Notes under the pieces: generated by a model
Databases searched by the model: none
Told to the model about the DNA's origin: nothing
The model's input: only the letters and a program-made list of their open reading frames with translations
Origin: Parcubacteria group bacterium Gr01-1014_8
GTDB lineage: Bacteria > Patescibacteriota > Minisyncoccia > Phycocordibacterales > UBA2100
Reading direction: 5' to 3'
Assembly: GCA_007376385.1 (NCBI GenBank)
Contig: VMGC01000001.1
Location: 224,001-288,000 of the forward strand
Length of the DNA: 64,000 nucleotides
In this document: in pieces, positions 1 to 64,000 of the stretch
Numbering within the stretch: position 1 is the first letter of the stretch
Layout of the letters: the number at the start of each line of letters is the position of its first letter
Translations under genes and position numbers: made by a program

Positions 1-333
1 GGTTGGCGAGTCGCAAAACACGTCAAATCTAACGCAATAGTCTATTCCGCGCCTGACCGCACGCTCGGCATCGGCGCGGGGCAAATGAGCCGCATCGATT
101 CCACAAAACTCGCTATCTGGAAGGCCAAGGAAGCCGGCCTCTCACTCCAGGGAAGTGCTCTCGCAAGCGACGCATTCTTTCCGTTTCCTGACGGTCTCAT
201 CGCTGCCGCCGAAGCCGGTGCTACCGCTATCATCCAACCTGGTGGCGCGCTCAAAGATGCCGATGTCATCGCCGCAGCTGATGCGCGAAACCTCGCCATG
301 GTGTTCACCGGCGTTCGGCATTTTAGGCACTAA
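1..333 (+). CDS. purH: Bifunctional AICAR transformylase/IMP cyclohydrolase PurH, C-terminal fragment (5' end lies upstream of the window)
   Basis: Frame 1 is open from nt 1. Translation ...[29 protein letters not shown]...[11 protein letters not shown]...[11 protein letters not shown] matches the conserved PurH C-terminus. Confidence 0.8.
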
Positions 334-337
334 TTCC

Positions 338-760
338 ATGAATGAAAAAGTGAGGATGGTTGAACTTGAGAAAGGAGAGCATGCTTCTGTTATTGGCGTA
401 TCTATTTTTAGAGATAACGCTGAAGGCAAAAAGGAGATTTTACTTGTTAAGGGTCCGTCAGGAAAATGGTATTTTCCGGGAGGGAAGATGCGTAAAGGTG
501 AGAGTATGGATCAATGCGTGAGAAGAGAACTCAAGGAAGAGTTAGGCATCAATTATTCCGGATCCTTCTCGGCTTTTAATATCGGTTCATACGCAATCGG
601 AGGCAAGTTACTCGCAATCGCGAATATAACAGCTCTTGATTCTCTCCCTTCGGAGCCACGCATACAAAAAAGTGATGTCATCCAGGATTTTGTATGGACC
701 ACGAGTCCTTTGGATTATGATTTGACGGAACAAGCTCGCTTCCTCTTGCAAATCAGATGA
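338..760 (+). CDS. NUDIX hydrolase
   Basis: Nudix box GGKMRKGESMDQCVRRELKEELGI (GX5EX7REUXEEXGU). The start is placed at ATG 338 (MNEKVRMVELEK). The longer listed ORF from 155 overlaps purH in another frame. Confidence 0.7.
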   Translation: MNEKVRMVELEKGEHASVIGVSIFRDNAEGKKEILLVKGPSGKWYFPGGKMRKGESMDQCVRRELKEELGINYSGSFSAFNIGSYAIGGKLLAIANITALDSLPSEPRIQKSDVIQDFVWTTSPLDYDLTEQARFLLQIR

Positions 761-849
761 GCAGTTCTCTCCTTATCGAGAAAAAGCAGACCAGGAGTTA
801 GCAGAAGGAGTGTTGATTTAAGCCTTCCCTAGAGGCATACTAAGCCGTC

Positions 850-2175
850 ATGTGGAAAACTAGGCTTATAGCATTGGGGCTTCTGGCTTTTGGCGCCCTT
901 GTTGGCTGGTACGTGTATAGCTCTGAAATCAGCGGCTCGCGGCCGTTCCGTCTTGGGCTCGATCTCTCAGGGGGTACCCAGCTTGTCTACAAGGCGGATC
1001 TCAGTGAAATAAACCCCACGAACACGAACGATTCGATGGCTTCGCTTCGCGACACCATCGAAAGACGAGTGAACCTTTTCGGTGTGGCTGAGCCTATAGT
1101 CCAGACTGAAAAAGGCGGTGCGCTTGCAGGAGAAACAGAGGAGCGGCTTATCGTTGAACTTCCGGGTGTCACCGACACAGAAGCGGCCATCGCGATGATA
1201 GGGCAAACGCCATCGCTTGAATTTCGCCTGTTGAAAAAGGATATGCAAAGTCCGCCAGAGGGAACTCCGCTCGAGCCAATAAAAGATCTTTTTGAACCTG
1301 CATCCGTTACGGGCAAGCATGTCGAACATGCGGAACTTCAATTCGGAAATGGGGGTGGCGGCCTCTCAAACGAGCCTGTCGTAGTCCTCAATTTCAACGA
1401 CGAGGGGAAGCAATTATTTGCTGATCTTACTCGCACAAACGTGGGTCGTCCGTTCGGCATCTTTCTCGACAACGTACTCATCTCTATTCCCGTGATCCGT
1501 GAAGCTATTCCGGATGGGACCGCTGTCATTTCCGGTAATTTCACGCCTGAATCAGCCCGCGAACTCGTTCGCAATTTGAATTTCGGCGCGCTCCCGGTTC
1601 CCATCGAACTCTTAACTACTGAAACTGTAGGCGGCACGCTCGGAGGAAAAGCAGTAGAGAGCGGCCTTATGGCAGGCCTTGGCGGCGTCATTGCGGTCAT
1701 CGTTTTCATGCTCCTCTGGTACCGGCTCCCTGGATTATTGGCGTCACTCGCGCTTACGCTCTATGTCCTCCTCTCGCTCGCAGTCTTTAAGCTCATTCCT
1801 GTTACGCTAACCGCCGCCGGCATCGCTGCTTTTATTCTATCTATCGGTATGGCGGTTGATGCGAACGTGCTCATCTTTGAGCGTATGAAAGAAGAGATGA
1901 AGAAAGGAAAGAACGCACACGATTCCATCAAAGATGGATTTGCGCGTGCATGGCTCTCCATTCGCGACTCGAATATCTCGAGCATCATTACCGCCATCAT
2001 TCTCTTCTGGTTCGGCACGTCGCTCGTGAAAGGCTTTGCGCTGGTGTTCGGACTCGGTGTCATAATTTCTATGCTTACAGCCATCTCCGTGTCACGCACA
2101 TTTTTGCTTGCCCTTGGCGTTTCAACTGAGAGCAGGCTTGGCCGCTGGTTTCTTAGCAGCGGCTTCTCTCGATAA
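850..2175 (+). CDS. secD: Protein translocase subunit SecD
   Basis: N-terminal TM, LDLSGGTQLVYKAD motif, periplasmic domain and C-terminal six-TM core typical of SecD. Confidence 0.9.
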   Translation: MWKTRLIALGLLAFGALVGWYVYSSEISGSRPFRLGLDLSGGTQLVYKADLSEINPTNTNDSMASLRDTIERRVNLFGVAEPIVQTEKGGALAGETEERLIVELPGVTDTEAAIAMIGQTPSLEFRLLKKDMQSPPEGTPLEPIKDLFEPASVTGKHVEHAELQFGNGGGGLSNEPVVVLNFNDEGKQLFADLTRTNVGRPFGIFLDNVLISIPVIREAIPDGTAVISGNFTPESARELVRNLNFGALPVPIELLTTETVGGTLGGKAVESGLMAGLGGVIAVIVFMLLWYRLPGLLASLALTLYVLLSLAVFKLIPVTLTAAGIAAFILSIGMAVDANVLIFERMKEEMKKGKNAHDSIKDGFARAWLSIRDSNISSIITAIILFWFGTSLVKGFALVFGLGVIISMLTAISVSRTFLLALGVSTESRLGRWFLSSGFSR

Positions 2176-2180
2176 AAGTT

Positions 2181-3089
2181 ATGCTGATTGTCACCTACAG
2201 AAATGTTTTCTTTGCAATAACGGGACTGTTCGTGGTTGTTTCGATTGCCGCGGTTCTCATTTTTGGATTGAAACTTGGTACAGATTTTACAGGGGGCGTC
2301 CTTGCGGAGGCTCGGTACGAGAACAGCCGCCCCTCTGTTGAAGAACTATCCGTATCGCTTCGCGAAGCAGGATACAGCGGCTTTGCGATTCGAGAAGCCA
2401 AAGACAACGGATACATTGTTCGCGCAGGAAACATTTCAAGCGAAATGCGCGCATCGCTTCCGCAAACGCTTTCCATAAACGGTGCGTATCCCGCGACAAT
2501 GGAGCGTTTTTCCGAGATAGGACCCACTATAGGGGTTGAACTTCGAAACAAATCTCTTATTGCCATATCGCTCGTTCTTCTTGCCATTCTGCTCTACATT
2601 GCCCTTGTCTTTCGAAAAGTCTCGAAGCCGGTGTCTTCGTGGATATATGGGCTTATCGCTCTTGTGACCTTAGTTCACGATGTCATCGTGCCTATAGGCT
2701 TTTTTGCGGTGCTCGGGTACGTGTTTGGGGCTCAAGTTGATACGTTGTTTGTAACTGCGGTCCTTACAATTCTCGGCTTTTCTGTTCACGATACGATAGT
2801 TGTATTCGACCGAGTGCGAGAGAATCTTCGTCTCAATCATGAAGCGAATCGGAGAGAAGATTTTGAGCTTACTGCTGGAAGGAGTTTGCAGCAGACATTT
2901 GTCCGTTCGGTGAATACGTCAGTGACGGTCTTGATTTCCCTCGGAGTTCTTTTCTTTGTGGGTCCAGAGAGCACGCAAGATTTTGCGCTAACTCTCATTG
3001 TCGGCATTATCGCAGGAACGTTCTCTTCTATCGCGCTTGCGACACCGCTTTTGGTTACGGTAGAAAAGTGGCGTCGTAAGGACAAATAA
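2181..3089 (+). CDS. secF: Protein translocase subunit SecF
   Basis: Lies immediately downstream of secD. SecF-type TM core (LGTDFTGG..., FDRVRENL). Confidence 0.9.
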   Translation: MLIVTYRNVFFAITGLFVVVSIAAVLIFGLKLGTDFTGGVLAEARYENSRPSVEELSVSLREAGYSGFAIREAKDNGYIVRAGNISSEMRASLPQTLSINGAYPATMERFSEIGPTIGVELRNKSLIAISLVLLAILLYIALVFRKVSKPVSSWIYGLIALVTLVHDVIVPIGFFAVLGYVFGAQVDTLFVTAVLTILGFSVHDTIVVFDRVRENLRLNHEANRREDFELTAGRSLQQTFVRSVNTSVTVLISLGVLFFVGPESTQDFALTLIVGIIAGTFSSIALATPLLVTVEKWRRKDK

Positions 3090-3092
3090 ACT

Positions 3093-3830
3093 ATGCGCGT
3101 TGGCTCGGTCGGTATCATTGGGTACGGTAATTTTGGCGCGTTTTTACACGTGCTATTGAAGCGTTTTGCGCCGCAGATCACCGTCCGCGTCTTCACGCCA
3201 GAAAAGAAACCAGATGGCGCCACATTCTTTTCGATGGAAGAAGCGGCTGTGTCAGACGTTGTTGTGCTTGCTGTTCCTATCAGCGAATTTGAGAACGTAT
3301 TGGAGGATGTATTGCCACACGTCAAAGAGACCAGTGTCATCGTGGATGTCGCCACCGTGAAAATGCATACCGCAGATGTGCTCAAGCGGCTCGCGCCACA
3401 TAGGTCATATATTGCAACTCATCCGATATTCGGGCCCGAGAGCTATGCAAAACGGGAGGGGAACGTATCCGGTTTCAGAGTCGTCATTACGGACCATACC
3501 CTGTCAAAAGATGTGTACAAGGCTACTGTATCGTTCTTAAGGAAAACAGGTTTTGCGGTCATTGAAGTGAGCGCGGATGAACATGATAAACGCTTGGCAC
3601 AAACGCTCTTCTTGACACATTTTATCGGGCAAACCATCACTGAAGCAGAATTTGACAGAACTGACATCGACTCGGTTTCATTCGGATTTCTGATGGATGC
3701 TGTAGAGAGCGTTAAGCACGACAAGCAATTATTTCAAGATGTCTATCGCTACAACCCGCACTGCAAGGCGACATTGGACCGGTTTGAAAAGGCAGAAGCA
3801 AACGTGCGCCGGATGCTCGATAAAAGCTAG
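3093..3830 (+). CDS. tyrA: Prephenate/arogenate dehydrogenase (TyrA family)
   Basis: N-terminal NAD-binding GIIGYGNFGAFL. Size and aromatic-pathway context fit the TyrA family. Confidence 0.6.
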   Translation: MRVGSVGIIGYGNFGAFLHVLLKRFAPQITVRVFTPEKKPDGATFFSMEEAAVSDVVVLAVPISEFENVLEDVLPHVKETSVIVDVATVKMHTADVLKRLAPHRSYIATHPIFGPESYAKREGNVSGFRVVITDHTLSKDVYKATVSFLRKTGFAVIEVSADEHDKRLAQTLFLTHFIGQTITEAEFDRTDIDSVSFGFLMDAVESVKHDKQLFQDVYRYNPHCKATLDRFEKAEANVRRMLDKS

Positions 3831-4969
3831 AGGTATTCGTCAATATTGTCTACGTTGATGCAAATACTGGCGCGCACATAGCGCTCACCGTTCGTCCCAT
3901 ATGCACTGCCAGGTGTAAAGAGCACTTGTTTTTCTTTGAGCAAGTCCATGCAAAAAGTCTCTGAATCTTTTGCCGAGTCAGGTATTTTCGCCCAAATATA
4001 GAGGCTTCCTTTCGGGATTTCCAAGATGAGCCCCAGTTTTTTCATTTTCTCAGCGATGACATCACGGCGTTTTTGATAGGAAGAAAGCATTGCCGCGTGC
4101 CACTTTTCGTCACGATTATTCAGGGCGTATGCGCCGAGGAGTTGCAAGGGAAGCGACATGCCGGAATCCATTTGCGACTTCACCTTCTGCATAGCCGCAA
4201 TGATGTCTTTATTTCCAACTATCCAGCCCATCCGGAAACCTGCAAACGAGAACGTCTTTGAAAATGATCCTATTTCGACGCAATGTTCTTTTGCGCCTGC
4301 AACCTGAAGAATACTCGGCGCGACGAACCCATCGAATGTTATTTCTGCGTATGCGTTGTCATAAATAATTGGGAGGTCGTGCTTTTTTGAGAACGCCGTG
4401 ATTTCTTTGAGCTCATCGAGCGATGCAACGGCTCCGGTCGGGTTTCCGGGGAAATTCACCCACATGTATTTTGTTTTGTTCGTGATTTGCCTTGCAACAG
4501 AATCAAACATCGGCTTGAAATCATGTTCTGGCAGCAAGTCGTAATAATTGGAAGTAACTCCGAACATTGGACCTGGTTCGCTGAAAGGGGGATATCCAGG
4601 GTTCGGCGCCAGTACGTTGTCGCCTTCGTCTGCCAAGGCAAGAGGTAAGTGGCTAATCCCATCTTTACCGCCCAGTAGCGGCAGCACTTCATCATCCTCG
4701 AGCACAACATCGAATCGTTTCTTGTACCATGCTCGCACTGCATCATTGAATTCTTTGACGCCTTTATATCCGGGGTAGAGATGCGCTTTTGGGTCCCGGA
4801 CAAACTCAAAGAATTTCTGGATATACTTCTCACTCGGTGGAAAATCTGGGCTTCCCGGACCGAAGTTCAAGACTTTTCTCGCAGTCGCTTTTTCAGTTTC
4901 TACTACAGCTCTATTTAGTCTCGAAAAGATGTATTCAGGAAACTTCTCGACACGGTTCGCGATTCTCAT
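3827..4969 (-). CDS. Class I/II PLP-dependent aminotransferase (candidate aromatic/aspartate aminotransferase)
   Basis: SFSKTFSFAGFRMGW PLP-lysine region and NPGNPTG-like motif (NFPGNPTG). It overlaps the chorismate mutase gene upstream on the same strand. Confidence 0.75.
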   Translation of the reverse strand: MRIANRVEKFPEYIFSRLNRAVVETEKATARKVLNFGPGSPDFPPSEKYIQKFFEFVRDPKAHLYPGYKGVKEFNDAVRAWYKKRFDVVLEDDEVLPLLGGKDGISHLPLALADEGDNVLAPNPGYPPFSEPGPMFGVTSNYYDLLPEHDFKPMFDSVARQITNKTKYMWVNFPGNPTGAVASLDELKEITAFSKKHDLPIIYDNAYAEITFDGFVAPSILQVAGAKEHCVEIGSFSKTFSFAGFRMGWIVGNKDIIAAMQKVKSQMDSGMSLPLQLLGAYALNNRDEKWHAAMLSSYQKRRDVIAEKMKKLGLILEIPKGSLYIWAKIPDSAKDSETFCMDLLKEKQVLFTPGSAYGTNGERYVRASICINVDNIDEYL

Positions 4970-5244
4970 AGTTTTATGTTCTTTTGGATTGCGACGGAGT
5001 TTTTGTGGATCCTAGAGAAGATCTCATTTGCGAGTTTTGTCGATATCTTCATCGCTTTCGCCATGGCGATCCGTGATTTTATGAGCTGCGTTTTTCGTGT
5101 CTTATCGAGCGCTCTCATTCCTTTCTCGAGCTTATATTTGCCTATCACTTTCGAGAGCTTAGCCCGCTTTGCGAGCGCAGAAAGGATAATGGTGTCCACG
5201 GTGTCTATCTCTTTTCTCAGGCTTTCCAGTTCTTTCTTCTGCAT
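4966..5244 (-). CDS. Chorismate mutase (AroQ class)
   Basis: 92 aa. LRKEIDTVDTIILSALAKRAKLSKVIGKYK is the AroQ helix-1 signature. Its stop overlaps the start of the aminotransferase. Confidence 0.7.
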   Translation of the reverse strand: MQKKELESLRKEIDTVDTIILSALAKRAKLSKVIGKYKLEKGMRALDKTRKTQLIKSRIAMAKAMKISTKLANEIFSRIHKNSVAIQKNIKL

Positions 5245-5284
5245 AGTTCAGAATGTAGCGTATTTGGGGGCTTTTGTCGCGCCT

Positions 5285-5570
5285 ACGTTGACAGAGGGAA
5301 GAAATGGGGTAGAGTCTGGTGAGTTAAAGCTGTTCAGGTCCCGTCCGCCAGTTGGCGGAGGGGGTTGGGCCTGGATTCCTTAAGTGGGAAAGTGGTCATT
5401 GCGTAAGTGGTGACTCGGACTCCTCCGTAATCAGGATAACTGATGTCCACCAGCTGGCGGAGTCAGCGAAAGTCCGCCTCTGGCGGAAAAGTAAGGTGGC
5501 ACCGTGTCGAGAGACGCCCTTACATCGTAACGAATAGTTGCGGCGTGAGGGCGTTTTTTATTAGAAACTG
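5285..5570 (+). promoter_or_regulatory. Candidate T-box leader (Trp-specific) upstream of trpE
   Basis: AAGUAAGGUGGCACCGUGU at about 5488-5507 matches the T-box core AGGGUGGNACCGCG with N=C (it would pair with the G73 discriminator of tRNA-Trp). UGG triplets occur in the putative stem I (GAAAUGGGG at about 5300). A terminator hairpin GACGCCC...GGGCGU plus a U6 run ends at 5569. The position in front of the trp operon fits. Confidence 0.45.
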
Positions 5571-5702
5571 TCCAAAAAAGTCCAATTGCGTCGTTGCGAG
5601 CTGTGGTACTCCCTCACAATACGTCATGTATTGTTCGGTTCGTTCCTCGCTCGCGCCTAGCATTCGGAGCTTTTTGAAACAGTTTCGGGGCATCAGAACA
5701 GC

Positions 5703-7049
5703 ATGAAAATTCCAAAAATAAAATTAGGGCAAAAACCGACTTACGTGAAGATCGCGGAGGATGTGGATTTCTTTGATTTGTTCAAAAAGGTGGAAGAGCA
5801 TTTTGAAACGTGCTTTATTTTCGAATCACTCGGAGAAGAGGGAAAATTCTCTCGCTATTCCATTATCGGTTTCGATCCAGCTCACGTGGTATCTGCCCGC
5901 GAGAAGATACTTACATTTGATGGCGAACGATACGATGTAGAAAATCCATACGCTGCTTTGAGGCAGATCATGCCGAGGCAAACCATTGCGCGGAATTACG
6001 CAGGGGGGCTCATCGGGTATTTAAGCTACGAGGCAGTGAACTATTTTGAGCCGAAGGTTTCGGTGAAGGTTCATGATTCATTCGAGCAATTCATGTTCGG
6101 CGTTTATTTAGACGGGCTCATACTGGACAAACTTACGAACGAGCTTTTTTACTTTTACTATGACAATGATAGAAGCGGCACTCTTAAGGAAGTAATGCAT
6201 AGAGTTCCCAATAAGAAATCGTTCACAGCGGAATTTATTAAGGATGGTCTCACCCAGAAAGAACATGCGACGATAGTAGAGCGCGTCAAAGAACATATTC
6301 GAGCGGGAAATACGTTCCAGTGCGAGGTCGGTTTCAAGAGCGCGTACAAGGTAGGTGGGGACGTTGTCGCTATTTACGAGAAGTTGCGGGATGTAAATCC
6401 TTCTCCTTTTATGTATCATCTCAAGTTCGGGGCAAAACACATCATCGGGGCAAGTCCCGAGCTTTTATTTTCTCTTCGAGACGGTGAAATGACGACGCGT
6501 CCTCTTGCGGGAACTATTCGTCGCGGAAGGGATGACAAAGAGGACCAGCTGCTCGCAAGAAAGCTTCTTAGCGATCCCAAAGAGCGAGCGGAGCATACGA
6601 TGCTCGTTGATATGCATCGGAATGACATCGGGCGTGTTGCGAGGTTTGGCACCGTCCGCGTCAAAGATCTGATGACAGTCAAGAAGTTTAGCCACGTACA
6701 GCACATGTCGAGCGAAGTCGTCGGCGTCATACGGCCGGGCGAGGACATGTTCTCGGGGCTCCAGAGCAATTTTCCAATGGGAACGATTTGCGGCACGCCG
6801 AAAGTGGAGACGCTGAAGATAATAGATGCAAATGAGCCTGAAGCGCGCGGACCGTATGGTGGAGGCGTTGGGCATTTTGGATTCAACGGTGACTGCACAT
6901 TCGCGCTTACACTTCGTTCAGTATTCATACACAACTCCAACGCATATACGCAGACATGCGGCGGAATCGTGTACGACTCGACACCGGAGAATGAATATGA
7001 GGAAATTCAAAGAAAATCAGCTGCGATGAAAAAAGTACTTGGCGTATGA
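5703..7049 (+). CDS. trpE: Anthranilate synthase component I
   Basis: 448 aa. Chorismate-binding domain (LAGTIRRGRD..., GTICGTPK, PYGGGVGHFGFNGD). Confidence 0.9.
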   Translation: MKIPKIKLGQKPTYVKIAEDVDFFDLFKKVEEHFETCFIFESLGEEGKFSRYSIIGFDPAHVVSAREKILTFDGERYDVENPYAALRQIMPRQTIARNYAGGLIGYLSYEAVNYFEPKVSVKVHDSFEQFMFGVYLDGLILDKLTNELFYFYYDNDRSGTLKEVMHRVPNKKSFTAEFIKDGLTQKEHATIVERVKEHIRAGNTFQCEVGFKSAYKVGGDVVAIYEKLRDVNPSPFMYHLKFGAKHIIGASPELLFSLRDGEMTTRPLAGTIRRGRDDKEDQLLARKLLSDPKERAEHTMLVDMHRNDIGRVARFGTVRVKDLMTVKKFSHVQHMSSEVVGVIRPGEDMFSGLQSNFPMGTICGTPKVETLKIIDANEPEARGPYGGGVGHFGFNGDCTFALTLRSVFIHNSNAYTQTCGGIVYDSTPENEYEEIQRKSAAMKKVLGV

Positions 7050-7642
7050 AAATACTTATCATAGATAATTACGATTCGTTCACCTACAACCTCTATCAAC
7101 TGGTGGGGGAAATTTTGAAAGCAGAACAAGGAGATTTCACTATTGATGTTGTGCGCAACGATGAGATAACCCTCGATGAAATACAAAGGCGCGCGTACGA
7201 CAGAATAATCATCTCCCCAGGGCCAGGTGACCCGAGTGACAAACACTATTTTGGTGTGTGTGCCGATGTCATCTTGCATGTTGGCAAAAAGACGCCAATT
7301 CTCGGTGTGTGCCTTGGAATGCAAGGAATTGCGCACTATTTTGGCGGGAAGGTTGTTCGCGCAAAAGTACCGATGCATGGCAAGACAAGTGAAATAGAGC
7401 ACGATGAAAAAGGTGTCTTTGCAGGACTTCCGCAGGGTCTCGAAGTCATGCGTTACCACTCGTTGGTGGCGGAAAAAGAATCACTGCCTAGTTCGCTTGT
7501 CGTCACATCAACGGCGAAAGATTCTGGTGAGATAATGGGACTTCGCCATGTGAAATATCCGATAGAAGGTATTCAATTCCATCCAGAGTCATTTGCAACA
7601 GAAGGAGGAAAAAGACTTCTGGAAAATTTCTTGAAGGTATGA
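7046..7642 (+). CDS. trpG: Anthranilate synthase component II (glutamine amidotransferase)
   Basis: Class I GATase (GVCLGMQ, HPES). Start overlaps the trpE stop. Confidence 0.85.
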   Translation: MKILIIDNYDSFTYNLYQLVGEILKAEQGDFTIDVVRNDEITLDEIQRRAYDRIIISPGPGDPSDKHYFGVCADVILHVGKKTPILGVCLGMQGIAHYFGGKVVRAKVPMHGKTSEIEHDEKGVFAGLPQGLEVMRYHSLVAEKESLPSSLVVTSTAKDSGEIMGLRHVKYPIEGIQFHPESFATEGGKRLLENFLKV

Positions 7643-8649
7643 TACTGGACTTATTAAAGAAACTCGTTGAGAAAAAAGACCTGACTGTTTCGGAGTCGGA
7701 GCAATTCCTATTGGAAGTGATGAAAGGGGGAGTGAGCCCGACATGTATCGCAAGTATTCTCGTTGCACTGCGAATGAAAGGCGAGTCAGTTGATGAGATA
7801 GTCGGATTCCTCCGCGCGATGCGCGCGAACATGCTGAAAGTGAATGCGCCGGACGCGATTGATATCGTAGGAACCGGTGGGGACGGAAGCGGCACGTTCA
7901 ATATCTCGACTACCGCGGCTTTTGTGGTTGCAGGGGTGGGAGTAAAAGTGGCAAAGCACGGTAACCGTGCGGCAAGCAGCAAGTGCGGAAGCGCGGATGT
8001 TTTGGAAGCACTTGGCGTGAATATTCAGCTTACGAAGGAACAGGCGGAAGAAGTGTTTAAAAATGTCGGGCTCGTCTTTATGATGGCGCCTCTGTATCAC
8101 CCCGCGATGAAAGAGGTTGCCGCCGTCAGAGAAGAATTAAAGATACGAACTGTTTTTAATGTCCTAGGTCCATTCGCGAACCCTGCTTCGACGCAAACAC
8201 AATTAACTGGTGTTCCGAATAAGGCCATCGCAAAGAAATTGGCGGAGGTCGGCAAGCGGCTTGGCTACAAACGACTTCTCGTTGTCTCGAGCAATGATGG
8301 GATGGACGAGATAAGTTTGTCGTCAAAGACACATATGTTCGATGTCTATCGCGGCAAAGTAAAGAAATCGCTTATCGACCCGAAAAGATATGGATTCAAG
8401 CGCTCATCCAAGAAAGATATTCTTGGTGGGGATGCAACCGAGAACGCAGCTATTATCCGAGCGATTTTGAGTGGTGGAAGCGGGGCACAGCGTGACGTCG
8501 TTGTCTTTAACAGCGCGTTCGCGCTCTATGCTGCTGGCGCAGCCGCTTCAATTCAAGAGGGAATAGAGAAAGCTAAGCAGTCTATTGATAGCGGCAGCGC
8601 GCTTCGCGTATTAGAGTCATTGATACGGGAGACACAGAACTTCGCGTAA
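7639..8649 (+). CDS. trpD: Anthranilate phosphoribosyltransferase
   Basis: GTGGDGSGTFNISTTAAFVVAG and KHGNRAASSKCGSADVLEALG motifs. Confidence 0.9.
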   Translation: MILDLLKKLVEKKDLTVSESEQFLLEVMKGGVSPTCIASILVALRMKGESVDEIVGFLRAMRANMLKVNAPDAIDIVGTGGDGSGTFNISTTAAFVVAGVGVKVAKHGNRAASSKCGSADVLEALGVNIQLTKEQAEEVFKNVGLVFMMAPLYHPAMKEVAAVREELKIRTVFNVLGPFANPASTQTQLTGVPNKAIAKKLAEVGKRLGYKRLLVVSSNDGMDEISLSSKTHMFDVYRGKVKKSLIDPKRYGFKRSSKKDILGGDATENAAIIRAILSGGSGAQRDVVVFNSAFALYAAGAAASIQEGIEKAKQSIDSGSALRVLESLIRETQNFA

Positions 8650-8656
8650 CTAACCT

Positions 8657-9937
8657 ATGATCAGTGTTCAACTACAGCCGCTAACTGGCCCCGCCAATAC
8701 GAGCGTCGATATACCCGGCTCTAAAAGCTATACAAACCGCGCACTCCTCATGGCGACGATGTGCCGTGAGGCTGTTCGGATCCTTAAACCGCTGGTGAGT
8801 GACGACACGAGGGCGATGCTCAACTGTTTAAAGACTCTTGGTATCAAGGTTGAGGAAAAGAGCGACGAGATAACGGTGATAGGGCATATAACGGACGTGA
8901 AGAATCAGGACTACGAACTTGATGCCGACCTCTCAGGCACAACGATTCGATTTATGCTCGCCCTTTCATGTGTTTTGCCCGGTGTTCAAACATTGGTTGG
9001 AAAAGAAGGTCTCAACAAGCGCCCTATCAAGGATCTCGTTGATGGTCTTAGACAGCTCGGTGCAAAGATAGAATACCTTGAAAAAGAAGGCTTTCCGCCT
9101 CTTCGAGTTTCTTCGTATGAATTGAATCCCGGGACTATCCGCCTGAAGGGAGGGGTAAGCAGTCAATTTTTGTCTGCCATTTTGATGATTGTTCCGCAGG
9201 TGGGGGATGTCACGCTCGAGGTCGAGGGTGAGCAAATATCAAAGCCCTACATAGACATGACAATAGATACTATGTCGCGCTTCGGTGTATCAGTTGCTAA
9301 TTTGAACTACCAGCGGTACCGCGTCTCGGTTGGACAGGTCTACCAAGGTACTGAATATACGGTCGAAGGGGACGTTTCGAGCGCTTCGTACTTCGCTGCG
9401 ATTGCCGCGCTCACGAAGTCTCGCATAACGCTCGCGAACATGAATCCGCAGTCCGTGCAGGCTGACATGCATTTTTTTCACATTCTTGAGGACATGGGCG
9501 CGTCTGTCAGCTATGAGAAAGACAGAATAGTCGTGGTGGGAAATGGCGTGATGCCAATGGAAGTAGATATGGAAAATTGTCCCGACCAGGCTCAAACAAT
9601 GGCGGTTCTCTCTGCGTTTGCTCCGGGCGTAACGAAACTTTCTGGGGTGCGCTCGCTTCGTCTGAAAGAGACAGAAAGGGTGAAAGCGCTTGAAGCGGAG
9701 CTTGCGAAGATGGGCATCAAGACCGAATCAACTGAAGATATGCTCACGATATACGGAGGTTCGCCAAAAGCCGCAGCAATAGACACCTACGGCGACCACA
9801 GGATGGCAATGTCTTTCGCGGTTGCGGGGGCAATGCTTGATGGCATGCAAATAAACGATTTCGGCGTTGTAGGAAAGACATTTCCTCAATTTTGGGAGAA
9901 ACTCGAATCAATTGGAGTCGGAGTAAAAAGGGTATGA
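8657..9937 (+). CDS. aroA: 3-phosphoshikimate 1-carboxyvinyltransferase (EPSP synthase)
   Basis: GSKSYTNRALLMA, LNKRPI and DHRMAMSFAVAG motifs. Embedded inside the trp gene string. Confidence 0.9.
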   Translation: MISVQLQPLTGPANTSVDIPGSKSYTNRALLMATMCREAVRILKPLVSDDTRAMLNCLKTLGIKVEEKSDEITVIGHITDVKNQDYELDADLSGTTIRFMLALSCVLPGVQTLVGKEGLNKRPIKDLVDGLRQLGAKIEYLEKEGFPPLRVSSYELNPGTIRLKGGVSSQFLSAILMIVPQVGDVTLEVEGEQISKPYIDMTIDTMSRFGVSVANLNYQRYRVSVGQVYQGTEYTVEGDVSSASYFAAIAALTKSRITLANMNPQSVQADMHFFHILEDMGASVSYEKDRIVVVGNGVMPMEVDMENCPDQAQTMAVLSAFAPGVTKLSGVRSLRLKETERVKALEAELAKMGIKTESTEDMLTIYGGSPKAAAIDTYGDHRMAMSFAVAGAMLDGMQINDFGVVGKTFPQFWEKLESIGVGVKRV

Positions 9938-10458
9938 ATATCGTACTCATCGGAATGCGCGGGAGCGGTAAATCGACTGTTGCAAAAATGCTTGCGAAGA
10001 AGCTTGGCCGGAAATATATGGAATTGGACGACGAGATAGCCAAAAAAGCCGGCGCGCGCATCTCTGAAGTCGTGGAGCAGCAGGGTTGGAATTATTTCCG
10101 CGTGAGAGAAGCGGAGGTAGTCGAAGAAGCTGCTGCAGTAGACAATACGGTCATCTCCACCGGGGGTGGTGTTGTCTTGCAGAGTAAAAACGTTCAAGCA
10201 TTGAAGAAAAACGGTATCTGTATCTTTTTAAGCGCGCCAATCGAGGAACTGCTTCCACGCATTGGTGAATCGTCTACCAGACCGCGGCTTACAGGTGCAA
10301 AGACGATGAAAGAGGAATTGGAGAAAGTATGGGAAGAGCGCAAGCCGTTGTACGAAAAAGCAGCGGACGAGACTATTGATACTACAGGCATGAAACCGAA
10401 AGATATTGCCGAGGAAATAGTGCAGAGACTTAAAAAGAAGCATATAGTGCAAATCTGA
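9934..10458 (+). CDS. aroK: Shikimate kinase
   Basis: MNIVLIGMRGSGKSTVAKMLAKKLG P-loop. ATG 9934 overlaps the aroA stop (ATGA). The listed ORF from 9892 is an in-frame upstream extension. Confidence 0.85.
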   Translation: MNIVLIGMRGSGKSTVAKMLAKKLGRKYMELDDEIAKKAGARISEVVEQQGWNYFRVREAEVVEEAAAVDNTVISTGGGVVLQSKNVQALKKNGICIFLSAPIEELLPRIGESSTRPRLTGAKTMKEELEKVWEERKPLYEKAADETIDTTGMKPKDIAEEIVQRLKKKHIVQI

Positions 10459-10459
10459 T

Positions 10460-11542
10460 ATGGCAGGAAATTCATTCGGACAACTTTTTAGAATAACGAC
10501 ATTTGGTGAATCGCACGGCGGGGCTGTTGGGGTTGTACTGGATGGATGTCCGCCGGGGATTCAAATAACCGAAGAAGAAATCCAAATTCAGCTCGACCGT
10601 CGGAAGCCGGGGCAAAGTCATATCACGACGTCTCGCAAAGAGGCAGATAAAATAAAGATACTTTCTGGCTACTATGAGGGAAAAACGACTGGGACACCGA
10701 TACTTCTTATCGCATACAACGAAGATGCTAAGTCGGGGGATTACAAGGAACTGATGAAAGCGTACCGCCCGTCGCATGCAGATTACACGTACGAAGCAAA
10801 ATACGGCTTCCGCGATTGGCGTGGAAGCGGCCGCGCTTCGGCGCGCGAGACGCTTGCGCGCGTAGCAGCCGCGGCGATTGCACAGAAATATCTACAAGAA
10901 AAAGAGGGAATTGAGTGCCTGAGTTTCGTTGAACAAGTCGGCGACATCAAGGCGGATGTTGATGTTGAGAAAGTGCAGATGAAAGACATAGAATCCAACA
11001 TCATTCGATGTCCCGACCAGAAAGTGGCGGAGAAGATGATCGCGCTTGTTGAGAAAACGAAAGCAGAGGGTGATTCCATCGGCGGTATCATTCAGGGTGT
11101 TATTCGTGGCGTGCCAGCGGGCCTAGGCGAGCCGGTATTCGATAAAATTCCTGCTGACCTTGCGAAAGCAATGTTAAGCATCAATGCAGTCAAGGGATTC
11201 GAAATGGGGCTTGGGTTTCGAAGCGTCGGCATGAAAGGAAGTCAGCACAACGACCCGATGGAAATCCGTGATGGGAAAATTCGGACGAAAAAGAATGACG
11301 CCGGAGGCACATATGGTGGCATTTCAAGCGGCGAAACGATTCATTTCCGCGTTGCGTTCAAACCTGTCTCAACTATTGCAAAAGAGCAGGACACTGTCAC
11401 AACTGAAAAGAAGGCAACAAAACTTGCAGCCGCCGGTCGCCACGACCCGTGCGTCCTCCCCCGCGCCGTCCCCATCGTCGACGCCATGTCCGCGCTCGTC
11501 ATCATGGATCACTATCTTCGCAACAAGGCGCAAAATAAGTAG
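10460..11542 (+). CDS. aroC: Chorismate synthase
   Basis: FGESHGGAVGVVLDGCPPG N-terminus and GRHDPCV motif. Confidence 0.9.
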   Translation: MAGNSFGQLFRITTFGESHGGAVGVVLDGCPPGIQITEEEIQIQLDRRKPGQSHITTSRKEADKIKILSGYYEGKTTGTPILLIAYNEDAKSGDYKELMKAYRPSHADYTYEAKYGFRDWRGSGRASARETLARVAAAAIAQKYLQEKEGIECLSFVEQVGDIKADVDVEKVQMKDIESNIIRCPDQKVAEKMIALVEKTKAEGDSIGGIIQGVIRGVPAGLGEPVFDKIPADLAKAMLSINAVKGFEMGLGFRSVGMKGSQHNDPMEIRDGKIRTKKNDAGGTYGGISSGETIHFRVAFKPVSTIAKEQDTVTTEKKATKLAAAGRHDPCVLPRAVPIVDAMSALVIMDHYLRNKAQNK

Positions 11543-11554
11543 TACAATTTCCGA

Positions 11555-12058
11555 ATGAGCATGGAAGGCGGACCAAAACCTAGGAAAGGAATTCTTTCTG
11601 GTTTACAGAGATGGCTTGAACAACGAAAAGAACGAATAACGCTTGAAGAGGTAAGAGATCACTTGAGCTTTAATCTGTGGAAAACAGCCGATGCGGTGTG
11701 CACAGAAATCTTGGAAAATCGATTAGCGCAAGGCCGCACAGCTCCTAAATACACGAAGCTTAATCTCGATCGATCAAATTACTCTGAGTGGCAGTCGTAT
11801 TTTGATATGCGTTCGAGAACATCGAACTTTTGCATCCGCTTGTTTTCGATGAGGGAAGCGGATGTTAAGCAAGAAAATGAACTTACAGATCAGGAAAGGC
11901 AATGGGCTCGAACAGGTCCATCAGATGACGATCGCAGAAAGACTTATTTTGCTAATACTGGACATCATATCCCGTATTTTCGGCTTGTTCGAGGAGGTAG
12001 TCGACGTCGTGTTGAACAAAGTGAAGGAGATTCGTCGCCGATTACGGTTAAATCTTAA
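11555..12058 (+). CDS. Hypothetical protein (167 aa) at the 3' end of the trp/aro gene string
   Basis: An ORF without recognisable motifs fills the gap between aroC and the convergent trpA. Confidence 0.35.
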   Translation: MSMEGGPKPRKGILSGLQRWLEQRKERITLEEVRDHLSFNLWKTADAVCTEILENRLAQGRTAPKYTKLNLDRSNYSEWQSYFDMRSRTSNFCIRLFSMREADVKQENELTDQERQWARTGPSDDDRRKTYFANTGHHIPYFRLVRGGSRRRVEQSEGDSSPITVKS

Positions 12059-12064
12059 TTTGAT

Positions 12065-12889
12065 CTATAATTTCAGTTGAGACATCGTTTTTTCCACCGC
12101 GGAAATCTTCTTGTTCTTCTTTAGGGCGACAACAAACACACTTCCTGCGATCACAATATCCGCTACTTTGGACAAATCTTTTACATCCTTTTTTGACTTA
12201 ACACCGAATCCAACGGCCACGGGAAGTTCAGAAGTGCTTCGCAGTGTTTTTATAAATGCGGGCAAATCGGACGCAAACACACTTGTTGCTCCGGTGATTC
12301 CTTGTCGCGTTGTGCAGTACCAGAACCCCGTTGCGTCTTTTGCGAGCGTTTCAAGGCGTTCCTTTGGAACGCCGGGGGATACAACAGGAATTAATGCAAT
12401 ACCAGCTGCCTTGCACGTCGCAAGCAGAGACCAGCCTTCCATCGTGTCGAACGGACAATCTGGAACAATTAATCCGACCGCCCCAGCGTTGGAGATGGTC
12501 TTGATGAATTTTGGGATGCCCATCCGGTAAATAGGGTTGGCGTAAGTCATCACAACGACCGGCTTCTTGAATTTCGCAACCTTTTTTACGACTTCTAGAG
12601 CTTTTTTGACTGTCGCGCCTTTCTTGAGCGCCTCTTCGCACGCGACCGCAATTGTTGGGCCATCAGCCATTGGGTCGGAGAAGGGGATTTGCACTTCGAT
12701 AATATCTGCTCCACCTTTGGCGAGTGCCTTTGCGACCTGGATGGATTCAGAAATCGTCGGAAGCCCCGCGATCATGTGCGCCATGAAAAGAGATTTTTTC
12801 CCTCTGTTTTCCAATAAAACCATCAAGGCGACGCCTTGATGGTTTTTCTCAATGGAAGTTGTCATTCTAGTCATAGCGGTTGTATTCAT
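12065..12889 (-). CDS. trpA: Tryptophan synthase alpha chain
   Basis: LIAGLPTISESIQVAKALAKGGADIIEVQIPFSDPMADGP matches the TrpA N-terminal region. The true start may be the internal Met at 12823, because the 12889 start overlaps trpB by 23 nt. Confidence 0.85.
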   Translation of the reverse strand: MNTTAMTRMTTSIEKNHQGVALMVLLENRGKKSLFMAHMIAGLPTISESIQVAKALAKGGADIIEVQIPFSDPMADGPTIAVACEEALKKGATVKKALEVVKKVAKFKKPVVVMTYANPIYRMGIPKFIKTISNAGAVGLIVPDCPFDTMEGWSLLATCKAAGIALIPVVSPGVPKERLETLAKDATGFWYCTTRQGITGATSVFASDLPAFIKTLRSTSELPVAVGFGVKSKKDVKDLSKVADIVIAGSVFVVALKKNKKISAVEKTMSQLKL

Positions 12890-14078
12890 CTTTGAGGAAG
12901 TCTCTGAAGCTTTTGTCTTTGAAGGCGCGGGCGAAGTTGAAAAGGTCTTTGTCGCCGCGGCCGGAGAGTGTAGCGACGATGATGTGATCCTTTTTCATTT
13001 TTGGGGCGATTTTTATCACATGTGCAAGTGCGTGCGCGCTCTCGAGCGCGGAAATTACTCCTTCGAGTTTCGCGAAGAAATCTACCGCCGCAACCGCTTC
13101 TGTATCCAGCGCATACGTAAGTTCCAAGCGCCCTTCTTGGTAGAGGTCTGCGAGTTCGGGACCAAGTCCTGGGTAATCGAGTCCGGCGGAAATAGAATGC
13201 GTGGGCGCAATTTGACCGTCGTCCGTCTGCAGAAAGAGAGATTTGTATCCCTGAAATATCCCCAACACTCCTGCTATTTTTCGGGATGCATGCTGTCCAA
13301 CCTTTTTTCCAATTCCTCCCGCCTCCACTCCTATCAATCGCACTGAAGATTCAGGCACAAAGTCATAAAAACTGCCGATGGCGTTTGAGCCTCCGCCGAC
13401 GCAGGCAACGACTACATCCGGGAGCTTGCCTTCGCGCTCCTGTAGTTCAGAACGAATTTCTCGTCCAATGATGGATTGGAAGTATCGGTTCATTTCGGGA
13501 TATGGTTTTGGGCCAAGCACGGAGCCGATGCAGTAATGCGCTTTCTCAAGATTTTCCATCCAGAATTTTAGCGCCTCGTTCACCGCGTCTTTCAGAGTCT
13601 TGCTTCCGTATTCAACGGGAATTACTTTCGCACCGAGTCGTTCCATCAAGAATACATTTGGTCTCTGGCGGCGTATGTCTTCGTTTCCCATGAATACTAC
13701 ACACTCAAGTCCTAGTTTTGCCGCTACCGTTGCTGTTGCGACGCCGTGTTGTCCTGCGCCAGTTTCTGCGATGAGCATCTTTTTGCCCAGTTTTTTCGCC
13801 AGGAGCCCTTGTCCGAGGCAGTGCGTTATCTTATGAGCACCAGTATGGTTTGCGCCCTCGTTCTTCAGATATATCTTCGCGCCGCCAAGTTTCTTCGTTG
13901 CCCGCTCTGCAAAAATGAGGGGAGTAGGACGGCCAGAAAAATTCTTTAAGAGGTCTCTGAATTCCTTTTGGAACTCGGGGTCTCTTTTTGCTTTCTCAAA
14001 TGCGGCGATAAGCTGCTGCAGGGTCTCCCATAGCATTTCGGGTATATATGCTCCGCCGAATGTCTCACGCTCTGTCAT
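12867..14078 (-). CDS. trpB: Tryptophan synthase beta chain
   Basis: HTGAHKITHCLGQ PLP-lysine motif and GGGSNAIG. Confidence 0.9.
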   Translation of the reverse strand: MTERETFGGAYIPEMLWETLQQLIAAFEKAKRDPEFQKEFRDLLKNFSGRPTPLIFAERATKKLGGAKIYLKNEGANHTGAHKITHCLGQGLLAKKLGKKMLIAETGAGQHGVATATVAAKLGLECVVFMGNEDIRRQRPNVFLMERLGAKVIPVEYGSKTLKDAVNEALKFWMENLEKAHYCIGSVLGPKPYPEMNRYFQSIIGREIRSELQEREGKLPDVVVACVGGGSNAIGSFYDFVPESSVRLIGVEAGGIGKKVGQHASRKIAGVLGIFQGYKSLFLQTDDGQIAPTHSISAGLDYPGLGPELADLYQEGRLELTYALDTEAVAAVDFFAKLEGVISALESAHALAHVIKIAPKMKKDHIIVATLSGRGDKDLFNFARAFKDKSFRDFLKDEYNRYD

Positions 14079-14863
14079 ATCATTGCTTTCTGAAGTTCTC
14101 GTATCTTCTCGAGGGGGTCATTAGACTCCAGAATCGCAGTTCCAACAAGGATTCCTCGGACGCCGGTTTTGCGAACACGAAGCACATCATCAGCCGTGTA
14201 AATTCCTGATTCACTCACGACGGGTATGTCTTTGGGGATGGAGTTCATCAGCGTTTCTGTTGTGCTGAGGTCTATTTCCATAGTTCGGAGGTTGCGGTTG
14301 TTGATGCCGATGAGTTTTGCATTCGCTTCTATCGCCTTTTTCACATCTTCTTCGTCGTGCACTTCAACGAGACTTCCGATGCCAAGCGATTCTCCAAGGG
14401 ATATGAGTTCAGCGAGCTTGTCTTTCTCAAGCACCGCTGCGATGAGAAGAAACGCATCGCCACCCCCGGCAAGTGTTTCGTAGACCTGGTATTCATCAAC
14501 GATAAAATCTTTTCTTAGAATTGCTTGCGGAACTTTTTCTCGCACGTGCTGCAACAATTCAAGACTCCCGCCGAAATATTTGTTGTCAGTAAGAACGGAA
14601 ATCGCGTCCGCTGCACTTTCGGCGTACAGTTCTGCAACTTTGAGCGGGGAATCGATGAGTTTACCGGCGGAAGGAGAGCGCGGCTTTATCTCTGCAATGA
14701 GAACGCTTGATCCGGGGTCGCTAAATCGCGAGCGAAATGGTCTCGCTTTTCGGTATTGTTTTTGCTCCGATATACGTGCTCGCAAGACCTCAAGCGGCAC
14801 TTTCTTCATCCTCTCTTCCAGTTCGGAGCGGGTATTAGATACTATTTCATCGAGTACTGTCAT
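14075..14863 (-). CDS. trpC: Indole-3-glycerol phosphate synthase
   Basis: IAEIKPRSPS motif and IGINNRNL. Its stop overlaps the trpB start. Confidence 0.85.
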   Translation of the reverse strand: MTVLDEIVSNTRSELEERMKKVPLEVLRARISEQKQYRKARPFRSRFSDPGSSVLIAEIKPRSPSAGKLIDSPLKVAELYAESAADAISVLTDNKYFGGSLELLQHVREKVPQAILRKDFIVDEYQVYETLAGGGDAFLLIAAVLEKDKLAELISLGESLGIGSLVEVHDEEDVKKAIEANAKLIGINNRNLRTMEIDLSTTETLMNSIPKDIPVVSESGIYTADDVLRVRKTGVRGILVGTAILESNDPLEKIRELQKAMI

Positions 14864-14935
14864 GCTCGGCTATTATAGTGATTATCACGAATTTACCTAG
14901 CGTTTTAGCCCTTTGCAGTCTACGATGGAGCATTC

Positions 14936-15574
14936 ATGGTTAAGGTGAAGATCTGCGGCAATACGAGCAAGGAAACTGCGCTTGCCGCGCTTTCGTATGG
15001 TGCAGATATGCTTGGATTCATTGTGAATGTTTCTGGATCAAAGACTTCCATAACGCCAGAGCAGGCGCGTGAAATTATTTCTGCGCTGCCGTCTGGCGAG
15101 ACTGTGGTGGTTACAACTGCAACAGATGCTCAGGAAATAAAAAGACTTGCACAGGAAACTGGCGTTTCAACAATTCAATACCATGGTGAAGTGTCACCGG
15201 AGACAATTGCAAAGATAAAAGATGAGCTACCGAATATCGCCGCGTGGAAAGTAATCCATGTGAAAGATGAGAGTGCGATTGATGAAGCAAGGAAATATGA
15301 AAGTATCGTAGACGCGATACTTTTGGACACAGCACAGGGCGGCCAAATCGGCGGAACTGGTACTACGCATGACTGGAATATTAGCCGCATAATTGCAGGT
15401 GATTATTCCAAACCGATCATCTTGGCCGGGGGACTGAATCCAGACAATGTGGAGGAAGCAATACGGGTCGTGAAGCCCTATGCGGTAGACGTGAACTCCG
15501 GTGTTACTAACTCGGATGGCTCAAAGGACCTTGAAAAAGTGAAGCTTTTCATAGAACGTGCAAAGGGCAAATGA
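14936..15574 (+). CDS. trpF: Phosphoribosylanthranilate isomerase
   Basis: MVKVKICGNTSKETALAALSYGADMLGFIV N-terminus, and AGGLNPDNV. Confidence 0.85.
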   Translation: MVKVKICGNTSKETALAALSYGADMLGFIVNVSGSKTSITPEQAREIISALPSGETVVVTTATDAQEIKRLAQETGVSTIQYHGEVSPETIAKIKDELPNIAAWKVIHVKDESAIDEARKYESIVDAILLDTAQGGQIGGTGTTHDWNISRIIAGDYSKPIILAGGLNPDNVEEAIRVVKPYAVDVNSGVTNSDGSKDLEKVKLFIERAKGK

Positions 15575-15591
15575 GGCCTTAAAATCGTCGC

Positions 15592-15619
15592 TTGACAGGG
15601 GTCGCAAGTCGACTATACT
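15592..15619 (+). promoter_or_regulatory. Sigma70-type promoter, probably driving the rRNA transcript
   Basis: TTGACA (15592-15597), 16-nt spacer, TATACT (15614-15619). It sits right after the trpF stop, about 440 nt upstream of the 16S 5' end. Confidence 0.45.
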
Positions 15620-16340
15620 GTCCTGAACTACCGACCTCGGTGGTTTTTTTGACCCTCCTGTGAGGAGGGACAGAAGGCTTGAACTTTGACAACTGAATAT
15701 GAAAAATTGTACGCAAAACCAAAAAAGAAATTGGTAAGTAAAATTGTTGCCGGCGCTCGCTCGGAATTGAAAATTTATTTTCATTTCGCTCGCTCGCATG
15801 GGCAATAAGAATTCTTGTTGTTCTCAAGTTAGGAACAATAAGACACACACAAAAGCAAGAAAACAGAAAATACATATTGAGGTTCCAGGAGGATCTCATG
15901 TGTAAGTAAACAGTAATAACGAGACAAAAGATCCCCCAAGGGGACTGCGACTTTCTACGATTCAAATGAATCGTGAAAGTCGGGAGATATACATTCTTTT
16001 GTTTCGTCCATCCTAGAGATATTGAAGCAATTCAAATTCTTGAAAGTGGTGTAAAAACCATTTTTACTTAGAGTTTGATCCTAGCTCAGGGTGAATGCTG
16101 GCGGTATGGATAAGGCATGCAAGTCGAATGGGTTAGACCCATGGCAGACGAGGTAGTAACAGGTAGGTACGTCCCCGGAAGTCGGGCATAACCAGCCGAA
16201 AGGTTGGATAATTCCCGATGGTCTCGCAAGAGTAAAGATTTATCGCTTCCGGAGCGGCCTGCTTTGTATCAGCTTGTTGGTGAGGTAACGGCTCACCAAG
16301 GCTATGACGCATAGGGGACCTGAGAGGGTGACCCCCACCG

Positions 16341-16377
<37 letters not shown>

Positions 16378-16891
16378 TGCAGCCGAGAATATTCGACAAT
16401 GGGCGAAAGCCTGATCGAGCGATACCGCGTGGTGGATGAAGCGCTTCGGCGCGTAAACACCTTTTATGAGGGAAGAAATTTTGACGGTACCTCATGAATA
16501 AGGGGCTCCTAACTCTGTGCCAGCAGGAGCGGTAATACAGAGGCCCCAAGCATTACCCGGAATTACTGGGCGTAAAGGGTGCGTAGGTGGTCATATTAGT
16601 CGCCTGTTAAAACCCACGGCTCAACTGTGGAACCGCGGGCGAAACGGTATGACTAGAGAGAGTGAGAGGTGAATGGAACTCATGGTGTAGGGGTGAAATC
16701 CGTTGATATCATGGGGAACACCGAAAGCGAAGGCAATTCACTGGCACTTTTCTGACACTCAAGCACGAAAGCGTGGGTAGCGAACGGGATTAGATACCCC
16801 GGTAGTCCACGCCCTAAACGATGATCGCTGGATTTGGGGAGTATCGACCCTCTCCGAGTCGAAGCTAACGCGTTAAGCGATCCGCCTGGGT

Positions 16892-16923
<32 letters not shown>

Positions 16924-17390
16924 AGACGGGGGCTTGCACAAGTGGTGGAGCGTGTGGCTCAATTCGTCGCTAAGCGAAGAACCTTACCAGGGCTAGAAAT
17001 CCAGCTGCATACTTTGGGAAACCTTAGTAGCCTTCGAGGGTGCTGGACAGGTGATGCATGGCTGTCGTCAGTTCGTGGTTTGAATCGTTCCCTTCAGTGG
17101 GGTAACGAACGCAACCCTCGTTGCCTGTTATATTTGTCAGGCGAGACTGCCCCCTCACGGGGGAGGAAGGTGAGGATGACGCCAAGTCAGCATGTCCCTC
17201 TGATGTCCTGGGCTGCACACGCGCTACAATCGCCGTTACAACGAGGCGCAACGTCGTAAGACCGAGCAAATCTTTCAAAAGCGGCGCCAGTTCGGATTGA
17301 GGTCTGCAACCCGACCTCATGAAGCCGGAATCACTAGTAATCGCGGGTCAGCCACACCGCGGTGAATACGTTCTCAAGCCTTGTACTCAC

Positions 17391-18234
17391 AATAAAAGCG
17401 CACAGCAGTGTACATATCTATGCGGTTAAAATCCGCACCTCTCTTTCGTACAGAGAGCGTAGCAGAAGGATAGTTGTTATCCGCGAGGATGATAATGGAG
17501 GATCCTAATGCAAAGAGCAGCCATTTCGCACAAAAGCCGACCGACCTGTCAATGGGTGGTGAGGATAGGGAAGGTCCTAGAAAGGCAAGAAAATGGATGC
17601 CTAGAACAGATACGCACATAACCTGTGGAGATCTGACGCTGTTATCCCAAAGATGGGATATGATGAATCTGACGCAGCGTCAGAAGTCAGCTGAGTCATA
17701 GTATTTGCAGATATGCAAAAAAGGACTCACTCAAAGCAAAATCTTAGTCCAGATTATGTTGTTGGACTCGTAGATGGTGAAGGAAGCTTTACTGTCTACG
17801 TAAGAAATCCAGACATAGAGAAAAAAGTCGCTCGAAGAGTGGTTGTAGAGCCAAAATTCTACATAAAACTAATCGAACGCGACAAAGATATTCTCTATGC
17901 ACTTCGAGATTTCTTCGGATGTGGAAGTATTTACTTCCAAAAAGATAATCGTCCGAATCATCAACATTGCTATCGTTACGAGGTCTTCCGGTGGGAAGAA
18001 CTTCAAACGATAATCATTCCGTTCTTCAAGCGGCACGTTCTCAAATTCGCGTCAAAACGGCACGACTTTGAAGTGTTTTGCATGATGATGGAGCTTCTCA
18101 AAAAAGAAGCACATCGAACGGAAAAAGGACTACGAGAGTTGTTTAAGTTGAAACAACGCATGCATTGAGCTCGCGTAGTGCGGGAAATCCGCTCGCTACG
18201 TGGGAACATCAATTCTTAGATTCAAGAAGATAAT
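17391..18234 (+). mobile_element. Intervening sequence (intron) in the 16S rRNA near E. coli position ~1390-1400, carrying a homing endonuclease gene
   Basis: The 16S collinearity breaks after CCTTGTACTCAC (17390) and resumes at CGCCCGTCAACTC (18235). The 844-nt insert contains the LAGLIDADG ORF. Confidence 0.6.
17713..18168 (+). CDS. LAGLIDADG homing endonuclease (single-motif type), intron-encoded
   Basis: 151 aa. VVGLVDGEGSF is a LAGLIDADG motif. The gene lies entirely inside the 16S insertion. Confidence 0.8.
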   Translation: MQKRTHSKQNLSPDYVVGLVDGEGSFTVYVRNPDIEKKVARRVVVEPKFYIKLIERDKDILYALRDFFGCGSIYFQKDNRPNHQHCYRYEVFRWEELQTIIIPFFKRHVLKFASKRHDFEVFCMMMELLKKEAHRTEKGLRELFKLKQRMH

Positions 18235-18488
18235 CGCCCGTCAACTCAGGGAAGCCGGGAGTGTCCGAAGCACATACTCGTTATGTACCAAGGCAAACTC
18301 GGTGACAAAGAGTAAGTCGTAACAAGGCACGGCTAGCGGAAGCTGGTCGTGGATTCATTCAAAATTGATTTCGATTTTCAGGTTCGCCTGATAATCGGAG
18401 CAGTCGATTTCTGTATCTCGATCGAGTACAGAAGAAGGTATGACATTGATCCTCAAACATGTCGGACAACTTGGAAAGACAAGTGGAT

Positions 18489-18600
18489 AATGGACGGAAC
18501 AAAAGAGTGTGTATATAGATCAGGTTATAGGTTACAGCTTGTAGCTTGTAGGAAATGCGAACAAACAAAAACGCCGACTCGATATGAGCACGGCGTTTTT
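18489..18600 (+). repeat. Intergenic repeat element copy A (22-mer AATGGACGGAACAAAAGAGTGT ... terminator hairpin CAAAAACGCCGACTCGATATGAGCACGGCGTTTTT)
   Basis: The 22-mer is identical at 20812-20833. The 35-nt hairpin/T-run module is near-identical at 20901-20937. The hairpin is followed by a U-run on both strands, so it may terminate in both directions. Confidence 0.6.
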
Positions 18601-18620
18601 GCGTGTGCTAGATTAATGCC

Positions 18621-18968
18621 ATGGGAGGCGTACCATTTGGAGTTTTTACACTGTGGGGGGTGCTCATGCTCCTTGTTGTGATTTTTCTTGAAAAGTTTGG
18701 GGAAATGTCTCCAATCGTCGCTTTTTTCGTGGTTCCTGTTTTAACTGTAATTATTGCGTTTCGAGTTGCAAAAATACTCGAAAGTATTATTCCTGAAAAT
18801 GTACCTCGCTATGAGAATGTATTGATGCGGCGTTGGTATGGAAGCCGTCTCGATGATTTTTTAATGTATATTGTTGGTGGACCGGTAAATTTTGCTCTGA
18901 TACTAGGGACCGCGATAGTTCTCGGTGTTTTTCTATTGATATATTTCACAACCGGGTCATTCTTTTAA
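18621..18968 (+). CDS. Hypothetical small membrane protein (115 aa, 3 predicted TM)
   Basis: Hydrophobic segments with no known motifs. Located inside the insert between the 16S and tRNA-Ile. Confidence 0.4.
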   Translation: MGGVPFGVFTLWGVLMLLVVIFLEKFGEMSPIVAFFVVPVLTVIIAFRVAKILESIIPENVPRYENVLMRRWYGSRLDDFLMYIVGGPVNFALILGTAIVLGVFLLIYFTTGSFF

Positions 18969-18974
18969 CTCGGC

Positions 18975-19070
18975 AGGGAAAAGAGTGTGTATGAAGAATA
19001 GCTGGTAGCTTGTAGCCAGCAGCTTGCAGCAAATACAAAACGCCCGAAAGGGTGGTTTTGTGTTGCAGCG
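18975..19070 (+). repeat. Intergenic repeat element copy C (AAAAGAGTGTGTAT...AGCTTGTAGC...AAAACGCC hairpin)
   Basis: Shares AAAAGAGTGTGTAT and the ...ACAGCTTGTAGC...AAATNCNAACA...AAAACGCC backbone with copy A. It follows the 115-aa ORF. Confidence 0.45.
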
Positions 19071-19113
19071 TTCACATGAGAGAAGTTGAAACCACTCCCG
19101 CTCTTGATACATC

Positions 19114-20778
19114 GTGATATGCTTTTTGTATATGACTGACGGGTTGAAAGAATGGAAGAAGCCGGAAGTAACAGACATTTCTTCTGAAGAGCCAGTAAAG
19201 GAGAAAGCGGAGCTGACAGAAGAATTAAAAGATCATATCAGGCAAGACTTGGAATTGGATACGTACGACACACCAGAGAAAGCGAAAAAACGCCGTACGC
19301 AATTGGCAATATTTTATGGTACGAACGTGCAGCAGATTGGGGCAGTTTCTGCGTATAAAAAGCGCGATGGTAAATTAAGCTTAGAGGCAAAATTTGAAAA
19401 ACTACCTCCCGCTCCACCGAAAATCGAAACAGAGTATGACAATTTTACAAAGCGTGCATGGCGGCAGAAAATCTTCAATGCTATAAAGAACGATTTTACT
19501 CAAGAGCAGCTGCAACGTGCTCGAGTCCTATGTTTTCCCGGACAAGCTTTACAAGAGGTGACCGAAGTTTATTTGCCACTAGGTATTCGACCAGAAAATA
19601 TTGTGTGTATTGAGAAGGATCCAGATGTTGTGAAAACCATGAGAAAAAACCTCAAGGCACTCATCCAAACGAAGGTGCTGAGCCAATCTGTCTCCATTTT
19701 CGAAGGAAGTGTCGAGGAATTTTTACAGAGCTCACATGAGCCCGTAACCATCGCTTCATTCGATCTTTTGGGGCCTATGTACGAGGGATTTTTGATGAGT
19801 ATTCCCAATCTCCGTGTCGCGGATAAATTCATGGTTATTACGAATTGTTTGCAGCGCAGGGAACAGAAAAATCAGCAAGATGCATTGAAGTCAATGACGT
19901 CAGCAACGCGTGCGGTAGGGAGCGCACTCGATGCGCTCCAGAATTATAAGCACATTCTCCCGGGTGTTGGCAGCACATCTTTCGACGTGAGTCACCTCAT
20001 GGCTCAAATTGCAAGGGCAAATCAACAACCGATAGACCTTTCAGAAGCGCGAGATGAAGGTGCGGCTATCACGATGATAGCTTTTCTCTTAGGAGGTCAA
20101 GCCAAACAGTCACTCGATGATCTCTACTCTGAAGCTAGCATCGTTCCACCGCGGTTCAAGTCAGATGACGACCGACAAGCTTTTGAAGATCACACGCTCG
20201 GAACACTGATACGTGGGATTGAACAATTAGTTATAAACTATTCTAGAGTGTATTCGCGATTGTCGCTGAAATCCGACGTAAACATATTGGAAAACACCCT
20301 TAGTAGAAGCGATACCGGAAAACATGGATTTTTATTGCACTTTCTCACCGTGGCGACGCATTGCATGAGCGATCTTACGATTTGCGATTTACAACGGTAT
20401 GAATATTCAAGCGAGAAATCCGGGTCTCCATATCAGACGGATGTGATCACGTTGTTTGATTGGAAGCGGAATTTCCGCGAGAAGCATCGGGAAGCATATC
20501 ATTTCATCCGAGATTGTTTTCGAGTGATCGGTCAACACTCGGTAGATCAGATTTCCTTCCAGTTTAAAAAAGGCATCACGGTTTTACCGAAAAACTATGC
20601 TGGCAGCAACGCAAAGATAGATTTAACGGTGAACGTAAACGGCAAGCAGTTTCTCAGTATATCGTTCAGCAAACTCCTTGAGCTAGTGGCTTACTTTAGG
20701 AAAACGGAGAAAATCGTTACAAAAGGAAAAATACCACAGGACTTTTTGGAACGGCCGCGAATCAAGATAGAAACATAG
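19114..20778 (+). CDS. Hypothetical protein (554 aa); N-terminal ~240 aa resemble a Rossmann-fold SAM methyltransferase
   Basis: VLCFPGQALQEVTEVYL (motif-I-like, compare Erm/KsgA hhEIGPGxGxLT), IVCIEKDPDVV (motif II hhhhExD) and FEGSVEEF (compare Erm/KsgA IHGDALKF). The C-terminal 300 aa are unrecognised. The gene lies in the AT-richer insert downstream of the 16S. Confidence 0.5.
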   Translation: MICFLYMTDGLKEWKKPEVTDISSEEPVKEKAELTEELKDHIRQDLELDTYDTPEKAKKRRTQLAIFYGTNVQQIGAVSAYKKRDGKLSLEAKFEKLPPAPPKIETEYDNFTKRAWRQKIFNAIKNDFTQEQLQRARVLCFPGQALQEVTEVYLPLGIRPENIVCIEKDPDVVKTMRKNLKALIQTKVLSQSVSIFEGSVEEFLQSSHEPVTIASFDLLGPMYEGFLMSIPNLRVADKFMVITNCLQRREQKNQQDALKSMTSATRAVGSALDALQNYKHILPGVGSTSFDVSHLMAQIARANQQPIDLSEARDEGAAITMIAFLLGGQAKQSLDDLYSEASIVPPRFKSDDDRQAFEDHTLGTLIRGIEQLVINYSRVYSRLSLKSDVNILENTLSRSDTGKHGFLLHFLTVATHCMSDLTICDLQRYEYSSEKSGSPYQTDVITLFDWKRNFREKHREAYHFIRDCFRVIGQHSVDQISFQFKKGITVLPKNYAGSNAKIDLTVNVNGKQFLSISFSKLLELVAYFRKTEKIVTKGKIPQDFLERPRIKIET

Positions 20779-20811
20779 TAAAGATATGTGTGACCTTAGG
20801 AAAGGCGGGGG

Positions 20812-20937
20812 AATGGACGGAACAAAAGAGTGTCCCGACGCGCGAGAGCGGTCGGGATCCCGACCGAAGCGTCGGGATGTATTGAAGAAAATGCTACAAC
20901 CAAAAACGCCGACTCAACATGAGCACGGCGTTTTTTT
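20812..20937 (+). repeat. Intergenic repeat element copy B (22-mer + GC hairpins + terminator CAAAAACGCCGACTCAACATGAGCACGGCGTTTTTTT)
   Basis: Direct repeat of copy A, separated from it by ~2.3 kb that contains the two unknown ORFs. Confidence 0.6.
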
Positions 20938-21657
20938 GATTTGGATTTGATATTCCTCCCGGCGGCAATGCAGGCACTGCCGCCAGGAAGACTTTCCCTC
21001 ACTGGGTTGGTCGTTTCTCAAAAGCCGTTGGCTTGGCTACGGTTTTTCGTGCCCACTGGCGTGACCGCCGGTTGGCTCCGTTGCTGGGCTTGCGCCCGCG
21101 CCTCTTCTTTCGAGTACTTGTCCTGTGCCCCATTCGGCACTCCCTATGTTCGAGTAAGCATTTGCAAAGAGCGGATTCCCTCTGCCACGTCGAACGTAGC
21201 ACGTATGTAGGTGCTTTGTCACGCTTTACTAAAGTAGAGTGGTGTATACGAACATAAAAAACACCGAGACAATTCTTAGGCACAGCAGCGCTTGAATGAA
21301 CGTGTCCCAACTAAGCACCGCCGACCCGGGAGGGTCGGCGGTGCTGGTTGTTGCCAGAGAGTGGGTATCCAGCGCGAGGGCTACTTACGTCCGTGCTTCT
21401 GTTTCTTCTTCCTCTTGCCGGCATTCTTCCCGCAACGAGGATTCCAATTGGAAGCCTGACGTGCTTTCGCCTCCGAATGGTTGTGACCGCGATGGCCCAT
21501 TTTCGTACCTCTCAACGTGGCATCATTGCCGCGGCTAAAGTAGCACATGAGCCATGGTTTTGCTACCATCGCGGGTACAAGCGCGTTTAGCTCCGGCGGA
21601 TGATACAGACACATCGGTCGCAGCGAGGCGCGGTTTGGAGTAGATTGGTTTGATAAC

Positions 21658-21729
21658 GCGCGTTTAGCTCAGTGGTAGAGCATCCCTCTGATAAGGGGAA
21701 GGCCGTAGGTTCAATCCCTACAACGCGCA
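21658..21729 (+). tRNA. tRNA-Ile (anticodon GAT)
   Basis: GCGCGTT acceptor, AGCTCAGTGGTAGAGC D-arm, anticodon loop CTGATAA (GAT), T-arm GGTTCAATCC, 3' acceptor AACGCGC plus A. CCA is not encoded. Confidence 0.85.
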
Positions 21730-21933
21730 CAAAAGACAGAAACACCTGCCGCAACGGCCAGGTTTTCTGCTTTTGTGGGAGCCGGAGCGATGTTGCGCGA
21801 GTACGCGCAACCGCGAGGCCGGGTCGGGAAAATTTGTTTGGGACGACAAACAAATTATTCCTGACCACAAGTCCATGTGTGACCACACTTCGACTCAAGA
21901 CGCACTCAGTGTACACTGAGTGCGACAATATCT

Positions 21934-23235
21934 ATGAACTATCACGTCATCGGCGGGAAAAAACTCTCTGGTTCTGTGCGGACCAATACTTCAAAGAACG
22001 CTGCAGTCGTACTGCTTGCGGCATCACTTTTGAATCGCGGAACTACAACGCTGAAGAGGATGCCGAAGATAGAGGAAGTGAACCGACTTATCGAGGTCAT
22101 GAAAAGTATCGGCGTGAAAATAGAGTGGACCGACAAGGAAATGACCATAATGCCTCCGAAAGAATTCGACCTGAAGAATGTAGACAAAGTCGCTGCGCAA
22201 AAAACCCGAAGCATAGCGCTTTTTATCGCCCCCCTTGCTCACGTGATGGATTCTTTTGACCTCCCCGCGCCAGCCGGATGCGATTTGGGCAAAAGAAGTC
22301 TCGGTGCGCACATTGACGCACTGGAGCGTCTCGGTATTTACATCAGCGGGGATGAAAAAAAGAATTCATATCACACTGAAGTTAAAGATAAGCAGCTGGC
22401 AGAAATAATCATGTATGAGGCGAGCGACACAGGCACAGAAAATGTGTTGATGGCTGCTGCTAAAATTCCCGGCAAGACGGTCATTAAATTCGCGAGTGCA
22501 AATTACATGGTTCAGGATCTATGTTTCTTTCTGGAAAAATGCGGTGTCAAAATTGAGGGCATCGGTACTTCAACGTTGGTTGTTCACGGAGTGAAAGACA
22601 TTGGTCTCGATGTTGTTGATGCGCCAAGCGAGGACCCGATTGAATCAATGTTTTTCATCTCCCTCGCCGCAACAACCGATTCGGAACTGACTATTGAAAG
22701 ATGCTCCATTGATTTTCTTGAGCTGGAGCTGCTTACTCTCGAACATATGGGCTTGAAATACAAAGTGGGAAAAAAATATCTGGCCGAAAATGGGCGCACG
22801 ACCTTATGCGATATCAAGATAAATAAATCAGAATTGCATGCACCGCCGGAGAAAATAGCTCCGCGTCCATATCCCGGCATCAACATCGATAACCTTCCGT
22901 ATTTCGTTTCTATTGCGACGCAAGCAAAAGGGGAGACGCTTATCCATGACTGGGTCTACGAGATACGCTCGTCCTACTATCTGGAAATGGCAAAGCTCGG
23001 CGCAGATGTAAAAAAACTAGACCAGCATCGCGTGTTAGTCAAAGGTCCCACGCCGTTACATGGCACAAATATCAAAGCGCCGCCTGCGTTTCGTCCTGCA
23101 TCTATCCTCCTCATCGGCATGCTCGCGGCCGAAGGCGAATCAACACTTTATGATGTGTATCCGATAAACCGCGGATATGAGAATTTGCACGAGCGATTGA
23201 AGTCGCTCGGTGCAAACATTGAAGCGATTGATTAA
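21934..23235 (+). CDS. murA: UDP-N-acetylglucosamine 1-carboxyvinyltransferase
   Basis: EPT-family fold. The GG[AG]K..G.V....SKNA motif is present as GGKKLSGSVRTNTSKNAAV, and there is a C-terminal INRGYENLHERLKSLGANI. Confidence 0.85.
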   Translation: MNYHVIGGKKLSGSVRTNTSKNAAVVLLAASLLNRGTTTLKRMPKIEEVNRLIEVMKSIGVKIEWTDKEMTIMPPKEFDLKNVDKVAAQKTRSIALFIAPLAHVMDSFDLPAPAGCDLGKRSLGAHIDALERLGIYISGDEKKNSYHTEVKDKQLAEIIMYEASDTGTENVLMAAAKIPGKTVIKFASANYMVQDLCFFLEKCGVKIEGIGTSTLVVHGVKDIGLDVVDAPSEDPIESMFFISLAATTDSELTIERCSIDFLELELLTLEHMGLKYKVGKKYLAENGRTTLCDIKINKSELHAPPEKIAPRPYPGINIDNLPYFVSIATQAKGETLIHDWVYEIRSSYYLEMAKLGADVKKLDQHRVLVKGPTPLHGTNIKAPPAFRPASILLIGMLAAEGESTLYDVYPINRGYENLHERLKSLGANIEAID

Positions 23236-23240
23236 GGTGT

Positions 23241-23735
23241 ATGGACAGAGACTTGAAGTTGCGGCAAGAGCCGAATTTTAGTATTCGTTTGCTTGGGAAA
23301 GAGGACGGCGCTCAACTTCTTGCGCTATATACAGCAAACCTCTCTCGGCTCCAAGAACTTGGTCTGCACGAAGCGCGCATTCCTGTCGAAGAGCAAATTG
23401 ACGACGTTCTCACGCCAAAAGAAGGCAGCGATCTGTTTGGAATTTTTGATCAACAGGAGTTGATTGGAGCCGTTTACATAACACGAGATTTTAGCGCGCC
23501 GCGAAGTGCCCAAATTGGTCGTTTAATAGATTCTCATTATCAGAATAAGGGAATCGGCGGTAGGGCGCTCACCAGGATTATGAACGAACTTTCAAATCGT
23601 TATGACCGTTTTTGGGCGATGACAAGGGAGGATAACGTTCTTGCAAGAAAATCACTTGAACGAGCGGGTTTTGCGGCGATGTCAGAACCGTCAGACGATA
23701 GCCCGAATGTACTGTATGTTTGGGGTCGGCAATAA
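23241..23735 (+). CDS. GNAT family N-acetyltransferase
   Basis: QNKGIGGRALTRIM (acetyl-CoA binding motif A) and NVLARKSLERAGF. Confidence 0.75.
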   Translation: MDRDLKLRQEPNFSIRLLGKEDGAQLLALYTANLSRLQELGLHEARIPVEEQIDDVLTPKEGSDLFGIFDQQELIGAVYITRDFSAPRSAQIGRLIDSHYQNKGIGGRALTRIMNELSNRYDRFWAMTREDNVLARKSLERAGFAAMSEPSDDSPNVLYVWGRQ

Positions 23736-23752
23736 AGGGGCGTCATTTAGGT

Positions 23753-25015
23753 TTACGTGACTCTTACAGCCTTAGCTGATTTCATCGCTTTTTCTCGCGC
23801 TTTTCTTACATCCTTTCCAATTGCAAGAGCAACTCCCATACGGCGGTGGTCAGGGGAAGACGGTTTTCCGAAAATGCGTACCCACGTGCCTGGGGTTTTG
23901 AGCGCTTTTTCGACGCCAATATATACGGGATTATCCGTTTTCATGTTCGCGAGAATTGCGACACTTGCGCCTGGACAGCACGGAATTTCAGCCTGCCTGC
24001 CGCGCCCGCGGCGCAGGCAGGGAATCGGCAGACCAAGAATTGCACGCACATGCAATTCCATCTCGCTCATATTCTGCGAGACCATCGTGACCATGCCGGT
24101 GTCATGCGGGCGAGGGGACACTTCCGAGAACCAAACCATATCGCCCTTGACGAATAGCTCTACGCCAAAAATGCCGCGGCCTGCTTTTCTGCCTGCCTGC
24201 CGCGACGCACGCGGCGCAGGCAGGCAAAGTTCGTTCACGACTTTTTTTGCAATGTGCTGCGCCCGGGCAAGCGCTTTTTTCGACATCGGATGCGGTTGCC
24301 AGCTTTCGCGATAATCACCATCGATCTGAATATGCCCGACAGGCGCACAGAAACTTATCCCGCCCGCATGGCGAACGGTAAGCAACGTAATCTCATAATC
24401 AAAATTTATCTTTCCCTCGACAATAACTTTTCCAGTTTTTCCGCGTCCTGCCTCCATCGCATGCTCCCACGCCTTCTTTAATCCCGATGGATTTTTGACT
24501 TGAGACTGTCCATGACCGGACGATGACATAGTCGGCTTGATAAAGCAGGGGAATCCAACAGCCTCGGCTCCCGCTTCAAGCTCTTCCAAACTTCCCGCAA
24601 ACCGATACGGCGACGTCGGCAACTTCAACGTCTCGGCTGCAAGTTGCCGAATGCCTTGTCTGTCCATCGTAAGACGCGTCGCGCGCGCCGTCGGGATTAC
24701 GGTCCAACCTTCTTTTTCCAGTTCGACGAGCGTATCCGTCGCGATTGCTTCGATCTCGGGGACGATAAAATCCGGCTTCTCTTGTTCGACTATTTTTCGG
24801 ATCATCGTCCCGTCTCGCATGTTAAACACGTGCGACCGATGCGCCACCTGCATCGCCGGCGCGTTCTCGTATCTATCGCACGCAATCACCTCCACCCCCA
24901 ACCGCATCGTCTCGATAACGACCTCCTTTCCAAGTTCACCGCTGCCGAGCAGGAGTATTCTGGTAGCTGATGGTTTCAGGGGTGTTCCGAATCTCGTCAT
25001 GACCCAGAATAACAT
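23753..25015 (-). CDS. purT: Formate-dependent phosphoribosylglycinamide formyltransferase (PurT, ATP-grasp)
   Basis: [17 protein letters not shown]...[17 protein letters not shown]...[15 protein letters not shown] is collinear with PurT. Two short Arg/Gly/Ala-rich insertions sit in otherwise conserved stretches (see the repeat features below). Confidence 0.85.
23991..24021. repeat. GC-rich palindromic mini-element inserted in-frame in purT (copy 1)
   Basis: GCCTGCCTGCCGCG-CC-CGCGGCGCAGGCAGG is a near-perfect inverted repeat. On the purT strand it encodes [10 protein letters not shown], which conserved PurT segments lack. Confidence 0.55.
24190..24226. repeat. GC-rich palindromic mini-element inserted in-frame in purT (copy 2)
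   Basis: TGCCTGCCTGCCGCG-ACGCA-CGCGGCGCAGGCAGGCA has the same arms as copy 1. It is read in a different frame and encodes [11 protein letters not shown] inside purT. Confidence 0.55.
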
Positions 25016-25033
25016 GGGCTGTATACTTTAGTC

Positions 25034-26080
25034 ATGGCAGAACGACTGACCTTGCGAGAAGAATTAGCGCAGCGTCACCCTGTACTTTTAAAGGACTGGT
25101 TACGTAACGAAGGGGTACCAATTGGGGATGATTTTTCATGCGAAATGGAGTTTAATCTTGGACGTCACTCGCTACGCAAGGATGCGCGTCGGTTTAGAGA
25201 GTACTCAAAAGAAGCTGATATTATTTTTTCTGAACGTTTGGACTGGACTCCACTACAAACCGATGTGTATCAGCAGGTAAGTGCGGGAACATTGGATGCT
25301 GTCGGCGCAGGTAAGACAATTACCAGCGACTATTCTAAATTTCAGCAGGGAGAACTAGAACAAATATTTGAAACCGGAGCGTCGATCTACCACCTCGATT
25401 TGCCTCTGGGTGAAGAGTCTGTGGCGTTACAAAAAGATATAATTGATAAAATAATGGAGCACATATTGCTCCACGAACCACCTTTGAGCCTCGAGGAAGC
25501 GCAAAAGACTTTTCTCAACAACCTAGATAAAGATGCGACTTTACACACCGCACGTGAAGAACATGCTGCAGCTGAATTTAGGTCACTTGTTAAAAAAGCG
25601 TTAACAGAACGACCGGAACTGCTAAACCGAAAGCCACTTAGGATTCTTGTGATTTACGGGTTGGCGCATACATCTTTAAAACATCGAATAACCACTACGT
25701 ATCCTGATGTATTGGCGAGACCGTCCACAGAATATAGTACATCGTACCGAGAAGAATATCTTCAGAACAGATTATGGGGCATTGAACCAACAGAGGAGTT
25801 GGAAAAGAAAGTCTTTTTCGAGGCATGGGCAGCTTCGTCTGTACCGAAGCGTTTGTTGTCGGTCTCCCAGGACGCGGCGCGTATTTGGGGGCGTAATGTC
25901 GTAGACGCGTTATCTATACAAGAATGGCAACGCATGTACGGGAGTTGGATGGAAGGAAGTGATAGAGGGGGCGTCACAAAATTCATAAAACATAAGTTAA
26001 AGGAAGCGGGTGTACCTGACTCACACACAGGGGCGATGAAGCTGAAGAAGTGGTATAAACAACAGACTGACAAAAAATGA
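25034..26080 (+). CDS. Hypothetical protein (348 aa) translationally coupled to purN
   Basis: No recognisable motifs. Its stop overlaps the purN start (ATGA). Confidence 0.5.
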   Translation: MAERLTLREELAQRHPVLLKDWLRNEGVPIGDDFSCEMEFNLGRHSLRKDARRFREYSKEADIIFSERLDWTPLQTDVYQQVSAGTLDAVGAGKTITSDYSKFQQGELEQIFETGASIYHLDLPLGEESVALQKDIIDKIMEHILLHEPPLSLEEAQKTFLNNLDKDATLHTAREEHAAAEFRSLVKKALTERPELLNRKPLRILVIYGLAHTSLKHRITTTYPDVLARPSTEYSTSYREEYLQNRLWGIEPTEELEKKVFFEAWAASSVPKRLLSVSQDAARIWGRNVVDALSIQEWQRMYGSWMEGSDRGGVTKFIKHKLKEAGVPDSHTGAMKLKKWYKQQTDKK

Positions 26081-26754
26081 GTAAACCGAAATTATTGATA
26101 TTCGCTTCCGGTACCAAAATCGGAGGAGGTTCGGGCTTCGAGAATTTGGTACAAGCAAGCAGGAGTGGCGCGCTTGGCACGGAAATCGTGGGTGTAGTTT
26201 CGAATCATGAGAACGGAGGGGTACGTGAGCGTGCGGACAGACTCGGAGTGCCATTCATATATTTTGGCGGACCATGGGAAGCAGAGCACTATCAGCGTGT
26301 GGTAAAAGATAGCGGTGCCGAGTGGGTCATGCTCTCTGGCTGGCTGAAATTTGTGAAAGGACTCGATCCGATGCGTACATTCAACATCCATCCCGCGCTC
26401 CTCTCATTCGATCATGGTCGTTTCGGGGGCCCCGGTATGTATGGCCACCATATTCACGAAGCAGTCGCTGAAGCGTTGGAAAAAGGGGAGATAACCAACT
26501 CAGGATGTTCAATGCATTTTACGACCGAAGAATATGACCGCGGACCGATATTTTTCGAATATCGCGTACCGCTCGAAAAAGGAATGACCGCCGAGACAAT
26601 AGCAAAAGTCGTGCAAGCGGCGGAACACGAATGGCAACCCAAGATCACAAACATGGTTGTGCACGAATTAATCCGTTGGGATGGGAAAGATGCAAATACA
26701 CTTGTTGTGCCGAAAGGCTACTCATTTCTTCCGAATCATGACGCCGTCGCATAG
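26077..26754 (+). CDS. purN: Phosphoribosylglycinamide formyltransferase-like (formyl transferase family, PurN-like)
   Basis: KLLIFASGTKIGGGSGFENL N-terminus and NIHPALLSFDHG (compare PurN NIHPSLLP). Confidence 0.7.
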   Translation: MSKPKLLIFASGTKIGGGSGFENLVQASRSGALGTEIVGVVSNHENGGVRERADRLGVPFIYFGGPWEAEHYQRVVKDSGAEWVMLSGWLKFVKGLDPMRTFNIHPALLSFDHGRFGGPGMYGHHIHEAVAEALEKGEITNSGCSMHFTTEEYDRGPIFFEYRVPLEKGMTAETIAKVVQAAEHEWQPKITNMVVHELIRWDGKDANTLVVPKGYSFLPNHDAVA

Positions 26755-27808
26755 ACTTGGTGCTGCTGTTGTCGCGCTGCTTGTATTCTCTGCGGGTGTT
26801 GCGCACATCTCCCAATTTCACAATAGCGTCGAAGGGTATGTATTTTCGGTAAAAGGTGAGAGTGATGTGATGGACATGATGCGGCGCGATTTGCCGGGCA
26901 TAGTTGATGAAAAAGGTGCGGCATTTGTTGTAAATGTTGTAGATTCTCTTATTAAAAAGAAGATGATCACTATAGATGATTGCCATTTGCTTCTGCACCT
27001 CGTGGGGCATAAGGCATATCAAGAGCACGGTTCTGATTTTGAGAGCATGCTTGGCGTGAATAAAAAGCGAATTTGCCTTAATGCATTTGTGCATGGCATC
27101 GAGGCAGAAATTGCGTCAAAGGGAGATAAAGCGGAAATATGGCGATTTTGCGCGTTCACGGAAAATGAACATATACAGAACGGTCCCTGTTATCACGGAG
27201 TCGGACATAGCATTTTTGAGCGCACAAAAGATATACACGGATCACTCACATACTGTGATTCTCTTACTGGAGGTCCTGAACAAGATCTGTCCAATTGCTA
27301 TCGAGGTGTTTTTAGTGAATTGGGGGCCCAAGTTGACGGGTATGATACGAATACCGGCCTTTCAATTCAGCCGCTCGATCTGGTGAGCCAAGGTTTCTAT
27401 GTCGACAAGCCCTATGCGTATTGCTCGAGACTCTCTGCACGGTATCAGGATTCGTGCTATTCTCAGCTATCGAAACTTTTATTTTCTTCAGATAACCCTC
27501 TCGGCAGTGTACAGAAATGCAATGTAGCGTCTACGGAACATGCGCGCAGTGAGTGTGTTAGTACGGTGACAGGCATGAGTGTCAGAATATTGCTTGATTC
27601 CGGCGGTGCGGAGGAGGCCGCAAATTTTTTGAATTCAATTGGGGTACGATCGCAAAAGAACGCCCTTCTTGGCGTACAGGACGGCTATATGTCACATTGC
27701 GATACAAAGGAAGACCTCTTTTCGTGGCGTTCTTTCTGCACATTGCTTACGAACGTGGATACGCGGCAGCAGTGTGGGGTGTTATCGCCGTGCTCGGGAA
27801 TCCATTAA
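26738..27808 (+). CDS. Hypothetical Cys-rich secreted/membrane-anchored protein
   Basis: N-terminal hydrophobic segment (MTPSHRLGAAVVALLVFSAGVA) followed by about 16 Cys and two HxVGH motifs (HLVGHKAY, HGVGHSIF). The listed ORF from 26681 is an upstream extension that overlaps purN. Confidence 0.45.
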   Translation: MTPSHRLGAAVVALLVFSAGVAHISQFHNSVEGYVFSVKGESDVMDMMRRDLPGIVDEKGAAFVVNVVDSLIKKKMITIDDCHLLLHLVGHKAYQEHGSDFESMLGVNKKRICLNAFVHGIEAEIASKGDKAEIWRFCAFTENEHIQNGPCYHGVGHSIFERTKDIHGSLTYCDSLTGGPEQDLSNCYRGVFSELGAQVDGYDTNTGLSIQPLDLVSQGFYVDKPYAYCSRLSARYQDSCYSQLSKLLFSSDNPLGSVQKCNVASTEHARSECVSTVTGMSVRILLDSGGAEEAANFLNSIGVRSQKNALLGVQDGYMSHCDTKEDLFSWRSFCTLLTNVDTRQQCGVLSPCSGIH

Positions 27809-27821
27809 AAAGCGTCCGGTA

Positions 27822-28202
27822 CTATTTTTTCTCGAAGTGACTGGCAACCATTTGGACTATCTCGCTTGGGTCGTGGTCAGCCTTTTGTACGAAAAGTGTA
27901 ATGTTCGCCTCCATTGCATCTGCAAGATTTTCCGCATTTATCGAGTTGGTTAAAATGACAAAGAATGTTTCAGGTGCGGATGCGCGAGTTTCTTTTACAA
28001 GCTCGATACCCGAGCGCTCAGGGAGCATTAGATCGACTATAGCGACGGCAGGAGAATCTTTCTTGATAGCTGTGAGACCTGCTTCGTATGAGATCGCTCC
28101 TTCAACTTCAGCACCCGCATCAGCGAATAATTTTGAGAGTACGTCAATAACACGCGGGTCGTCATCAACTATAAGCACCTTTTTTCCTTTCATTCGAGAC
28201 AT
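27822..28202 (-). CDS. Response regulator, receiver domain only (CheY-like)
   Basis: KKVLIVDDDPRVIDVL...AIVDLMLPERSGIEL. The start at 28202 overlaps the kinase stop (TAATG). The listed ORF extends to 28262. Confidence 0.75.
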   Translation of the reverse strand: MSRMKGKKVLIVDDDPRVIDVLSKLFADAGAEVEGAISYEAGLTAIKKDSPAVAIVDLMLPERSGIELVKETRASAPETFFVILTNSINAENLADAMEANITLFVQKADHDPSEIVQMVASHFEKK

Positions 28203-29569
28203 TATACATTGGCAGGAAGCGTGACAGTGAATGTCGTGCCGTTTGCTTCTGACGAATTGCACGTGATAGTGCCCCTGTGAAAATCAACTATTTTTTTGGA
28301 GATATACAAGCCGAATCCAGTCCCCATCGCGCCTGACTCTTCGGCATTGGTGCCTCGGAATCCCTTGAATATCGAGTCGAGGTCAGTTTTTGAAATACTG
28401 ATGCCGCGATTGTGCACTTGGAACATTCTGGATGTTTGATCGTCTACATAGGAGATTGAGACCACTGAACCGGGGGGAGAATATTTAACTGCATTGGATA
28501 GCAGATTATCGAATACAAGGCGCAGTTTCTCTGCGTCGCCCATAACCATCGCCGACGTGTCCGGCCCGATATCGGACTGAATGGTGATATTTTTGGCTTT
28601 TCCTAAGGAAAGCCCGTCGGCGATAGCACTTCTGAGGACACGGGCAACATTGACCGGCTTGAAATCAGCCCTACGCATGAGACCGTGGTCGGCTGACGTT
28701 GTCAGCAGGAACGTGGAGGTCAAGTCGATGAGCGAACATATGCGGAGGTAAATGTCGTTCAATGTGTCTCGCATTTCTGGTCTCAGCGAGGTGTCCAGCC
28801 TCAGTGTCGAAAGGCTCCATCGCAAAGAAGCGAGCGGTGAGCGCAGTTCGTGCGATGCGACGGCTACGAAGTCTTCTTTCATTTTGACGAGGTCTTGCTC
28901 TCTCTTATTAAAAACGTATAGCATGCTGACGAGCGAGAGCAGTGCGATGGTTGCTAGGAGTACAAGACCCGATTGCAGGTAGAAAACTAAGCGGTGGGTG
29001 TCTGCATTTTGATCAAATCCAATGAGTGCAACTGTTGTTCCGCTGGCATTCACGACAGGTGCCAGGGCAGATATCCAATTGCCCCAGCGGTCTGCGTATA
29101 TTTCTAGGACGAAGGGAACATTGGGGTTCCATCCATTTATCAGAGCCGGAGATGCCTCTACATACTCCTGCCCAGGAGGAGAGTAATCTTCGGACGAAGG
29201 GTCCTCCGAATCGAGCATGAAGTACACGCGGCCATTCCGCATTGCCATCAAGTACGCAAAACGCAGGTCTTTGTTGGCATCCTTTAGTGCGGTGATCTTT
29301 TTCTTCAGCAAGATGTATACGGGGTTGTCGAGGTCTGCTTCAGACAGTGTTAGTTGAGACATCTCCGCAGGCTCAAGAACAGTAGCAACAGACTGCACGC
29401 GCCTCACCAACTGCTCGTAGGTCTGGGTGTTTGTTGTGTGGCCGACATAAAAGAATGCGAGCGCACTTACTGCAAGTATCGCTACGCACGCGACGTAGTA
29501 GAGAATATCCTCTCTCTTCAAGCCCCGCTTGCCGAAAGGCATAGAGGAATTATACGGGACATTTAGCAT
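28202..29569 (-). CDS. Sensor histidine kinase
   Basis: N-terminal TM, extracytoplasmic domain and second TM. H-box ASHELRSPLASL. HATPase_c G-boxes (NAVKYS, GTGFGLYISKKIV). Confidence 0.85.
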   Translation of the reverse strand: MLNVPYNSSMPFGKRGLKREDILYYVACVAILAVSALAFFYVGHTTNTQTYEQLVRRVQSVATVLEPAEMSQLTLSEADLDNPVYILLKKKITALKDANKDLRFAYLMAMRNGRVYFMLDSEDPSSEDYSPPGQEYVEASPALINGWNPNVPFVLEIYADRWGNWISALAPVVNASGTTVALIGFDQNADTHRLVFYLQSGLVLLATIALLSLVSMLYVFNKREQDLVKMKEDFVAVASHELRSPLASLRWSLSTLRLDTSLRPEMRDTLNDIYLRICSLIDLTSTFLLTTSADHGLMRRADFKPVNVARVLRSAIADGLSLGKAKNITIQSDIGPDTSAMVMGDAEKLRLVFDNLLSNAVKYSPPGSVVSISYVDDQTSRMFQVHNRGISISKTDLDSIFKGFRGTNAEESGAMGTGFGLYISKKIVDFHRGTITCNSSEANGTTFTVTLPANV

Positions 29570-29582
29570 GGAGCTTTTACTG

Positions 29583-29618
29583 TGTGGATAAATTGGTAGA
29601 CGCTACTAGTCTCAGGAT
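29583..29618 (+). pseudogene. tRNA-Leu-like 5' fragment (D-arm plus anticodon loop CAG), truncated after the anticodon loop
   Basis: GTGGATAAATTGGTAGACGC matches the class-II tRNA D-arm consensus. It is followed by CTAGT CTCAGGA (U33, CAG, purine-37). There is no 3' half and no proper acceptor stem. Confidence 0.3.
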
Positions 29619-29630
29619 AAAATTGAGAAT

Positions 29631-30386
29631 GTGAAAAGAGGACCGAAACCGAAAGGGCAGGTAAGTACAAATTGGTCATCGGACTTTGCTTACGTCATTG
29701 GATTAATTACTGCCGATGGTTGTCTGCTTAATGATGGCCGACACATTGATTTTACTTCAAAAGATCGAGAGCAAGTTGCAACGTTCAAAAAATGCTTAAA
29801 GCTCAAAGCCAAGATCGGCATCAAACATTCTGGGATCGGAAACGAGTACTACCGCATACAATTTGGCGATGTTTTGTTTTATGCATTTCTTGTTAGCATC
29901 GGCTTATCTCCTGCAAAATCAAAAACAATCTCTCACGTGCTTGTTCCTGATGAATATTTTCTGGATTTTCTCAGAGGTTACTTCGATGGAGATGGCACAA
30001 GTTATTCTTTTTACGATTCAATCTTCCCAAAAAGTTACCGATTCTATATATCGTTTATGTCGGCAAGTCCCGTCTATATTCATTGGCTAAGAAAAAAGAT
30101 AAGTGATTTTTTACACATTCAGGGGCATCTCGACCGCAGTGGTAACAAGCCGTACATTCAACTCAAATTCTCAAAGAAAGAAGCAGTGATACTAGCCAAA
30201 GGTATGTACTATTCTAGCGGCATTCCGTGGTTAACGCGGAAGCATTTGAAGATTCAGCGATCTTTACGCATAATCGAGGCAGGCCGCGGTGGTGAAATTG
30301 GTAAACACGCTGCGTTCAGAACGCAGTTCTCGCAAGGGGTTGGGAGTTCGAGTCTCCCCCGCGGCACATCAAAATTTGCTCATTAA
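29631..30386 (+). CDS. LAGLIDADG homing endonuclease (double-motif type); reading frame runs through the downstream tRNA-Leu
   Basis: YVIGLITADGCLL and LRGYFDGDGTSY are two LAGLIDADG motifs. The frame is already open from 29610 inside the tRNA fragment. The last ~35 codons are tRNA-Leu sequence, and the stop at 30384 lies past the tRNA. Confidence 0.75.
   Translation: MKRGPKPKGQVSTNWSSDFAYVIGLITADGCLLNDGRHIDFTSKDREQVATFKKCLKLKAKIGIKHSGIGNEYYRIQFGDVLFYAFLVSIGLSPAKSKTISHVLVPDEYFLDFLRGYFDGDGTSYSFYDSIFPKSYRFYISFMSASPVYIHWLRKKISDFLHIQGHLDRSGNKPYIQLKFSKKEAVILAKGMYYSSGIPWLTRKHLKIQRSLRIIEAGRGGEIGKHAAFRTQFSQGVGSSSLPRGTSKFAH
30283..30366 (+). tRNA. tRNA-Leu (anticodon CAG), class II with long variable arm
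   Basis: GCCGCGG acceptor, GTGAAATTGGTAAACAC D-arm, CTGCG-TTCAGAA-CGCAG anticodon arm (CAG), ~15-nt variable arm, GGGAGTTCGAGTCTCCC T-arm, CCGCGGC-A 3' acceptor. Confidence 0.8.
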
Positions 30387-30792
30387 CTGGCGCGGAATTC
30401 CGAGATACACTCTGTTCGCCAGCGGATATTCTCCGAAGATGGCAAAGCCCTGAGGTCTTGGCACTCCCTTTTCTTGTATTGGCAGTTTGTATCCTGAAGG
30501 CGTTCCTGTCATGCCAGCATCTACTACGACGACCGGAGTTACCCCTCCTTTAAATATCACCACCCTCATTTTTTTTGTGATCGCCGCTGACTATCAAAAT
30601 TCTCACCGTAACATCCTCGCCTGCAAGTTGTAGTGGAAAAAGTTTCTCTTTGATGTGCTCAGTATCTGGGTAAACTTGAATTCCGTGTTGCAAAACGTGA
30701 GCGAAAAGTTCCTCAGCCAATTTCCGTCGCTCTTCCTGCGTGCCTTCGGTCGCCGCGACGAAGTCGACTATTTTGAAATACTTTTCGGGCAA
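30369..30792 (-). pseudogene. Hypothetical protein split by a frameshift at an A8/T8 homopolymer (30568-30576)
   Basis: ORFs 30550..30792 and 30369..30569 are adjacent and same-strand. Removing one A in the A8 run fuses them into a single ~146-aa ORF. Confidence 0.35.
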
Positions 30793-30977
30793 GGGAATTC
30801 CTTGCTAGACTGAAGGCTTCTCAATCAGCTCTTCTGCTCGTGGAGTTTCAGGAGCATCTTTTTCTCCTGCGCGTCCGCCGACCCAGCGAGAACCCCCCAC
30901 AATGCCTACTGCCCCGAGCGTTCTTCTTATCCCCCTGGCAAGGTCGTCTAATCCCATTGGCCCATTATACTGTCAGC

Positions 30978-31430
30978 ATGGACATCAAGGAGCACACACA
31001 GCCAGCGAAACTCGAGCGGTATAGCTTTCTCTGGTCCGAAGTTCGTCTCGTCATCGCTGCCGTGGCGCTTCTTCTGGGCGGGATCCCGCCAGCATTGTAT
31101 CTTCTGCCGATTCCCGCTCTGTACGGTCTTATCATAGTTCTTTTAAAACTTGCGTGGATTGTTTCAGGTGCGGCGTCTGCTTACTTGCTCTACCGATGGT
31201 ACATCGGGGGGCGGAAAGTATTCGGCGGTAATGACATGAAAGATAACGTTGCGTTCTTCGTGAGTGTCATTTCCGGCATTAATCTTGGCATCGTGGGGCT
31301 GCTCGGCACGAATATCGGCATGTCCATAACGAGCAACTATATCGTTTTTGTCATCGTCGCGCTCCTCTATCTTGCGGCAGCGTATCAACTCTACACGCGT
31401 TGGAAATCACACGGAGAGAAGATTTCCTAG
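30978..31430 (+). CDS. Hypothetical membrane protein (4 predicted TM)
   Basis: Start placed at ATG 30978 (MDIKEHTQ). Four hydrophobic helices. Confidence 0.45.
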   Translation: MDIKEHTQPAKLERYSFLWSEVRLVIAAVALLLGGIPPALYLLPIPALYGLIIVLLKLAWIVSGAASAYLLYRWYIGGRKVFGGNDMKDNVAFFVSVISGINLGIVGLLGTNIGMSITSNYIVFVIVALLYLAAAYQLYTRWKSHGEKIS

Positions 31431-31489
31431 ATAATCCGCGTTCCTCCTCTTTCCTTGCTCTCAACATATTACTCAGTTAGAGTCCGAGA

Positions 31490-32194
31490 ATGATTGCGTT
31501 CCTTAGAGTCATCGGGTTTTTGCTCGTGTGCCTACTTTTGCTTATCGCGGGAATCGCTGTATTTTTTGTAATTAAAGATTACCCAATAGTTCGCCAAGTG
31601 CCTGAACACGTTGAATGGATCGAGAATTTCTATACAGCGAATTCACGTTTTCCAAGTAAAGCAGAGTTTGAAAGTCAGTTTCCCGGCGTATTAAGTTCCA
31701 ATCCTCATTGGCATACTGGCACACATTACCGCATGTATGGAGACCAGGAATCAGCGCAGCATTACTATTATTCATACCCCATTTCGCATATAGGGAAATG
31801 GCTTGGAATTGCAGACCAAGGCTCTCCTTTCACGGGCGTTCTTGGATATGAGGGCTATTACACCGTTGATCCATGTCCTCGATGGGCAGATGTCGGGTTG
31901 GGTGACTCGTATCCTCACGATGCGTACGTGTATCCTCCTGAGGGCTTAATTCGAAGCAACTTCCATAAAGGCACCATTTATTTTTGGGATAGTAAGATAA
32001 ATACGGAAGACGACTGGGGAAGACTCCTTATGTCGGGGTTTGTACATCCTCGGGTTATGCAAAAAGACGGCTCGAACGTGATTATCACAAACGGACCTGA
32101 CGTTTTGTCCTATGCGTGGGACAGTGTTGCGATGAAATTAGTGAATCCTCAAAGGATTGGAGAAGTACCGACAGGATGTCCTGCGCGTGAATAA
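31490..32194 (+). CDS. Hypothetical N-terminally anchored protein (234 aa)
   Basis: Single N-terminal TM followed by a Tyr/His/Pro-rich domain. No known motifs. Confidence 0.45.
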   Translation: MIAFLRVIGFLLVCLLLLIAGIAVFFVIKDYPIVRQVPEHVEWIENFYTANSRFPSKAEFESQFPGVLSSNPHWHTGTHYRMYGDQESAQHYYYSYPISHIGKWLGIADQGSPFTGVLGYEGYYTVDPCPRWADVGLGDSYPHDAYVYPPEGLIRSNFHKGTIYFWDSKINTEDDWGRLLMSGFVHPRVMQKDGSNVIITNGPDVLSYAWDSVAMKLVNPQRIGEVPTGCPARE

Positions 32195-32279
32195 TAGATC
32201 AGTTAGGTATCCTCCTCACGAGACGGTAATCAGTGTCCCTTTTCTGCCCAATACTTCGCTGATATAGTGTGCCTTCTTT

Positions 32280-33173
32280 ATGGTTAAAAAGATTGGCACA
32301 TTTCGTGTTAAATCCGGCCTCGCGCAGATGCTAAAGGGCGGCGTCATTATGGATGTCGTGAATGCCGAACAGGCGAGAATCTCGGAAAAAGCAGGGGCGG
32401 TTGCGGTGATGGCACTGGAGCGTGTTCCTGCGGACATTCGTGCCACAGGCGGCGTCGCGCGTATGTCGGACCCACGAATGATAAAAGAGATCCAAAAAGC
32501 TGTGACAATCCCTGTGATGGCAAAATGCCGCATTGGGCACTTTGTTGAAGCGCAGATACTTGAGGCACTCGACGTCGACTACGTCGATGAAAGCGAAGTC
32601 CTAACCCCCGCAGATGAACAATTTCATATTGATAAAACAAAATTCACAGCGCCATTCGTGTGTGGTGCGAAAGACTTGGGCCAGGCATTGCGGAGGATCT
32701 CGGAGGGCGCGGCGATGATACGGACGAAGGGAGAAGCGGGGAGCGGAAATATCGTGGAAGCGGTGCGTCACATTCGTACTGTTCGGTCAGAGATCGACGA
32801 AATTCAGAAACTTCACAAGAGCGGCAACACGAAAAAACTACGAGAGAAGGCGGCAGAATATCGAGTCGCATACGATCTTGTTGTACAAACGGCGAAACTT
32901 GGACGATTACCTGTCGTGAATTTTGCTGCGGGCGGTATTGCGACACCTGCGGATGCAGCGCTTTGCATGCAGCTGGGCGTTGACGGCGTATTTGTCGGCT
33001 CAGGTATTTTCAAAAGTGCAGAGCCGAAAAAGCGTGCAAAAGCTATCGTGGATGCGGTCGCACATTTTAGAGATGCAAAAAAGATCGCGCAGGTAAGCGA
33101 AAATATGGGCGATGCAATGAAAGGACAGGAATTGTCGAAACTAGAAACTCGATACTCCCATAGGGGAATCTAG
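32280..33173 (+). CDS. pdxS: Pyridoxal 5'-phosphate synthase lyase subunit PdxS
   Basis: [47 protein letters not shown] is near-identical to the PdxS/Pdx1 consensus. Confidence 0.9.
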
Positions 33174-33174
33174 C

Positions 33175-33765
33175 ATGTTGCGAGTTGGTATCTTAGCATT
33201 TCATGGCGATGTCAGCGAGCACCTCCGTGCCTCAAAAGGGGCTGCTGAAAAGCTGAAACGAAAGATTATAGTATCTGAAGTGCGGACGAGATCAGATTTG
33301 AATGGATTGGATGCTCTTATTATCCCAGGAGGTGAAAGTACGACGCTTCAAAAACTCTGTGAGCGAGAAGGAATGTTTCCTGCGATGAAAAAAATCAAGA
33401 ATATATTTGGCACGTGCGCAGGTGCCATACTGCTCGCCAAAAAAGTAAGGAATAAAGCCACAAATCAGCGGACAATCGAATTGATGAATATTGAGGTCGA
33501 ACGAAATGCATACGGACGTCAGAACGAGTCATTCGAAAAAGAAATAGGAACGACGCTCGGAAAAATGGTCGCAACATTCATCCGCGCTCCGCACATTAAC
33601 AATGTAGGAAAAGGTGTCACTGTGCTTGCCAAAGATGGTGGCGAGATTCTTGCTTGCGAACAAAGGGTGGGCGACAAATACTACCTTGCGCTCTCATTTC
33701 ATCCCGAACTCACGACGACGAAATTCCACGAGTATTTTTTGAATCAAGTCGCAAGTGCGAGATAA
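33175..33765 (+). CDS. pdxT: Pyridoxal 5'-phosphate synthase glutaminase subunit PdxT
   Basis: LIIPGGESTT..FGTCAG catalytic Cys context. Lies immediately downstream of pdxS. Confidence 0.85.
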   Translation: MLRVGILAFHGDVSEHLRASKGAAEKLKRKIIVSEVRTRSDLNGLDALIIPGGESTTLQKLCEREGMFPAMKKIKNIFGTCAGAILLAKKVRNKATNQRTIELMNIEVERNAYGRQNESFEKEIGTTLGKMVATFIRAPHINNVGKGVTVLAKDGGEILACEQRVGDKYYLALSFHPELTTTKFHEYFLNQVASAR

Positions 33766-33774
33766 AATGAGTAC

Positions 33775-34362
33775 ATGGACTGGAATACATTCCTTATCGT
33801 TGTAGGAGTCAGTGTCTTCGCGGTGTATCCCGGCTTTGAATTTTTCCAGTATCTTGCGATCCGCAGAGGCCAAATACCGCGGCGAGGTGAGGTGGAGTGG
33901 AAGGGAAGATCATTCTTTCACTGGGATCGATACAAAACACTTTTGTTTGGCGACTTACTATTTGCCTCTCTCTTTAACGGATTTGCCATCTGCCTGTTTT
34001 CTTTGGAACGAAATCATCTCGGCACACTCTATTTTGTGGCAGCAGCTCTGATCGCGCTCGTCATCACGGGAGCATGGTTCGCGCAGGCCAAACGGCGTTT
34101 TGAAACCGGTGACATGCGAACTCTGCGATGGGACTGGGCATTTACAGCTTCCAACGGCCGTCCTCCGATCAGCGGTTTGTACCACCTCGTCTATTTTGCC
34201 TTTGAAGCGTTTCTTGTCTCCTTCACCCTGCTAATGTTGATTTCAGTACCTATCGAACGCTTCATACTGCTCGGCCTCATATGTTCTTCTGCAGGGTATA
34301 TCGCAACGCTTCTGTATGATATGTACGATATCGGCATGTTTCTCGGTCCCCGCACAGGCTGA
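33775..34362 (+). CDS. Hypothetical membrane protein (195 aa)
   Basis: Multiple hydrophobic helices. No known motifs. Confidence 0.45.
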   Translation: MDWNTFLIVVGVSVFAVYPGFEFFQYLAIRRGQIPRRGEVEWKGRSFFHWDRYKTLLFGDLLFASLFNGFAICLFSLERNHLGTLYFVAAALIALVITGAWFAQAKRRFETGDMRTLRWDWAFTASNGRPPISGLYHLVYFAFEAFLVSFTLLMLISVPIERFILLGLICSSAGYIATLLYDMYDIGMFLGPRTG

Positions 34363-34364
34363 AC

Positions 34365-37082
34365 TCAAAAGAGTAGGTTGTAGAAGAATGAACCAAGCTT
34401 TTTGAAGAAACCAAACACCTTTGATCCGAGCCCGGATGTTTCGACATTCCCTGCTGCTGCAACTTGAGCAGTATTGGATGGTGGAGGAAGAACGGCAAGG
34501 GGCGGGGGAACGGGCAACGTACTCGTTGCCATCTTTTGTTTCGGAGCATCCTTTTTGATTGTCGCTTTTTCGACGGTCGCTTTCTTTTCTACAACTGGTG
34601 GCATCAGTATGATCTCGGGTATTGCTTGCGGTGAGCTTGTCGAAACCGTTGATGTCGAAATGCCAAGCACGAGGGGCGTAGTCGATGCTTGCGAGTTCGT
34701 TGGGGGTGTTGAAGTTGCCGCAGACGTTGTAGAAGTCGTGGTTTGTCCTCCGCTTGCTTGAGTTGAACCCGAACCCGAAAGGGCTGAACTGGTACTTGGT
34801 TTTGTGAAATCCTGCAAGACGGAATCCCACGTTCTTCCAAGTGCCGCGGGAATCGCATACTCGGTGCTCCAGAGGCGTTGGTGAGGATCTGTGCTCATTG
34901 TTTCCAATCCTCCGTCAGTCTGTTGAAGAGACGCGAGATAATCCTCTGGCGTTTTTCCGTTGATAGTCCACGACGACATTGAGTCTCCCAATGCCGCAAT
35001 TGCTTGCAACGCCCAGCTTGTTGACTGGCCATTTTCAAACCCGCCACTTGTCTGTTGTTTTGAGTGCAGATACGTCCGTGCTCTTTCAAGGGCCTGAGCC
35101 ACGCCATCCAACGACGATACTTGTACGAGAGCCTGCATTGCTGCAGCGGTGAGGTCCACGCTTCCTTCCCACGAACCATCTGCGCGCTGCTTTGAAAGTA
35201 CGAATGCTGTCGTTTGCTGTATCGTTGCATCTCCTGCGCCGTACCCTGCACTTCGGAGGGGGAAGAGCGCGAAGATGTCATCGTTCACGAGAGAGATGTC
35301 ACCGAACTGTGTTCCGTCAAAGTATGTAAGAATTTTCTGAATGTAGTCAATCGACGCGCCTCTGTATGGGTTTACACCAAGTGCCATGAGCGCCATTGCG
35401 CGACGTTCATAATCGGTGACACTCGAGAGCCCTGTGGAATTAGTGCCCAGATATTGTCTTAAGATGTCTTTTGCGTTTTGCGAGGCGTTTCCCGCCATAA
35501 ATGCGATTGCTGCCCAATCAGAGAGGATGCTTGTCGAAAAAGATCCGCCTTCATTCTGCACCGCGACGAGAAATGCGAGCGCGCTTCCAACATTCACCTC
35601 CGCAGATGTTGGTGTGCCGGGGCCGCCTCCGCCAGGGGACTCGTCTGTCGAACCACCTCCGCTACTCGGCGGCGCGGCTGCTTCCGTAACAGCGAGCGCA
35701 GTGCTGGGGAAATAAAAATCTTCTTGTATTCCAACTGCGTAATTTCCGGCTATGCTCAGCGAGAACGTGGCTTGCCCGGATGCGTTCACCGACGACGTTG
35801 CTATCTCAAGCGGCGTGAATGGGTCATCGGGATTCGTTTCTGTAATACCTATCGTGTAGCTTTCTTCTACGGGCGCATATGAATTGCTCAAAGGGACGTA
35901 TCGCTCTGCAGTTGCAGTGAATGATTCATTGACCGCGACTTCATTGTCGCTGAGCGAGACACGGCGCGGATAGCCGAAGAAAAAGAAAACTTGTTCGCCG
36001 CCCGAAAGCGTGTACGAATCTGCTCCGACGCCGGGCGTGGAGCCGTTCACTGCATACTGCCAGTTGTCGCAAGCCTCTGCGGCAAGTGTGATGCAGCGAA
36101 TATAAAAGGAACCGTATGAATCGAAGTATTGAAGGTCCGAGATCGAGAATTTTTCGGACGCCTGGTCCGCATTCCAAAGCGCCGTGAGGGCGCTTGATCC
36201 CGAAACATCGTGGCTTGTGCCGAGCGTTGTTTGGATCGTGGTCGTGCCGGGCGCTATCGTCGTCACGCCTTGGTACGCGAGGTCATCGCCGTTTCTGATG
36301 CGCACGATCACCTCGCTCTCGGCAAGTTCGCGTACAACAAGTGGCGTTGTGGATGCATAGAAGTCTTCCGCAAGCCCGATGTTGTAGGTGTCGGCACTAT
36401 CCAGTTTGATGCTCGCGATGCCACTCTCATCGCTCGTTGCCGTTTTCACAACAGTGGGATTCCATGGCTCAGCACTGTTCGGAAGTGTTGCGCCGACAGT
36501 GGAGCCGGAAAGAGGATGCCAAGAGCCGTCGGTGTAATCATATTCTTCGACAGATACATGAACGGGAATCGTTGGAACGGTTTCTTCCGGCGCGACGGAA
36601 AATCTGCGCGGCGTACCGAAGTATAGGAATACGGTATCACCGTCCTGCAATAGGTAGTCGTCGGTACCGACTTGTGGATACGTGTCGTTCACAACGTACT
36701 GCCAGTTATGGCACTGCGGCTCTGCGGACACCGCAGGAGCCGTGATGCAATTAATGAGGAACGAGTCGAAGGAACTGAAATATGCGATGTCTGAGATAGC
36801 GAACTCATTCTCGGCGGCATCTGTAGCAACGAGAGCTGAAAGCAAACTTCGGGCCGGAGCAGAAACTGCGTCTCCTGATGTTGAAGAGATTGTTGTCGTT
36901 GCGTCAGAAAGGGGAAACGATGCCTCGCCAGTCCACACAATAGTGGTGCCATGACGGATCGTAATGGTTGCTTTTCCTGTTTCTGGTTCGGCCAGCGCTT
37001 CTTGTGCAATGCCGAATCCCATAGGAGAAAGGAGAGAAACCGTCACGAACCCTGCAATTATTTTTCGAATCATGAAAATCAT
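34365..37082 (-). CDS. Large secreted protein with two DUF4430-like domains plus a C-terminal alpha/alpha-toroid (prenyltransferase/terpene-cyclase-like) repeat domain (transcobalamin-like architecture)
   Basis: Signal peptide MIRKIIAGFVTVSLLSPMGFGIAQEALA. Tandem repeats ...CHNWQYVVNDTYPQVGTDDYLLQDGDTVFLYFG and ...CDNWQYAVNGSTPGVGADSYTLSGGEQVFFFFG follow the W.Y.VNG...GD.V..Y DUF4430 pattern. C-terminal repeats GGFENGQSTSWALQAIAALG, DGSWEGSVDLTAAAMQALVQV and EGGSFSTSILSDWAAIAFMAG follow. Then a Ser/Thr/Pro-rich linker and a hydrophobic tail. Start chosen at Met 37082 (MIFMIRK) to avoid overlap with the upstream gene. Confidence 0.65.
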   Translation of the reverse strand: MIFMIRKIIAGFVTVSLLSPMGFGIAQEALAEPETGKATITIRHGTTIVWTGEASFPLSDATTTISSTSGDAVSAPARSLLSALVATDAAENEFAISDIAYFSSFDSFLINCITAPAVSAEPQCHNWQYVVNDTYPQVGTDDYLLQDGDTVFLYFGTPRRFSVAPEETVPTIPVHVSVEEYDYTDGSWHPLSGSTVGATLPNSAEPWNPTVVKTATSDESGIASIKLDSADTYNIGLAEDFYASTTPLVVRELAESEVIVRIRNGDDLAYQGVTTIAPGTTTIQTTLGTSHDVSGSSALTALWNADQASEKFSISDLQYFDSYGSFYIRCITLAAEACDNWQYAVNGSTPGVGADSYTLSGGEQVFFFFGYPRRVSLSDNEVAVNESFTATAERYVPLSNSYAPVEESYTIGITETNPDDPFTPLEIATSSVNASGQATFSLSIAGNYAVGIQEDFYFPSTALAVTEAAAPPSSGGGSTDESPGGGGPGTPTSAEVNVGSALAFLVAVQNEGGSFSTSILSDWAAIAFMAGNASQNAKDILRQYLGTNSTGLSSVTDYERRAMALMALGVNPYRGASIDYIQKILTYFDGTQFGDISLVNDDIFALFPLRSAGYGAGDATIQQTTAFVLSKQRADGSWEGSVDLTAAAMQALVQVSSLDGVAQALERARTYLHSKQQTSGGFENGQSTSWALQAIAALGDSMSSWTINGKTPEDYLASLQQTDGGLETMSTDPHQRLWSTEYAIPAALGRTWDSVLQDFTKPSTSSALSGSGSTQASGGQTTTSTTSAATSTPPTNSQASTTPLVLGISTSTVSTSSPQAIPEIILMPPVVEKKATVEKATIKKDAPKQKMATSTLPVPPPLAVLPPPSNTAQVAAAGNVETSGLGSKVFGFFKKLGSFFYNLLF

Positions 37083-37098
37083 GTAATCTAGTAAATTA

Positions 37099-37644
37099 TT
37101 AATACCCCTTCTTGTATCTCCACTCGATTGAATCTCCCGAAGAAACTTTCGCCGTCGACGCCCCTGTATTTGCAGTTTTTCCATTTACGTAAAGAATCCA
37201 GTAATACCCGTTGTCGCTCCGTAGTCCGTTAATTTCTTCTACCATCACGCCGAGACCGGGGAACTCTTTCGTCTTGAATTCGAAATGTGACTTTTTCGCA
37301 AATTCTTCCATTGCTGCGAGCACTGTTCCTGATTCTTTTGCAGCGAATGTGTAGGACGTTTGGTCGTGTTGCGGGTCGGCAACAGTCGTTGCGGTCTCGA
37401 TTTTTTCAGGAGTTGAAGTAGGACGTACCTTGCTCGAACTCGTTTCGGCCATATCAACCTCGTAGGTCGAAATAGTCGTGGTTGCTGGATTGGGGATGTT
37501 TCTGGTGTCCGAGGTCGAACCTAGAGCATTGGAGTCCGATTTCGGGGAATAAATCGTATACGTCGTTGAGCCTGCGCCAAACGCAGTAAGAACCGTCACG
37601 ATCATCGCTACGAGTATTCCGGCGCTTAGATACATTTTTTTCAT
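37099..37644 (-). CDS. Small secreted DUF4430-like protein
   Basis: ATG at 37644 (MKKMYLSAGILVAMIVTVLTAFGAG signal/TM). The C-terminal domain YWILYVNGKTANTGASTAKVSSGDSIEWRY fits the DUF4430 pattern. Lies directly upstream of the large paralog on the same strand. Confidence 0.6.
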   Translation of the reverse strand: MKKMYLSAGILVAMIVTVLTAFGAGSTTYTIYSPKSDSNALGSTSDTRNIPNPATTTISTYEVDMAETSSSKVRPTSTPEKIETATTVADPQHDQTSYTFAAKESGTVLAAMEEFAKKSHFEFKTKEFPGLGVMVEEINGLRSDNGYYWILYVNGKTANTGASTAKVSSGDSIEWRYKKGY

Positions 37645-37799
37645 ATAAAAAAATCCGCGCCGAGCGGAGAAGGTGAGTAACATTGGTGTATGCACCAACT
37701 TCCTGCTCGGGATATGAGCGTGTCCGCAAACCTCATTCCCGCTGCGCTGCACTCAATCGGGCTACAACTCGTGTCTCGGACTCAATGTGCCACCGGCAC

Positions 37800-38010
37800 A
37801 CTTCGTCCTCCGACACTTCGTCTCGCCTCGATTGCGTGCCGCTCGCTTCAGGAAGCAGGTTTTCGGACCCACTCTTCAGTTGTTTGACGACCGGACTCGT
37901 TTCGCCAAACTGGCGAACATTACCGTTGCGGCACAGTGCGGGGATGTAACCCGACTTCCACAAACAACTGTAGAAAGGAGTGTACTCCAATGCGTGAACA
38001 GTGCAATGTG
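37800..38010 (-). promoter_or_regulatory. Cobalamin-riboswitch-like motifs in the 460-nt leader of the DUF4430 operon (tentative)
   Basis: The minus strand reads GGAAGUCGGGUUACAUCCCCGCACUGUGCCGCAACGGUAAUG. CGCAACGGUAA resembles the conserved CGCAGCGGUAAG core, and there is a GGAA..C.GGU.A.AUCC segment. A second GCGCAGCGGGAAUGAGG lies nearer the start codon. No clean B12-box GCCACUG is present. Confidence 0.25.
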
Positions 38011-38105
38011 GATAAATCGCCCTGCAACGCACTTTGATTCTCGTCAATCAGGTTATTGATACAGCCATGAACGAGAGAGACCATTCATCGGCTAGGCTAT
38101 CGACT

Positions 38106-38348
38106 TTAACGATGCTGCTTATTATTTCTTTTGAAGTGCCATATACCGTATCCAACCATTGGGACGCTGCTGAGTATAAAAAACCAACCTCCGATGAAAC
38201 CTGCCAGTGAAGGTACGAAGTGCAACATGACAATGCCGGCGCCACAGAGGGCGGCTCCTGTGCGGACATATGCAAGAAGCGTGCGTTCATTTGCAAGGCG
38301 TGTCCGCTCCGTTGCCAGGTCATCGCGCACGGTATGCGTCTTCGTCAT
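38106..38348 (-). CDS. DUF202 (YidH-like) small membrane protein
   Basis: ANERTLLAYVRT motif and two TM helices. Start placed at Met 38348 (MTKTHTV). Confidence 0.55.
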   Translation of the reverse strand: MTKTHTVRDDLATERTRLANERTLLAYVRTGAALCGAGIVMLHFVPSLAGFIGGWFFILSSVPMVGYGIWHFKRNNKQHR

Positions 38349-38379
38349 GAACGCATGATGCCTCACATCGTGTCTTCTT

Positions 38380-39210
38380 TCAACGTGACTTGTGCACCAG
38401 AGCATTCAGACGTGCCTGGGCGTCGGTTATCTTCCGAAAAGCATCATGGCTTTCGTGGTGGGAGTGGGTTTGCCAGATAGGTATCAACTCATTTAGTGTG
38501 GCAAGCATACCGGCAAGTTCAGCTTTACTTTCTTCGTGTTCAAGCCAGGAGATATCCGCATCGTTCATGATGTTCAACATACGGTTTATACGCGCAGTTG
38601 TGCGCTGGACGGCATCGAGAAGGAGTACTTCTCTGCCAGGGTCGATAACATACAGATCACTTATGACGTCGTAGAAATTCGGTATTTCTTTGAGAAGGCT
38701 TGAGATCTGTTGGTACGCGATGGTGAGCCTTTCCCACTCAGCGTCCGTGAGCGCATTGTTGTTCTCAACAAGTTGAATGACGTGATCAAAATCCTTGCGT
38801 GCAACATAAAAATCTTCTCGAATACTCCGGAACGTTAGTTCAAATGATAGCTGATGGACTTCTTTTATTGACTTGTCTTGCCGGTAAGATACGAGTTTTG
38901 CGATGAAGAGAGCGAAAAGAAACAGCTCAGTGACGCTTTGCAGAGCAGCAAAAAATCGTGAATATCCTAGAGGGACGATATCGCCGTACCCCGTGTTTGT
39001 TGCTGTTATGACACTGTAGTAAAGGCTATTGAGCATCCGGCCGAGGAAGGGAAGTTCACTTAGCCCGCTCGGTCCATTTCCTGGTACGTAACTCAAGGCG
39101 ATGTAGATAGCAGCATATATAAGTACGCTTGAGACCCAGAACAGGAAAATCACACTGTACGACAACTCGTTCACTCTATCGATGAATGTCAGTCTGTTTT
39201 TTGTTTCCAT
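38380..39210 (-). CDS. Two-TM potassium channel family protein with a cytoplasmic C-terminal domain
   Basis: Selectivity filter TATNTGYGDIVP (TxGYGD) between two TM helices. About 170 aa of soluble C-terminus. Confidence 0.7.
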   Translation of the reverse strand: METKNRLTFIDRVNELSYSVIFLFWVSSVLIYAAIYIALSYVPGNGPSGLSELPFLGRMLNSLYYSVITATNTGYGDIVPLGYSRFFAALQSVTELFLFALFIAKLVSYRQDKSIKEVHQLSFELTFRSIREDFYVARKDFDHVIQLVENNNALTDAEWERLTIAYQQISSLLKEIPNFYDVISDLYVIDPGREVLLLDAVQRTTARINRMLNIMNDADISWLEHEESKAELAGMLATLNELIPIWQTHSHHESHDAFRKITDAQARLNALVHKSR

Positions 39211-39240
39211 ACCGCTGGGCTATCGGGGGGCATTAAAGCA

Positions 39241-40563
39241 CTAAAATGTAGCATTTTCTAGAAATTCTATTCGTTCTTTCATTGTTGGATGAGTGCCGAA
39301 CCACCACTGTAAGAATCTTGGCGGGTCGGGATCAACAAAACTTTGGTACGTCATTTTCCTGAATGATGTGATAGCGGGCTTAGTCGCATGCGTTAATTCG
39401 AAACCGAACACATCTGCTTTATGCTCGATGTCGCGGCTGATAGCGGAATCGATAGGGGCAGCAAGCAGCGACATGGTCGAGAGAATAACGCCAAGGAACG
39501 GGTAGAGCACGATGTCGTTGACACGCGTGGAGCCAATGCGTTTACCCCATTTTTTCAGCACGTACCAAAGAATGAGTGCGAGGAGTCCTAACGATATGAA
39601 TGTCTCGATAGCATACTGCACGATACCTCTCCACATGTCGTGTTTTACATAGTGGCCAAGTTCATGTCCAAGGATTGCCAGGATTTCGTCGTCTGTGTAA
39701 TACGTGAGCAATGTGTCATCGAGTACGACGCGTTTCGTGCTCCACAATCCCGTCATGTATGCGTTGCTCTCGAGTGTGCGAGTACTTGCGTCCTCGACAA
39801 AGACGCGGTCGACAGATATTCCGGCAGAATCGGCGAGCGTAATTATCTTTTCCTTAAGAACGCTATCTTCAAGCGGGACATTTCTGCTGAAGAGCGGGTC
39901 TATCACGACGGGAGCGATGTACCCGGTGAAAATGCTAAACAAGGTTAGAAATGCCGCACCGAGTGCCCACCAGGCTCTTGGATATTTATCCATTATCCAG
40001 TAGAGAGGTATGAATGTCGCGATCGCGAATACGAATTCGAGAAAGAGGTTCAACACGAGATCCTCGACTGCGAGAAGGGGCGTTATGTTTGAAGTTCCTC
40101 GCAGAAGCTCAATGTAATAATCGGATACATACGTTGGGAGCGCGATGAACGTTGATAGCAGAACCATTCCTAATAGATAATAGGAACGTTGTGCATGCAC
40201 GTTTCTATAGAGGCGTTTAGCAAGATTCGCGAGTGCGCTGCTTACGCCCCCAAAAATGATCAACCACGCGATGAAAAACGAGAACAAGATACCGACGACA
40301 AGACTCACCTCATAGAATGCACTCTCGAATCGCGCGACTTTTGTCCACTCGCCGTTTTCAAGGTCAATAGATTCAACAGGAGGAAGTACGTTGTCTCGAA
40401 GGTCTTTTTCATGAGAGAGAAAGGCCTCCTTTAAGGGGCCAGTCGCAAAATAATGGTACGCAGCGAATGATGCCGACTCTACTATCGCGCTGATGACAAG
40501 AAGCAGCACTATTTTTTTAAGAATACTCATGAGAATAGCGGCTCCCTCTTTTTTGATATACAT
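39241..40563 (-). CDS. M48 family zinc metalloprotease (Ste24/HtpX-like) with multi-TM N-terminal region
   Basis: HELGHYVKHD (HExxH) zinc motif after several TM helices. Confidence 0.75.
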   Translation of the reverse strand: MYIKKEGAAILMSILKKIVLLLVISAIVESASFAAYHYFATGPLKEAFLSHEKDLRDNVLPPVESIDLENGEWTKVARFESAFYEVSLVVGILFSFFIAWLIIFGGVSSALANLAKRLYRNVHAQRSYYLLGMVLLSTFIALPTYVSDYYIELLRGTSNITPLLAVEDLVLNLFLEFVFAIATFIPLYWIMDKYPRAWWALGAAFLTLFSIFTGYIAPVVIDPLFSRNVPLEDSVLKEKIITLADSAGISVDRVFVEDASTRTLESNAYMTGLWSTKRVVLDDTLLTYYTDDEILAILGHELGHYVKHDMWRGIVQYAIETFISLGLLALILWYVLKKWGKRIGSTRVNDIVLYPFLGVILSTMSLLAAPIDSAISRDIEHKADVFGFELTHATKPAITSFRKMTYQSFVDPDPPRFLQWWFGTHPTMKERIEFLENATF

Positions 40564-40571
40564 TCTAACCT

Positions 40572-41318
40572 ATGATAGGGCTCTTTGATTCCGGTTCGGG
40601 CGGGCTCACAGTACTGGATGCACTTCGAAAAAAGGCGCCGAATGCAGATATTGTGTATTTCGGCGACATCAAGAATGCGCCCTACGGGACGCGGTCCAAG
40701 GAAGAGCTTGCGTCGCTAACAACTGCGGGCATTCGGATGCTGCAGAATTTTGGCACAGACGAACTCATCAGTGCCTGCAACAGTGCTGCTCTTTCCGTAC
40801 TCTTGGGCGCGGCGGGGCACGCGCGCATAATAGATATGACGCGCCCGACAGCGCGAGCAATGAGACAATATGCGGGAAAACGCGTACTGCTTCTTGCGAC
40901 CCCGGCAACAATCATTTCTCGTCTGTACTCAGACGCTCTTGAGACAATAGTGCTTTTGGATCCGCTCCCCATCGCAGAGCTCGCTGCCGCTATCGAATTC
41001 GGCGCTTCGAGATCCACGATACGAGACATTGTGAGAAGTTCTTTTCGAGAACGGAAAGGGAGGCAGTACGACCTGGTTCTTCTCGGGTGCACGCACTATC
41101 CACTCGCGCGCGACATTATTGAGAGAGAAGCGGAGAAGATGTTTGGAAAGGTAGAATACATAGATCCAGCAGAAGCAGTTGCTGAGGAGGCTGCGCAACG
41201 ATTTCACACGGAAGGTCGTGGAAAACTTGCGTTCAAAATCTCAAAGGACTCTGATCATTTTAGGAAGCGTGTCGCCGAACTTTGGCCGGACGCCAAATAC
41301 ACTATTCAAATAACATGA
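40572..41318 (+). CDS. murI: Glutamate racemase
   Basis: GLFDSGSGGLTVL N-terminus and second catalytic Cys context LLGCTHYPL. Confidence 0.85.
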   Translation: MIGLFDSGSGGLTVLDALRKKAPNADIVYFGDIKNAPYGTRSKEELASLTTAGIRMLQNFGTDELISACNSAALSVLLGAAGHARIIDMTRPTARAMRQYAGKRVLLLATPATIISRLYSDALETIVLLDPLPIAELAAAIEFGASRSTIRDIVRSSFRERKGRQYDLVLLGCTHYPLARDIIEREAEKMFGKVEYIDPAEAVAEEAAQRFHTEGRGKLAFKISKDSDHFRKRVAELWPDAKYTIQIT

Positions 41319-41424
41319 TTGCCCTGTCGCAGCCAGGGTGCCCGTGATTTAATGTGAGTACTTATGATTCGGACCGTTTCTTTTCGAGCGGACATTTTGA
41401 TTTTTCGGGACGCCCTTCTCTCAT

Positions 41425-42780
41425 ATGAGTGAACTACGGCAAGGACCGCCAGGAGGGCCACCGGAGGGTCCTGATGAAATCAAGGATCCAAGAGGAATTA
41501 TTCGAATGTGTCTTGGAATACTTGAGCCACTACGGTCAAAGCTTGAACTTTCAGAAGTGGAAACGAAAGCACTTGAACTCTTTTCTGCGGTGCAAGGATT
41601 AGTGCTTGCTGAATTTCTTAGCTCAACGAGAAATCCTGCTCCGTATCGGGTTATATATGATCTCATAGCACGGAATGAAGAGGGGCTCTCATTGCCTGCA
41701 AGACAGGTTGCAAACCGAATAAAATCTGCTCTAGAGCGGTTTGAGGCGAGAATGAGTCAAGCTCCCGGAACACAGAAAGCAGAGGGTTCTCCATGGCAGC
41801 CCAGAATATTGAATGACGAAGACATTAGAGTTTTTAAGGGGGATGGACTGCAAGTCTGGCGATCACTACGAACGGCAATGAGCAAAAGTCAAAAGAGCCT
41901 CGCAGATATCTCGAAAGAAACGCGAATACCATTCCCAAAAATATATAAAGCGTTTACAAGCACTTCCTTTAGGGATCCCAAAACTGGAACTCCTTTAGAC
42001 CACCCCCTCAGCGTGGGCGAGCTAACACTTGTTGGTATGGTTTGCGGTGTTCCCATTCGAACAGATGCACTTCCACCTGTTCGGGAAAGAGTGCGACGGT
42101 TGCTTTTACCTGAGAGAGCAGAAATAACTCCTTACGAAGATATTGCAGACGTTCCTCTAAAAGAAATTCCTCCGGAAAGGCTAAGCGTTGTCTCATTAGC
42201 CCAAGTAAAAAGAGATCGAGAAGCAATCTCGCAATTCATGAGTGAGGTGACCAGACTGCGATCCGCAGTTAAAAATATTCAGAAAGGGTGGGAGAAAGAA
42301 GCGGGGAGCGAAGAACATATCAGAGACTTTTTATTCAATGTTGGATCACTGACTAAGAATATGCAGGGTTTAGCGCGAGGTCAACTCGACGGAAAAAATA
42401 TGCGAACACTGGTTGAACTATACATACAACACGTAGTATTTGCGGTCATGAATATCGTAGGTCTCTATCATGTGGAACTGCGTACAAAGCTTAACCCCAT
42501 CGCGCTACGACTTTCGAAGATAACGACACCTGCAATTATTCGTGCACTTCTCGGGTCGGATTCCGATAGATCATTGACACACGAAGACTTGATTAAGGTA
42601 TTGGGTCACGTCGTCGCGCTCATGAATGTCTTGGAGCGAGAGCTTACAGCAGCTCTCGCTAGCGGGATTAAAACTAATTACGGACATGTTCGAGTTGCAG
42701 CCAGGCACCTCGTTGAAATGACGCAGGCGCTTCGTAACATTTTGCCAGAGGGAGAAATTTCTCAGCAGAAAGGCGACTGA
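41425..42780 (+). CDS. Hypothetical protein (451 aa), no recognisable domain
   Basis: Long ORF between murI and murD with an N-terminal Pro/Gly-rich segment (GPPGGPPEGP). Confidence 0.5.
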   Translation: MSELRQGPPGGPPEGPDEIKDPRGIIRMCLGILEPLRSKLELSEVETKALELFSAVQGLVLAEFLSSTRNPAPYRVIYDLIARNEEGLSLPARQVANRIKSALERFEARMSQAPGTQKAEGSPWQPRILNDEDIRVFKGDGLQVWRSLRTAMSKSQKSLADISKETRIPFPKIYKAFTSTSFRDPKTGTPLDHPLSVGELTLVGMVCGVPIRTDALPPVRERVRRLLLPERAEITPYEDIADVPLKEIPPERLSVVSLAQVKRDREAISQFMSEVTRLRSAVKNIQKGWEKEAGSEEHIRDFLFNVGSLTKNMQGLARGQLDGKNMRTLVELYIQHVVFAVMNIVGLYHVELRTKLNPIALRLSKITTPAIIRALLGSDSDRSLTHEDLIKVLGHVVALMNVLERELTAALASGIKTNYGHVRVAARHLVEMTQALRNILPEGEISQQKGD

Positions 42781-42791
42781 CACGCGCAAAT

Positions 42792-44138
42792 ATGACCAAC
42801 AAGTACCAGTCCTTTTTTGCTGGAAAACGCATAACCATGCTGGGTCTTGGTCTTTTGGGGCGCGGGGTGGGGGACGCTGAATTTATCACGCCTCTGTGCA
42901 AAGAATTGCTCATCACCGATCGAAAATCTGAAGACGAATTGCGAGGATCGGTGGCTCGTCTGAAAAAGCATCCGAATATAACTTTTAGATTGGGAGAGCA
43001 ACGAGAAGAAGATTTTACAAACTGCGACATGGTTATCAAAGCGGCTGGTGTACCACTGGACTCACCGTATATTGCAGCGGCAAAAAAAGCAGGTGTTCCA
43101 GTGTATATGTCGACTGCTCTCTTTGCGAAATTTGCGAAGGAAATGAGCGTTACCATTGTCGGCATCACCGGTACGCGGGGAAAATCTACGGTCGTGCATC
43201 TCATCTATCACGCGCTGCACGAGGCAGGGAAACGCGCTCATCTTGGCGGAAACATTCGAGGCGTGTCAACGCTCGCGCTGCTTCCGAAGATGCAAAAAGG
43301 CGATATAGCTATTCTTGAACTTGATTCGTGGCAGCTGCAGGGATTCGGTGACCTGCAGATAAGTCCTCATATTGCCGTGTTCACGAATTTGATGCCTGAT
43401 CATTTGAATTACTATCCGGACATGGAGACGTATTTCAATGATAAGGCGAATATTTTTAAATATCAGAAAAAAGGTGATGTCCTCATCGCCGGAGACCAGG
43501 TCGAACAAAAGATCTTGCGCGCTCAGCCGACAGTTGATCCTCTGTCGCCGTTGCTTTCCAAATCGATAAAGCTGAAAATTCTCGGAGAACACAACCGAGA
43601 AAATGCTGCACTCGCTGCAGCTGCGCTCGATACGCTTGGCCTCTCTGAAGAGGTCATTCATGAAAGTCTAGGATCTTTTCGGGGTATTGAAGGACGTCTG
43701 CAGTATCTGGGCGAAACACAGGGTGTAAAAATATACAATGACAACAATGCGACAACTCCCGAAGCGACAATTGCAGCCCTTCGTGCTCTGGGCGATGGGA
43801 AAAATATCGTGCTCATCATCGGGGGCGATGACAAAAACTTGGATATGTCCAAGCTTGTGGAAGAAATCCCGAAGTGGTGCAAGGGGGTGGTTATGTTCAA
43901 AGAGAGGGGGACCGATCGAATACGCGAACAGGTTCTTGCGATGAAGGGTCAAAAAATCGACGTCTACGAGGAAAAGGGATTGGAGGCTACGGTTAAGCGT
44001 GCTTTTTCAGTCGCGAAGGAGGGGGAGACTCTATTGTTCAGCCCCGCTTTTTCATCGTTCGGAAGATACTTCAAGAACGAGTTCGACAGGGGTGACCAGT
44101 TCGTTCAGTTGGTGGATGCACACGTGAAAGCCGGATAA
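42792..44138 (+). CDS. murD: UDP-N-acetylmuramoylalanine--D-glutamate ligase
   Basis: Mur ligase P-loop GITGTRGKST. MurD-type N-terminal Rossmann-like domain (ITMLGLGLLGRGVGD). Confidence 0.8.
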   Translation: MTNKYQSFFAGKRITMLGLGLLGRGVGDAEFITPLCKELLITDRKSEDELRGSVARLKKHPNITFRLGEQREEDFTNCDMVIKAAGVPLDSPYIAAAKKAGVPVYMSTALFAKFAKEMSVTIVGITGTRGKSTVVHLIYHALHEAGKRAHLGGNIRGVSTLALLPKMQKGDIAILELDSWQLQGFGDLQISPHIAVFTNLMPDHLNYYPDMETYFNDKANIFKYQKKGDVLIAGDQVEQKILRAQPTVDPLSPLLSKSIKLKILGEHNRENAALAAAALDTLGLSEEVIHESLGSFRGIEGRLQYLGETQGVKIYNDNNATTPEATIAALRALGDGKNIVLIIGGDDKNLDMSKLVEEIPKWCKGVVMFKERGTDRIREQVLAMKGQKIDVYEEKGLEATVKRAFSVAKEGETLLFSPAFSSFGRYFKNEFDRGDQFVQLVDAHVKAG

Positions 44139-44142
44139 AGTG

Positions 44143-44409
44143 CTAACGTGGAGATGAAAGTCTGCTCATCAGGATGGTGATCCCTTTTTGCATGTTGTCT
44201 GAGGTTTTCGAATCATTCGTGAGATCTTGGATGGTATCAAAAAGTAGTTTATCGATGCCCTGACTATTGTCGAACAGATAGGAGGGAAATTCTTCGAACC
44301 GCTCGAAGTATTCGATGAAGATATTTTTACGCACTGCAGGATCTTCGCTTGTCGCGTCCATCTTCAATTTCTGGAAATTGAATTTATCGACTTTCTTTAT
44401 AACGTTCAT
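44143..44409 (-). CDS. Hypothetical small protein (~88 aa)
   Basis: Start placed at Met 44409 (MNVIKKV). The longer listed ORF overlaps pit by 105 nt. Confidence 0.3.
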   Translation of the reverse strand: MNVIKKVDKFNFQKLKMDATSEDPAVRKNIFIEYFERFEEFPSYLFDNSQGIDKLLFDTIQDLTNDSKTSDNMQKGITILMSRLSSPR

Positions 44410-44465
44410 AAGGTTGATTGTATCTTGTTTCAACCCATCAAGATAGAAGATATCGTTCCCCTTTC

Positions 44466-45458
44466 TTAAATGAATAGCGCGTTCGCAACGAGCGCTGCGA
44501 AAAAAGCGAGCACTCCACAGCAGGGGAATGTGAATAGCCATCCTTGTATGACATTTCCAAGGACTCCCCATTTGACGTCGTTCACACGGCGAGACGAACT
44601 AGCTCCCGCTATCGATGTGGTTATTGTATGGGTGGTACTAAGAGGTACGCCAAATATGGATGCACTGATGATCGTCGCGGATGCGGCGCCCGTCGCTGCA
44701 AATCCTTGCCACGGTTTGATAGTGACCATTTTTTTGCCGATTGTTGCGATTATGCGCCATCCGCCAAGCGATGTACCAAGTCCCATGGTAAGACCGCAAA
44801 GGATGATGACCCACCACGGAATATTAAAACCCTGGACACTGCCGCCGAGAACAAGAACGAGCGTGAAAATTCCCACAAATTTCTGTCCGTCGTTCATTCC
44901 GTGTGCAAATGCCATGGCACTTGCGGTACATACATGAGCAACATCGAAAAACCGTGCAGCTTTTGTGGGGGAAGCATTCCCTGCAAACATAATGATGAGT
45001 CTGCCGATGATGAATGAAATTCCAAATCCAGCTATGACTGATAACAGCATCCCAATCAATATTTTCTCCCATCCACTCCAGAGAAGAGCATTAAAGCCGT
45101 TTCCCGCGACAGCTGCCCCCGCAAGTCCTGCTATGAGGGCATGCGATTTGCTTATTGGTAGTCCTTTGTAAGCGGCAAATCCGCCCCACAAAATTATGCT
45201 CACCATAGCCGCGGCTATCGCAGGAACGGTAACTGATTCCGTTGTGACGATGCCTTTGCCTATCGTTGCGGCTACCGCAGTCCCCGAGAGCGCGCCGGCA
45301 ATATTCAAAAACACTGCCATAGGCACTGCAAAATGGAGAGGAAGTGTTCCTGTCGAGACGACGGTGGCAATTGCGTTTGGTGCATCGGTCCAGCCGTTGA
45401 TGAACTCTGCGGAAAGGACCAAAGCAAGTGCAACAAACAACAGTATCAACTCCGTCAT
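44466..45458 (-). CDS. pit: Inorganic phosphate transporter, PiT family
   Basis: GWTDAPNAIATVVSTG signature in two repeats (also GMNDGQKFVG). Start at Met 45458 (MTELILL) so it does not overlap the DUF47 gene. Confidence 0.85.
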   Translation of the reverse strand: MTELILLFVALALVLSAEFINGWTDAPNAIATVVSTGTLPLHFAVPMAVFLNIAGALSGTAVAATIGKGIVTTESVTVPAIAAAMVSIILWGGFAAYKGLPISKSHALIAGLAGAAVAGNGFNALLWSGWEKILIGMLLSVIAGFGISFIIGRLIIMFAGNASPTKAARFFDVAHVCTASAMAFAHGMNDGQKFVGIFTLVLVLGGSVQGFNIPWWVIILCGLTMGLGTSLGGWRIIATIGKKMVTIKPWQGFAATGAASATIISASIFGVPLSTTHTITTSIAGASSSRRVNDVKWGVLGNVIQGWLFTFPCCGVLAFFAALVANALFI

Positions 45459-46108
45459 GTTTCCTTTCGGGCCATAGACAGGACAAGCCGTCCGCAATGA
45501 TCCGCGCTATCCGTAATGCCCTCCAGCAGTCTGAAAAGCTTGTCCCACGCAGAGAACTCTATGGCGCTTTTGCCGGGGATATTAAATTCGGCAATAAGCG
45601 CGATTGCCGCGTTCTCTAATGTACGATCGGCTATACTCTCTGAATGTGCTAGTCGCTTGACGCATTCTTTTATGCGAGATTGGGATAATCTTTTTTCCGA
45701 AAGCATCTTGACGAGATCTCGCACGGCTGTCGTCATGGAAGCGATAATATCCAAAAATTCCAACGCCTGCGGTTTTAGCGGCGATAAGACTTTCCCATAC
45801 ATGTGTACATGCTTAGCAACGCGACGCATGCCATCGAGCATGTCGTCGAGTTCCGCTGCAAGATGAGTCACGTCGGATTTGTCGAATCGGAGAATGAATG
45901 AGTTGTCGAGGATCTCGTGTATTTGAGCCTCCGTTTCGTCACCAGTGTGTTCAAATTCTGTAATACGCTCAAGATCTGAACATTTCGTCTCACGCAAACG
46001 CTTAGCGGACAGAGCGGCTGCGTCGGAGAGCCTGAACAACATCTCAGCGAGGGGAGTGTTCTGTGATTTGCCAAACATTCGCTCGAGCGCGTTTGTAATG
46101 AGTGGCAT
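45455..46108 (-). CDS. DUF47 / PhoU-like phosphate transport regulator (Pit accessory protein)
   Basis: Helical PhoU-like protein directly upstream of pit on the same strand, the usual arrangement. Confidence 0.7.
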   Translation of the reverse strand: MPLITNALERMFGKSQNTPLAEMLFRLSDAAALSAKRLRETKCSDLERITEFEHTGDETEAQIHEILDNSFILRFDKSDVTHLAAELDDMLDGMRRVAKHVHMYGKVLSPLKPQALEFLDIIASMTTAVRDLVKMLSEKRLSQSRIKECVKRLAHSESIADRTLENAAIALIAEFNIPGKSAIEFSAWDKLFRLLEGITDSADHCGRLVLSMARKET

Positions 46109-46166
46109 AATCAGTTTTGTATCTCAATCGTACCACGTTGTCCTGTAAGGTCGTATACTGCGCTTC

Positions 46167-47465
46167 ATGACGACATCAAACAATATTTACATGGTGGGCA
46201 TGGGGGGAATCGGCATGTCAGCCCTTGCGCAACTGTTGGTCCACCAAGGCAAGAACGTAAGCGGGTCCGACAGGGAAGAGTCGCCAACGACCGCGATGCT
46301 GGGAGATAGAGGAATACAGGTTACGGTGGGCCACGACCAATGCAACATTCCTGCCGATACTGGACTTCTTATTTATAGCGACGCGGTGAATGCGGATAAC
46401 ACGGAGCGCGTGCGAGCGAGGGAGATGGGCATCAAGCAGATATCGTACTTTGAGATGTTGGGGAAAATCAGCGAGCCCGGGACAACCATTGCTGTTGCAG
46501 GAACTCACGGAAAAACAACGACTACCGGCATGCTTGCATCAATTCTTAGAGCGGCAGGCAAGGAGCCAACGGCTATAGTCGGCTCTATTGTCCGTGATTT
46601 TCCCGGCCGGACAGGGGGTTCGAATTTTCTTGCCGGACGGTCGGATCTCTATGTCATCGAAGCGTGCGAATACCGGGACCACCTTCTGGAACTGAAACCA
46701 GAAATACTCGTCATTACTAACATAGAGCTTGATCACACAGATTTCTTTCCATCGCTTTCCGCTATGCAAAATACATTTCACTCTGCAGTGGAACGTGTCC
46801 CAAAGCATGGAACAATCGTGACGGATCCCGAGAATTCGAATATTGCGCCGATACTTTCCCATATCAGCGCGCGAGTTGTCGATTACACGAAAAAGGCAGT
46901 CGGTGAATTGAAACTTATCGGTGAATTTAATCGTGAGAATGCGCGCGCCGCTCTTGCTGGTGCTCTTGCTGCCGAACCATCTCTTTCGCAAGAAGCTGCC
47001 ATACACACACTGTCTGAATTTAAAGGTTCCTGGCGCAGATTTGAATACAAAGGCGAGACACCGCATGGGGCGCTCGTCTACGATGATTATGCGCATCACC
47101 CGACGGCAGTCCGGAAGACCATTGAAGCAGCGCGTGAGAAATACCCTAACAAGCGGATCGTCGTTGCATTTCATCCGCATTTATATTCACGAACGAAATC
47201 GTTCCTTGCAGAGTTTGCTGATGCGCTTGCAACAGCCGACGATGCGATAATCGCTCCCATTTATGCGGCGCGTGAGGCGCATGATGGAAGCATTTCAAGC
47301 GATGTTCTTGCAGAGGAAATTCGAATGCGAAAAGGCAATGCACGAGCCCTGCAATCATTCGAGGCGATCCGACAGGCGCTTTCGCTTGAGCCGGGAAATA
47401 CGGTGATTATCACTATGGGTGCCGGAGATATTTATAAAGTTTCGGAACAAATTATTGTTCAATAA
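46167..47465 (+). CDS. murC: UDP-N-acetylmuramate--L-alanine ligase
   Basis: IYMVGMGGIGMSALAQLL N-terminus and AVAGTHGKTTTTGMLASIL P-loop. Confidence 0.85.
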   Translation: MTTSNNIYMVGMGGIGMSALAQLLVHQGKNVSGSDREESPTTAMLGDRGIQVTVGHDQCNIPADTGLLIYSDAVNADNTERVRAREMGIKQISYFEMLGKISEPGTTIAVAGTHGKTTTTGMLASILRAAGKEPTAIVGSIVRDFPGRTGGSNFLAGRSDLYVIEACEYRDHLLELKPEILVITNIELDHTDFFPSLSAMQNTFHSAVERVPKHGTIVTDPENSNIAPILSHISARVVDYTKKAVGELKLIGEFNRENARAALAGALAAEPSLSQEAAIHTLSEFKGSWRRFEYKGETPHGALVYDDYAHHPTAVRKTIEAAREKYPNKRIVVAFHPHLYSRTKSFLAEFADALATADDAIIAPIYAAREAHDGSISSDVLAEEIRMRKGNARALQSFEAIRQALSLEPGNTVIITMGAGDIYKVSEQIIVQ

Positions 47466-47895
47466 GTTTTCCATATTTAATTTCGAGATCGTGGAGAGCA
47501 TCTTCAGCTGAAGTAATCTGATCCAGAAACCACGGTTCGTCCTTCCAGATTTGCCCGTCCATCCTTTTGTCGACCAAAAATCCTTTTAGTCCATCACGCC
47601 ACATCGTGAGCCGTTGTTTTGTTGTTCTGTATGCTGCTTCTCTAATGACGAGATGTTTTTTCGTTTGTCCTACAGCAGCTAAAAAGAGCGCGTATCCCCG
47701 AAGAATTTTCGCGCCCTGATTTAGAACTTGAGATTTCAATACTTGAGGGGGTGTTCTTTCCAAAGGGCCGCCCGCATTCTCAACCACCCATTCTGCTATC
47801 CTGTCCCAGTATTGAACGACCGTACGCACTCTTTCTTCAAAAGTTCCATTCGGCAAATCAAAATCTTTAAATGAACGCGACTCGGGACGGTTCAT
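47452..47895 (-). CDS. Hypothetical protein (147 aa)
   Basis: ORF without motifs, convergent with murC. Confidence 0.4.
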   Translation of the reverse strand: MNRPESRSFKDFDLPNGTFEERVRTVVQYWDRIAEWVVENAGGPLERTPPQVLKSQVLNQGAKILRGYALFLAAVGQTKKHLVIREAAYRTTKQRLTMWRDGLKGFLVDKRMDGQIWKDEPWFLDQITSAEDALHDLEIKYGKLIEQ

Positions 47896-47956
47896 AGATA
47901 CATCTTACAGAACAGAACGATTTCCGCCACGATCTCATATATGTTACAAAGCTCGC

Positions 47957-48640
47957 ATGGGAAAACTCTCAATTGTCGCGACCTCTATTGGCAATCTCGA
48001 AGACATCACGCTCCGAGCTCTACGGATACTCAAGGAGTGTAACGTCATCTACTGCGAAGATACACGTGTTACATCAAAACTTCTCGCTCGGTATGAGATA
48101 CAGAAACCACTGTTCCGGCTTGATGTGGTTACCGAACGAGAAAAAACGCCGGAAGTTATCAATCGTTTGGAGAGGGGAGAAAAGGTAGTCTATGTCTCTG
48201 ATGCGGGAACGCCGGGCGGACTTTCTGACCCGGGCTCTTACCTTGTGGCTCACGTTCGAAAAGAACTGCCAGAGGTGAAGATCGAAGCAATTCCAGGCGC
48301 TTCACCCCTGACTGCTGCGATATCAATCGGAGGTGTTCTTATGAACGAATTCCTCTTTCGCGGATTTTTGCCGCACAAGAAAGGAAGACAGACTGCACTT
48401 AAAGAAATCGCTTCAAGCGAGAGACCCGTTGTTCTTTTTGAGTCTCCGCATCGTATCCTGAAATTGCTTGCTGAATTGGAGAAGTTGATCCCCGAAGCTC
48501 ATGTTGTCATCGCGAGGGAACTCACTAAAATTCACGAGGAAATTGTGACCGGAACGGCACGCGAAGTGGCAGCCTCACTGCAGGAGCGCGATGCCGTACG
48601 CGGCGAGTTTGTTGTTCTTGTAGAGCCTACTAGAGAGTAA
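47957..48640 (+). CDS. rsmI: 16S rRNA (cytidine1402-2'-O)-methyltransferase RsmI (tetrapyrrole-methylase fold)
   Basis: LSIVATSIGNLEDITLRALRILKECNVIYCEDTRVTSKLL and DAGTPGGLSDPG are RsmI signatures. Confidence 0.85.
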   Translation: MGKLSIVATSIGNLEDITLRALRILKECNVIYCEDTRVTSKLLARYEIQKPLFRLDVVTEREKTPEVINRLERGEKVVYVSDAGTPGGLSDPGSYLVAHVRKELPEVKIEAIPGASPLTAAISIGGVLMNEFLFRGFLPHKKGRQTALKEIASSERPVVLFESPHRILKLLAELEKLIPEAHVVIARELTKIHEEIVTGTAREVAASLQERDAVRGEFVVLVEPTRE

Positions 48641-48666
48641 CGCCAGGAGGCGATATACTACCGGAC

Positions 48667-48918
48667 ATGACACTAGATGCTCTCATAATGCTTCTTGGTA
48701 CATTCGTTGCGATCCTGCCTTTTTTGGGGTTTCCGAACAGTTGGGACACTATCATGTTGTTAGTTGCCGGTATTCTGCTTGTAGTTCTTGGTATCGTCGT
48801 GCGCAGAAGACTTGCTCGAAAGAATGGCGGCTCCCTAGCCGGGCAGGCCGGTCCGCATGCGCACGCCTCAGCAGAAAAATCATCTCTGGATCCTTCTCGG
48901 CATGAACCCATGCACTAA
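48667..48918 (+). CDS. Hypothetical small membrane protein (83 aa)
   Basis: Two hydrophobic helices. Confidence 0.3.
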   Translation: MTLDALIMLLGTFVAILPFLGFPNSWDTIMLLVAGILLVVLGIVVRRRLARKNGGSLAGQAGPHAHASAEKSSLDPSRHEPMH

Positions 48919-49009
48919 ATTTTGGCATGGCTTTCGCCTTGCTTTCAGCGCGTGAGACAATGGCGTGTGACGCTTAGAATCGTACTACGTCTTCTACATA
49001 TCAATTCGC

Positions 49010-50314
49010 ATGGGAAATAATGCCAAAATTAGTGACCGGGCAGGCAGCCGTAGGCCAAAGCCCCGCCGATACGGGCTTATGCTCGCATGTGCGGCAGCTT
49101 TTCTTGCTGTTGGCCTGTATTTTAGCGGATGGAGTACCAGCATCGCCATAGCTCTATCGGGCGCATACGATACTCTGGTTCCACCGACGGTTTCATTCGA
49201 TAGAGCTGATCCGGATCCCGAAAGTGAGCCGCTTCTTCCCCCAAAACCTGTAGTCGAGCACGCTCCGACTCCTAAAGAAGTAAAGGCAGTGTACATGACA
49301 CAGTGCTACGGAGGCACGCCGTCGCTCCGCTCCGGCCTTATCAAGCTCGTTAATAACACCGAGCTGAATTCTATTGTTCTCGACCTCAAGGATTACAGCG
49401 GTACCGTATCGTTCCCATCGAAAGTTGCGCTAGAAGGAGGTGGTTGCACAATATCTGATTTTCGAGATTTAATTAAGCAAATGCACGACAACAACATTTA
49501 TGTCATCGGCAGGCTCACCGTATTCCAAGATCCCGTATATACAAAAGCACACCCTGAAGAAGCGGTACAAAGCGTTTCAAGGAACGGGCCATGGAAAGAT
49601 AGAAAAGGCCTCTCGTTCGTGGATGTCGGCTCTAGTGCATTTCACTCGTACATCATTGCACTTGCCCGCGAAGGGCATGACCTTGGCGTCGATGAGATAA
49701 ATTTTGATTACGTTCGATATCCATCGGACGGGGACATGAAGGATGCGGAGTATGCGCATTCAGAGGGGAGTCATCCGGAAATGCTCGAGAAATTCTTCAA
49801 GAAACTTAGCGAAGCAGTTCGTGCTGACCAGCCTGACCACATGCCGGTACTTTCCGCTGACCTTTTCGGGATGACGACGACCAATACGGATGATCTGAAT
49901 ATTGGGCAGGTCTTAGAACGTACTCTTCCGTATTTCGACTACATCGCGCCGATGGTGTATCCATCTCACTATCCAACGGGTTTTCATGGGTACAAGAATG
50001 TGAATGCGAACTCATATGGCATCGTACACTTTTCAATGAGCGAATCAGTGCGACGTACAGTCGCATCGACAACGCCAGTTGAAGCGCTTGCGTACGAACG
50101 TATGGGAACCTCGACACCTGCCGTCTATAAAAAACCAGTGTATGACAAGCAAAAAATGCGCCCTTGGCTCCAAGATTTTGACTACCCCGTTGCGTATACT
50201 CCAGCGATGGTGCAGGAACAGATAAAAGCGACCCACGATTCAGGACTCAACTCATGGATGTTCTGGGATCCTGCGAATAGATACGATAGCTTGCGCCAAG
50301 TGCTGTCGCAGTAG
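49010..50314 (+). CDS. Putative membrane-anchored glycoside-hydrolase-like TIM-barrel protein (GHL/DUF4015-like)
   Basis: N-terminal TM. Motifs VLDLKDYSG, GRLTVFQDP, INFDYVRYPSDG and MVYPSHY are typical of glycoside-hydrolase-like families. Confidence 0.5.
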   Translation: MGNNAKISDRAGSRRPKPRRYGLMLACAAAFLAVGLYFSGWSTSIAIALSGAYDTLVPPTVSFDRADPDPESEPLLPPKPVVEHAPTPKEVKAVYMTQCYGGTPSLRSGLIKLVNNTELNSIVLDLKDYSGTVSFPSKVALEGGGCTISDFRDLIKQMHDNNIYVIGRLTVFQDPVYTKAHPEEAVQSVSRNGPWKDRKGLSFVDVGSSAFHSYIIALAREGHDLGVDEINFDYVRYPSDGDMKDAEYAHSEGSHPEMLEKFFKKLSEAVRADQPDHMPVLSADLFGMTTTNTDDLNIGQVLERTLPYFDYIAPMVYPSHYPTGFHGYKNVNANSYGIVHFSMSESVRRTVASTTPVEALAYERMGTSTPAVYKKPVYDKQKMRPWLQDFDYPVAYTPAMVQEQIKATHDSGLNSWMFWDPANRYDSLRQVLSQ

Positions 50315-50316
50315 GT

Positions 50317-51162
50317 ATGGGATTATTTGACTGGGCCAGAGGAAAATCCAACGAAAAATTGCGAGCGGGCCGGCGGGCTCGCGAGCAAATTATGTCTGCT
50401 GCACATGCAAAAGCGATTGCTGCAGCACAAAGCGAGACCATCCATGATGACTGGGCGTATATCGATTCTCCATTAGAGCTGCCTCCGGCACATATTGGGT
50501 CGTTCGATGAGACGTTCAAGAGAGTTCTTCCGGTAGAGACCTTGCCGCACGAGAGGAATTTGCGACGATATATCGAGCGCACATTTGAGCATAAGAAAGG
50601 CGGCGTTATAGGCATCGAATTTGGCGGCCCTGCGTCAAGGCTTTTTGCCGGCTTCACTCCCGGTTTTTTTAAAAAGTCGCTTGGCGTATCAATCAGGGAT
50701 TATAGAAAAGAAGAAGTGCGGCAATCTGACGCCAAACGGCACCATGCTGTCATAACTGGGAATATGTTGTGGGAAGAGACGGAAGAACGTGTGGACGAAT
50801 GGTTAGGGGGGGAAAAAGTGGATGTAGGATTTCAACGGCTTTTGGACGGGTTCGAGTTCATTCCTATAGAGCCGTATACGCTCGGTGCATGGATACAGCG
50901 GCGATACCGGCAGTTAAGCGACGTCGGCCTGCTCGTTCTGCAGGTTCCGCTTACTATGCAACCGTTCCTTAAGCCATGGTCCGAAGCAATACAAGCGAAG
51001 TGTGGTGATAGGATACAATTTCAATTCGTCGAAGGAACGAACGATCGATCAACGTTCGAAACAGGAGCGCTGCGAATTCAAAAAATGAAAGGAGCGCCCG
51101 AAGAATTGCCACCCTTAGATGCACGTACGATTCGAAATATAACTGAAATTTCTCGGAAATGA
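50317..51162 (+). CDS. Hypothetical protein (281 aa)
   Basis: No recognisable motifs. Start is 3 nt after the previous stop. Confidence 0.45.
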   Translation: MGLFDWARGKSNEKLRAGRRAREQIMSAAHAKAIAAAQSETIHDDWAYIDSPLELPPAHIGSFDETFKRVLPVETLPHERNLRRYIERTFEHKKGGVIGIEFGGPASRLFAGFTPGFFKKSLGVSIRDYRKEEVRQSDAKRHHAVITGNMLWEETEERVDEWLGGEKVDVGFQRLLDGFEFIPIEPYTLGAWIQRRYRQLSDVGLLVLQVPLTMQPFLKPWSEAIQAKCGDRIQFQFVEGTNDRSTFETGALRIQKMKGAPEELPPLDARTIRNITEISRK

Positions 51163-51191
51163 GCAATGTGAAGCGGTGATATACTTCGGAG

Positions 51192-52820
51192 ATGCACGTC
51201 GATCAGAATAATCCGGACCGTCGTGTCACCTATTTTGCGTCCACCCATACGCGCGGCCAGCGCGAGCTTTTTGGCATTCGTGGGGAGGATCGAGGCAAGC
51301 ATATATACCTCATTGGAAAGACCGGTATGGGCAAGTCGACCCTGATGGAGAATATGGCAATTCAGGACATACAGAATGGCGAGGGCATCTGTTTTATCGA
51401 CCCGCACGGAGCAACAGCAGAAAAACTTCTCGACTTTGTACCCTACGAGCGCATCAAGGATGTCGTGTATTTTGCGCCATTTGATACCGATTACCCGTTC
51501 GGCTTTAACGTGATGGAGGACGTAGGGTATGACAAACGCCATCTTGTCGTTTCAGGACTCATCGGTGCGTTCAAGCGTATCTGGGTAGATATGTGGAGTG
51601 CTCGGATGGAATACATCCTCCAGAATACTCTCCTTGCACTTCTTGAATACCCCGACGCAACGCTCCTCGACGTGAATCGGATGCTCTCGAACAAAGAATT
51701 TCGGAAAGCGGTGATCGAGAAGATCTCGGACCCTATCGTCAAAACATTCTGGAAAGAAGAATTTGCGACCTACACCGACCGTTATACGCAAGAGGCGACG
51801 CCCGCGATACAAAACAAGGTCGGTCAATTCACTGCGAACCCGTTGGTGCGCAATATTGTGGGACAGCCAAAATCATCATTTGACCTGCGAAAGATGATGG
51901 ATGAGAAAAAGATATTCATTATCAACCTCTCGAAAGGAAGAATGGGCGAGTCGAACGCGTCGCTTCTGGGCAGCATGCTTACGGTAAAGATCTATCTCGC
52001 TGCCATGTCGCGCGCAGACGAACCCGCCTCGCGTCTCGCACAATTGCCGCGCGTCTATTTCTATGTTGATGAGTTCCAATCGATGATGAATGAGGCTTTT
52101 GCCGACATCCTTTCCGAGTCGCGAAAATATAAACTTGCGCTCACTCTCGCGAACCAATACATCGAACAGATGGAAGAAAATGTGCGTAACGCGGTTTTTG
52201 GCAACGTGGGAACGTTGATAGCGTTCCGTGTCGGCCCGTTTGACGCGGAAGTGTTAAAGACGATTTTCGAGCCGACATTCACGCCAGAGGATCTTGTGGG
52301 ATTAGGCGTTGGCCACATCTATTTGACGCTCATGATAGATGGAGTCGGTTCACAGCCTTTTTCTGCGGAGACGATACCTCCCATAGACTTGCCTTCTGTC
52401 TCGTATCGGCAAGATGTCGTGCATTATTCGCGGGCAACATACGGGCGTCCTCGGGCGGAAATGGAGACGCTTGTATTGAAGCGGCAGGAGGATTTTGCGC
52501 CGCTTTCCAAACAGGACAGGAAGAAGGCGCAAGCGGCAAAAAGGCCGGATGAGGCGGAGATGCCACATAGAGAGGAGGGTTCGAGTGCGGATCGCGCCGC
52601 CTTGCGTGCGGCATTAAGTGCGGCCAAGACAGAGGCGCCGAACATGAATGGCAAGACGCCAATTGAGATCCTTCGCGCACGCAAGGCGGCGAAGGAAGCG
52701 CGCTCATCGCACGGCGCTGATGCACAATCGCCTCCAAAGGCGGCGCAGCAGGAACAGCGAGAAGGAGAAATATCACCGGAAGTGCTGCAAAGGATCCTTC
52801 GCGGCAACGATCCAGTATGA
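51192..52820 (+). CDS. Soluble TraD/VirD4-like P-loop ATPase (FtsK/HerA superfamily, DUF87/TraG-D_C-type) with a low-complexity Lys/Ala-rich tail
   Basis: Walker A YLIGKTGMGKST...FIDPHG and Walker B VYFYVDEFQ. There are no N-terminal TM helices. The C-terminal ~120 aa are K/A/E-rich. Confidence 0.55.
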   Translation: MHVDQNNPDRRVTYFASTHTRGQRELFGIRGEDRGKHIYLIGKTGMGKSTLMENMAIQDIQNGEGICFIDPHGATAEKLLDFVPYERIKDVVYFAPFDTDYPFGFNVMEDVGYDKRHLVVSGLIGAFKRIWVDMWSARMEYILQNTLLALLEYPDATLLDVNRMLSNKEFRKAVIEKISDPIVKTFWKEEFATYTDRYTQEATPAIQNKVGQFTANPLVRNIVGQPKSSFDLRKMMDEKKIFIINLSKGRMGESNASLLGSMLTVKIYLAAMSRADEPASRLAQLPRVYFYVDEFQSMMNEAFADILSESRKYKLALTLANQYIEQMEENVRNAVFGNVGTLIAFRVGPFDAEVLKTIFEPTFTPEDLVGLGVGHIYLTLMIDGVGSQPFSAETIPPIDLPSVSYRQDVVHYSRATYGRPRAEMETLVLKRQEDFAPLSKQDRKKAQAAKRPDEAEMPHREEGSSADRAALRAALSAAKTEAPNMNGKTPIEILRARKAAKEARSSHGADAQSPPKAAQQEQREGEISPEVLQRILRGNDPV

Positions 52821-53764
52821 TTCCGCAGAGAACTCTGTTGTTATCAATAGCAGCGTTGTTTGTTCCGGGTGCTGTGTCCGCGCAAGTCGTCATTACCGAA
52901 TTGATGTACGACCTTTCTGAGGGCTCTGATACAGGGCGCGAATGGATAGAAGTATGGAATAGCGGAACAGAGCCCATAGAGCTTACAAACTGGAAGTTGT
53001 TAGAAGCGAATACGAACCATGGCATAAACGCAGTAGGAACTGAAACGCTGGCCCCCGGCGAGTATGCAGTTATCGCTGACAATCCGGCAAAATTTAAAAA
53101 CGATTGGCCTTCTTTTTCGGGAATATTATTTGATTCTTCTTTTTCTCTGAATAATGCCGGTGAACAGTTGATTCTGCGTTGCTGTGGAAAAGAGCTAAGC
53201 GATAAGGATTCGGTGACGTATTCGAGCGAGTGGGGAGGTGCGGGAGACGGCGCGTCGCTCGCGAAAAGCGGTTCATCGTTCATTGCGGCGCAGCCTTCGC
53301 CGGGCTCGGGCTCAGTTGTTGCATTTGCTGTTCCTGAACCTGAATTGCGGTCAGAACCGCCACCTCAACAAAAAGCAGTACAGCAAGAAATTGCAAAGAA
53401 ATCGGAACCGGACAATAAAGAGAGTCCCGCACAAGATCCGAGCGCGGATGTTGCTTCGCAAGTTACAACAGCTCCATCTGTGCAAAAACAAGATGAGGCT
53501 CCAAAAAAGATAGCAAAGAAAACCACCCCTTCTGCTCAAAAAGACCCCGTGCAGAATTCTGAAGAGGAGGTCATTGTTGAGGCCACCGATACAAAGGGCG
53601 TAATAAGCGATAGCAATCAGGCCGCTGCGGTAGCGAGCACGGAAACGAATAACGTGATGTGGTGGGGAGGAGCAGTCACGCTTACAGCCCTCGGGGCAGG
53701 GGCAGTAGTCTTTCTACAGCGAAGCAGAAAAAAGGAATGGGATATTGTTGAGGAAAAAGAGTAG
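52817..53764 (+). CDS. Lamin-tail-domain (LTD) surface protein with signal peptide and C-terminal TM anchor
   Basis: Signal peptide, VVITELMYDLSEGSDTGREWIEVWNSGTEPIELTNWKL...APGEYAVIA (LTD signature), an acidic/low-complexity linker and a C-terminal hydrophobic helix. The start overlaps the ATPase stop. Confidence 0.7.
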   Translation: MIPQRTLLLSIAALFVPGAVSAQVVITELMYDLSEGSDTGREWIEVWNSGTEPIELTNWKLLEANTNHGINAVGTETLAPGEYAVIADNPAKFKNDWPSFSGILFDSSFSLNNAGEQLILRCCGKELSDKDSVTYSSEWGGAGDGASLAKSGSSFIAAQPSPGSGSVVAFAVPEPELRSEPPPQQKAVQQEIAKKSEPDNKESPAQDPSADVASQVTTAPSVQKQDEAPKKIAKKTTPSAQKDPVQNSEEEVIVEATDTKGVISDSNQAAAVASTETNNVMWWGGAVTLTALGAGAVVFLQRSRKKEWDIVEEKE

Positions 53765-53908
53765 TGTATGCGAAACTCTTTTTTGGCGCAGGTGTTTTGC
53801 CGTCGCTATCTGGCACTGTTGTGCCAGCGCTCAGGCTCGTCCTCGTCAGGCCTGCGCAAACGGCAAAATACCTACGCCTTCGACGAGTTTTGCGGTGTGG
53901 TGTAAGGT

Positions 53909-54784
53909 ATGGAAATGCGAAATACAGAGAGGAAAACGATCCTCGTTACGGGAGGCGCGGGATTTGTCGGCTCGCATTTGTGCCGTAGGCTTGTGAGAGA
54001 TGGTCACAAAGTCATTTCGCTCGACAACTACTTCACTGGCTCGAAAGAAAATCATGTCGAGGGCGTTGAGTATCGAGAAGGACACACGAAGGATATCGAG
54101 GAGCACGTTACAGAAACACCCGACCTCATCTATCATCTCGGCGAATATTCCCGTGTTGAGATAAGTTTGAATGAGCCTGCGCTCGTGTGGGATCTGAACA
54201 AAGCCGGCACCTTCGGCGTTCTTGAGTTTTGGCGCAAGAAAGGCTGCAAGCTGGTGTATGCAGGCTCGTCGACGAAATTCGGCGACGGCGGGATGGGTCG
54301 CGACCAAAGTCCGTATGCATGGACGAAGGCGTCGAATACTGAACTTACAAGAAACTACGGTGCTTGGTACAAGCTGCCGTATGCCATCACATATTTCTAC
54401 AATGTGTATGGCCCCGGAGAGAGGGCGGGGGCGTATGGAACTCTTATCGAGATATTCAGACAAAAATTCTTGAAGAAAGAACCATTGACCGTGGTTGCAC
54501 CGGGAACGCAAAAAAGGAACTTCACGTATATCGACGATATTATCGAGGGATTAGTCCTGGTCGGCGAAAAAGGAGAAGGAGATGATTTTGGGCTTGGCGA
54601 TGTGCGGGAATATTCGGTGCTTGAGATCGCAAAGATGTTCGGCGGCCCTGTCGAAATGCTCCCGACCAGGGCCGGGAATCGCATGAGCTCTTCTGTTGAT
54701 ACGTCAAAAGCATCAGCCATCGGATGGAGCGTCAAGCACAGCGTCGAGGACTACATCAAGAACATTATCTCTGCGGGAACATGA
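53909..54784 (+). CDS. NAD-dependent epimerase/dehydratase, UDP-glucuronate decarboxylase (UXS)-like
   Basis: ILVTGGAGFVGSHL Rossmann motif, and SLDNYFTGSKENH typical of UXS/ArnA-type decarboxylases. Confidence 0.7.
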   Translation: MEMRNTERKTILVTGGAGFVGSHLCRRLVRDGHKVISLDNYFTGSKENHVEGVEYREGHTKDIEEHVTETPDLIYHLGEYSRVEISLNEPALVWDLNKAGTFGVLEFWRKKGCKLVYAGSSTKFGDGGMGRDQSPYAWTKASNTELTRNYGAWYKLPYAITYFYNVYGPGERAGAYGTLIEIFRQKFLKKEPLTVVAPGTQKRNFTYIDDIIEGLVLVGEKGEGDDFGLGDVREYSVLEIAKMFGGPVEMLPTRAGNRMSSSVDTSKASAIGWSVKHSVEDYIKNIISAGT

Positions 54785-54825
54785 ACCCCGTGAGATAAAC
54801 TATTTGACCGTGAAGAAACGCTGAT

Positions 54826-56094
54826 ATGGAGAAAGAAAATGAAGCTCATTCCTCTGAATCGAAGGGTATATCTCATGGGGTGAAGCGCGTTTTAATTTTC
54901 TCCCTAGGATATTTTCCGAATGCCGTCGGGGGCGCAGAAGTCGCTATCAAAGAGATAACGCAGCGCATTCCAGATATCGAGTTCCACATGGTGACGAATC
55001 GCTACGATTCGACACTGCCGAAGGTAGAGAAAATCGGCAGCATACTCGTACACCGCATCGGCATCAGTTCGAAGAGGCCTTCGATAGCTGATCTGCGCCG
55101 GTGGCCGCTGCACCTCAACAAATTTTTGTATCAATTTCTTGCAGCGTGGAAAGCGATCAAGCTCCATCGAACATATAAGTACGATGCACTGTGGGCGATG
55201 ATGGCGCATTCATGCGGCGTGCCAGCCGCGATATTCAAAATGAGGAATATGGATGTGCCCTACGTGCTAACGCTCCAAGAAGGTGATCCGCCTGCCTATA
55301 TTGAGAGAAAGATGTGGCTTCTGTGGCCCTTCTTCAAACGAGCGTTTACCTCGGCCGATATCGTTCAGGCGATCTCGACGTTTCTTGGAAAATGGGCGAC
55401 GCACCGCGGCTTCAAAGGACCCTTGGAAATAATTCCAAATGCAGTTGATATTCAGCATTTTTCCGAAGAACCGCCGCTGTATTTGGTGAATGAAATAAAA
55501 GATGGACTCAGTAAGAGAATGGGGGACGTATTTGTGATAACAACGTCGCGTTTGGTACATAAGAATGCCGTGGACGATGTCATTCGAGCGCTTCCGAAAC
55601 TCCAAGAGAATGTGAAGTTCATTATTCTCGGCGTCGGACCGGACGAAGCTAAACTAAAAAAACTGGCGAAAGATCTGAATGTCGCGAAGCGGGTTCAATT
55701 TGTGGGGCAAGTGAGCCATGCCGATTTGCCTAAATATTTGAAGGCGTGCGATATTTTTATCCGTCCGTCGCGCTCTGAAGGCATGGGCAACTCCTTTGTT
55801 GAAGCGATGGCGGTGGGGCTACCGGTCGTCGCAACACAAGAAGGCGGCATTGCCGATTTTCTATTCGACGAGCGTAGGGATCCCGATAAGCCAGTGACGG
55901 GGTGGGCAGTGGACAAGGATTCGCCGGAACAAATAGTGCTTACGATAAAGGAGATCATCTCGCGGCCGGAAAAAGTGCGCGCGGTAGTCGCGACGGCGCG
56001 GGAGACGGTGAAAGAGAAGTATGATTGGGATATTATCGCGGGCGATATGTGGGAGAAAGTGTTTGCGAGATTGTTTGAAGTTCGCTCGAAATGA
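54826..56094 (+). CDS. Glycosyltransferase family 4 (GT-B)
   Basis: C-terminal GT4 signature EGMGNSFVEAMAVGLPVVAT. Confidence 0.8.
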   Translation: MEKENEAHSSESKGISHGVKRVLIFSLGYFPNAVGGAEVAIKEITQRIPDIEFHMVTNRYDSTLPKVEKIGSILVHRIGISSKRPSIADLRRWPLHLNKFLYQFLAAWKAIKLHRTYKYDALWAMMAHSCGVPAAIFKMRNMDVPYVLTLQEGDPPAYIERKMWLLWPFFKRAFTSADIVQAISTFLGKWATHRGFKGPLEIIPNAVDIQHFSEEPPLYLVNEIKDGLSKRMGDVFVITTSRLVHKNAVDDVIRALPKLQENVKFIILGVGPDEAKLKKLAKDLNVAKRVQFVGQVSHADLPKYLKACDIFIRPSRSEGMGNSFVEAMAVGLPVVATQEGGIADFLFDERRDPDKPVTGWAVDKDSPEQIVLTIKEIISRPEKVRAVVATARETVKEKYDWDIIAGDMWEKVFARLFEVRSK

Positions 56095-56363
56095 AGAGAG
56101 CCGCACTGCTGCAGCTCCCTTCTCCTGTGGTTACCTAAGCCACAGGAGGATTAGAAGAATCGAGAGCGCCGTCATTCCCTGCACGGTCATCAAGTACGTA
56201 AGTGCGACAATTGCCCAGAGGCGAGCCTGGTGTAGCCCGAACCGGGCAAAGAACTTCGCTATAACGTACCAGATGCATACCTTGAGAACAATTCTGCCCA
56301 TGGTCTCCTCCTCTACCCGCGAGGAATATAGCGCCATTTATAGCAGTGCGCTAGAGTATTCAA

Positions 56364-57503
56364 ATGCGCATTCTTATCGCGACAGGAATTTTTGAACCTG
56401 AAGCGGGCGGGCCAGCGACATACACGCCCAAAATAGCGGCAAAACTGGTCCAAGCGGGCAATGAAGTTACAGTTATTACTTATTCTGATAAGAAAAAACA
56501 CGATCTTGACTCAAGATATCCCTTTCGGTTGATACGAGTCGTTCGAGGAAAATACAAGCTCGCGAATTATTATTCTTTCTTTCGAGCAGTCTCGCCGGAA
56601 TTGGTTGGAGTAGATGTCACGTATAGCCTGGATTGGATAGCTGCGGGCCTCCCTCTCACTCTTGCAGCGATGATAAAGAATATCCCTGTCGTCATCCGCG
56701 TGGGCGGGGATTACATTTGGGAAAAATATCTGCAGTCCGGCGGGTCTCCGATGCCTCTTGCCGAGTTCAATGAACGCGGCCTGTATAAACATCAAAGAAT
56801 ACTTTTTTGGATAATTATCGTCGTATTGAGGCGCGCGTTCGTCGTGTTCAACAGCGATGCGGAGCGGGATATGTACCGCCGCTTGTATGGTCTACGAGAG
56901 GAGAGGACCGGCGTCATACACAATCCTATGCCGGAGAAGGGTTGGCTAGGAGTTGTGCGTGAGAAACCGAACAATGAACTGGTGTTTGCGGGGCGATTCA
57001 TAGCGATGAAAAACATCACGTCGCTCCTTGCGGCATATGCGACGGCGCGCACTCCATTTCGTCTTGTGCTGATGGGAGAAGGTCCGGAAGAACAGAGGAT
57101 ACGAGGGGCTATCAAAGCGCTAAAGCTCGAAGAAAAGGTATCTATATATCCGCCCATGAGGCAGCAAGAACTTTTTGAAAGGATAAAGAATTCTCGTGCG
57201 CTTGTGTTGCCGAGCTGGACTGATATTGCCCCGAACCAAGTCAGTGAAGCCATCGCGCTCGGCATTCCGATCCTTGTTACCAAAGAGAATTTTCTCGTCT
57301 TTAGAGACCAATTGCCAGACATGCTCGACCCGGCATCCGTCGAAGACATCCGCCAAAAACTGGAAATGCTTGCTGACGAGATGAGGTACCAGAGTTTTGC
57401 CGAGAAGTGCCGTCGCATTGAATTTAAGAATAGTTGGGACGATGTCGTTACGAAGCATCTTGGTGTTTTTGGGCACGTACTTTCGAAGGGCACGCGTCAT
57501 TGA
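56364..57503 (+). CDS. Glycosyltransferase family 4 (GT-B)
   Basis: MRILIATGIFEPEAGGPAT N-terminus typical of GT4. Confidence 0.8.
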   Translation: MRILIATGIFEPEAGGPATYTPKIAAKLVQAGNEVTVITYSDKKKHDLDSRYPFRLIRVVRGKYKLANYYSFFRAVSPELVGVDVTYSLDWIAAGLPLTLAAMIKNIPVVIRVGGDYIWEKYLQSGGSPMPLAEFNERGLYKHQRILFWIIIVVLRRAFVVFNSDAERDMYRRLYGLREERTGVIHNPMPEKGWLGVVREKPNNELVFAGRFIAMKNITSLLAAYATARTPFRLVLMGEGPEEQRIRGAIKALKLEEKVSIYPPMRQQELFERIKNSRALVLPSWTDIAPNQVSEAIALGIPILVTKENFLVFRDQLPDMLDPASVEDIRQKLEMLADEMRYQSFAEKCRRIEFKNSWDDVVTKHLGVFGHVLSKGTRH

Positions 57504-57542
57504 AAAACGGCTCAAAAACACGTAGAGTGAGCCAAACGCACT

Positions 57543-59513
57543 ATGCGCATCTTAAGTATTTCCAGTGATTGGAACGTCTTTAGTGAAGACAGTGCCGTCG
57601 CGAGACGCCAGCGTCTGCAGGCTTCAACCGTAGAGCGGTTCGATGTGTTCATGCCGCATGGGCCCGACGAGACCATTCATATCGCAGGAAACGGGACCAT
57701 GCGCGGGTTTGGTCCCGGCAAATTGCGAGGCATGTTTCGCATGTTATGGTCCGCATTCAGGATGCAAAGACCGGATATCGTTTCTTCACAAGACCCATTC
57801 TTTCTAGGACTTCTTGCCTGGAAGATCGCAAAAGTGCGGGGAGCAAAACTGCATATACAGATACACACCGATCTTTTTGACCCGCATTTTGCAGCGCATT
57901 CTTTCACCAATCGAATTCGATTGCTGCTCGCGCGTTTCGTTCTCTCGCAAGCAGATTGCGTTCGCGTCGTGTCGGAGCGCATTAAGCGCTCATTGGATAA
58001 ATTGCATCTTCGTGTCCCGGTTTCTGTTCTTCCGGTTTTTATTGATGCGGAGGTCATTGACGCGGCGCAACCTTTGCAGAAACGCAGCGTATATCCCGAT
58101 TTCGAGAAAATAATTCTAGTCGTCAGCAGACTCGAGCCGGAAAAGAATGTTACTGCCGCCCTTCGCGCTCTGCCGGACATATTGAAAGCGCAGCCGGGCA
58201 CCGGGCTCGTCATCGTCGGCGATGGCTCTTTGCGCGAGCAGCTCGAACGTCTTGCGAAAGAGCTCGGCATTGAGAAACGCGTTGCTTTTGCAGGCTCTAC
58301 AAAGCCATATCCATACTACAAAGCTTCAGATCTATTACTTTCGACCTCTGATTACGAAGGATATGGGATGGTGGTGGTAGAAGCGCTCTATGCAGGATGT
58401 CCTGTCATCTCGTTCGATACTGGCGTCGCTCGCGAAGCAGGTGCCATAATCGTGACTCCAGAGGTTCTTGCGAGCACTGCGGCTGCCACGTTATCAGAAG
58501 GCCGCCGTGGGAAACTCGCTTTTACTTTGCCGAGCGAACAGGAATATCGTGACCTATGGCACTCACAGATCGCGCTTACGCTGGCACTGAAGAGTTCTGC
58601 CTCCGCGCCAAAAGCGGCATCGAGAAAGGCGTTGAAAATAGGTTTTATCGGGCAAGGCTTCATCGGCAAGAATTACGCGGATGACCTCGAGCGACGCGGT
58701 ATCTCGGTCACACGGTATGCTCTCGAAGAACCGTATCGGCAAAATAAAGACAAGATAAAAGATCGCAACATCGTTTTCATTGCCGTTCCAACACCGACCA
58801 CACCGAAAGGGTTCGACTATTCGATTGTGCGAGAGGCTGTCGGTCTTGTCGGGAAGGGAAGTGTTGCCGTCATCAAATCCACGCTTGCCCCGGGCACGAC
58901 AGAAAAGATACAGAAAGAATTCCCGGGCGTCATCGTGATGCACTCTCCCGAATTTCTGCGGGAAGCAACGGCGGCGTTTGATGCTGCGAGACCGGATAGG
59001 AATGTCATCGGGCTTGCCATCGATTCGCCCGAGAACAGAGAGCGTGCAAAGGACGTTCTTTCCATTCTGCCGTCTGCTCCGTTCGAGCTCATTTCAACGT
59101 CGAGAGAAGCGGAACTTATTAAGTACGCGGGGAATGCGTGGCTGTATATGAAAGTCGTATACGCGAATATGCTGTACGACCTTTCAGAGCGTTTGCATAT
59201 CAATTATCAAAGCGTGCGAGAGGGTCTTGCCGCGGACCCGCGCGTTGGAAGGTCGCACCTAGATCCGATCCACGCCAGCGGGCATCCTGGAGCTAATCCG
59301 GGTCGTGGGGCGGGAGGTCACTGTTTCATCAAAGATTTTGCCGCACTTCGCATGGAGTATGAGCAAGCTTTGCCGGATGATACTGCCGGAATCGCAGCCT
59401 TCCGTAAACTCGAGGAGAAAAATGTGCAGCTGCTTCTTGAGAGCGACAAAGACCTCGAACTCCTGCGCGGTGTATACGGAGATGAACTAGAGAATTTCCG
59501 AAGGAAGAAATAA
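57543..59513 (+). CDS. Fusion protein: N-terminal GT4 glycosyltransferase plus C-terminal UDP-glucose/GDP-mannose dehydrogenase-like domain
   Basis: Residues 1-330: GT4 (EGYGMVVVEALYAGCPVIS). Residues ~345-656: KIGFIGQGFIGKNYADDL NAD-binding, IVFIAVPTP, STLAPGTT, and catalytic-Cys motif GAGGHCFIKD (compare UGDH GGSCFxKD). Only ~65 aa follow the Cys, so the C-terminal UDP-binding domain looks truncated. Confidence 0.65.
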   Translation: MRILSISSDWNVFSEDSAVARRQRLQASTVERFDVFMPHGPDETIHIAGNGTMRGFGPGKLRGMFRMLWSAFRMQRPDIVSSQDPFFLGLLAWKIAKVRGAKLHIQIHTDLFDPHFAAHSFTNRIRLLLARFVLSQADCVRVVSERIKRSLDKLHLRVPVSVLPVFIDAEVIDAAQPLQKRSVYPDFEKIILVVSRLEPEKNVTAALRALPDILKAQPGTGLVIVGDGSLREQLERLAKELGIEKRVAFAGSTKPYPYYKASDLLLSTSDYEGYGMVVVEALYAGCPVISFDTGVAREAGAIIVTPEVLASTAAATLSEGRRGKLAFTLPSEQEYRDLWHSQIALTLALKSSASAPKAASRKALKIGFIGQGFIGKNYADDLERRGISVTRYALEEPYRQNKDKIKDRNIVFIAVPTPTTPKGFDYSIVREAVGLVGKGSVAVIKSTLAPGTTEKIQKEFPGVIVMHSPEFLREATAAFDAARPDRNVIGLAIDSPENRERAKDVLSILPSAPFELISTSREAELIKYAGNAWLYMKVVYANMLYDLSERLHINYQSVREGLAADPRVGRSHLDPIHASGHPGANPGRGAGGHCFIKDFAALRMEYEQALPDDTAGIAAFRKLEEKNVQLLLESDKDLELLRGVYGDELENFRRKK

Positions 59514-59517
59514 GTAC

Positions 59518-60669
59518 TTGCCCCGTGAGATAACTCACTCAGCGATGAATTCTAAATCTAGTATGAGTCATGATACGTCGAATGAGGAGGGAATGCGGAC
59601 CGGACTATCTCATGGGGTAAACCTACTCGTATGCGCGCAGACGGTAGATATTAAAGATCCGTTCAATGGCTTTTTTGTCGAATGGCTCCGAGAAATGTCG
59701 AGTCATTTTTCCAGCGTCCACGTCATCAGCCTCTCTGCCGGCGAATATTATCTTCCTTCAAATGTCCGAGTTCTCTCTCTTGGAAAGGAATCGGTGAGAG
59801 GTCCGCGCTTTGTCGTACGGTTCCGCTACATCTGGCTCTTACTTCAATACAGCTGGTCTCTGCGCCGTGAATACGATTCAGTGTTCGTGCATCAAAGTCA
59901 GGAGTTTATATTAAGCGCAGGATTTCTGTGGGCGCTTCTTCGAAAGCCTGTGTACCTGTGGCGCAATCACTATGCAGGAAATATCCTCACCGATATCGCC
60001 GCATACTTTTCGCGAAAGGTTTTCTATACCTCACATTTTTCCTATACCGCAAAATACAAGCATTCGGTTGCCATGCCTGTCGGTGTCGATGTTGAACAAT
60101 TCGCCCCAGGAGGGGATGTTGAGCGTAGAGCGCGTTCTATTCTTTTCCTTGGTCGCATCACACCTTCCAAGCGTCCGCATATGTTGCTTGAAGCGTTGTC
60201 GATAGTGCAGAAAAAGTCGATTTCTTTCAAAGCATCTCTCTACGGCTCATACCTTCCTTCCGATAGTACATATCGCGAGGAGCTTATTCAGAAAGTGAAT
60301 ACATCTGCTTTGAAAGACAGTGTCACATTTCATGAGGGGATACCGCACAAAGATGTGCCGCGTGTTTTCAATCAGTTCGAGCTGTACGTGAATCTTGCGC
60401 AAAGCGGGATGCTCGATAAGACGATATTTGAAGCCGCGGCATGCGGCGCGGTTCCGTTAACTGCGAGCAAGGACTATGCAGACATGGCAGGGGAACAATT
60501 TCTTTTTGAGAATGCAGAGGACCTCGCGAAGAAACTTGAACAATTCTTGGGAATGCCAGAAAACAAAAAAGACGAACTTCGTTCGCGCATTCGCGCTCTT
60601 GTCGTGCAAAAACACTCGCTCAAAGAATTGGGTCGTCTGCTCTCTGTTCAGATGGTTGCGTTGAATTGA
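59518..60669 (+). CDS. Glycosyltransferase family 4-like
   Basis: FLGRITPSKRPHML... and FEAAACGAVPLTAS (E-x7-E-like GT4 C-terminal motif). Confidence 0.6.
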   Translation: MPREITHSAMNSKSSMSHDTSNEEGMRTGLSHGVNLLVCAQTVDIKDPFNGFFVEWLREMSSHFSSVHVISLSAGEYYLPSNVRVLSLGKESVRGPRFVVRFRYIWLLLQYSWSLRREYDSVFVHQSQEFILSAGFLWALLRKPVYLWRNHYAGNILTDIAAYFSRKVFYTSHFSYTAKYKHSVAMPVGVDVEQFAPGGDVERRARSILFLGRITPSKRPHMLLEALSIVQKKSISFKASLYGSYLPSDSTYREELIQKVNTSALKDSVTFHEGIPHKDVPRVFNQFELYVNLAQSGMLDKTIFEAAACGAVPLTASKDYADMAGEQFLFENAEDLAKKLEQFLGMPENKKDELRSRIRALVVQKHSLKELGRLLSVQMVALN

Positions 60670-60803
60670 TTTTAGGCAGCTATTTGCCTACACTGACGAA
60701 GCATGTCATCTCTAGCGGAAAGAAACATAGTCGTAACCCCGATACCACAGCGCTTTGCGCTGGCTACGGGGCAGGCCGGCTCATTTCACGCCGTACTTTA
60801 AAT

Positions 60804-61793
60804 ATGTTGGACAAAAAAACTATCGTCGTAACTGGAGGTTTAGGGCATATTGGCTCGCGCCTTATCCGTTCGTTCGGCTCCACTGTGAATGAGATACGGA
60901 TAGTTGATAACCTCGCAACACAGCGATACCCCTCACTCTTTGATTTGCCCGAAACACCGCGAGTCCGATTTTATGAGGAGGATATTCTGACGGCGAATCT
61001 CGGAGAGATTTTCAAAGGTGCTGATGTAGTGGTGCATCTCGCGGCGATTACGAATGCTGAAGCGACTGTCGGGAAAGAGGAAGAAACAGAGGCGGTGAAT
61101 TTTGAAGGCTTGAAACGCGTTGCTGACGCGTGCGAAAAGACAGGAGCCAAGCTCATTTTTCCCTCGACGACCAGTGTGTACGGCAGTCAGGAAGCAGTTG
61201 TCGACGAGACGTGCGCAGACCTTCAGCCTCAAAGCCCATATGCTGTCTCAAAATTGAAGGCAGAGGAATACCTGACGGGGAAGCGCGGAACGGGCTTAAA
61301 GTTCGTCACTCTCCGACTCGGTACAATATTCGGCTGGTCAGTGGGAATTCGTTTTCATACGGCAGTCAATAAATTTATCTGGCAGGCGGTGAACGGGAAG
61401 GAGATAACGGTCTGGAAGACAGCGTGGGAACAGAAGCGCCCATATCTCGATCTTGGTGACTGTGTCCGCGTATTTAATCATGTCATCGAGAGTGACCGAG
61501 CGTCGAGCGAGGAAATACTGAGCGCAGCAGCGCGAACGTACGATTTGTTCGACGGAGAGATATACAATGTCGTCACGAAGAATTTTACCGTGCGCGACGT
61601 TGTCGAAGGCATTCAGAAATTTGTTCCCTCGCTTCGCGTCAAATACGTTGATTCAAAGATAATGAACCAGCTGTCTTATGATGTAGTCGCCGACAAAATT
61701 GCAAGCAAAGGGTTTGTGCCAAAAGGAGACCTTAGTGTTGCGATAGGAGAGACAATCGATAAATTAAAAACGATTGTACGCACTTCAAATTAA
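60804..61793 (+). CDS. NAD-dependent sugar epimerase/dehydratase
   Basis: Start at ATG 60804 (MLDKKTIVVTGGLGHIGSRL). Has the YAVSK catalytic YxxxK. The listed ORF from 60666 is an upstream extension. Confidence 0.7.
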   Translation: MLDKKTIVVTGGLGHIGSRLIRSFGSTVNEIRIVDNLATQRYPSLFDLPETPRVRFYEEDILTANLGEIFKGADVVVHLAAITNAEATVGKEEETEAVNFEGLKRVADACEKTGAKLIFPSTTSVYGSQEAVVDETCADLQPQSPYAVSKLKAEEYLTGKRGTGLKFVTLRLGTIFGWSVGIRFHTAVNKFIWQAVNGKEITVWKTAWEQKRPYLDLGDCVRVFNHVIESDRASSEEILSAAARTYDLFDGEIYNVVTKNFTVRDVVEGIQKFVPSLRVKYVDSKIMNQLSYDVVADKIASKGFVPKGDLSVAIGETIDKLKTIVRTSN

Positions 61794-61796
61794 CGT

Positions 61797-62972
61797 ATGC
61801 GAATACCTCTCAAACCAGTCATCGATTTTGGGAGAATGCCAATCGCAAATGCTTTTCTTGCCCCTGGACAATTCGAGGGTGAATATTTTTTCGATATGGT
61901 GGTCGGGTACGATGCCGAAACCGATGCCATCGGATTAGTGAACACCGTTCCGCCGGAGAAAATGTTCCACGAGAACTACGCGTTCTTTTCATCCACTTCA
62001 AAAGGAATGCAAAAGCATTTTTGCGAGACTGCGGAAAAACTGAAACCTCTTGCCGGGAGCGGAATTGTGGTTGAGATGGGGAGTAACGATGGCATCATGT
62101 TGGATGCATGGAAAGATCTAGGCGTGCGGGCGATAGGGGTCGAGCCTTCTAAGAATGTTGCCGCGGCGGCGCGAGCGCGCGGCCACAAGGTCATAACAGA
62201 GTTCATGAGCGAAAAGGTGGCAGACGAAATACTTTCGAGTGGAGAAGTGTCGTTCGTGTTTGGCGCGAATGTCTCGTGCCATATCGAGGATATAGAAACG
62301 TATTTCAAAAGCATTGCGAAGCTCATAGGAAAAAAGGGCGTGTTCGTTTTTGAAGACCCGTATTTTCTCGATATCGTCGAAAAGACATCCTACGACCAAG
62401 TCTACGATGAGCACGTTTGGTATTTCACGATCTCGTTCATCAACAAAATGTTTGCACCTCTTGGATATCATGTTTTTGACTGCGAGCATGTTCTTGTGCA
62501 TGGGGGAGAGTTGCGCATGTATGTGGGGCACAAAGACACACATACCGTGAAGTCAGTCGTTGAGGAATGGCAGAAGAAAGAAACCGACCTCCCTCAAAAA
62601 CTTGAACTCCTAAAGGCGAATATTCTTCTATCGAAGAGTCGTATGCGGGAGCTCCTCGTTGGTCTCAAGAAAGACGGGAAGAGAATGTGCGGGTTTGGCG
62701 CATCCTCAAAAGGAGTCATCGTATGTAATTTTTGCGAGATAGGTCCTGATTTAATTCCTTTCATCACGGATAACACGCCCGCAAAGCAGGGAAAATACTA
62801 CCCAGGGGTTCATATACCGGTTCGTCCGCAGGAAGAATTCAAAGATGTTGATGTTGCGGTGCTTTTTGCGTGGAACCATCTTGTCGAGATAGAAAAACTG
62901 CCTCTTATTCAGGAATTTCGTAAGGCAGGAGGGAAATTGGTCACGCACGTACCTGAGCCACATCTTTTCTAG
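61797..62972 (+). CDS. NDP-sugar C-methyltransferase (TylCIII/NovU-like class I SAM methyltransferase with C-terminal C-methyltransferase domain)
   Basis: The N-terminal LKPVIDFGRMPIANAF element resembles the substrate-binding N-terminus of sugar 3-C-methyltransferases. SAM motif VVEMGSNDGIML. C-terminal domain as in that family. Confidence 0.65.
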   Translation: MRIPLKPVIDFGRMPIANAFLAPGQFEGEYFFDMVVGYDAETDAIGLVNTVPPEKMFHENYAFFSSTSKGMQKHFCETAEKLKPLAGSGIVVEMGSNDGIMLDAWKDLGVRAIGVEPSKNVAAAARARGHKVITEFMSEKVADEILSSGEVSFVFGANVSCHIEDIETYFKSIAKLIGKKGVFVFEDPYFLDIVEKTSYDQVYDEHVWYFTISFINKMFAPLGYHVFDCEHVLVHGGELRMYVGHKDTHTVKSVVEEWQKKETDLPQKLELLKANILLSKSRMRELLVGLKKDGKRMCGFGASSKGVIVCNFCEIGPDLIPFITDNTPAKQGKYYPGVHIPVRPQEEFKDVDVAVLFAWNHLVEIEKLPLIQEFRKAGGKLVTHVPEPHLF

Positions 62973-62992
62973 AGGTACGCTATCATGGCTCT

Positions 62993-63721
62993 ATGACGAA
63001 GATTCTGGTTACGGGTGGTTCCGGTCTGCTCGGCGGACATATTCTCGCCCTCGAGTCTTCGCTCATTTCGCCATCTCATTCGGAGATGGATATCACTGAT
63101 AAGGCGAGCGTCGAAATGGCTTTTGATAAATATCAGCCTGATACAGTGCTTCATCTTGCCGCCGCGACGAAGCCCCCAGAACATGAGAAAACACCCGCGA
63201 TCGGTATTGAGAACAACATCATAGGGACAGCGAATGTCGCGCTCGCGGCACTGAAAAGAAACGTCCGAATGGTCTACACCTCAACCGACTACTTATATAG
63301 CGGGAAAGGACCGCATACAGAGAACGAGCCTATGCTCCCGCCGTATAAATTTGCGTGGTCAAAGCTTGGAGGAGAATCTTGTGTTGCGCTTTTGCCAAAC
63401 AGTTTGATCCTTCGTCTGTCGTTCGGTCCTAGGCCTTTTCCATGGGAGAAAGTGTACAAAGACCAATTGAATTCGAAATTGTATGTGGATGAGATAGCGC
63501 CGCTCGTGCTTGCTCTAGCTCAAGGCAGTGAAGTGGGTATTATGAACGTCGGCGGTCCCCGAAATACGCTCGAGGAATATGCGCGGCGTACCAAGCCCAA
63601 TATCGAAACGATTGAAAAGCCTGAATGGGTGCCAGCGGATACGAGCCTCGATATTTCACGTATGTGCGATGTTCTCGGCATTACAGATGCGCACACGCTT
63701 TTGAAACATTACATACTATGA
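62993..63721 (+). CDS. dTDP-4-dehydrorhamnose reductase (RmlD)-like NAD(P)-dependent reductase
   Basis: ILVTGGSGLLGG N-terminus. Fits the RmlD substrate-binding-domain family in size and pattern. Confidence 0.65.
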   Translation: MTKILVTGGSGLLGGHILALESSLISPSHSEMDITDKASVEMAFDKYQPDTVLHLAAATKPPEHEKTPAIGIENNIIGTANVALAALKRNVRMVYTSTDYLYSGKGPHTENEPMLPPYKFAWSKLGGESCVALLPNSLILRLSFGPRPFPWEKVYKDQLNSKLYVDEIAPLVLALAQGSEVGIMNVGGPRNTLEEYARRTKPNIETIEKPEWVPADTSLDISRMCDVLGITDAHTLLKHYIL

Positions 63722-64000
63722 TAGATGGCGTACACATAAAAAATATAGTTCGGCACAACGACGAGCGCGGCTATTTTGCGGAGCTGATGAAAAAAGGGGA
63801 GCCGGGTTACCACGAGATAGCGCAGACAAGTTACGCTCTGACACTGCCAGGAGTTATCAAAGCATTCCACTTTCATGATTACTCTGAAACGTGGGTCGTT
63901 GTTCGAGGGAGCGCGCAAATTGTTATGTACGATGGAAGGGAAAACTCCAAGACTAAGGGAGAGACACAGGTCATCGAAGCGGGGGAAGAAAACCCTATCG
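63718..64000 (+). CDS. dTDP-4-dehydrorhamnose 3,5-epimerase (RmlC, cupin)-like, N-terminal part (continues past window end)
   Basis: ATG at 63718 overlaps the rmlD-like stop (ATGA). Translation MIDGVHIKNIVRHNDERGYFAELMK... carries the RmlC D-x-RG-x-F-x-E motif. The gene is not in the ORF track because it is truncated by the window edge. Confidence 0.55.
   Translation, partial: MIDGVHIKNIVRHNDERGYFAELMKKGEPGYHEIAQTSYALTLPGVIKAFHFHDYSETWVVVRGSAQIVMYDGRENSKTKGETQVIEAGEENPI

Follow-up and report, generated by a model that had tools for sequence, protein, structure and literature searches.

In Bacillus subtilis the aromatic supraoperon has the order aroF-aroB-aroH-trpEDCFBA-hisC-tyrA-aroE. It runs in one direction, the genome also contains the early shikimate genes, and trp is regulated by TRAP and anti-TRAP, with a T-box on the anti-TRAP operon and not directly on trpE. 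In the T-box family (Rfam RF00230), Trp T-boxes occur on trp operons in Firmicutes and in Chloroflexi, and ileS T-boxes with an ultrashort Stem I in Actinobacteria. Further, partial tryptophan pathways are known from host-dependent bacteria, as in the trp operons of Chlamydia.

Published descriptions of CPR bacteria generally portray them as lacking amino-acid biosynthesis. Here we analysed a stretch of 64,000 nucleotides (the window) from Gr01-1014_8, a groundwater metagenome-assembled genome, "Y2 Bin 8" of Danczak 2017: 1,060,117 bp in five scaffolds, the longest of 407,897 bp, 97% complete and with 0 misbin. An earlier note on this DNA saw CPR-like hallmarks in it, but allowed that the organism might not be a typical CPR member. 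Three published marker phylogenies (concatenated ribosomal proteins, rpS3 and gyrA) place the genome in the Kaiserbacteria and thus make it a genuine member of the CPR (Parcubacteria); the hallmarks are confirmed and the alternative is rejected. The split 16S rRNA gene next to the aromatic cluster is also as the note described: the first exon runs to about 17390, the second begins at about 18233, and the endonuclease-containing insertion between them holds a LAGLIDADG ORF. Taken as a whole, our reading, which we regard as likely, is that this Kaiserbacterium carries a native, lineage-conserved cluster for tryptophan and tyrosine biosynthesis, under T-box control and of mosaic origin, from which the early steps are apparently missing.

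All the genes claimed in the note, i.e. tyrA, an aminotransferase, chorismate mutase (CM), trpE-G-D, aroA-K-C, trpA-B-C and trpF, are present at full length between 3093 and 15574, and cover their NCBIfam profiles nearly end to end. The curated cut-offs are exceeded by trpG, trpD, aroA, aroC, trpA, trpB and trpC, while trpE, trpF, aroK, tyrA, the aminotransferase and CM match the right family below the equivalog cut-offs. Directly upstream of tyrA (3093-3830, plus strand) lie two housekeeping genes on the same strand, secD (850-2175) and secF (2181-3089), both above their NCBIfam cut-offs. The secF stop is 4 nt from the tyrA start, and the secD-secF-tyrA adjacency is kept in the related loci L003 and L013. 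TyrA, a prephenate/arogenate dehydrogenase of 245 residues, is short and without a fused PDT or ACT domain; it matches Pfam PDH_N and NCBIfam prephenate dehydrogenase (1e-28). Its closest solved relative is 5T9F, the plant-type 'Prephenate dehydrogenase 1' (E 9e-23), and since Asp210 is aligned to residue 222 of that protein, the tyrosine route probably goes via arogenate.

On the minus strand, CM (AroQ-type, 92 aa, 4966-5244; NCBIfam chorismate mutase families, 1e-13) forms one transcription unit with a PLP-dependent class-I aminotransferase downstream of it (3827-4969). The latter is aspartate/aromatic/LL-DAP-like, scores 378 bits with DapC_direct (cut-off 593), and has 2X5D, 1DJU (an aromatic aminotransferase) and 6F77 as PDB relatives. 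It is 61% identical to the counterpart between CM and tyrA::pheA in two other CPR contigs, L015 and L018, and is a candidate prephenate/aromatic aminotransferase.

The genes trpE (5703-7049), trpG (7046-7642) and trpD (7639-8649), joined by start/stop overlaps of 4 nt, share a plus-strand transcription unit with aroA (8657-9937, 433 bits), aroK (9934-10458, 150 bits) and aroC (10460-11542, 476 bits), which are shikimate steps 5, 6 and 7. The ATG at 9934, in an ATGA overlap with the aroA stop, is probably the real start of aroK. A single minus-strand operon (12065-14863) consists of trpC (14075-14863), trpB (12867-14078) and trpA (12065-12889), with a TATAAT box 8 nt ahead of the trpC ATG, and trpF (14936-15574, plus; NCBIfam PRAI 185 bits, cut-off 215) points away from trpC, with a spacer of 72 nt between the two genes. 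A 167-codon ORF of no recognisable family (11555-12058, plus) is doubtful as a gene: it has no NCBIfam or Pfam match, tblastn of the related loci was empty, and its position is not conserved in the relatives.

From these family assignments AroK, AroA and AroC are predicted to convert shikimate to chorismate, from which TrpE/G, D, F, C and A/B would lead to tryptophan, and CM, the aminotransferase and the plant-type TyrA to tyrosine. The note had called the cluster a supraoperon with Tyr/Phe branch genes. The clustering holds, but not as a single operon, as the genes fall into at least five transcription units, distributed over both strands: secDF-tyrA, CM-aminotransferase, trpEGD-aroAKC, trpCBA and trpF, all of which appear constitutive with the exception of trpEGD-aroAKC. 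Likewise the Tyr branch stands but the Phe branch does not: no Phe-specific gene, neither prephenate nor arogenate dehydratase, was found in the cluster or the 64-kb window. Compared with B. subtilis in gene arrangement, trp genes again lie amid shikimate genes, an aminotransferase and tyrA, and a response to uncharged tRNA-Trp is predicted here too. However, the present T-box lies directly ahead of trpE and the cluster is bidirectional.

In composition the cluster is indistinguishable from the rest of the window, which bears on the horizontal acquisition considered in the note. The GC is 0.480 in cluster genes and 0.492 in the 33 other genes (p=0.12), GC3 is similar (p=0.39), the codon-usage distance is 0.134 in both groups (p=0.77), and tetranucleotide profiles are uniform. 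Further, the order purH-secDF-tyrA…trpF-16S is found again in independently assembled relatives: L003 and L013 have the same order including the upstream secDF, the core order is present in L002, L005 and L012, and in L002 a 16S gene also follows trpF (91.5% identity). In L001, from a separate Logan assembly of run SRR8863434, trpB-trpC-trpF and the DNA just past trpF recur at 99-100% identity, and genes identical to those of the trpCBA operon are present. Orthologues share 47-90% identity among the Kaiser-type loci and keep the same order, implying purifying selection. The present TrpE has more than 120 database relatives with an identity of at least 69%, and nearly all those with a name belong to Kaiserbacteria, Pacebacteria or Patescibacteria; two sequences labelled Methylomirabilota and Nanoarchaeota probably come from mis-binning.

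The cluster is native to the genome and conserved in the lineage. A recent transfer from a bacterium outside the CPR, or a chimera made in assembly or binning, would agree with the general description of CPR metabolism and with trpCBA, trpF, tyrA and CM having no close relatives outside their own clade. Such a foreign origin is, however, extremely improbable. It is largely refuted by the composition, by the independent assembly and 0 misbin, by the mostly CPR relatives of TrpE, by the flanking of the cluster, within a single 408-kb scaffold, by secDF on one side and an intron-bearing CPR 16S on the other, and by both junctions recurring in L002, L003 and L013, assembled from other samples; the chimeric contig that the note had allowed for is not borne out. 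Because the genome is CPR and the cluster native, its suggestion of a notable metabolic capability holds. This capability is not peculiar to Gr01-1014_8, as other CPR contigs have even more complete supraoperons.

The complete supraoperons that we compared are L018 (Logan SRR22388045), L015 (an ENA 269-kb contig) and L014 and L017 (with Pacebacteria- and Patescibacteria-labelled TrpE). They share the chorismate-to-Trp gene content and the CM-aminotransferase-TyrA set with the present cluster, and mean identities lie at 42-73% for TrpE, G, D, AroA, AroK, AroC and the aminotransferase. In each of them 16-20 genes follow one another in one direction, so that the term supraoperon fits them better than the present cluster, where trpCBA and trpF are inverted or stand apart. 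They also carry DAHP synthase, aroB, aroD or aroQ, aroE and a TyrA::PheA fusion, five functions absent here, and L014 and L015 have a TrpR-like protein in place of the T-box.

The similarity of the Kaiser-type loci to this other CPR group differs strongly between genes. Mean identity is high for trpE (72%), trpG (73%), trpD (55%), aroC (73%) and the aminotransferase (61%), intermediate for trpB (64%), and low for trpC (34%), trpF (32%), trpA (40%), tyrA (29%) and CM (35%), while within the other group the corresponding means are 56, 49, 78, 66, 62 and 52%. This pattern suggests that the cluster is a mosaic of two modules: trpEGD, aroAKC and the aminotransferase would derive from the 16-gene supraoperon of other CPR, and trpCBA, trpF, tyrA and CM from another, deeply divergent source, although unequal evolutionary rates could account for part of the contrast. 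The order in L018 is trpEGD[CFBA-DAHPS-aroB]aroA::K[aroE-aroD]aroC-CM-AT-tyrA::pheA, and without the two bracketed blocks it equals that in Gr01-1014_8. We therefore infer that two deletions from a complete supraoperon may have produced the present order.

The note had spoken of an intact aromatic module. This is true of the Trp, late shikimate and Tyr genes, but not of shikimate steps 1 to 4 and prephenate dehydratase: neither the window nor the 10 kb on either side of the cluster in five relatives contains their genes, and tblastn with DAHPS, AroB, AroQ, AroD, AroE, DHQS-II and PDT gave no match in the 64-kb window or the Kaiser-type loci. As these feeder genes were not found, the bacterium may begin from scavenged shikimate, and we slightly favour that the steps before shikimate are truly missing from the cell. 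A complete pathway, with DAHP synthase (or archaeal-type ADH synthase/DHQS-II), dehydroquinase, shikimate dehydrogenase and prephenate dehydratase elsewhere in the 1.06-Mb genome, has a serious chance, if somewhat less than even, and Trp, Tyr and Phe would then be made from central metabolites. The sequence read here covers 64 kb, with 94% of the genome lying beyond it, the bins of the source paper have near-complete pentose-phosphate pathways, and every early step exists on other CPR contigs, such as L015 (DAHPS-aroB-aroQ…aroE), L018, L014 and L017, or L006 with DHQS-II, aspartate kinase, asd, aroK::aroE and aroD. The window also contains purT, purN-like purine genes and the PLP synthase pdxS/T, indicating that the lineage retains more biosynthesis than the CPR stereotype. 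However, in every other aro-holding CPR locus examined the aro genes are clustered with trp genes, and the present order resembles a clean excision of exactly the early genes. Moreover, the best 120 matches to AroB and to AroE from the nearest complete clusters, which reach down to 53-60% identity, include no protein named as Kaiserbacteria (a more divergent one would escape), unlike the TrpE list, in which such proteins occur. A start from shikimate would resemble the Chlamydia trp operons in logic only: a reduced genome keeps the distal part of a costly pathway and needs an external intermediate. The retained part would be much longer here, 10 steps from shikimate to Trp, with the external dependence presumed.

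The trpEGD-aroAKC unit has a sigma-70-like promoter (5288-5315, plus; TTGACA-16 nt-TAGAGT) that scores 10/12, second best in a scan of 700-16100, and whose hexamers both align in L002, L003, L012 and L013. The leader that follows (5324-5562, plus) is by its sequence and predicted fold a T-box with a truncated Stem I, predicted to control the unit. Stem I (about 5333-5376) has a GUUGG bulge on its 3' side, with UGG at 5366-5368 as the putative Trp specifier; Stem II and the IIA/B region extend to 5430, the core AAGGUGGCACCGUG is at 5493-5506, and a terminator hairpin (5510-5553) precedes a U-run (5554-5559). The leader is kept upstream of trpE in four relatives, with compensatory changes in 12/60 predicted pairs, and its fold z-score is -6.8. 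An 87-codon ORF (orf87, 5443-5706) overlaps the leader and is rejected as a gene.

The leader scores 29 bits against RF00230 (E 1.3e-4, 561-nt search) and its class 29-49 bits, below the gathering score of 93. As in the family, the core AAGGUGGCACCG lies within an antiterminator that has the canonical 7-nt bulge (UGGCACC) and competes with an intrinsic terminator. The Rfam model aligns elements resembling Stem II and IIA/B, the specifier is codon-sized and sits in the 3' strand of Stem I, and many members have a K-turn-like UGA…GA at the Stem I base. In contrast, Stem I consists of just two short helices and a bulge of 4-5 nt, and lacks the AG bulge, the S-turn and the distal-loop platform for the tRNA elbow. 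The present leader also differs from the ileS leaders of Actinobacteria in ending with a transcription terminator. Uncharged tRNA-Trp would pair with the UGG specifier and with UGGC of the antiterminator bulge, so that the terminator (5510-5559) could not form and trpEGD-aroAKC would be read through. No tRNA-Trp gene, from which the discriminator base could be read, is present in the 64-kb window.

A metagenomic search with the class pattern gave 54 matches, with about 25 unique leaders of the same architecture in which the last three bases of the bulge are UGG. They precede, among others, trpE, trpB, TrpB-like and TrpD-like genes, which is consistent with Trp specificity, and also GCS2-like ligases, a PPDK-like protein and small Zn-ribbon ORFs, genes without known Trp link. 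The latter could be taken, together with the apparent loss of the early steps and the Phe branch as pathway erosion, to mean that the cluster is a decaying remnant or serves another role, such as anthranilate-, indole- or chorismate-derived metabolites. We find this very unlikely, as all 13 enzymes have their full length and cover their profiles intact, overlapping start/stop codons are retained, the Kaiser-type orthologues are under apparent purifying selection, and a tRNA-Trp-sensing leader is the control expected for Trp supply to translation. In the leader of a phosphoglycerate-dehydrogenase-like (SerA-like) gene, UCG is found at the place of the specifier.

The aromatic cluster (3093-15574) begins with tyrA (3093-3830, forward strand), followed on the reverse strand by genes for a class-I aminotransferase (3827-4969) and an AroQ chorismate mutase (CM, 4966-5244). 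The forward strand then carries trpE (5703-7049), trpG (7046-7642), trpD (7639-8649), aroA (8657-9937), aroK, whose start is probably the ATG at 9934 with its 5' end overlapping aroA, and aroC (10460-11542). Finally, trpA (12065-12889), trpB (12867-14078) and trpC (14075-14863) lie on the reverse strand and trpF (14936-15574) on the forward strand. The ORF listing and the NCBIfam scans of the window ORFs confirmed every gene that an earlier note had named. The genes are already named in GenBank, where the window proteins are TSC87117-TSC87139 of Parcubacteria group bacterium Gr01-1014_8. For all cluster enzymes the profiles are covered from end to end: trpD, aroA, aroC, trpA, trpB, trpC and trpG score above the curated NCBIfam cut-offs, and the remaining enzymes are clear family members with scores below the equivalog cut-offs.

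Neighboring genes overlap by 4 nt at trpE/trpG, trpG/trpD and trpB/trpC, and likewise at aroA/aroK if aroK begins at ATG 9934. In total the ORF listing gives at least five transcription units on both strands, and we therefore speak of a cluster rather than of one operon. The earlier description as a supraoperon holds for the content, since aro and trp genes, an aminotransferase and tyrA occur together, but not for the layout, as they do not form a single co-directional unit. Two further ORFs are not credible genes. An 87-codon ORF (5443-5706), considered as a regulator or leader peptide, has no family match, its Cys/Ser/Arg-rich sequence is implausible, and it lies across the 3' part of the leader described below and the spacer before trpE. 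A 167-codon ORF (11555-12058), considered as a missing enzyme, has no homologues, no family match and no counterpart in relatives.

The organism itself is a bona fide CPR member, as it belongs to Kaiserbacteria in published trees and has a split 16S gene bearing a LAGLIDADG ORF. The placement relies on the published marker phylogenies of Y2 Bin 8, which was recovered from the Greene well on a 0.1 µm filter in October 2014 and has a completion of 0.97 and a misbin value of 0 (Danczak et al. 2017, supplement, PMC5581439). This bin comprises 1,060,117 bp in five scaffolds, the longest of 407,897 bp, at a GC of 49.9%; it is assigned to Kaiserbacteria by concatenated ribosomal proteins, rpS3 and gyrA in Table S3, and the nirK alignment of the same study names it "Candidatus Kaiserbacteria" (PMC5581439). 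In the window, the 16S gene (16063-18350) is 91.5% identical to that of a MAG labelled Kaiserbacteria (locus L002) and is split near E. coli position 1400 by an insert of about 840 nt. Exon 1 ends after CTTGTACTCACA near 17390 and exon 2 begins with CGCCCGTCA near 18233. The insert carries a LAGLIDADG endonuclease ORF (17713-18168) and contains a weak Rfam match to group-II-intron D1-D4 (17639-17726, 42 bits, above gathering). The small genome of 1.06 Mb and the 16S interrupted by an endonuclease-encoding insertion are both CPR hallmarks. Of the two readings that the earlier note offered, a notable capability or an atypical CPR member, the first stands, with a cluster that is native and conserved; the second does not, as the published trees put the bin in Kaiserbacteria and not outside CPR.

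Recent acquisition of the cluster and a chimeric contig are both rejected, from composition and from gene order in independent assemblies. The cluster genes resemble 33 other window genes in GC (0.480 versus 0.492, p = 0.12), in GC3 (0.513 versus 0.503, p = 0.39) and in codon-usage distance to the pooled non-cluster genes (0.134 for both, p = 0.77), and the tetranucleotide profiles of all 6.25-kb chunks correlate at 0.88-0.94 with the whole window. The stronger argument is synteny. A TrpE scan of GTDB species representatives, together with look-ups of TrpE homologues, identified independent assemblies with the same gene order. Two of them (L003 and L013) show the order purH-…-secD-secF-tyrA / aminotransferase-CM / trpEGD-aroA-aroK-aroC / trpA-B(-C) (/ trpF). 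Three more (L005, L012 and the Kaiserbacteria-labelled L002) share the core trpEGD-aroAKC / trpABC (/ trpF), and in L002 the 16S gene is found 3' of trpF, exactly as in the window. Further, a separate Logan assembly of SRR8863434 contains trpB-trpC-trpF and the DNA just past trpF at 99-100% identity. The cluster is thus native and conserved in its family. A mobile element seems to have inserted into the operon of one relative (L013, 11983-15751), where a reverse transcriptase (RVT_1), a 650-aa ORF lacking a Pfam match and two small ORFs separate trpG from trpD.

TrpE has at least 120 database relatives at 69% identity or more. Among the matches listed, the named ones belong to Kaiserbacteria, Pacebacteria and "Patescibacteria group", and two odd labels are probably mis-binned. 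Several other CPR contigs contain more complete aromatic gene sets. In L018 the order is trpE-G-D-C-F-B-A-DAHPS-aroB-aroA::aroK-aroE-aroD-aroC-CM-aminotransferase-tyrA::pheA (DAHPS, DAHP synthase), while L015 reads tkt-DAHPS-aroB-aroQ-aroA-aroK-aroE-aroC-CM-aminotransferase-tyrA::pheA-trpR-like-trpEGDCFBA-trpS. These two are the true supraoperons. In L014 and L017, trpEGDCFBA is followed by DAHPS-aroB-aroA::aroK, and L006 has an archaeal-type DHQS-II with aspartate kinase and asd, then aroA, aroK::aroE, aroD, aroC and trpEGDCFBA.

We compared mean pairwise identities between the Kaiser-type loci (such as L002, L003, L005, L012 and L013) and a second group of CPR loci with those within the second group. 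For one class of proteins the two values are about equal: TrpE (72% between groups, 74% within the second), TrpG (73 and 73%), TrpD (55 and 59%), AroC (73 and 82%) and the aminotransferase (61 and 68%). For the other class the identity between groups is lower, with TrpB intermediate: TrpC (34 and 56%), TrpF (32 and 49%), TrpB (64 and 78%), TrpA (40 and 66%), TyrA (29 and 62%) and CM (35 and 52%). Kaiser-type TrpC, TrpF and TrpA are 36, 26 and 32% identical to their Bacteroidota counterparts, and the identity to the second CPR group is no better. As the identities fall into these two classes, the cluster is, judged by its sequences, an evolutionary mosaic, in which the physical split coincides with the identity split.

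Removing [trpCFBA-DAHPS-aroB] and [aroE-aroD] from the L018 order leaves exactly trpEGD-aroA-aroK-aroC-CM-aminotransferase-tyrA. This suggests two deletions, after which the Trp half may have been restored by xenologous trpCBA and trpF. A search of representatives with TrpA for the donor of trpCBA gave non-self relatives at 50% identity or less only. The first reading of the window had included neither this mosaic origin nor the seeming loss, by excision, of the Phe branch and the steps before shikimate.

What can this cluster make? All seven polypeptides from chorismate to tryptophan (TrpE, G, D, F, C, B and A) are found with full-length family matches, five of them (trpG, trpD, trpC, trpB and trpA) above curated cut-offs, so this branch is predicted to be complete at the gene level. 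In outline, the branch from chorismate to tyrosine is likewise predicted to be complete. TyrA resembles plant-type TyrA most closely (5T9F, E = 9e-23), and its Asp210 aligns with residue 222 of that chain; an acidic residue at position 222 of soybean PDH1 reportedly marks arogenate specificity. A plant-type TyrA with this residue, together with the CM-linked class-I aminotransferase, suggests that tyrosine would be made by the arogenate route.

The earlier note had spoken of Tyr/Phe branch genes. Only the Tyr side of that claim (tyrA, aminotransferase and CM) is borne out: neither Pfam nor tblastn detects a prephenate or arogenate dehydratase in the 64-kb window, and the "Phe" part is therefore unsupported. 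The window TyrA has no prephenate dehydratase (PDT) domain, and those of L015 and L018 are fused to one.

The idea of an intact aromatic module fares similarly. Shikimate steps 5-7 are encoded, by shikimate kinase (aroK), EPSP synthase (aroA) and chorismate synthase (aroC). For steps 1-4, no sizeable ORF of the 64-kb window has a Pfam match, and tblastn with CPR queries for DAHPS, AroB, AroQ, AroD, AroE, DHQS-II and PDT finds no match in the window or in any Kaiser-type locus. The genes could be located elsewhere in the genome, 94% of which is outside the window, and synthesis would then be de novo. Against this, there are no Kaiserbacteria names among the best 120 relatives of L014 AroB or L018 AroE, which include Pacebacteria, Roizmanbacteria, Levybacteria and Saccharimonadales. 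Taken together, the absence from the window, the Kaiser-type loci and the best 120 relatives is suggestive, not conclusive. We lean slightly towards a lineage without steps 1-4 that scavenges shikimate as its starting point; steps 1-4 encoded elsewhere is the less probable reading, though a serious one.

The window contains other biosynthetic genes that are unusual for the CPR stereotype, within 1-329, 23753-26754 and 32280-33765. The 3' end of purH is found at the window start, matching L003 and L013, and there are also purT, a purN-like formyltransferase gene, pdxS and pdxT. PLP, the product of the PdxS/PdxT synthase, is the cofactor of TrpB and the aminotransferase.

Next, we consider regulation. 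The gap of 458 nt between the CM gene and trpE holds a promoter and a T-box leader (5324-5562), an element that is new compared with the first reading of the window. The sigma-70-like promoter (TTGACA-16-TAGAGT, 5288-5315) is the second-best match of the promoter scan in the region, and its hexamers align in four relatives. The Rfam T-box model RF00230 matches the leader end to end with 29 bits (E = 1.3e-4, 561 nt searched), far short of the gathering score of 93, and a scan of the whole window at the gathering threshold reports no T-box. The T-box core is also found 5' of trpE in L004 and L006, and the L006 leader reaches 48.7 bits (E = 1.4e-9) against the same threshold of 93.

By its predicted expression platform, which has the canonical form, the leader is a T-box. 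The antiterminator, GUAAGG-[UGGCACC]-GUGUC-GAGA-GACGC-CCUUAC, has a 7-nt bulge and shares its 3' strand with a predicted terminator, CGCCCUUAC…GUGAGGGCG followed by U6 (fold z-score -6.8), so that the two are mutually exclusive. Leaders were folded individually with RNAfold and five of them jointly with RNAalifold; in this alignment 12 of 60 predicted pairs show compensatory changes on both sides. The terminator pairs covary as well (C-G to U-A), with inner pairs altered on both sides. Stem I is only about 45 nt long: its lower helix is short, its capped upper hairpin varies, and its 3' side carries a bulge of 4-5 nt. No conserved motifs of the Stem I distal platform (AG bulge, distal loop) are seen, and in the Rfam alignment most of Stem I falls into deletions. 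The platform is likewise missing from the ultrashort-Stem-I ileS T-boxes of Actinobacteria; unlike those, the window leader retains a transcription terminator. The roughly 140 nt between terminator and trpE start (5563-5702) are not conserved, and in relatives this distance is about 15-25 nt.

An exact-pattern scan of JGI metagenome contigs, with a pattern joining the IIA/B element and the T-box core, returned 54 loci. About 25 unique metagenomic leaders fold alike in separate RNAfold runs, and their bulge always ends in UGG (AUUGG, GUUGG, CUGG, AAUGG or GUGG). The genes 3' of UGG leaders include the Trp-linked trpE, trpB, TrpB-like PLP enzymes and a TrpD-like protein, as well as a glutamine amidotransferase; UGG is present at the bulge end in all leaders linked to trpE, trpB, TrpB-like and TrpD-like genes. 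At this position UCG is found in leaders 5' of a phosphoglycerate-dehydrogenase-like (SerA-like) gene, and a pheS leader from the same scan combines UUC-A with a Stem I of the conventional long form; both comparisons support the specifier register. These patterns speak for the predicted Trp specificity, although UGG also occurs in leaders of genes with no known Trp link (below).

In L037 and L040 tyrS is located about 350 nt 3' of a UGG leader, which at first seemed to conflict with Trp specificity; the two are separated by a small Zn-ribbon ORF, a terminator and a promoter of its own, and the conflict disappears. In the metagenome loci (L019-L072) UGG leaders are also found 5' of genes with no known Trp link. 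These encode GCS2/YbdK-like carboxylate-amine ligases of 250-290 aa (L034, L036, L045 and others recognized by similar N-termini), a 775-aa PPDK_N/PEP-utiliser protein (L054) and Cys-rich Zn-ribbon ORFs of about 80 aa (L020, L029, L037, L053). The genes behind UGG leaders may belong to one regulon that responds to Trp and includes members of uncharacterised function.

In the proposed mechanism uncharged tRNA-Trp would stabilise the antiterminator, with UGGC of its bulge pairing with the 3' GCCA of the tRNA, and allow read-through into trpEGD-aroAKC. The discriminator of bacterial tRNA-Trp is G73, which fits this pairing. The 64-kb window contains no tRNA-Trp gene. The aromatic supraoperon of Bacillus subtilis likewise combines aro, trp, aminotransferase and tyrA genes and answers uncharged tRNA-Trp.

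From sequence evidence the cluster is probably regulated and functional. For Kaiserbacteria we tentatively propose a salvage-type aromatic pathway, a composite reading that we consider possible but hold at less than even confidence. On this view an ancestral CPR supraoperon would have lost trpCFBA and all four pre-shikimate enzymes through two deletions, and the Trp half would then have been patched with foreign trpCBA and trpF. The cell would rely on a host or on neighbours for shikimate or a near precursor, which it would import and convert to Trp and Tyr, and the minimal-Stem-I T-box, sensing uncharged tRNA-Trp, would gate the pathway.

CPR/Patescibacteria are routinely held to lack amino-acid synthesis, both by Danczak et al. 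2017 (PMC5581439) and in recent papers, and in the open-access full-text literature we found no description of trp/shikimate genes or T-boxes in Kaiserbacteria or CPR. Here, a whole CPR family appears to retain and regulate one of the most expensive amino-acid pathways. This bears on the partner needs of CPR cells, on the design of growth media and on models of CPR symbiosis that build on auxotrophy. Should the steps before shikimate be truly absent, the predicted required nutrient is shikimate, not tryptophan. The predicted class of Trp T-boxes with truncated Stem I would widen the known structural range of T-boxes into CPR, and may mark a small regulon with uncharacterised genes for GCS2-like ligases, a PPDK-like protein and Zn-ribbon proteins.

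Some features outside the cluster were also recorded. The 3' end of the 16S (18330-18350) reads GGATTCATTC, with no CCUCC anti-Shine-Dalgarno, and an SD-like tetramer is found 5' of only 3 of 41 genes (background 0.116). Many genes, such as trpC, purT and murC, carry a -10-like box within a few bases 5' of the ATG, a pattern suggestive of initiation that is leaderless or SD-independent in the window. No 23S follows the 16S within 18350-21930, and the rRNA genes are therefore apparently unlinked; after about 3.3 kb, with a 554-codon ORF (19114-20778) that has no Pfam match, come tRNA-Ile (21658-21730) and murA. A 251-codon ORF (29631-30386) that weakly matches LAGLIDADG_3 overlaps a tRNA gene of the same strand, tRNA-Leu(CAG) (30283-30367). 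Finally, a TrwB/TraG-like coupling-protein homologue followed by a lamin-tail-domain protein is encoded at 51192-53764, and similar DUF8128/TraG-like genes are found near the trp clusters of L012 and L016.

Follow-up and report, generated by a model that had tools for sequence, protein, structure and literature searches.

A probable tryptophan T-box riboswitch with a short Stem I and an intrinsic terminator upstream of trpE in a Parcubacteria genome

The tryptophan-specific class I T-boxes of the Firmicutes (Rfam family RF00230) are located in front of tryptophan biosynthesis genes and contain a UGG specifier, Stem II, a Stem IIA/B pseudoknot with an F-box, Stem III, and a seven-nucleotide UGGNACC bulge in an antiterminator formed by helices A1 and A2, which is mutually exclusive with an intrinsic terminator and its U-run. 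The leader described here, which comes from a CPR bacterium, has all of these parts in common with them. The leaders of trp operons and of B. subtilis rtpA-ycbK are class I transcriptional Trp T-boxes, and we know of no T-boxes other than those for Gly in which the Stem IIA/B pseudoknot is absent. The glyQS T-boxes of Bacillus, Geobacillus and Oceanobacillus also act on transcription and resemble the CPR leader in the interplay of antiterminator and terminator and in the UGGN bulge; they lack Stem II and IIA/B but have a long Stem I with an IDTM (the AG bulge and distal loop, which form a double T-loop elbow platform), a simplification opposite to the one reported below. A further class I example is the trpX T-box of Streptococcus suis (PMC9382623).

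Truncated Stem I's that, like the one in the CPR leader, have no IDTM are described for the ileS T-boxes of Actinobacteria (M. tuberculosis, M. smegmatis, Nocardia farcinica; Sherwood et al. 2015, as reviewed in PMC7583486). In these T-boxes, the intermediate form carries the specifier in a side bulge, similar to the leaders that we call Type A, and the ultrashort form found in Mycobacterium carries it in the apical loop, similar to our Type B. Also shared are the position of Stem II and IIA/B straight after Stem I, which presumably offsets the lost elbow contact, and a core consisting of the T-box bulge with A1 and A2. The ileS T-boxes are translational and sequester the Shine-Dalgarno sequence, whereas the CPR leader ends in an intrinsic terminator; in addition, their specifier is AUC, for Ile, the gene under their control encodes an aminoacyl-tRNA synthetase, and they belong to another phylum. 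They have also retained a K-turn and, in Stem II, an S-turn with a string of five purines, which we do not recognize in Type A. Intermediate and ultrashort Stem I's have been assigned to translational T-boxes, mostly from Actinobacteria, and the IDTM has been called essential for transcriptional T-boxes, the reason given being that co-transcriptional sensing is kinetically demanding (PMC7583486; PMC11297988). Whether any T-box functions without a K-turn is a question posed by a review (PMC7583486).

The window, by which we mean the whole 64,000-nucleotide stretch of DNA that was analyzed, contains a T-box leader at about 5322-5559 on the plus strand, 5' of tryptophan-synthesis genes. The leader occupies part of a 458-nucleotide intergenic gap (5245-5702) between a divergent chorismate mutase gene (4966-5244, minus strand) and trpE (5703-7049, plus strand; Pfam Chorismate_bind, 4.7e-80, and Anth_synt_I_N). 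On the same strand, and likewise recognized through Pfam, follow trpG (7046-7642), trpD (7639-8649), aroA (8657-9937), aroK (9892-10458) and aroC (10460-11542). These genes for tryptophan and chorismate biosynthesis overlap or are tightly spaced (5703-11542), and they are probably co-transcribed. The genes trpC-trpB-trpA lie on the other strand in convergent orientation, and trpF is found by itself. That the genome is CPR-like had been suggested from the letters of the sequence; the encoded TrpE shares 100% identity with a protein from Parcubacteria group bacterium Gr01-1014_8, and its close relatives all come from Patescibacteria MAGs, so that sequence comparison confirms the CPR setting of the leader as real.

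A sigma-70-like promoter, TTGACA-16-TAGAGT, can be proposed at 5288-5315 (plus strand) from a consensus match at 10 of 12 positions; one promoter-like site occurs in the sequence compared to 0.4 expected in shuffles. The transcription start predicted from it is near 5322, a few nucleotides 5' of the first helix. Promoter-like hexamers were also seen by eye in a similar position just 5' of the leaders of two related loci, L002 and L013. The leader RNA (5322-5562) folds with -111.7 kcal/mol, which corresponds to z = -6.6 against shuffled sequence.

To compare this leader with others we gathered the leaders of relatives via TrpE homologues only. Nineteen distinct loci, the window and 18 others, have the sequence GGUGGNACC 5' of trpE (in L037 by eye). 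Two architectures can be told apart among these leaders. Type A comprises 13 leaders (the window, L001, L002, L005, L011, L022, L025, L026, L029, L031, L032, L033 and L034), whose structure was drawn on a MAFFT alignment (A1), and Type B comprises six (L003, L013, L014, L019, L028 and L037). The sequence is absent 5' of trpE in three loci from Magasanikbacteria (L006, L017, L018).

The T-box core in the window, AAGGUGGCACCGUG, is located at 5493-5506 on the plus strand, with its 3' end 197 nt and its 5' end 210 nt before the trpE ATG at 5703; a near-consensus core about 200 nt 5' of trpE had been proposed from the sequence-only reading, and the measured position agrees with it. The core is part of an antiterminator (5492-5522, UAAGG-UGGCACC-GUGUC-GAGA-GACGC-CCUUA) that is the minimum free energy (MFE) fold of the isolated segment, at -7.7 kcal/mol. 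Helix A1 pairs UAAGG (5492-5496) with CCUUA (5518-5522), helix A2 pairs GUGUC (5504-5508) with GACGC (5513-5517) around a GAGA loop, and between them lies the seven-nucleotide T-box bulge UGGCACC (5497-5503), whose first four nucleotides, UGGC (5497-5500), could pair with the 3'-GCCA end of the tRNA. Over 16 leaders, 99.2% of the cells in the antiterminator pair compared to 27-60% when the partners are slid, and A2 has compensatory changes in four of its five pairs.

The fourth base of the T-box bulge is C in 15 leaders (C5500 in the window) and U in three (L026, L032, L033), both of which are pairable with G73. C5500 could form the proposed pairing of UGGC with a G73 acceptor end; the G73 itself is that of bacterial tRNA-Trp in general, where it is the discriminator base and a major identity element (PMC12135181). 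The window holds genes for tRNA-Ile and tRNA-Leu and no tRNA-Trp gene, and no tRNA gene of any kind was found in 27 further loci.

Downstream of the core, a long interrupted hairpin followed by six U's (U6, 5554-5559) forms an intrinsic terminator (5509-5559, plus strand; -32.7 kcal/mol), in agreement with the hairpin and U-run that had been predicted after the core. A simple terminator scanner found nothing here, as the hairpin loop and the interrupted inner stem exceed the limits of the scanner. The 14 nt from 5509 to 5522 belong to both the antiterminator and the terminator, which makes the two folds mutually exclusive, as a T-box of this kind would have it. In all 18 leaders analyzed for this property the two folds overlap by 9-18 nt, and the terminators range from -26 to -58 kcal/mol and carry a U-run.

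An alternative explanation of the 3' hairpin is that it sequesters the ribosome-binding site, as in the actinobacterial ileS T-boxes, and that the leader is a translational, class II-like T-box. Short Stem I's without an IDTM are known from translational T-boxes (PMC7583486; PMC11297988), and the distance from the end of the hairpin to the trpE start is only 8-18 nt in most relatives. However, the long G+C-rich stem is directly followed by a run of 4-7 U in 18 of 18 leaders, by eye the 3' strand of the relatives contains no Shine-Dalgarno-like sequence at a suitable distance, and in the window 143 nt separate the end of the hairpin from the ATG, which prevents it from occluding the start region. 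We consider the translational reading very improbable. Because the U-run directly follows the G+C-rich stem in every leader and the window hairpin is so far from the start codon, the output of the leader is most likely transcriptional. A spacer of 143 nt after the terminator (5560-5702), which contains an additional hairpin, is a peculiarity of this genome.

The 5' part of the leader would be the decoding domain. In Type A it begins with a Stem I (5329-5393) composed of P1, P1a, P1b and an optional P1c. The base helix P1 (5329-5331 with 5391-5393) pairs in 97% of the cells and shows compensatory changes in two of three pairs; the values are 97% and five of eight pairs for P1a (5332-5339 with 5369-5376), 94% and six of seven for the distal hairpin P1b (5340-5363), and 77% and three of four for the optional side hairpin P1c (5377-5389). 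P1a and P1b are separated by the bulge GUUGG (5364-5368), which is located on the 3' side only and contains UGG at 5366-5368; the following G5369, an invariant purine, forms the closing pair with U5339. Across Type A the bulge has the pattern of five nucleotides RYUGG followed by G, and the resulting UGGG is invariant in all 13 leaders. Below the specifier lies a covarying helix, and above it a distal hairpin that is free to vary in sequence and length: P1b of the window consists of 10 bp capped by a tetraloop, L002, L022 and L033 have just 4 bp and a GAAA or GUAA cap, and the longest examples reach about 14 bp. When the five bulge nucleotides are forced to remain unpaired, the fold is identical to the unconstrained MFE in seven of the 13 leaders and lies 0.2-2.3 kcal/mol above it in the other six. 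By eye, the GG of the specifier has an alternative partner in the CC or CU at the start of P1b, and this pairing might modulate its accessibility.

The covariation computed for the Type A 5' domain as a whole is strong. Of its 476 cells, 95.2% pair compared to 33-52% when the partners are slid by one to three columns; compensatory (two-sided) changes occur in 23 of the 38 pairs, the covariation score is 0.49 compared to at most 0.147 after sliding, and on each of these measures the observed value exceeds those of all 500 shuffles. Compensatory changes are found in every helix of the domain except IIA, whose three pairs are invariant. Such changes point to selection on RNA pairing.

A Stem I that presents UGG can therefore be folded, with covariation in 13 leaders to support it, but the canonical long Stem I was not found: the Stem I is of the intermediate short form, for which a specifier in a side bulge is the described geometry (PMC7583486). 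Compared to class I, the CPR Type A Stem I is short and has neither an AG bulge and distal loop nor the GA/K-turn consensus, and its specifier lies in a pure 3'-side bulge without S-turn nucleotides on the 5' side. Because a plain hairpin, P1b, is all that is found above the specifier, we conclude that the IDTM with its double T-loop elbow platform is absent. Inspection of alignment A1 also revealed no K-turn consensus (GCGAUGA...GGAGC) at the base of the Type A Stem I; neither strand has tandem G-A next to a 3-nt bulge, and the P1/P1a/P1c junction takes the place of the K-turn.

The occurrence of UGG triplets in the putative specifier region was part of the case made from the letters alone. 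One of them, 5366-5368, proved to be conserved; the presence of such triplets is in itself uninformative, because nine are found in 5322-5559 where about six are expected from base composition, and those at 5385 and 5393 are not conserved. The triplet at 5497-5499 is part of the T-box bulge itself. The triplet at 5385 sits at the edge between the loop and the stem of the variable P1c. The loop of this hairpin is AUCA in L002 and CGCA in L001, and L022 and L029 have no P1c at all; we rejected this triplet as the specifier. We also rejected the one at 5393, which spans the junction of P1 and Stem II and is replaced by UGA in L001, L025 and L029 and by GCG in L005.

These triplets nevertheless bear on the idea that the T-box reads another codon or tRNA, with the specifier either at 5385 or 5393 or not a Trp codon at all. 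G73 is also present in several tRNAs besides tRNA-Trp, and in the window the UGG at 5385 falls into the loop region of P1c, one of nine such triplets in the leader. Against this, UGGG in the bulge is the only invariant one, the triplets at 5385 and 5393 vary among relatives, the operon makes tryptophan, and Type B, as independent evidence, presents a UGG followed by A. We regard a specifier other than the bulge UGG as extremely unlikely. As judged from the sequences, the specifier is the UGG at 5366-5368, which matches the tryptophan genes trpEGD downstream.

The UGG in Type B is displayed differently. A K-turn-like GCGAUGA...GGAGC brackets a stem of 4-5 bp with an apical loop of 9-10 nt that always contains UUGGA. 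Type B thus has an ultrashort Stem I, in which UGG followed by A is part of the apical loop.

In Type A, Stem I is followed by Stem II (5394-5415, plus strand; GGUCAUUGC-GUAA-GUGGUGACU), which pairs in 97% of the cells with compensatory changes in five of nine pairs. Its top is an invariant module, UGC-NNNR-GUG, with the three top pairs U-G, G-U and C-G conserved throughout. This module and the shortness of the helix set the CPR Type A Stem II apart from that of class I, in which GAA/AGUA is found. Rfam aligns the hairpin at 5394-5415 to its own Stem II; inspection of the sequence did not make the canonical S-turn GAA/AGUA evident, and in the Rfam alignment AGUG is placed on AGUA and GAA is deleted.

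Next comes a Stem IIA/B pseudoknot (5416-5436), supported by covariation in IIB. Stem IIA (5416-5427) pairs CGG (5416-5418) with CCG (5425-5427) in three invariant base pairs, and its 3' strand is part of a conserved F-box-like CCGUAA (5425-5430); the F-box is known to be part of the IIA/B pseudoknot (PMC7583486). The second helix, IIB, pairs UCCU (5421-5424) in the loop with AGGA (5433-5436) and is 100% paired in all 13 leaders, including a double compensatory change in L022, which has UCUC/GAGA where the other leaders have UCCU/AGGA. An MFE hairpin, UCAGGAUAACUGA (5431-5443), was rejected since its AGGA is the conserved strand of IIB. A linker hairpin (5440-5466), which by eye has a counterpart in every Type A leader, and Stem III (5473-5487, UCCGCC-UCU-GGCGGA), assigned from the Rfam alignment, complete the leader up to the antiterminator. 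The region of these two hairpins (5440-5487) is flanked by the purine runs GAAAG and AAAAG, and the second hairpin, at the position of Stem III, is by eye missing from several Type A leaders.

The extent of the departure from class I is also reflected in the scores obtained with the Rfam model. At the Rfam gathering thresholds a default scan of the window reports no T-box. A permissive scan of the intergenic region (561 nt) with RF00230 yields a match of 29.0 bits (E = 1.3e-4), and in a permissive scan of the whole window the same leader is the sole T-box-like match (E = 0.015). The standard scan remains silent because the leader reaches 29 bits where the gathering score is 93. The match is full-length, with model positions 1-219 corresponding to 5324-5524 of the window; it derives its score from Stem II, Stem IIA, Stem III and the antiterminator, and it skips 87 model positions that make up most of Stem I. 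The Rfam comparison thus supports a T-box over the full extent of the model, but at a score far below the threshold for class I. Sub-threshold matches to RF00230 are also found 5' of trpE in relatives (48.7 bits in L005, 30.4 in L002 and 25.7 in L001), and the Magasanikbacteria locus L006 has no Rfam T-box match. R1, a covariance model with 119 positions and 34 pairs that was built for the 5' domain of Type A, scores its own 13 training leaders at 82-124 bits, as expected by construction. R1 finds no second copy within the 64-kb window and does not detect Type B leaders.

The missing IDTM, K-turn consensus and canonical S-turn could be taken as signs of decay. In this case the leader would be a non-responsive relic of a T-box, whose remaining role is partial termination at a constant level or which answers to a different regulator, such as a protein or a small ligand. 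CPR genomes are reduced, and one related locus, L027, has a divergent TrpR-family gene in place of the T-box. However, two clade-wide architectures maintain all of their pairings through compensatory changes, and the UGG, the UGGN, the F-box-like sequence and the overlap between antiterminator and terminator are invariant. Such conservation implies purifying selection on the parts that would read the tRNA, and we give the relic explanation only a slight chance. Two further types of trp regulation are not supported: the leader contains no TRAP-like (G/U)AG array, and no open reading frame for a leader peptide with Trp codons.

We conclude that the leader is very probably a transcription-attenuating T-box riboswitch for tRNA-Trp that controls trpE-trpG-trpD-aroA-aroK-aroC. 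The Trp-specific T-box put forward by the sequence-only reading is borne out by the 19 loci, the covariation, the invariant UGGG, and the trp genes downstream. Starting from the computed secondary structures with their conservation and covariation, the mutually exclusive 3' folds and the gene context, homology with characterized T-boxes suggests how tRNA binding, the sensing of its charge and the regulatory outcome may be connected. Transcription would start near 5322, and the nascent leader would fold into a decoding module consisting of the intermediate Stem I with UGG 5366-5368 in its bulge, with Stem II and IIA/B directly after it. This UGG would be read by tRNA-Trp through pairing with its anticodon CCA. 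If the tRNA is uncharged, its 3'-GCCA end could pair with UGGC 5497-5500 and stabilize the weak antiterminator (-7.7 kcal/mol), and RNA polymerase would read through into trpE. If the tRNA is charged or absent, 5509-5522 would join the far more stable terminator (-32.7 kcal/mol), and transcription would stop at the U-run 5554-5559. Since Stem I lacks an elbow-binding platform, we infer that Stem II and IIA/B supply additional affinity, by analogy with the actinobacterial ileS T-boxes.

If this assignment is correct, T-box regulation through tRNA sensing would extend into the CPR, where regulatory RNAs have barely been charted and where amino acid biosynthesis is itself unusual. The combination of a short Stem I with strong intrinsic terminators in 19 loci separates properties that have been treated as coupled; we did not find this combination described in the T-box literature that we examined. 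Provided that they function as predicted, the CPR leaders contradict the generalization that transcriptional T-boxes need an IDTM, and the kinetic argument for the IDTM becomes testable with natural sequences. Similarly, Type A leaders, without a K-turn consensus, would constitute a natural test of T-box function in the absence of a K-turn, if they are functional. We lean, by a modest degree, toward the broader notion that CPR/Patescibacteria possess their own lineage of terminating T-boxes without the elbow platform, Type A also without a recognizable K-turn, in which side-bulge and apical-loop architectures both occur.

The CPR leaders are also unlikely to be listed in the TBDB. Its class I set was gathered with the Rfam model, and the use of its short-Stem-I model was confined to Actinobacteria and to those class I hits whose Stem I was truncated (PMC7778990); models and scope as built would miss leaders at 26-49 bits. 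If the CPR does have such a T-box lineage of its own, RF00230 and probably also the TBDB would miss leaders of this kind, and T-boxes in the CPR would be systematically under-annotated. A dedicated covariance model is needed for their annotation, and CPR T-boxes with other specifiers may be missed in the same way. Full-text searches returned no paper in which T-boxes are connected with the CPR, Patescibacteria or Parcubacteria; these searches cover subscription journals thinly, so the novelty of the leaders is unproven.

The Type A leaders scored with R1 are those of its training set; two further contigs yielded either Type B (L037-L040) or the loci L035 and L036. In the latter two, trpE is located 13 nt after a gene for a class Ib aminoacyl-tRNA synthetase.

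In the 13 Type A leaders, which present the UGG specifier in a side bulge, the first four bases of the T-box bulge are not uniform: three of them carry UGGU instead of UGGC (L026:239-269, L032:918-946 and L033:922-950; L-numbers denote loci in relatives reached through TrpE homologues). Opposite a tRNA-Trp with a G73 discriminator base, UGGU would form a U-G wobble, whereas C-G pairing would be expected for the bulges of the remaining leaders. Stem II is topped (window 5399-5410; columns 106-108 and 136-138 of the MAFFT alignment of Type A leaders) by the invariant module UGC-NNNR-GUG, in which tandem U-G and G-U pairs are followed by C-G as the closing pair of a 4-nt loop; in L001 and L034 an insertion enlarges this loop. 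Because the tandem wobble pairs are invariant, the alignment suggests a specific tertiary or metal-binding role for the module, which may substitute for the canonical Stem II S-turn.

A second T-box architecture, Type B, occurs upstream of trpE in other CPR-like MAGs (L003:2760-2990, L013:1255-1490, L014:365-680, L019:620-870, L028:985-1175 and L037:770-900). Its Stem I is ultrashort, with UUGGA in the apical loop, and is flanked by a K-turn-like GCGAUGA...GGAGC. Type B also differs from Type A in the Stem II region, but the UGGC antiterminator and the terminator are common to both. In the loci L037-L040 the annotated trpE start falls within the leader, and the 5' end of the gene is therefore mis-called.

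Between the T-box terminator and the trpE start codon the window has a spacer of 143 nt (5560-5702); among the 17 other leaders, 16 have a gap of 8-53 nt and L005 has one of 313 nt. The spacer contains an imperfect inverted repeat of 17 nt (5564-5580 and 5670-5686), whose arm sequence has no other copy within the 64-kb window, and is predicted to fold into a single long hairpin (-45.1 kcal/mol, z = -3.1). An ORF of 26 codons (5627-5706), none of them for Trp, terminates at an ATGA shared with the start of trpE. The spacer could be an insertion or an additional RNA element.

Other relatives have different arrangements before trpE. In the close relative L027 (TrpE 78% identical) the T-box sequence upstream of trpE is absent, and its place is taken by a gene that belongs to the Trp-repressor family (PF01371; L027:811-1200) and is transcribed divergently, which suggests that RNA switch and protein repressor have been swapped for each other within the clade. 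In L035 and L036 (1-900 in each), trpE begins 13 nt past the gene for an aminoacyl-tRNA synthetase of class Ib (PF00579, either TrpRS or TyrRS family). These loci belong to a widespread Pacebacteria-labelled lineage, whose protein P0020 occurs on many contigs; any leader in this lineage would be expected upstream of the synthetase gene.

The aromatic amino-acid gene cluster of the window (3093-15574) is unusually complete for a CPR genome, comprising genes for prephenate dehydrogenase, an aminotransferase and chorismate mutase, trpE/G/D, aroA, aroK, aroC, trpA/B/C and trpF, along with a 167-aa ORF without a Pfam match (11555-12058). The trpE-aroC arm is the sole part behind the T-box, and the 72-nt trpC-trpF gap contains no recognisable leader.

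Elsewhere in the window, a full-length but near-threshold match to the AdoCbl (cobalamin) riboswitch RF01482 (37852-37981, minus strand; score 48.7 bits, gathering threshold 50, E = 7e-6) lies immediately upstream of a gene for a 217-aa DUF4430 protein (37099-37752, minus strand), followed by one for a 939-aa protein also with DUF4430 repeats (34365-37184, minus strand). The match is probably a genuine B12 riboswitch overlooked at the default threshold. The 16S rRNA gene (16063-17726 region) has several shortened helices and accommodates all 1533 model positions in just 1360 nt. A match to group II intron domains 1-4 (RF01998, 42.3 bits, 17639-17726) lies about 217 nt beyond the 3' end of the 16S gene.

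Follow-up and report, generated by a model that had tools for sequence, protein, structure and literature searches.

The 16S rRNA gene in the window (the whole 64,000-nt stretch of DNA analysed, within which all coordinates below are counted) is interrupted in the decoding centre by an 844-nt insert. The insert is probably a small, IIC-like group II intron, which has lost its reverse transcriptase, carries a LAGLIDADG endonuclease gene in domain IV and is mobile, and the probability of this reading is put at about 0.8. The first-pass annotation had recognized the insert and its open reading frame (ORF) and had left the intron class undecided; the group II assignment comes from the present analysis. 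A 2024 report on CPR bacteria already covers the phenomenon, and the current picture is thus unchanged; what is added here is the intron class together with a domain map supported by covariation.

The 16S rRNA gene spans 16063-18363 on the plus strand, is split between 17390 and 17391, and resumes at 18235. The match to the Rfam bacterial SSU model (RF00177, 1278 bits) begins at 16063, and its alignment tracks the 16S sequence to ...UGUACUCA at 17389 and collapses beyond, while direct reading places the terminus of the 5' exon at ...CCTTGTACTCAC (17390) and the restart of 16S at CGCCCGTCAAC (18235). The insert accordingly occupies 17391-18234, exactly the 844-nt break in 16S collinearity that had been described in the first-pass annotation. 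Its boundary is unable to slide, because the intron ends are A and T and the flanking exon bases are C and C. With the universal stretch G1392-U1406 (GUACACACCGCCCGU) as the ruler for E. coli numbering, the insert is placed between C1399 and C1400, and the earlier suggestion of a decoding-centre site used by known SSU introns is borne out, this being the catalogued CPR site 16IS9 (PMC11270868). The 5' exon (16063-17390, plus strand; E. coli 1-1399, from the RF00177 match) and the 3' exon (18235-18363, plus strand; C1400, h44, h45 and then the 3' tail GGAUUCAUUC) are in register and together make up a complete 16S gene. The 3' tail is without CCUCC; anti-SD loss is already in print for a Parcubacteria subgroup. 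The 515F site is altered, as had also been noted before, and reads GTGCCAGCAGGAGCGG at 16517-16532. This change is not damage, since its counterpart in the 530-loop pseudoknot has changed with it and compensates for it.

A search with the ORF protein against one genome per species yielded 35 loci, all from metagenome-assembled genomes of CPR/Patescibacteria, in line with the CPR host proposed in the first-pass annotation. The loci were compared by BLAST using the exons, intron parts and ORF of the window. A homologous insert is present at the identical site, E. coli 1399/1400, in 35/35 of the CPR genomes encoding an ORF homolog. The 5' exon end and the first base of the intron are identical in every locus that holds upstream sequence (where a strict pattern failed to pick up a junction, it was confirmed visually), and of the 34 introns in which the spacing between GAGCUCG and the 3' junction was measured, 32 have 68 nt. 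At least 120 metagenome contigs contain the intron-less junction, TGTACTCACCGCCCGTCA, and 16S genes with an empty site are up to ~84% identical to the window 16S over their full length. Two relatives (L024 and L031) have an insertion of ~50 nt within domain V, and some intron copies of this type may therefore be inactive. Another relative (L034) contains a true group I intron at a different 16S position.

Group II introns have the boundary consensus GUGYG at the 5' end and AY at the 3' end. Among the Rfam intron models, to which the first-pass annotation had pointed as a check, it is a group II model that matches the insert and not the group I model. RF01998 (group-II-D1D4-1) matches 17639-17726 with 42.3 bits, compared to a gathering score of 35, and is above the gathering score at the homologous place in 11 of 20 relatives. 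The Rfam domain V/VI model (RF00029) gives no match in this region of the window even at E ≤ 10, nor in 20 relatives, and the group I model Intron_gpI (RF00028) gives none across 17300-18400, likewise even at E ≤ 10. The RF01998 match, the geometry of domains V and VI, the covariation of 15 helices detailed below and the lack of a group I match together show the insert, as judged from its sequence, to be a group II ribozyme and not one of group I type. Its IIC-like features are a compact ribozyme of ~390 nt outside the ORF, a CGC triad and a 5-nt IBS1, and no second exon-binding site (EBS2) is apparent by inspection alone. These follow the criteria for IIC introns, namely a ribozyme of ~400 nt, a CGC triad, a short IBS1 and no EBS2 (PMC13190283 and established knowledge).

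For the domain map, an alignment of the first 350 nt of 34 introns was folded with RNAalifold, and the base of domain III and the EBS1-IBS1 pairing were added. The result is a six-domain layout, in which long-range stems close off a large domain I with several arms. In domains I-III (with EBS1-IBS1), 15 helices contain 89 proposed pairs, which are 94.9% paired across the 34 sequences, compared to 37-42% in a control with slid partners, and compensatory changes are present in 67 of the 89. In domains V and VI, 21 pairs are 99.0% paired across 33 aligned sequences, compared to 36-52% when slid, and 11 of the 21 show compensatory changes. All features of the map are on the plus strand.

The 5' end of the intron in the window is AAUAAAAGCG, not GUGYG, and relatives show AAGAACCGCG. 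In the alignment of 34 sequences, GCG at 17398-17400 is invariant and occupies the place of the final three bases of GUGYG. We read this end (17391-17400) as a 5-nt terminal linker, AAUAA, ahead of a degenerate 5' motif, AAGCG. GUGUA at 17408 was considered as the true 5' end and rejected, as this segment is variable among the relatives and covaries as one half of a domain I stem. Domain I (17401-17627; RNAalifold, 34 sequences) is closed by two stems, 17401-17405/17623-17627 and 17408-17419/17608-17619. These enclose hairpins at 17421-17437 and 17439-17457, an arm at 17462-17511 tipped by the GNRA loop GCGA (17483-17486), and an additional arm at 17515-17602. Helices 2-13 are 88-100% paired, with compensatory changes at nearly every pair. 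Domain II (17628-17688), which overlaps the RF01998 match, consists of a basal stem, UCUGACGCUG/CAGCGUCAGA, around a variable hairpin; its helix 14 is 99.5% paired, and changes from CUG/CAG to GGG/CCC in one relative (L020). The nearly invariant J2/3 linker AGCUGA (17689-17694), also within the RF01998 match, leads into domain III (17695-17726), which was delineated from the Rfam alignment and has a GUC/GAC base, an AUAGUA/AAAG internal loop and a variable distal hairpin. Its base helix covaries, with G-C replaced by A-U and U-A by C-G.

Domain IV (17730-18169) is closed by the stem CUCAAAGCA (17730-17738)/UGCAUUGAG (18161-18169), in which the region just 3' of domain III pairs with the final codons of the ORF, and its loop contains most of the endonuclease gene. 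Of the 36 sequences examined, 34 have a duplex of this type, with a matched U/A insertion; for the remaining two, L017 and L025, the extraction yielded no 5' strand. The 65 nt 3' of the stop codon fold as two hairpins, corresponding to domains V and VI; the first has the canonical geometry of a group II domain V, a hairpin of ~34 nt with the catalytic triad close to its base. Domain V (18170-18204; single-sequence fold and alignment) comprises two basal pairs, the CGC triad (18172-18174) with an invariant central G.U, five more pairs, a 2-nt bulge UC (18193-18194) on the 3' strand, and a 4-bp upper stem. Its 14 pairs are 99.6% paired, six of them with compensatory changes, and its loop, which can be read as GAAAU or as AAA with a closing G.U, is not a GNRA tetraloop. 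Domain VI (18208-18231), in which helices 2 and 3 covary, is built from a base of 2 bp and an upper stem of 5 bp capped by a 6-nt loop. A conserved branch adenosine was not found in domain VI, the base at the usual branch position being G18229 in the window and G20/A9/C3/U1 across the family. The intron closes with the tail AAU (18232-18234), the final U of which is present in 33/33 sequences (column 84), and an AU end fits the group II consensus AY.

Recognition of the 5' exon is assigned to EBS1, GUGAG (17559-17563), in the loop of the hairpin 17545-17569, which together with the adjoining G17558 forms an element at 17558-17563 on the plus strand. The partner of EBS1 is IBS1, CUCAC (17386-17390), the final five bases of the 5' exon. 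All 34 of the 34 sequences contain the EBS1-IBS1 helix, and it is 100% paired; as it is invariant apart from one G.U, it is backed by position and not by covariation. Most bacteria have A at E. coli position 1396, and IBS1 here includes U at this position. The same U1396 is frequent in intron-less CPR 16S genes, which rules out its interpretation as an adaptation driven by the intron; since empty-site 16S genes carry it, U1396 is a lineage trait that is matched by EBS1. A splice site at 1396/1397, as in Thiomargarita, was also considered, and is ruled out by the intron-less junction TGTACTCAC-CGCCCGTCA.

On the 3' side, G17558, directly 5' of EBS1, is replaced by A in exactly the two sequences (L014 and L020) whose 3' exon starts with U and not C, making it a candidate partner of the first 3'-exon base. 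Intron column 165 of the A2 alignment also changes in these two sequences. The contact is only suggestive, because L014 and L020 represent one lineage. In group IIC introns, EBS3 is found away from EBS1, in an internal loop of its own within domain I, while the reading of the 3' exon by a base adjoining EBS1 is the manner of group IIA.

The only long ORF in the insert (17713-18168, plus strand) encodes a LAGLIDADG endonuclease of 151 aa. It matches Pfam LAGLIDADG_1 in one stretch (E = 5.5e-15), and gives separate alignments with the two halves of the double-domain enzymes I-PanMI, I-OnuI and I-SmaMI (E = 1e-30 to 1e-25), the nearest solved relatives being the I-PanMI and I-OnuI halves; the protein is therefore of the single-motif kind, in agreement with the first-pass annotation. 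The motif reads GLVDGEGSF, in which the Glu keeps an acidic residue at the catalytic position. The dN/dS ratio is 0.07-0.13 against eight close relatives, chosen where synonymous sites are unsaturated; the endonuclease ORF is thus under strong purifying selection, which maintains the protein. Homologs of the ORF form at least 1618 clusters in public data. In most relatives the AUG of the ORF lies inside the basal stem of domain IV. In the clade of the window this AUG is changed to AAG, and an in-frame AUG in the terminal loop of domain III (17713) starts the ORF. The intron-less target DNA has no clear two-fold symmetry (best 5/11 positions), a level that is uninformative as to a palindromic target for a homodimer. 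A non-palindromic target is unusual, though not unprecedented, for a homodimeric enzyme.

From these features we infer splicing, its chemistry, and the activity and specificity of the endonuclease as follows. The intron would be transcribed inside pre-16S rRNA and would fold into its six domains, and pairing of EBS1 GUGAG with the exon CUCAC would bring the 5' junction to the putative active site in domain V, formed by the CGC triad, the G.U wobble and the 2-nt bulge. In the first step, attack by water would lead to release of a linear intron, and in the second step C1399 would be ligated to C1400, restoring the decoding-centre strand with a junction predicted to read ...GUACUCAC-CGCCCGUCA... 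A hydrolytic first step is likely, at moderate confidence, because of the five extra 5' nucleotides and the G in place of the conserved branch A, and also because LAGLIDADG group II introns in the literature show like departures. The branch adenosine is known to be dispensable, since hydrolytic splicing exists. The endonuclease, presumably a homodimer, would cut the intron-less 16S gene at ...TGTACTCAC/CGCCCGTCA... (predicted target in the intron-less allele TGTACTCACCGCCCGTCA; substrate form TTGTACTCACCGCCCGTCAA), and repair off the intron-bearing copy would spread the element.

Other readings of the insert have to be weighed against this. Group I introns pair U with G at the 5' splice site, end in G and contain a P3-P9 core, and LAGLIDADG genes are usually associated with them. 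A group I intron in the window, splicing by guanosine attack, is nevertheless very improbable. The 5' exon ends in C and not in the U required for the P1 U.G pair, the intron terminates in U and not G, Intron_gpI is without a match, and the structure backed by covariation has a domain V triad and bulge and an EBS1-IBS1 pairing; these points outweigh the status of LAGLIDADG_1 genes as typical group I passengers, the group I intron elsewhere in the 16S gene of L034, and the matches of the Rfam group I model to 35% of 16S and 45% of 23S rRNA insertions in CPR (PMC11270868). An assembly artefact, fusing 16S to an unrelated mobile element, had been raised in the first-pass annotation as a possible refutation, and is so improbable that it can be set aside. 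While metagenomic assembly of rRNA genes is difficult, and many of the relatives are located at contig ends, both junctions recur at one site in 35 independent assemblies from different studies, which excludes misassembly, and the exons are in register and complete the 16S gene.

RNase III substrates have a long terminal stem. An RNase III-type IVS was considered for the insert and rejected, as the insert ends are without such a stem, and their duplex, at -7.6 kcal/mol, is weaker than the mean for shuffled sequences (-9.8 kcal/mol). More generally, the insert might be excised without ligation, as an IVS of this type or by a ribozyme capable of cleavage only, with the ribosome using a 16S rRNA split at 1399/1400. 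Fragmenting IVS do exist in bacterial 23S rRNA, and have been proposed for some of the CPR insertions (PMC11270868), but here conservation extends to both exon-binding contacts and to domain VI, which would be expected were ligation important, and a break between C1399 and C1400 would fall in the decoding centre, making excision without ligation quite unlikely. It is also unlikely that the intron splices but is immobile, with the protein kept as a maturase or in some other role. Such a loss of mobility would agree with the non-palindromic target, with the ORF identities among the relatives, which roughly follow 16S exon identity as under mostly vertical descent, and with the maturase function of some LAGLIDADG proteins (established knowledge; cited in PMC4424553). 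Against it, the catalytic acidic residue is kept (GLVDGEG), empty sites are common in related 16S genes, so that the distribution of the intron is patchy, and the LAGLIDADG protein of a Leptographium group II intron cut DNA and gave no aid to splicing (PMC4424553). A mobile, IIC-like group II intron remains the preferred reading.

This intron provides a clean and compact case of a group II ribozyme associated with a DNA endonuclease instead of a reverse transcriptase, and would lend itself well to studies of hydrolytic splicing in which the 5' splice site is displaced. Its 844 nt lengthen the 16S gene and split the 1392R/1406 primer region. At this point the 16S gene is cut short by standard rRNA callers (the Rfam match stopped at 17422), and amplicon surveys miss or mis-size intron-bearing 16S genes. 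A broader proposal, which we consider possible at somewhat short of even odds, is that the CPR introns at 1399/1400 constitute a separate and very large bacterial family of LAGLIDADG group II introns, tuned to U1396 in IBS1, spliced by hydrolysis, and possibly reading the 3' exon through the base adjacent to EBS1 (in the IIA manner) despite an IIC-like core. In this proposal U1396 is described as a CPR-specific base, and the more than 1,600 endonuclease clusters are cited for the size of the family. If it is true, endonuclease-driven group II introns would have their largest natural reservoir in CPR bacteria, and not in fungal mitochondria.

Among known systems, the closest is the set of CPR insertions surveyed by Tsurumaki et al. 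in 2024, in which 53 insertions with an Rfam group II signal were found in a survey of 380 CPR 16S genes, predominantly at position 1400 (site 16IS9), with LAGLIDADG genes in 39 of the 53 and a reverse transcriptase in none (PMC11270868). The endonuclease characterized in that study, I-ShaI, is from a 23S group I intron (PMC11270868). The window intron shares with 16IS9 the CPR host, position 1400, the Rfam group II signal, the single-domain LAGLIDADG_1 ORF and the lack of a reverse transcriptase. For 16IS9 the survey gives the Rfam hit, the position and the ORF (PMC11270868), to which the present analysis adds the domain map, the 5' linker, the missing branch A and the exon pairings. The window intron is another member of the 16IS9 set, with no difference in kind.

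An rns-1396 intron was reportedly described in Thiomargarita by Salman et al. in 2012. In the catalogue of Liu et al. (2026), which contains 753 LAGLIDADG group II introns in 13 families, rns-1396 is the sole bacterial family, is of IIC type, and was first seen in Thiomargarita (PMC13190283). Like the window intron, it resides in bacterial 16S, combines a small ribozyme of IIC type with a single-motif LAGLIDADG gene placed in domain IV, has a linker at its 5' terminus and lacks EBS2. The linker is present in all rns-1396 members, and is tied to hydrolytic splicing, though not in every case (PMC13190283). The two differ in insertion site and exon recognition. The rns-1396 site is UUGUACA/CACCGC (1396/1397), with an EBS1 complementary to GUACA (Table S4 of PMC13190283), whereas the window intron is located 3 nt downstream, at GUACUCAC/CGCCCG (1399/1400), and has GUGAG as its EBS1 in place of UGUAC. 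An ACUCAC exon occurs in none of the rns-1396 members listed in PMC13190283. The family of the window intron is thus missing from the 2026 catalogue.

More distant parallels are found in the group IIB1 introns of fungal mitochondrial rRNA genes, studied by Li et al. (2011). According to the summary of that study in PMC4424553, they splice 1-33 nt upstream of the 5' motif, have an altered EBS1-IBS1 pairing, and have lost EBS2 and the branch motif. They share with the window intron the rRNA host gene and, often, a LAGLIDADG ORF, and differ in having a IIB1 ribozyme, compared to the IIC-like ribozyme with a CGC triad, as well as a eukaryotic organelle host and mostly double-motif enzymes. The window ORF has the fold and motif in common with I-OnuI, I-PanMI and I-SmaMI (5esp, 4lox and others). 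Enzymes of the I-OnuI family are two-domain monomers of ~300 aa, whereas the window protein is a single domain of 151 aa, and must therefore pair with itself to form one active enzyme.

The first-pass annotation had reported the 515F primer site of the window 16S gene as mutated, and this is borne out by a change of GCC to GGA at E. coli positions 524-526. The triplet at E. coli 505-507 is changed from GGC to UCC, which complements the GGA, and the three pairs of the 530-loop pseudoknot (16507-16509 with 16526-16528) are thus preserved. These two triplets covary among the CPR 16S genes fetched, occurring as UGC/GCA (17), UCC/GGA (11) and GGC/GCC (11).

In most of the relatives carrying an intron with a homologous ORF at the same 16S site (L010-L035 range of the relative loci), the AUG of the endonuclease lies inside the basal stem of domain IV, where it forms base pairs with the final codons (AUGCAU). 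In the clade of the window this stem AUG (window 17733-17738) has been lost, and the endonuclease starts 7-9 codons upstream, within domain III (window 17713). Directly 3' of domain III, the conserved GGACUCACUC (window 17724-17732) contains a copy of ACUCAC, the exon sequence bound by EBS1, which may have arisen by chance or may compete for EBS1 from within the intron. Two relatives, L024 (952-1002) and L031 (~3466-3510), have an additional ~50-nt insertion in the 3' strand of domain V, located between GCUACG and UGGGAAC, which would break the catalytic helix unless itself removed.

The window 16S contains a single intron only. Many relatives (L001, L004, L020, L030, L032 and L034, among others) have further insertions of ~0.8-1 kb at other 16S sites; these are located near the window equivalents of ~16796 and ~18321, and they include one true group I intron, in L034 (1638-1887). 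Several relatives, including L001, L004, L005, L008 and L009, are labelled ‘uncultured Candidatus Saccharibacteria’. Even so, the 16S genes of L001, L005, L008 and L009 have 80-95% identity to that of the window, a range that also takes in Kaiserbacteria (91%) and Nomurabacteria (90%), which are genomes of the Parcubacteria group. These labels look generic rather than accurate.

A search of the whole 64 kb (window 1-64000) found no 23S or 5S rRNA gene, the only RNA genes detected being the 16S and two tRNAs (21658-21729 and 30283-30366), and the rRNA genes are therefore unlinked. Just 3' of the 16S gene, a small ORF is located between two direct repeats of ~75 nt (18501-18575 and 18979-19050), which begin with AAAAGAGTGTGTAT and are each followed by a terminator-like hairpin. 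The 12-mer occurs twice, against 0.13 occurrences expected. The repeats may represent small RNAs, or else elements with a regulatory role.

The 3' tail of the window 16S (18354-18363) reads GGAUUCAUUC, without the CCUCC anti-Shine-Dalgarno motif. The absence of CCUCC is common to most of the intron-bearing relatives, with L014, L020 and L028 retaining GGATCACCTCCTT, and loss of the anti-Shine-Dalgarno has already been reported in a subgroup of Parcubacteria (PMC9297842).

Follow-up and report, generated by a model that had tools for sequence, protein, structure and literature searches.

Direct copies of a predicted 16S rRNA processing-helix strand border small gene cassettes in a variable slot beside the 16S gene of a Parcubacteria-group bacterium

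Introduction

How does protein-coding DNA come to lie between a bacterial 16S rRNA gene and the tRNA gene downstream of it, and what are the direct repeats that border it? The question is raised by a locus of Parcubacteria Gr01-1014_8, a CPR groundwater bacterium described as tiny, within the 64-kb stretch of DNA analyzed here (the window). A preliminary description of this DNA had interpreted the segment as an AT-richer cassette, bracketed by a composite repeat and terminator element, that entered an rRNA spacer by site-specific or repeat-mediated recombination. Here we ask what the repeat is, whether the segment is an insertion, and by which route such insertions may arise.

Results

The 16S rRNA gene occupies positions 16063..18364 of the plus strand (Rfam SSU match, 1278 bits, with exon 2 homology across loci). 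It is interrupted by an intron at about 17391-18234, whose exon junctions were read from the sequence and which contains a LAGLIDADG ORF (17713-18168; Pfam LAGLIDADG_1, E 5.5e-15); exon 2 runs from about 18235 to near 18364, with a homologous end in the related locus L005. The top promoter-like site between 15500 and 22000 (15592..15619, plus strand; TTGACA, 16 nt, TATACT) agrees with the consensus at 11 of 12 positions and, as a consensus match, is a candidate promoter of the 16S transcription unit. Upstream of the 16S the neighboring gene is trpF. Downstream, tRNA-Ile(GAT) (21658-21730, plus strand) begins about 3.3 kb past the 16S end, a distance already noted in the preliminary description, and is followed by aroA (21934-23235). 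The comparison with a normal rRNA operon drawn there was misplaced: no 23S gene lies within the 64-kb window, and the premise of an rRNA spacer does not hold because 16S and 23S are unlinked in this Kaiserbacteria/Paceibacteria-type CPR lineage. Unlinked 16S and 23S genes are common in Patescibacteria (bioRxiv 10.1101/705046). Immediately before tRNA-Ile lies a GC-rich (55%) stretch (20942..21657), of which only the last ∼80 nt are conserved in relatives, abutting their tRNA-Ile. An independent Logan assembly (L068; SRR8863434) is 100% identical across 18326-21694; the locus is therefore not an assembly artifact.

Three related modules, all on the plus strand, punctuate the segment. Module 1 (18470..18600), most likely the working 16S 3′ flank, comprises a GGAAAGA-loop hairpin (18470-18483), a strand containing the 22-mer AATGGACGGAACAAAAGAGTGT (18489-18514), a second hairpin (18521-18548), and terminator T1 (18567-18600). 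Module 2 (18947..19062) is a left-degenerate, split copy that reads CACAAC, a hairpin CCGGGU...ACUCGG, CAGGG, AAAAGAGTGTGTAT (18979-18992), a hairpin at 19001-19020, and a small terminator at about 19036-19062. It shares AAAAGAGTGTGTAT exactly with module 1 (copies at 18501 and 18979) and is 72% identical to it over 18979-19039 (versus 18501-18561). Module 3 (20795..20941) carries the 22-mer (20812-20833), two CCCGAC/GTCGGG hairpins (20834-20878), and terminator T1′ (20902-20941). The 22-mer is thus present in exact copies at 18489 and 20812, where 0 were expected in 100 shuffles. The terminator module likewise has only two copies in the 64 kb (18567-18600 and 20902-20935), 93% identical over 40 nt. 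In both, a GC-rich stem-loop (inverted arms at 18561-18576 and 18591-18606 in the first copy) is flanked by an upstream A-run and a U-run, so termination is predicted to be possible in both directions. The stems, AAAAACGCCG...CGGCGUUUUU, are recovered in the predicted folds of 18462-18606 (z −4.4) and 20795-20942 (z −3.3); a simple terminator scanner missed both because their loops exceed 8 nt. T1 most likely ends the 16S transcription unit. All of the listed elements of the preliminary description are therefore found here: a related repeat behind each gene, an identical 22-mer and near-identical terminator in the outer modules, and a potentially bidirectional terminator.

The 22-mer proved to be the predicted trailer (3′) strand of the 16S leader-trailer (processing) helix. 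A leader strand at 15987..16011 (plus strand; core ACATTCTTTTGTTTCGTCCA at 15991-16010) can pair with 18490-18514 (25 nt, 88% complementary) and with 20813-20833 (21 nt, 90%), and these copies are its two best partners window-wide (−36.7 and −32.8 kcal/mol, versus −26 or weaker elsewhere). The CCCGAC of module 3 is also able to pair with a leader GTCGGG at 15980-15985. The 20-bp helix core pairs in all 13 relatives in which both flanks are visible; all four one-sided substitutions retain a standard pair, three flanking pairs are mostly retained, and two-sided covariation is absent because the core is invariant. In more than 100 relatives the trailer strand lies ∼120 to 250 nt past the 16S end. 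In Escherichia coli, the formation of active 30S subunits requires a leader-trailer helix of >17 bp, which is cleaved by RNase III (PMC10250234). The helix described here resembles the bacterial pre-16S RNase III helix in its complementary strands up- and downstream of 16S, in its 20- to 27-bp duplex, longer than the E. coli minimum, and in its conservation in all relatives examined, and is probably processed by RNase III in the same manner. It differs in that the trailer strand recurs as two to five direct copies that have protein genes between them, in that no 23S gene follows, and in that the core is invariant even though the 16S genes differ by about 10%. Because the 22-mer is the trailer strand, each composite element duplicates the 3′ flank of the 16S gene itself, a unit that combines the helix strand with one or two hairpins and with an intrinsic terminator. 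The strand is left unpaired in the predicted folds of modules 1 and 3, and the 16S-proximal copy (18489-18514) is most likely the one that works in the helix.

Two cassettes lie between these modules. The first carries ORF115 (18621..18968, plus strand), the small membrane ORF of the preliminary description, with three hydrophobic (TM) segments, a GC content of 39.9%, no homologue, and no Pfam or PHROG match; its stop codon falls within the loop of the module 2 hairpin CCGGGU...ACUCGG. The second carries ORF554 (19132..20778, plus strand), for which a family alignment and database entry P0001 favor the ATG at 19132 (548 aa) over the GTG at 19114. A methyltransferase-like N terminus had been proposed for a 554-aa product; the ORF and the fold stand, with the start moved to give 548 aa and the class I SAM-methyltransferase-like (Rossmann-like, seven-strand) fold placed at roughly residues 110 to 250 rather than at the extreme N terminus. 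The C-terminal half, about 300 aa, is unmatched, and the protein has no Pfam match at E ≤0.1, no PHROG match, and no PDB sequence match. Its family shares a conserved VLC-x-PGQ and an invariant FD-x-x-GP, loosely motif-like for SAM and catalytic motifs. Compared with RsmD-type class I SAM methyltransferases, ORF554 is 14 to 18% identical and lacks a Pfam match, has FD-x-x-GP in place of a DPPY-type motif, and has about 400 aa of additional N- and C-terminal sequence without a match. ORF554 is an orphan-family methyltransferase-fold protein preceded by its own promoter-like sequence, from which it may be transcribed. In L005 a homologue sits directly behind 16S without ORF115, and the modules flanking ORF554 homologues differ in type between the window, L005, and L006. 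The gene was absent from all 61 reference loci, and relatives were found at other loci in other genomes.

The segment between the 16S flank and tRNA-Ile was then compared across about 180 related loci (61 from reference genomes and 120 from metagenomes), each retrieved by one exact 19-mer. Relatives retain the order 16S, trailer strand, tRNA-Ile, aroA, and tRNA-Ile forms the conserved far border of a slot whose length ranges from 147 to 7443 nt, measured from trailer strand to tRNA-Ile, in 42 reference genomes and from 107 to 10,247 nt in metagenome contigs. Cargo is almost wholly unrelated between genomes, which do not share the gene order within the slot, with 145 ORFs falling into 105 clusters. 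For example, L013, the closest 16S relative compared (97% identical), has a MazF cassette in the slot instead. In the window, the GC content of the insert is 43.6%, against a mean of 48.9% (sd 1.7%, 2.3-kb windows); it lies ∼3 sd under the mean, and 1% of windows are as low, in agreement with its description as AT-richer. In genome and metagenome scans the 22-mer was found at 16S flanks only, which argues against a generic terminator, and the 19-mer had 0 matches in 2.9 million viral contigs. Given this range of gap lengths and unrelated cargo, the segment appears to be an insertion in a lineage-wide hotspot and not ancestral spacer content. Together, these comparisons show that the slot is hypervariable and gathers small accessory cassettes. 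The earlier idea of a cassette insertion therefore holds for the slot; the repeat is host 16S flank and not borne by an element, and the mechanism proposed, site-specific or repeat-mediated recombination, is conjectural.

Direct arrays of the trailer strand are widespread. Two to five copies occur in at least 14 of 61 genome loci and at least 39 of 120 metagenome loci, roughly a third, and delimit 71 cassettes of 301 to 2820 nt (median, ∼700 nt) with genes in both orientations (56 plus, 38 minus). Type II toxin-antitoxin components (YafQ, MazF, Fic, HicA, and RelB) are abundant among the proteins that the cassettes encode. Identical module types take differing array positions between genomes: module 2 has homologues in L005, as the 16S-proximal module, and in L013, as the second one, and module 3 is of the type found 16S-proximally in L050, L041, and L043. 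Many downstream copies are altered by point mutations, by truncation on the left, or by insertions; proximal copies are intact in the retrieved loci, each of which had to contain one exact 19-mer. Truncation of downstream copies is frequent on the left and never seen on the right, and their right half matches that of the proximal copy in conservation. About 15 downstream copies, behind unrelated genes, are split at one exact position by a conserved and covarying hairpin (type A), which may be an independent small element; judged by eye, module 2 resembles these split copies. This hairpin, a dispersed 43-nt repeat, is also present beyond the trailer-strand repeats, at 60734-60776 of the window and after tRNAs. 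Many loci with kilobases of cargo have a single strand copy; insertion therefore need not entail duplication.

Neither an integrase nor a recombinase was found among the matches listed for slot and cassette proteins (the 25 commonest Pfam families per set, from 141 cargo and 94 cassette ORFs), although a rare recombinase outside these families could be hidden. None lies beside 16S, where the neighbors are trpF and aroA, and ORF115 and ORF554 have no integrase, phage, or transfer match in Pfam or PHROG. IS200-like Y1_Tnp genes were detected in the slot of L010 (E 1.1e-13) and, weakly, of L049, and none in the two cassettes of the window.

Discussion

How did copies of a 16S flank come to surround accessory genes? 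We lean, somewhat beyond an even call, toward entry of cassettes by recombination anchored in the extremely conserved 16S and trailer sequence. Such an event would bring in a donor's 16S flank together with the gene or genes behind it and would join this DNA in front of, or within, the resident flank. The outcome would be the order flank, gene, flank in direct orientation, with no need for an element-encoded integrase, and the downstream copies would most likely be by-products of cassette entry. Neither a recombination event nor an empty- and filled-site polymorphism within one population was observed.

We consider it rather unlikely, while deserving of attention, that the slot is instead an integron-like site-specific platform. 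The unsplit trailer strand would then be the resident attachment site, and each cassette would bring its own copy, often type A split; a recombinase or HUH-type enzyme would catalyze crossover at the junction of GGAAC and AAAAGAG, and cassettes would excise as circles, with the 3′ end of ORF554 joined to GTATATAGATC... at the circle junction, and reinsert beside 16S. Several features are in keeping with such a scheme. The homology between the window and L005 stops exactly at GGAAC|AAAAGAG; such precision is easier to reconcile with a site-specific crossover than with random illegitimate joints. Among two-copy arrays, the most frequent arrangement is an unsplit copy, a gene, and a type A split copy (L005, L066, L084, L087, L104, L124, L126, L151, L174, and L185), and the type A hairpin, besides its fixed position, has conserved bulged bases and six covarying pairs. 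The left-only truncation of downstream copies, the cassette sizes and toxin-antitoxin richness reminiscent of chromosomal integrons, and the Y1 transposase genes of L010 and L049 point the same way. However, no recombinase turned up beside 16S or among the matches listed for cassettes, many copies are without the hairpin, and the hairpin also occurs away from the repeats. The contig of L006 has identical 30-nt ends, as a circle would, but it is the only such case among 188 contigs, and a cycle through repeats in the assembly graph is an equally good explanation. Integron attC sites, which are imperfect palindromes, terminate in RYYYAAC ... GTTRRRY; this signature is missing from the repeat core TGGACGGAACAAAAGAGTGT, as is dyad symmetry, and the type A hairpin has other conserved ends. 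We give the same modest odds to the wider proposition that this CPR clade runs an integron-like capture platform in which the helix trailer strand is the attachment site, many cassettes are toxin-antitoxin pairs, crossover occurs at GGAAC|AAAAGAG, the hairpin is attC-like, and the recombinase is encoded elsewhere.

Comparison with known systems brings out both sides. Like chromosomal integrons (attI, array, attC), the slot is a fixed platform beside a conserved gene that holds an array of short, mostly one-gene cassettes, many encoding toxin-antitoxin components or proteins of no known function, with a repeat after each and bulged hairpins in some. Unlike integrons, it shows no IntI-type integrase and no attC consensus, its genes lie on either strand, ORF554 at least has its own promoter-like sequence, and its repeat is a host rRNA-processing sequence. 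Genomic islands beside tRNA and rRNA genes, and products of homology-facilitated illegitimate recombination, share with it the variable DNA between highly conserved genes (here 16S upstream and tRNA-Ile with aroA downstream), atypical GC, direct border repeats, and turnover between close relatives. In contrast to them, the units here are 0.3 to 3 kb, the integrase, transposase, and phage genes that islands usually carry were not found, and the repeat, tens to >100 nt long, consists of functional rRNA flank and not of the 3′ end of a tRNA. The dif modules of Acinetobacter plasmids and REP/RAYT systems are similar in that short conserved sites flank modules of one or two genes, toxin-antitoxin pairs among them, and in the dispersed 43-nt hairpin repeat and occasional IS200-like Y1 genes; the sites described here are direct and lack dyad symmetry, whereas dif modules have alternating inverted Xer sites.

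It is improbable, in our estimate, that the extra copies are kept for work at the RNA level. As alternative or decoy partners of the leader, they would provide RNase III sites on read-through transcripts, or in trans with the released leader, and thereby trim cassette mRNAs or couple mRNA abundance to rRNA synthesis; another possibility is that they would remove a boxA-type antitermination complex and let the following terminator act. Copy 3 has a perfect 22-mer and extra complementarity to the leader, the strand is single-stranded in predicted folds with a terminator behind each copy, and the conserved right half of downstream copies would suit such a role. The leader strand ACAUUCUUUUGUUCCG is also boxA-like, presumably resembling the E. 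coli and Bacillus subtilis boxA. The boxA consensus drifts between phyla (PMC7665894). On the other hand, the mutations, truncations, and insertions of many downstream copies would weaken pairing, and the leader is no longer in cis once RNase III has cleaved. As the idea is silent on the origin of the copies, it supplements other explanations and does not replace them.

Least probable is tandem duplication of the 16S 3′ flank in place, with divergence around resident genes and no horizontal input: the two copies in L022 and in L013 share 114 to 223 nt, neighboring sequence included, as local duplication would leave, but in the window the similarity between copies is confined to the clade-conserved core and the terminator, the DNA between these being unrelated, and the low GC of the insert, the fully different cargo of relatives with 97%-identical 16S genes, and the ORF554 relatives at other loci all speak against it.

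If this account is correct, a large uncultivated CPR group of the Kaiserbacteria/Paceibacteria type would have a dedicated, fast-turning acquisition slot at its single 16S gene, bordered by an RNA-processing element essential to ribosome assembly. The slot would offer a concrete, alignable locus for the study of gene flow in CPR bacteria, whose mobile elements are poorly known. Because the DNA past 16S varies between strains, it bears on binning, long-amplicon typing, and the assignment of 16S-linked genes. The structured hairpin at its fixed position could mark a new recombination or RNA element, and the arrays raise the question of whether duplicated helix strands hinder or serve rRNA maturation.

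An intron-split 16S rRNA gene lies 3.3 kb from tRNA-Ile

The 16S rRNA gene starts at position 16063 in Rfam searches and ends at ∼18364, with trpF (14936 to 15574) and aroA (21934 to 23235) as flanking genes. Rfam called the gene complete at 16063 to 17422 because its 3′ exon was skipped: exon 1 ends with ...CCTTGTACTCAC (∼17390), an insertion of ∼844 nt follows (17391 to 18234), and exon 2 begins with CGCCCGTCA (∼18235) and runs to ∼18364. Once the intron and the exon at ∼18235 to 18364 are recognized, the 16S end placed in the preliminary description is correct, and the gap of ∼3.3 kb it had reported between 16S and tRNA-Ile(GAT) (21658 to 21730 by ARAGORN) is borne out by the Rfam and ARAGORN coordinates. 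The intron site is near Escherichia coli position ∼1400. The intron carries a LAGLIDADG homing endonuclease ORF (17713 to 18168; Pfam E value, 5.5e-15) and a group-II-D1D4-1 match (17639 to 17726; Rfam, 42.3 bits, above the cutoff of 35). Intron homologues occupy the identical 16S site in many of the related loci collected from reference genomes and metagenome or Logan contigs (designated L; here L021, L053, L059, and L066). At or just past the 16S 3′ end of L124 (437 to 1210), Rfam matched a group I intron (56.6 bits); intron types therefore differ in the 16S 3′ region of the clade. The usual 16S 3′ end in most bacteria is GGAUCACCUCCUUA. In the window (18350 to 18364) the gene ends instead in GGAUUCAUUCAAAA, as it does in L005, so the CCUCC anti-Shine-Dalgarno is missing. 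No 23S gene was detected by Rfam anywhere in the 64 kb, which is ordinary here because 16S and 23S are already known to be commonly unlinked in Patescibacteria (bioRxiv 10.1101/705046).

The tRNA-proximal DNA at 20942 to 21657 is GC-rich (55%) and has no convincing gene. A small basic minus-strand ORF (21381 to 21614, ending ...KRKKKQKHGRK) matches a single ORF at the equivalent place in L047 (44% identity) and is followed by a perfect 14-bp hairpin (21314 to 21345). In relatives, conservation of this stretch is limited to roughly the final 80 nt ahead of tRNA-Ile.

The repeated 22-mer is a strand of the 16S leader-trailer helix

Two ORFs, ORF115 (18621 to 18968) and ORF554 (19132 to 20778; 548 or 554 aa depending on the start codon), stand on the plus strand between three repeat modules (module 1, 18470 to 18600; module 2, 18947 to 19062; module 3, 20795 to 20941). 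The 22-mer reported to bracket this DNA was recovered as two exact direct copies, at 18489 and 20812, where chance would give none. The accompanying terminator module occurs in the window solely at 18567 to 18600 and 20902 to 20935 (93% identical over 40 nt), and the insert is AT-richer, as had been claimed (43.6% GC versus 48.9% ± 1.7% for 2.3-kb windows). Over 61 nt, the middle copy matches the first at 72% identity, and AAAAGAGTGTGTAT is found exactly at 18501 and 18979. Each module is predicted to fold into hairpins and to close with an A-run/stem/U-run terminator. The outer two modules are significantly stabler than shuffled sequences (z scores of -4.4 and -3.3); the fold of module 2 is weaker (z score of -2.7, with 2 of 200 shuffles equally stable).

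A repeat search located an inverted match to the 22-mer at 15987 to 16011, ∼50 nt upstream of the 16S 5′ end. This segment is complementary to 18490 to 18514 (25 nt) and to 20813 to 20833 (21 nt). Complementary sequences flanking 16S constitute, by definition, a leader-trailer helix, itself a textbook structure. The E. coli helix is cut by RNase III, and a length above 17 bp is needed there for active 30S subunits (PMC10250234). Scanning one genome per species with a 19-mer from the trailer strand, GGACGGAACAAAAGAGTGT, we recovered 61 loci, all from CPR genomes labeled Kaiserbacteria, Paceibacterota, Parcubacteria, and the like. Wherever 16S was visible, the 19-mer lay ∼120 to 250 nt past its 3′ end on the same strand, and wherever the 5′ flank was visible, an inverted partner lay upstream of 16S. 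In each of the 13 genomes showing both flanks, 20 of 20 core pairs form, with four one-sided substitutions that all yield G-U or G-C pairs; retrieval was by the exact 19-mer, so the sampled lineages are those with this exact core, and statements on perfect proximal copies are partly built in. Shuffled controls scored equally in long-range RNAduplex analysis; in a short-probe scan, copies 1 and 3 were the two best partners of a 29-nt leader probe across the whole window. The trailer strand is unpaired in the predicted folds of modules 1 and 3. We consider it settled at the sequence level that the 22-mer is the trailer strand of the 16S leader-trailer helix, and RNase III would be expected to cleave the helix in the window.

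Three other explanations of the repeat were rejected. An assembly artifact is at odds with L068, a separate Logan assembly that matches 18326 to 21694 base for base, and with the same architecture in dozens of unrelated assemblies. A generic genome-wide terminator was dismissed on finding that 19-mer matches were confined to 16S flanks, and a phage attachment site on finding 0 matches for the 19-mer in viral contigs.

The window leader (15931 to 16011) also contains a palindromic hairpin (CGACTTTCTACGATTC...GAATCGTGAAAGTCG) beside the helix strand. This hairpin is ∼72 to 77% complementary over ∼80 nt to the C-type trailer-module hairpin of L041, L058, L107, and L155; in some lineages, the helix may therefore be much longer than 20 bp.

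The slot between the trailer strand and tRNA-Ile holds cassette arrays

The order 16S, trailer strand, tRNA-Ile(GAT), aroA was retained in 42 reference genomes, in which the distance from trailer strand to tRNA-Ile ranged from 147 to 7,443 nt; in metagenome contigs, it ranged from 107 to 10,247 nt. This slot is a hotspot of variable gene content, its 145 ORFs of at least 80 aa falling into 105 clusters. Recurrence is limited to a few families (SAM decarboxylase, arginine/ornithine decarboxylase, and a PhnB-like protein), and the remaining cargo is miscellaneous and accessory, with toxins, an Abi protein, sensor kinases, and transporters among it. SAM decarboxylase is encoded on the minus strand just before tRNA-Ile at 10 loci (L008, L040, L041, L050, L052, L053, L057, L058, L059, and L064) and arginine/ornithine decarboxylase at 6; these polyamine genes are semiconserved in the otherwise variable slot and are not in the window. 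The tRNA-Ile closing the slot is on the opposite strand in L014, L045, L049, and L099, a sign that this border has undergone local inversions.

Two to five direct copies of the trailer strand were present at 14 or more of the 61 genome loci and at 39 of the 120 metagenome loci. The cassettes, that is, the intervals between copies (n = 71), measured 301 to 2,820 nt (median, ∼700 nt), and their genes occur on either strand. Many cassette ORFs had no Pfam match. Parts of type II toxin-antitoxin systems predominated among those with a match (YafQ/RelE, 5; MazF, 3; Fic, 2; plus HicA, RelB, a nucleotidyltransferase, and GNAT enzymes). One DDE transposase was present; no recombinase was among the top 25 cassette Pfam families listed. 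The modules form a mosaic in which the same types take differing array positions across genomes: the type of window module 2 occupies the first position in L005 and the second in L013, and that of module 3 (CCCGAC hairpins with a CGCCGAC...CACGGCG terminator) is 16S proximal in L050, L041, and L043. Copies within one locus have more than 100 nt in common (L013, L022, and L041) or just the ∼20-nt core. At least nine downstream copies are without the left half, and none is without the right half.

Some downstream copies are split by a conserved hairpin

A downstream copy interrupted at a single fixed position was present at ∼15 loci; it reads GGACGGAAC / CCCCAGUACCAC...GUGGCUACGGGG CAGGC / AAAAGAGUGU. 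The insert of these type A copies is a 43-nt hairpin that stands after unrelated genes; its lower stem and two bulged bases are conserved, and six pairs of its upper stem have compensatory changes on both sides. No Rfam family matched the hairpin-bearing loci. A covariance model found 21 copies of the hairpin in ∼1.1 Mb, most at the fixed split position, with one right after the tRNA-Ile 3′ end (L097) and one after another tRNA-like end (L103). In the window, the model placed a plus-strand copy at 60734 to 60776 (51.4 bits; E value, 2e-11), in an ordinary intergenic gap with plus-strand genes on both sides, 40 kb from 16S. The sequence ahead of this copy, GGAAAGA ... GTCGTAAC, looks like the left half of the 16S trailer module in decayed form. 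Window module 2 reads CACAAC, CCGGGU...ACUCGG, CAGGG, AAAAGAGUGU, with the ORF115 stop codon within the loop, and on inspection by eye looks like a decayed type A member.

Split copies of another kind contain CTTGTCCTGAGCGAAGTCGAAGG or the reverse complement of this motif, CCTTCGACAAGCTCAGG (oriented coordinates: L030, ∼962; L133, ∼2154; L166, ∼1780; L171, ∼1030; L115, 5365). The motif, which looks like a GC-rich dispersed repeat, also makes up the loop in several type A hairpins (L084, L087, L166, and L159).

ORF554 belongs to a rare family and ORF115 has no homologue

Only 13 proteins in a collection of 5.8 billion belong to the ORF554 family. An exact lookup of the 554-aa form returned no match; the 548-aa form was found as family member P0001. 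Pfam and PHROG searches with ORF115 and ORF554 gave nothing useful, the C-terminal ∼300 residues of ORF554 had no match, and its structure model reached a pLDDT of 78.7. A PDB sequence search with the ORF554 profile returned nothing except centrin matches, rejected as chance. None of the 61 loci from the 19-mer genome scan encodes ORF554; in L013, the nearest 16S relative examined (97% identical), a MazF gene lies between the two copies instead.

In L005, which encodes a protein 79% identical to ORF554, the gene is directly behind 16S and ORF115 is absent. There, 16S is followed in turn by the trailer strand, homologues of the hairpin module and small terminator of window module 2, the ORF554 homologue, a second strand copy split by the hairpin, and a terminator. 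Homology between the window and L005 spans AAAAGAGTGTGTAT to the ORF554 start codon and ends exactly between GGAAC and AAAAGAG. Both share a promoter-like TTGAAA/TTGGAA ... TGATATGCT ahead of the start, and no ribosome-binding site is visible there. Together with the position of the promoter-like sequence very close to the ATG, this would fit leaderless or SD-independent initiation.

L006, encoding a 73%-identical protein, has three genes with one copy after each. Its contig of 3,208 nt has identical 30 nt at 1 to 30 and 3179 to 3208 (k-1 for k = 31), a terminal overlap unique to it among 188 loci searched for circular contigs; the contig is a circular molecule or else reflects a repeat cycle of the assembly graph. 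Distant ORF554 homologues (P0005 and P0006) are encoded away from 16S loci, near tRNA-Asn and other accessory genes, and no copy of the trailer-strand repeat was found at these two loci.

Three hydrophobic segments were recognized in ORF115, which is without any homologue and is missing from the NCBI protein set. Membership in a shared cassette family was rejected, as it is dissimilar to the membrane ORF of L006 and lacks homologues. The gene may be spurious or of recent origin.

Proposed cassette entry by recombination in the 16S/trailer region

In the window, the proximal copy would serve as the working helix strand, with the module 1 terminator closing the 16S unit, and ORF554 would be expressed from its own promoter. 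We propose that cassettes enter by recombination using the most conserved DNA common to these genomes. A donor fragment anchored in the 16S/trailer region, bringing the donor flank and its first downstream gene(s), would be joined within, or upstream of, the resident flank. Such joining would yield direct repeats, donor-specific sequence around a shared core, left-truncated resident copies, and array growth on the 16S side, and would explain these features without an integrase. We lean modestly toward this route.

A true site-specific recombination system acting at the trailer strand is the less likely rival, with the fixed split point of type A copies, the exact breakpoint GGAAC/AAAAG, and the structured hairpin in its favor. 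The empty-site junction would read ...GACAAGTGGATAATGGACGGAACAAAAGAGTGTCCCGACGCG and the circle junction ...AGGCGGGGGAATGGACGGAACAAAAGAGTGTGTATATAGATC. Genes of the IS200-like Y1 (HUH) transposase type occur inside the slot in L010 (488 to 1111), L049 (2648 to 3322), and L052 (6799 to 7473), with Pfam Y1_Tnp E values of 1.1e-13 for L010 and weak for L049, and L052 grouped by BLAST only; they are candidate actors in hairpin-dependent single-strand DNA events. It is also possible that extra copies act at the RNA level, as a decoy, processing site, or anti-boxA. Simple in-place duplication of the flank is an unlikely source of the copies in this window.

Cassette arrays are a familiar kind of structure, as are variable islands beside genes for stable RNA. 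Unlike integrons, the arrays of the window and the clade lack IntI, among both adjacent genes and the listed cassette families, and lack the attC consensus, the features by which integrons are defined; unlike classical islands, they lack, among the same genes and families, the expected integrase. In the literature, we found no description of arrays across the CPR clade with a 16S processing-helix strand and terminator as the repeat unit. The window instance is one ordinary member among the slot arrays of this clade.
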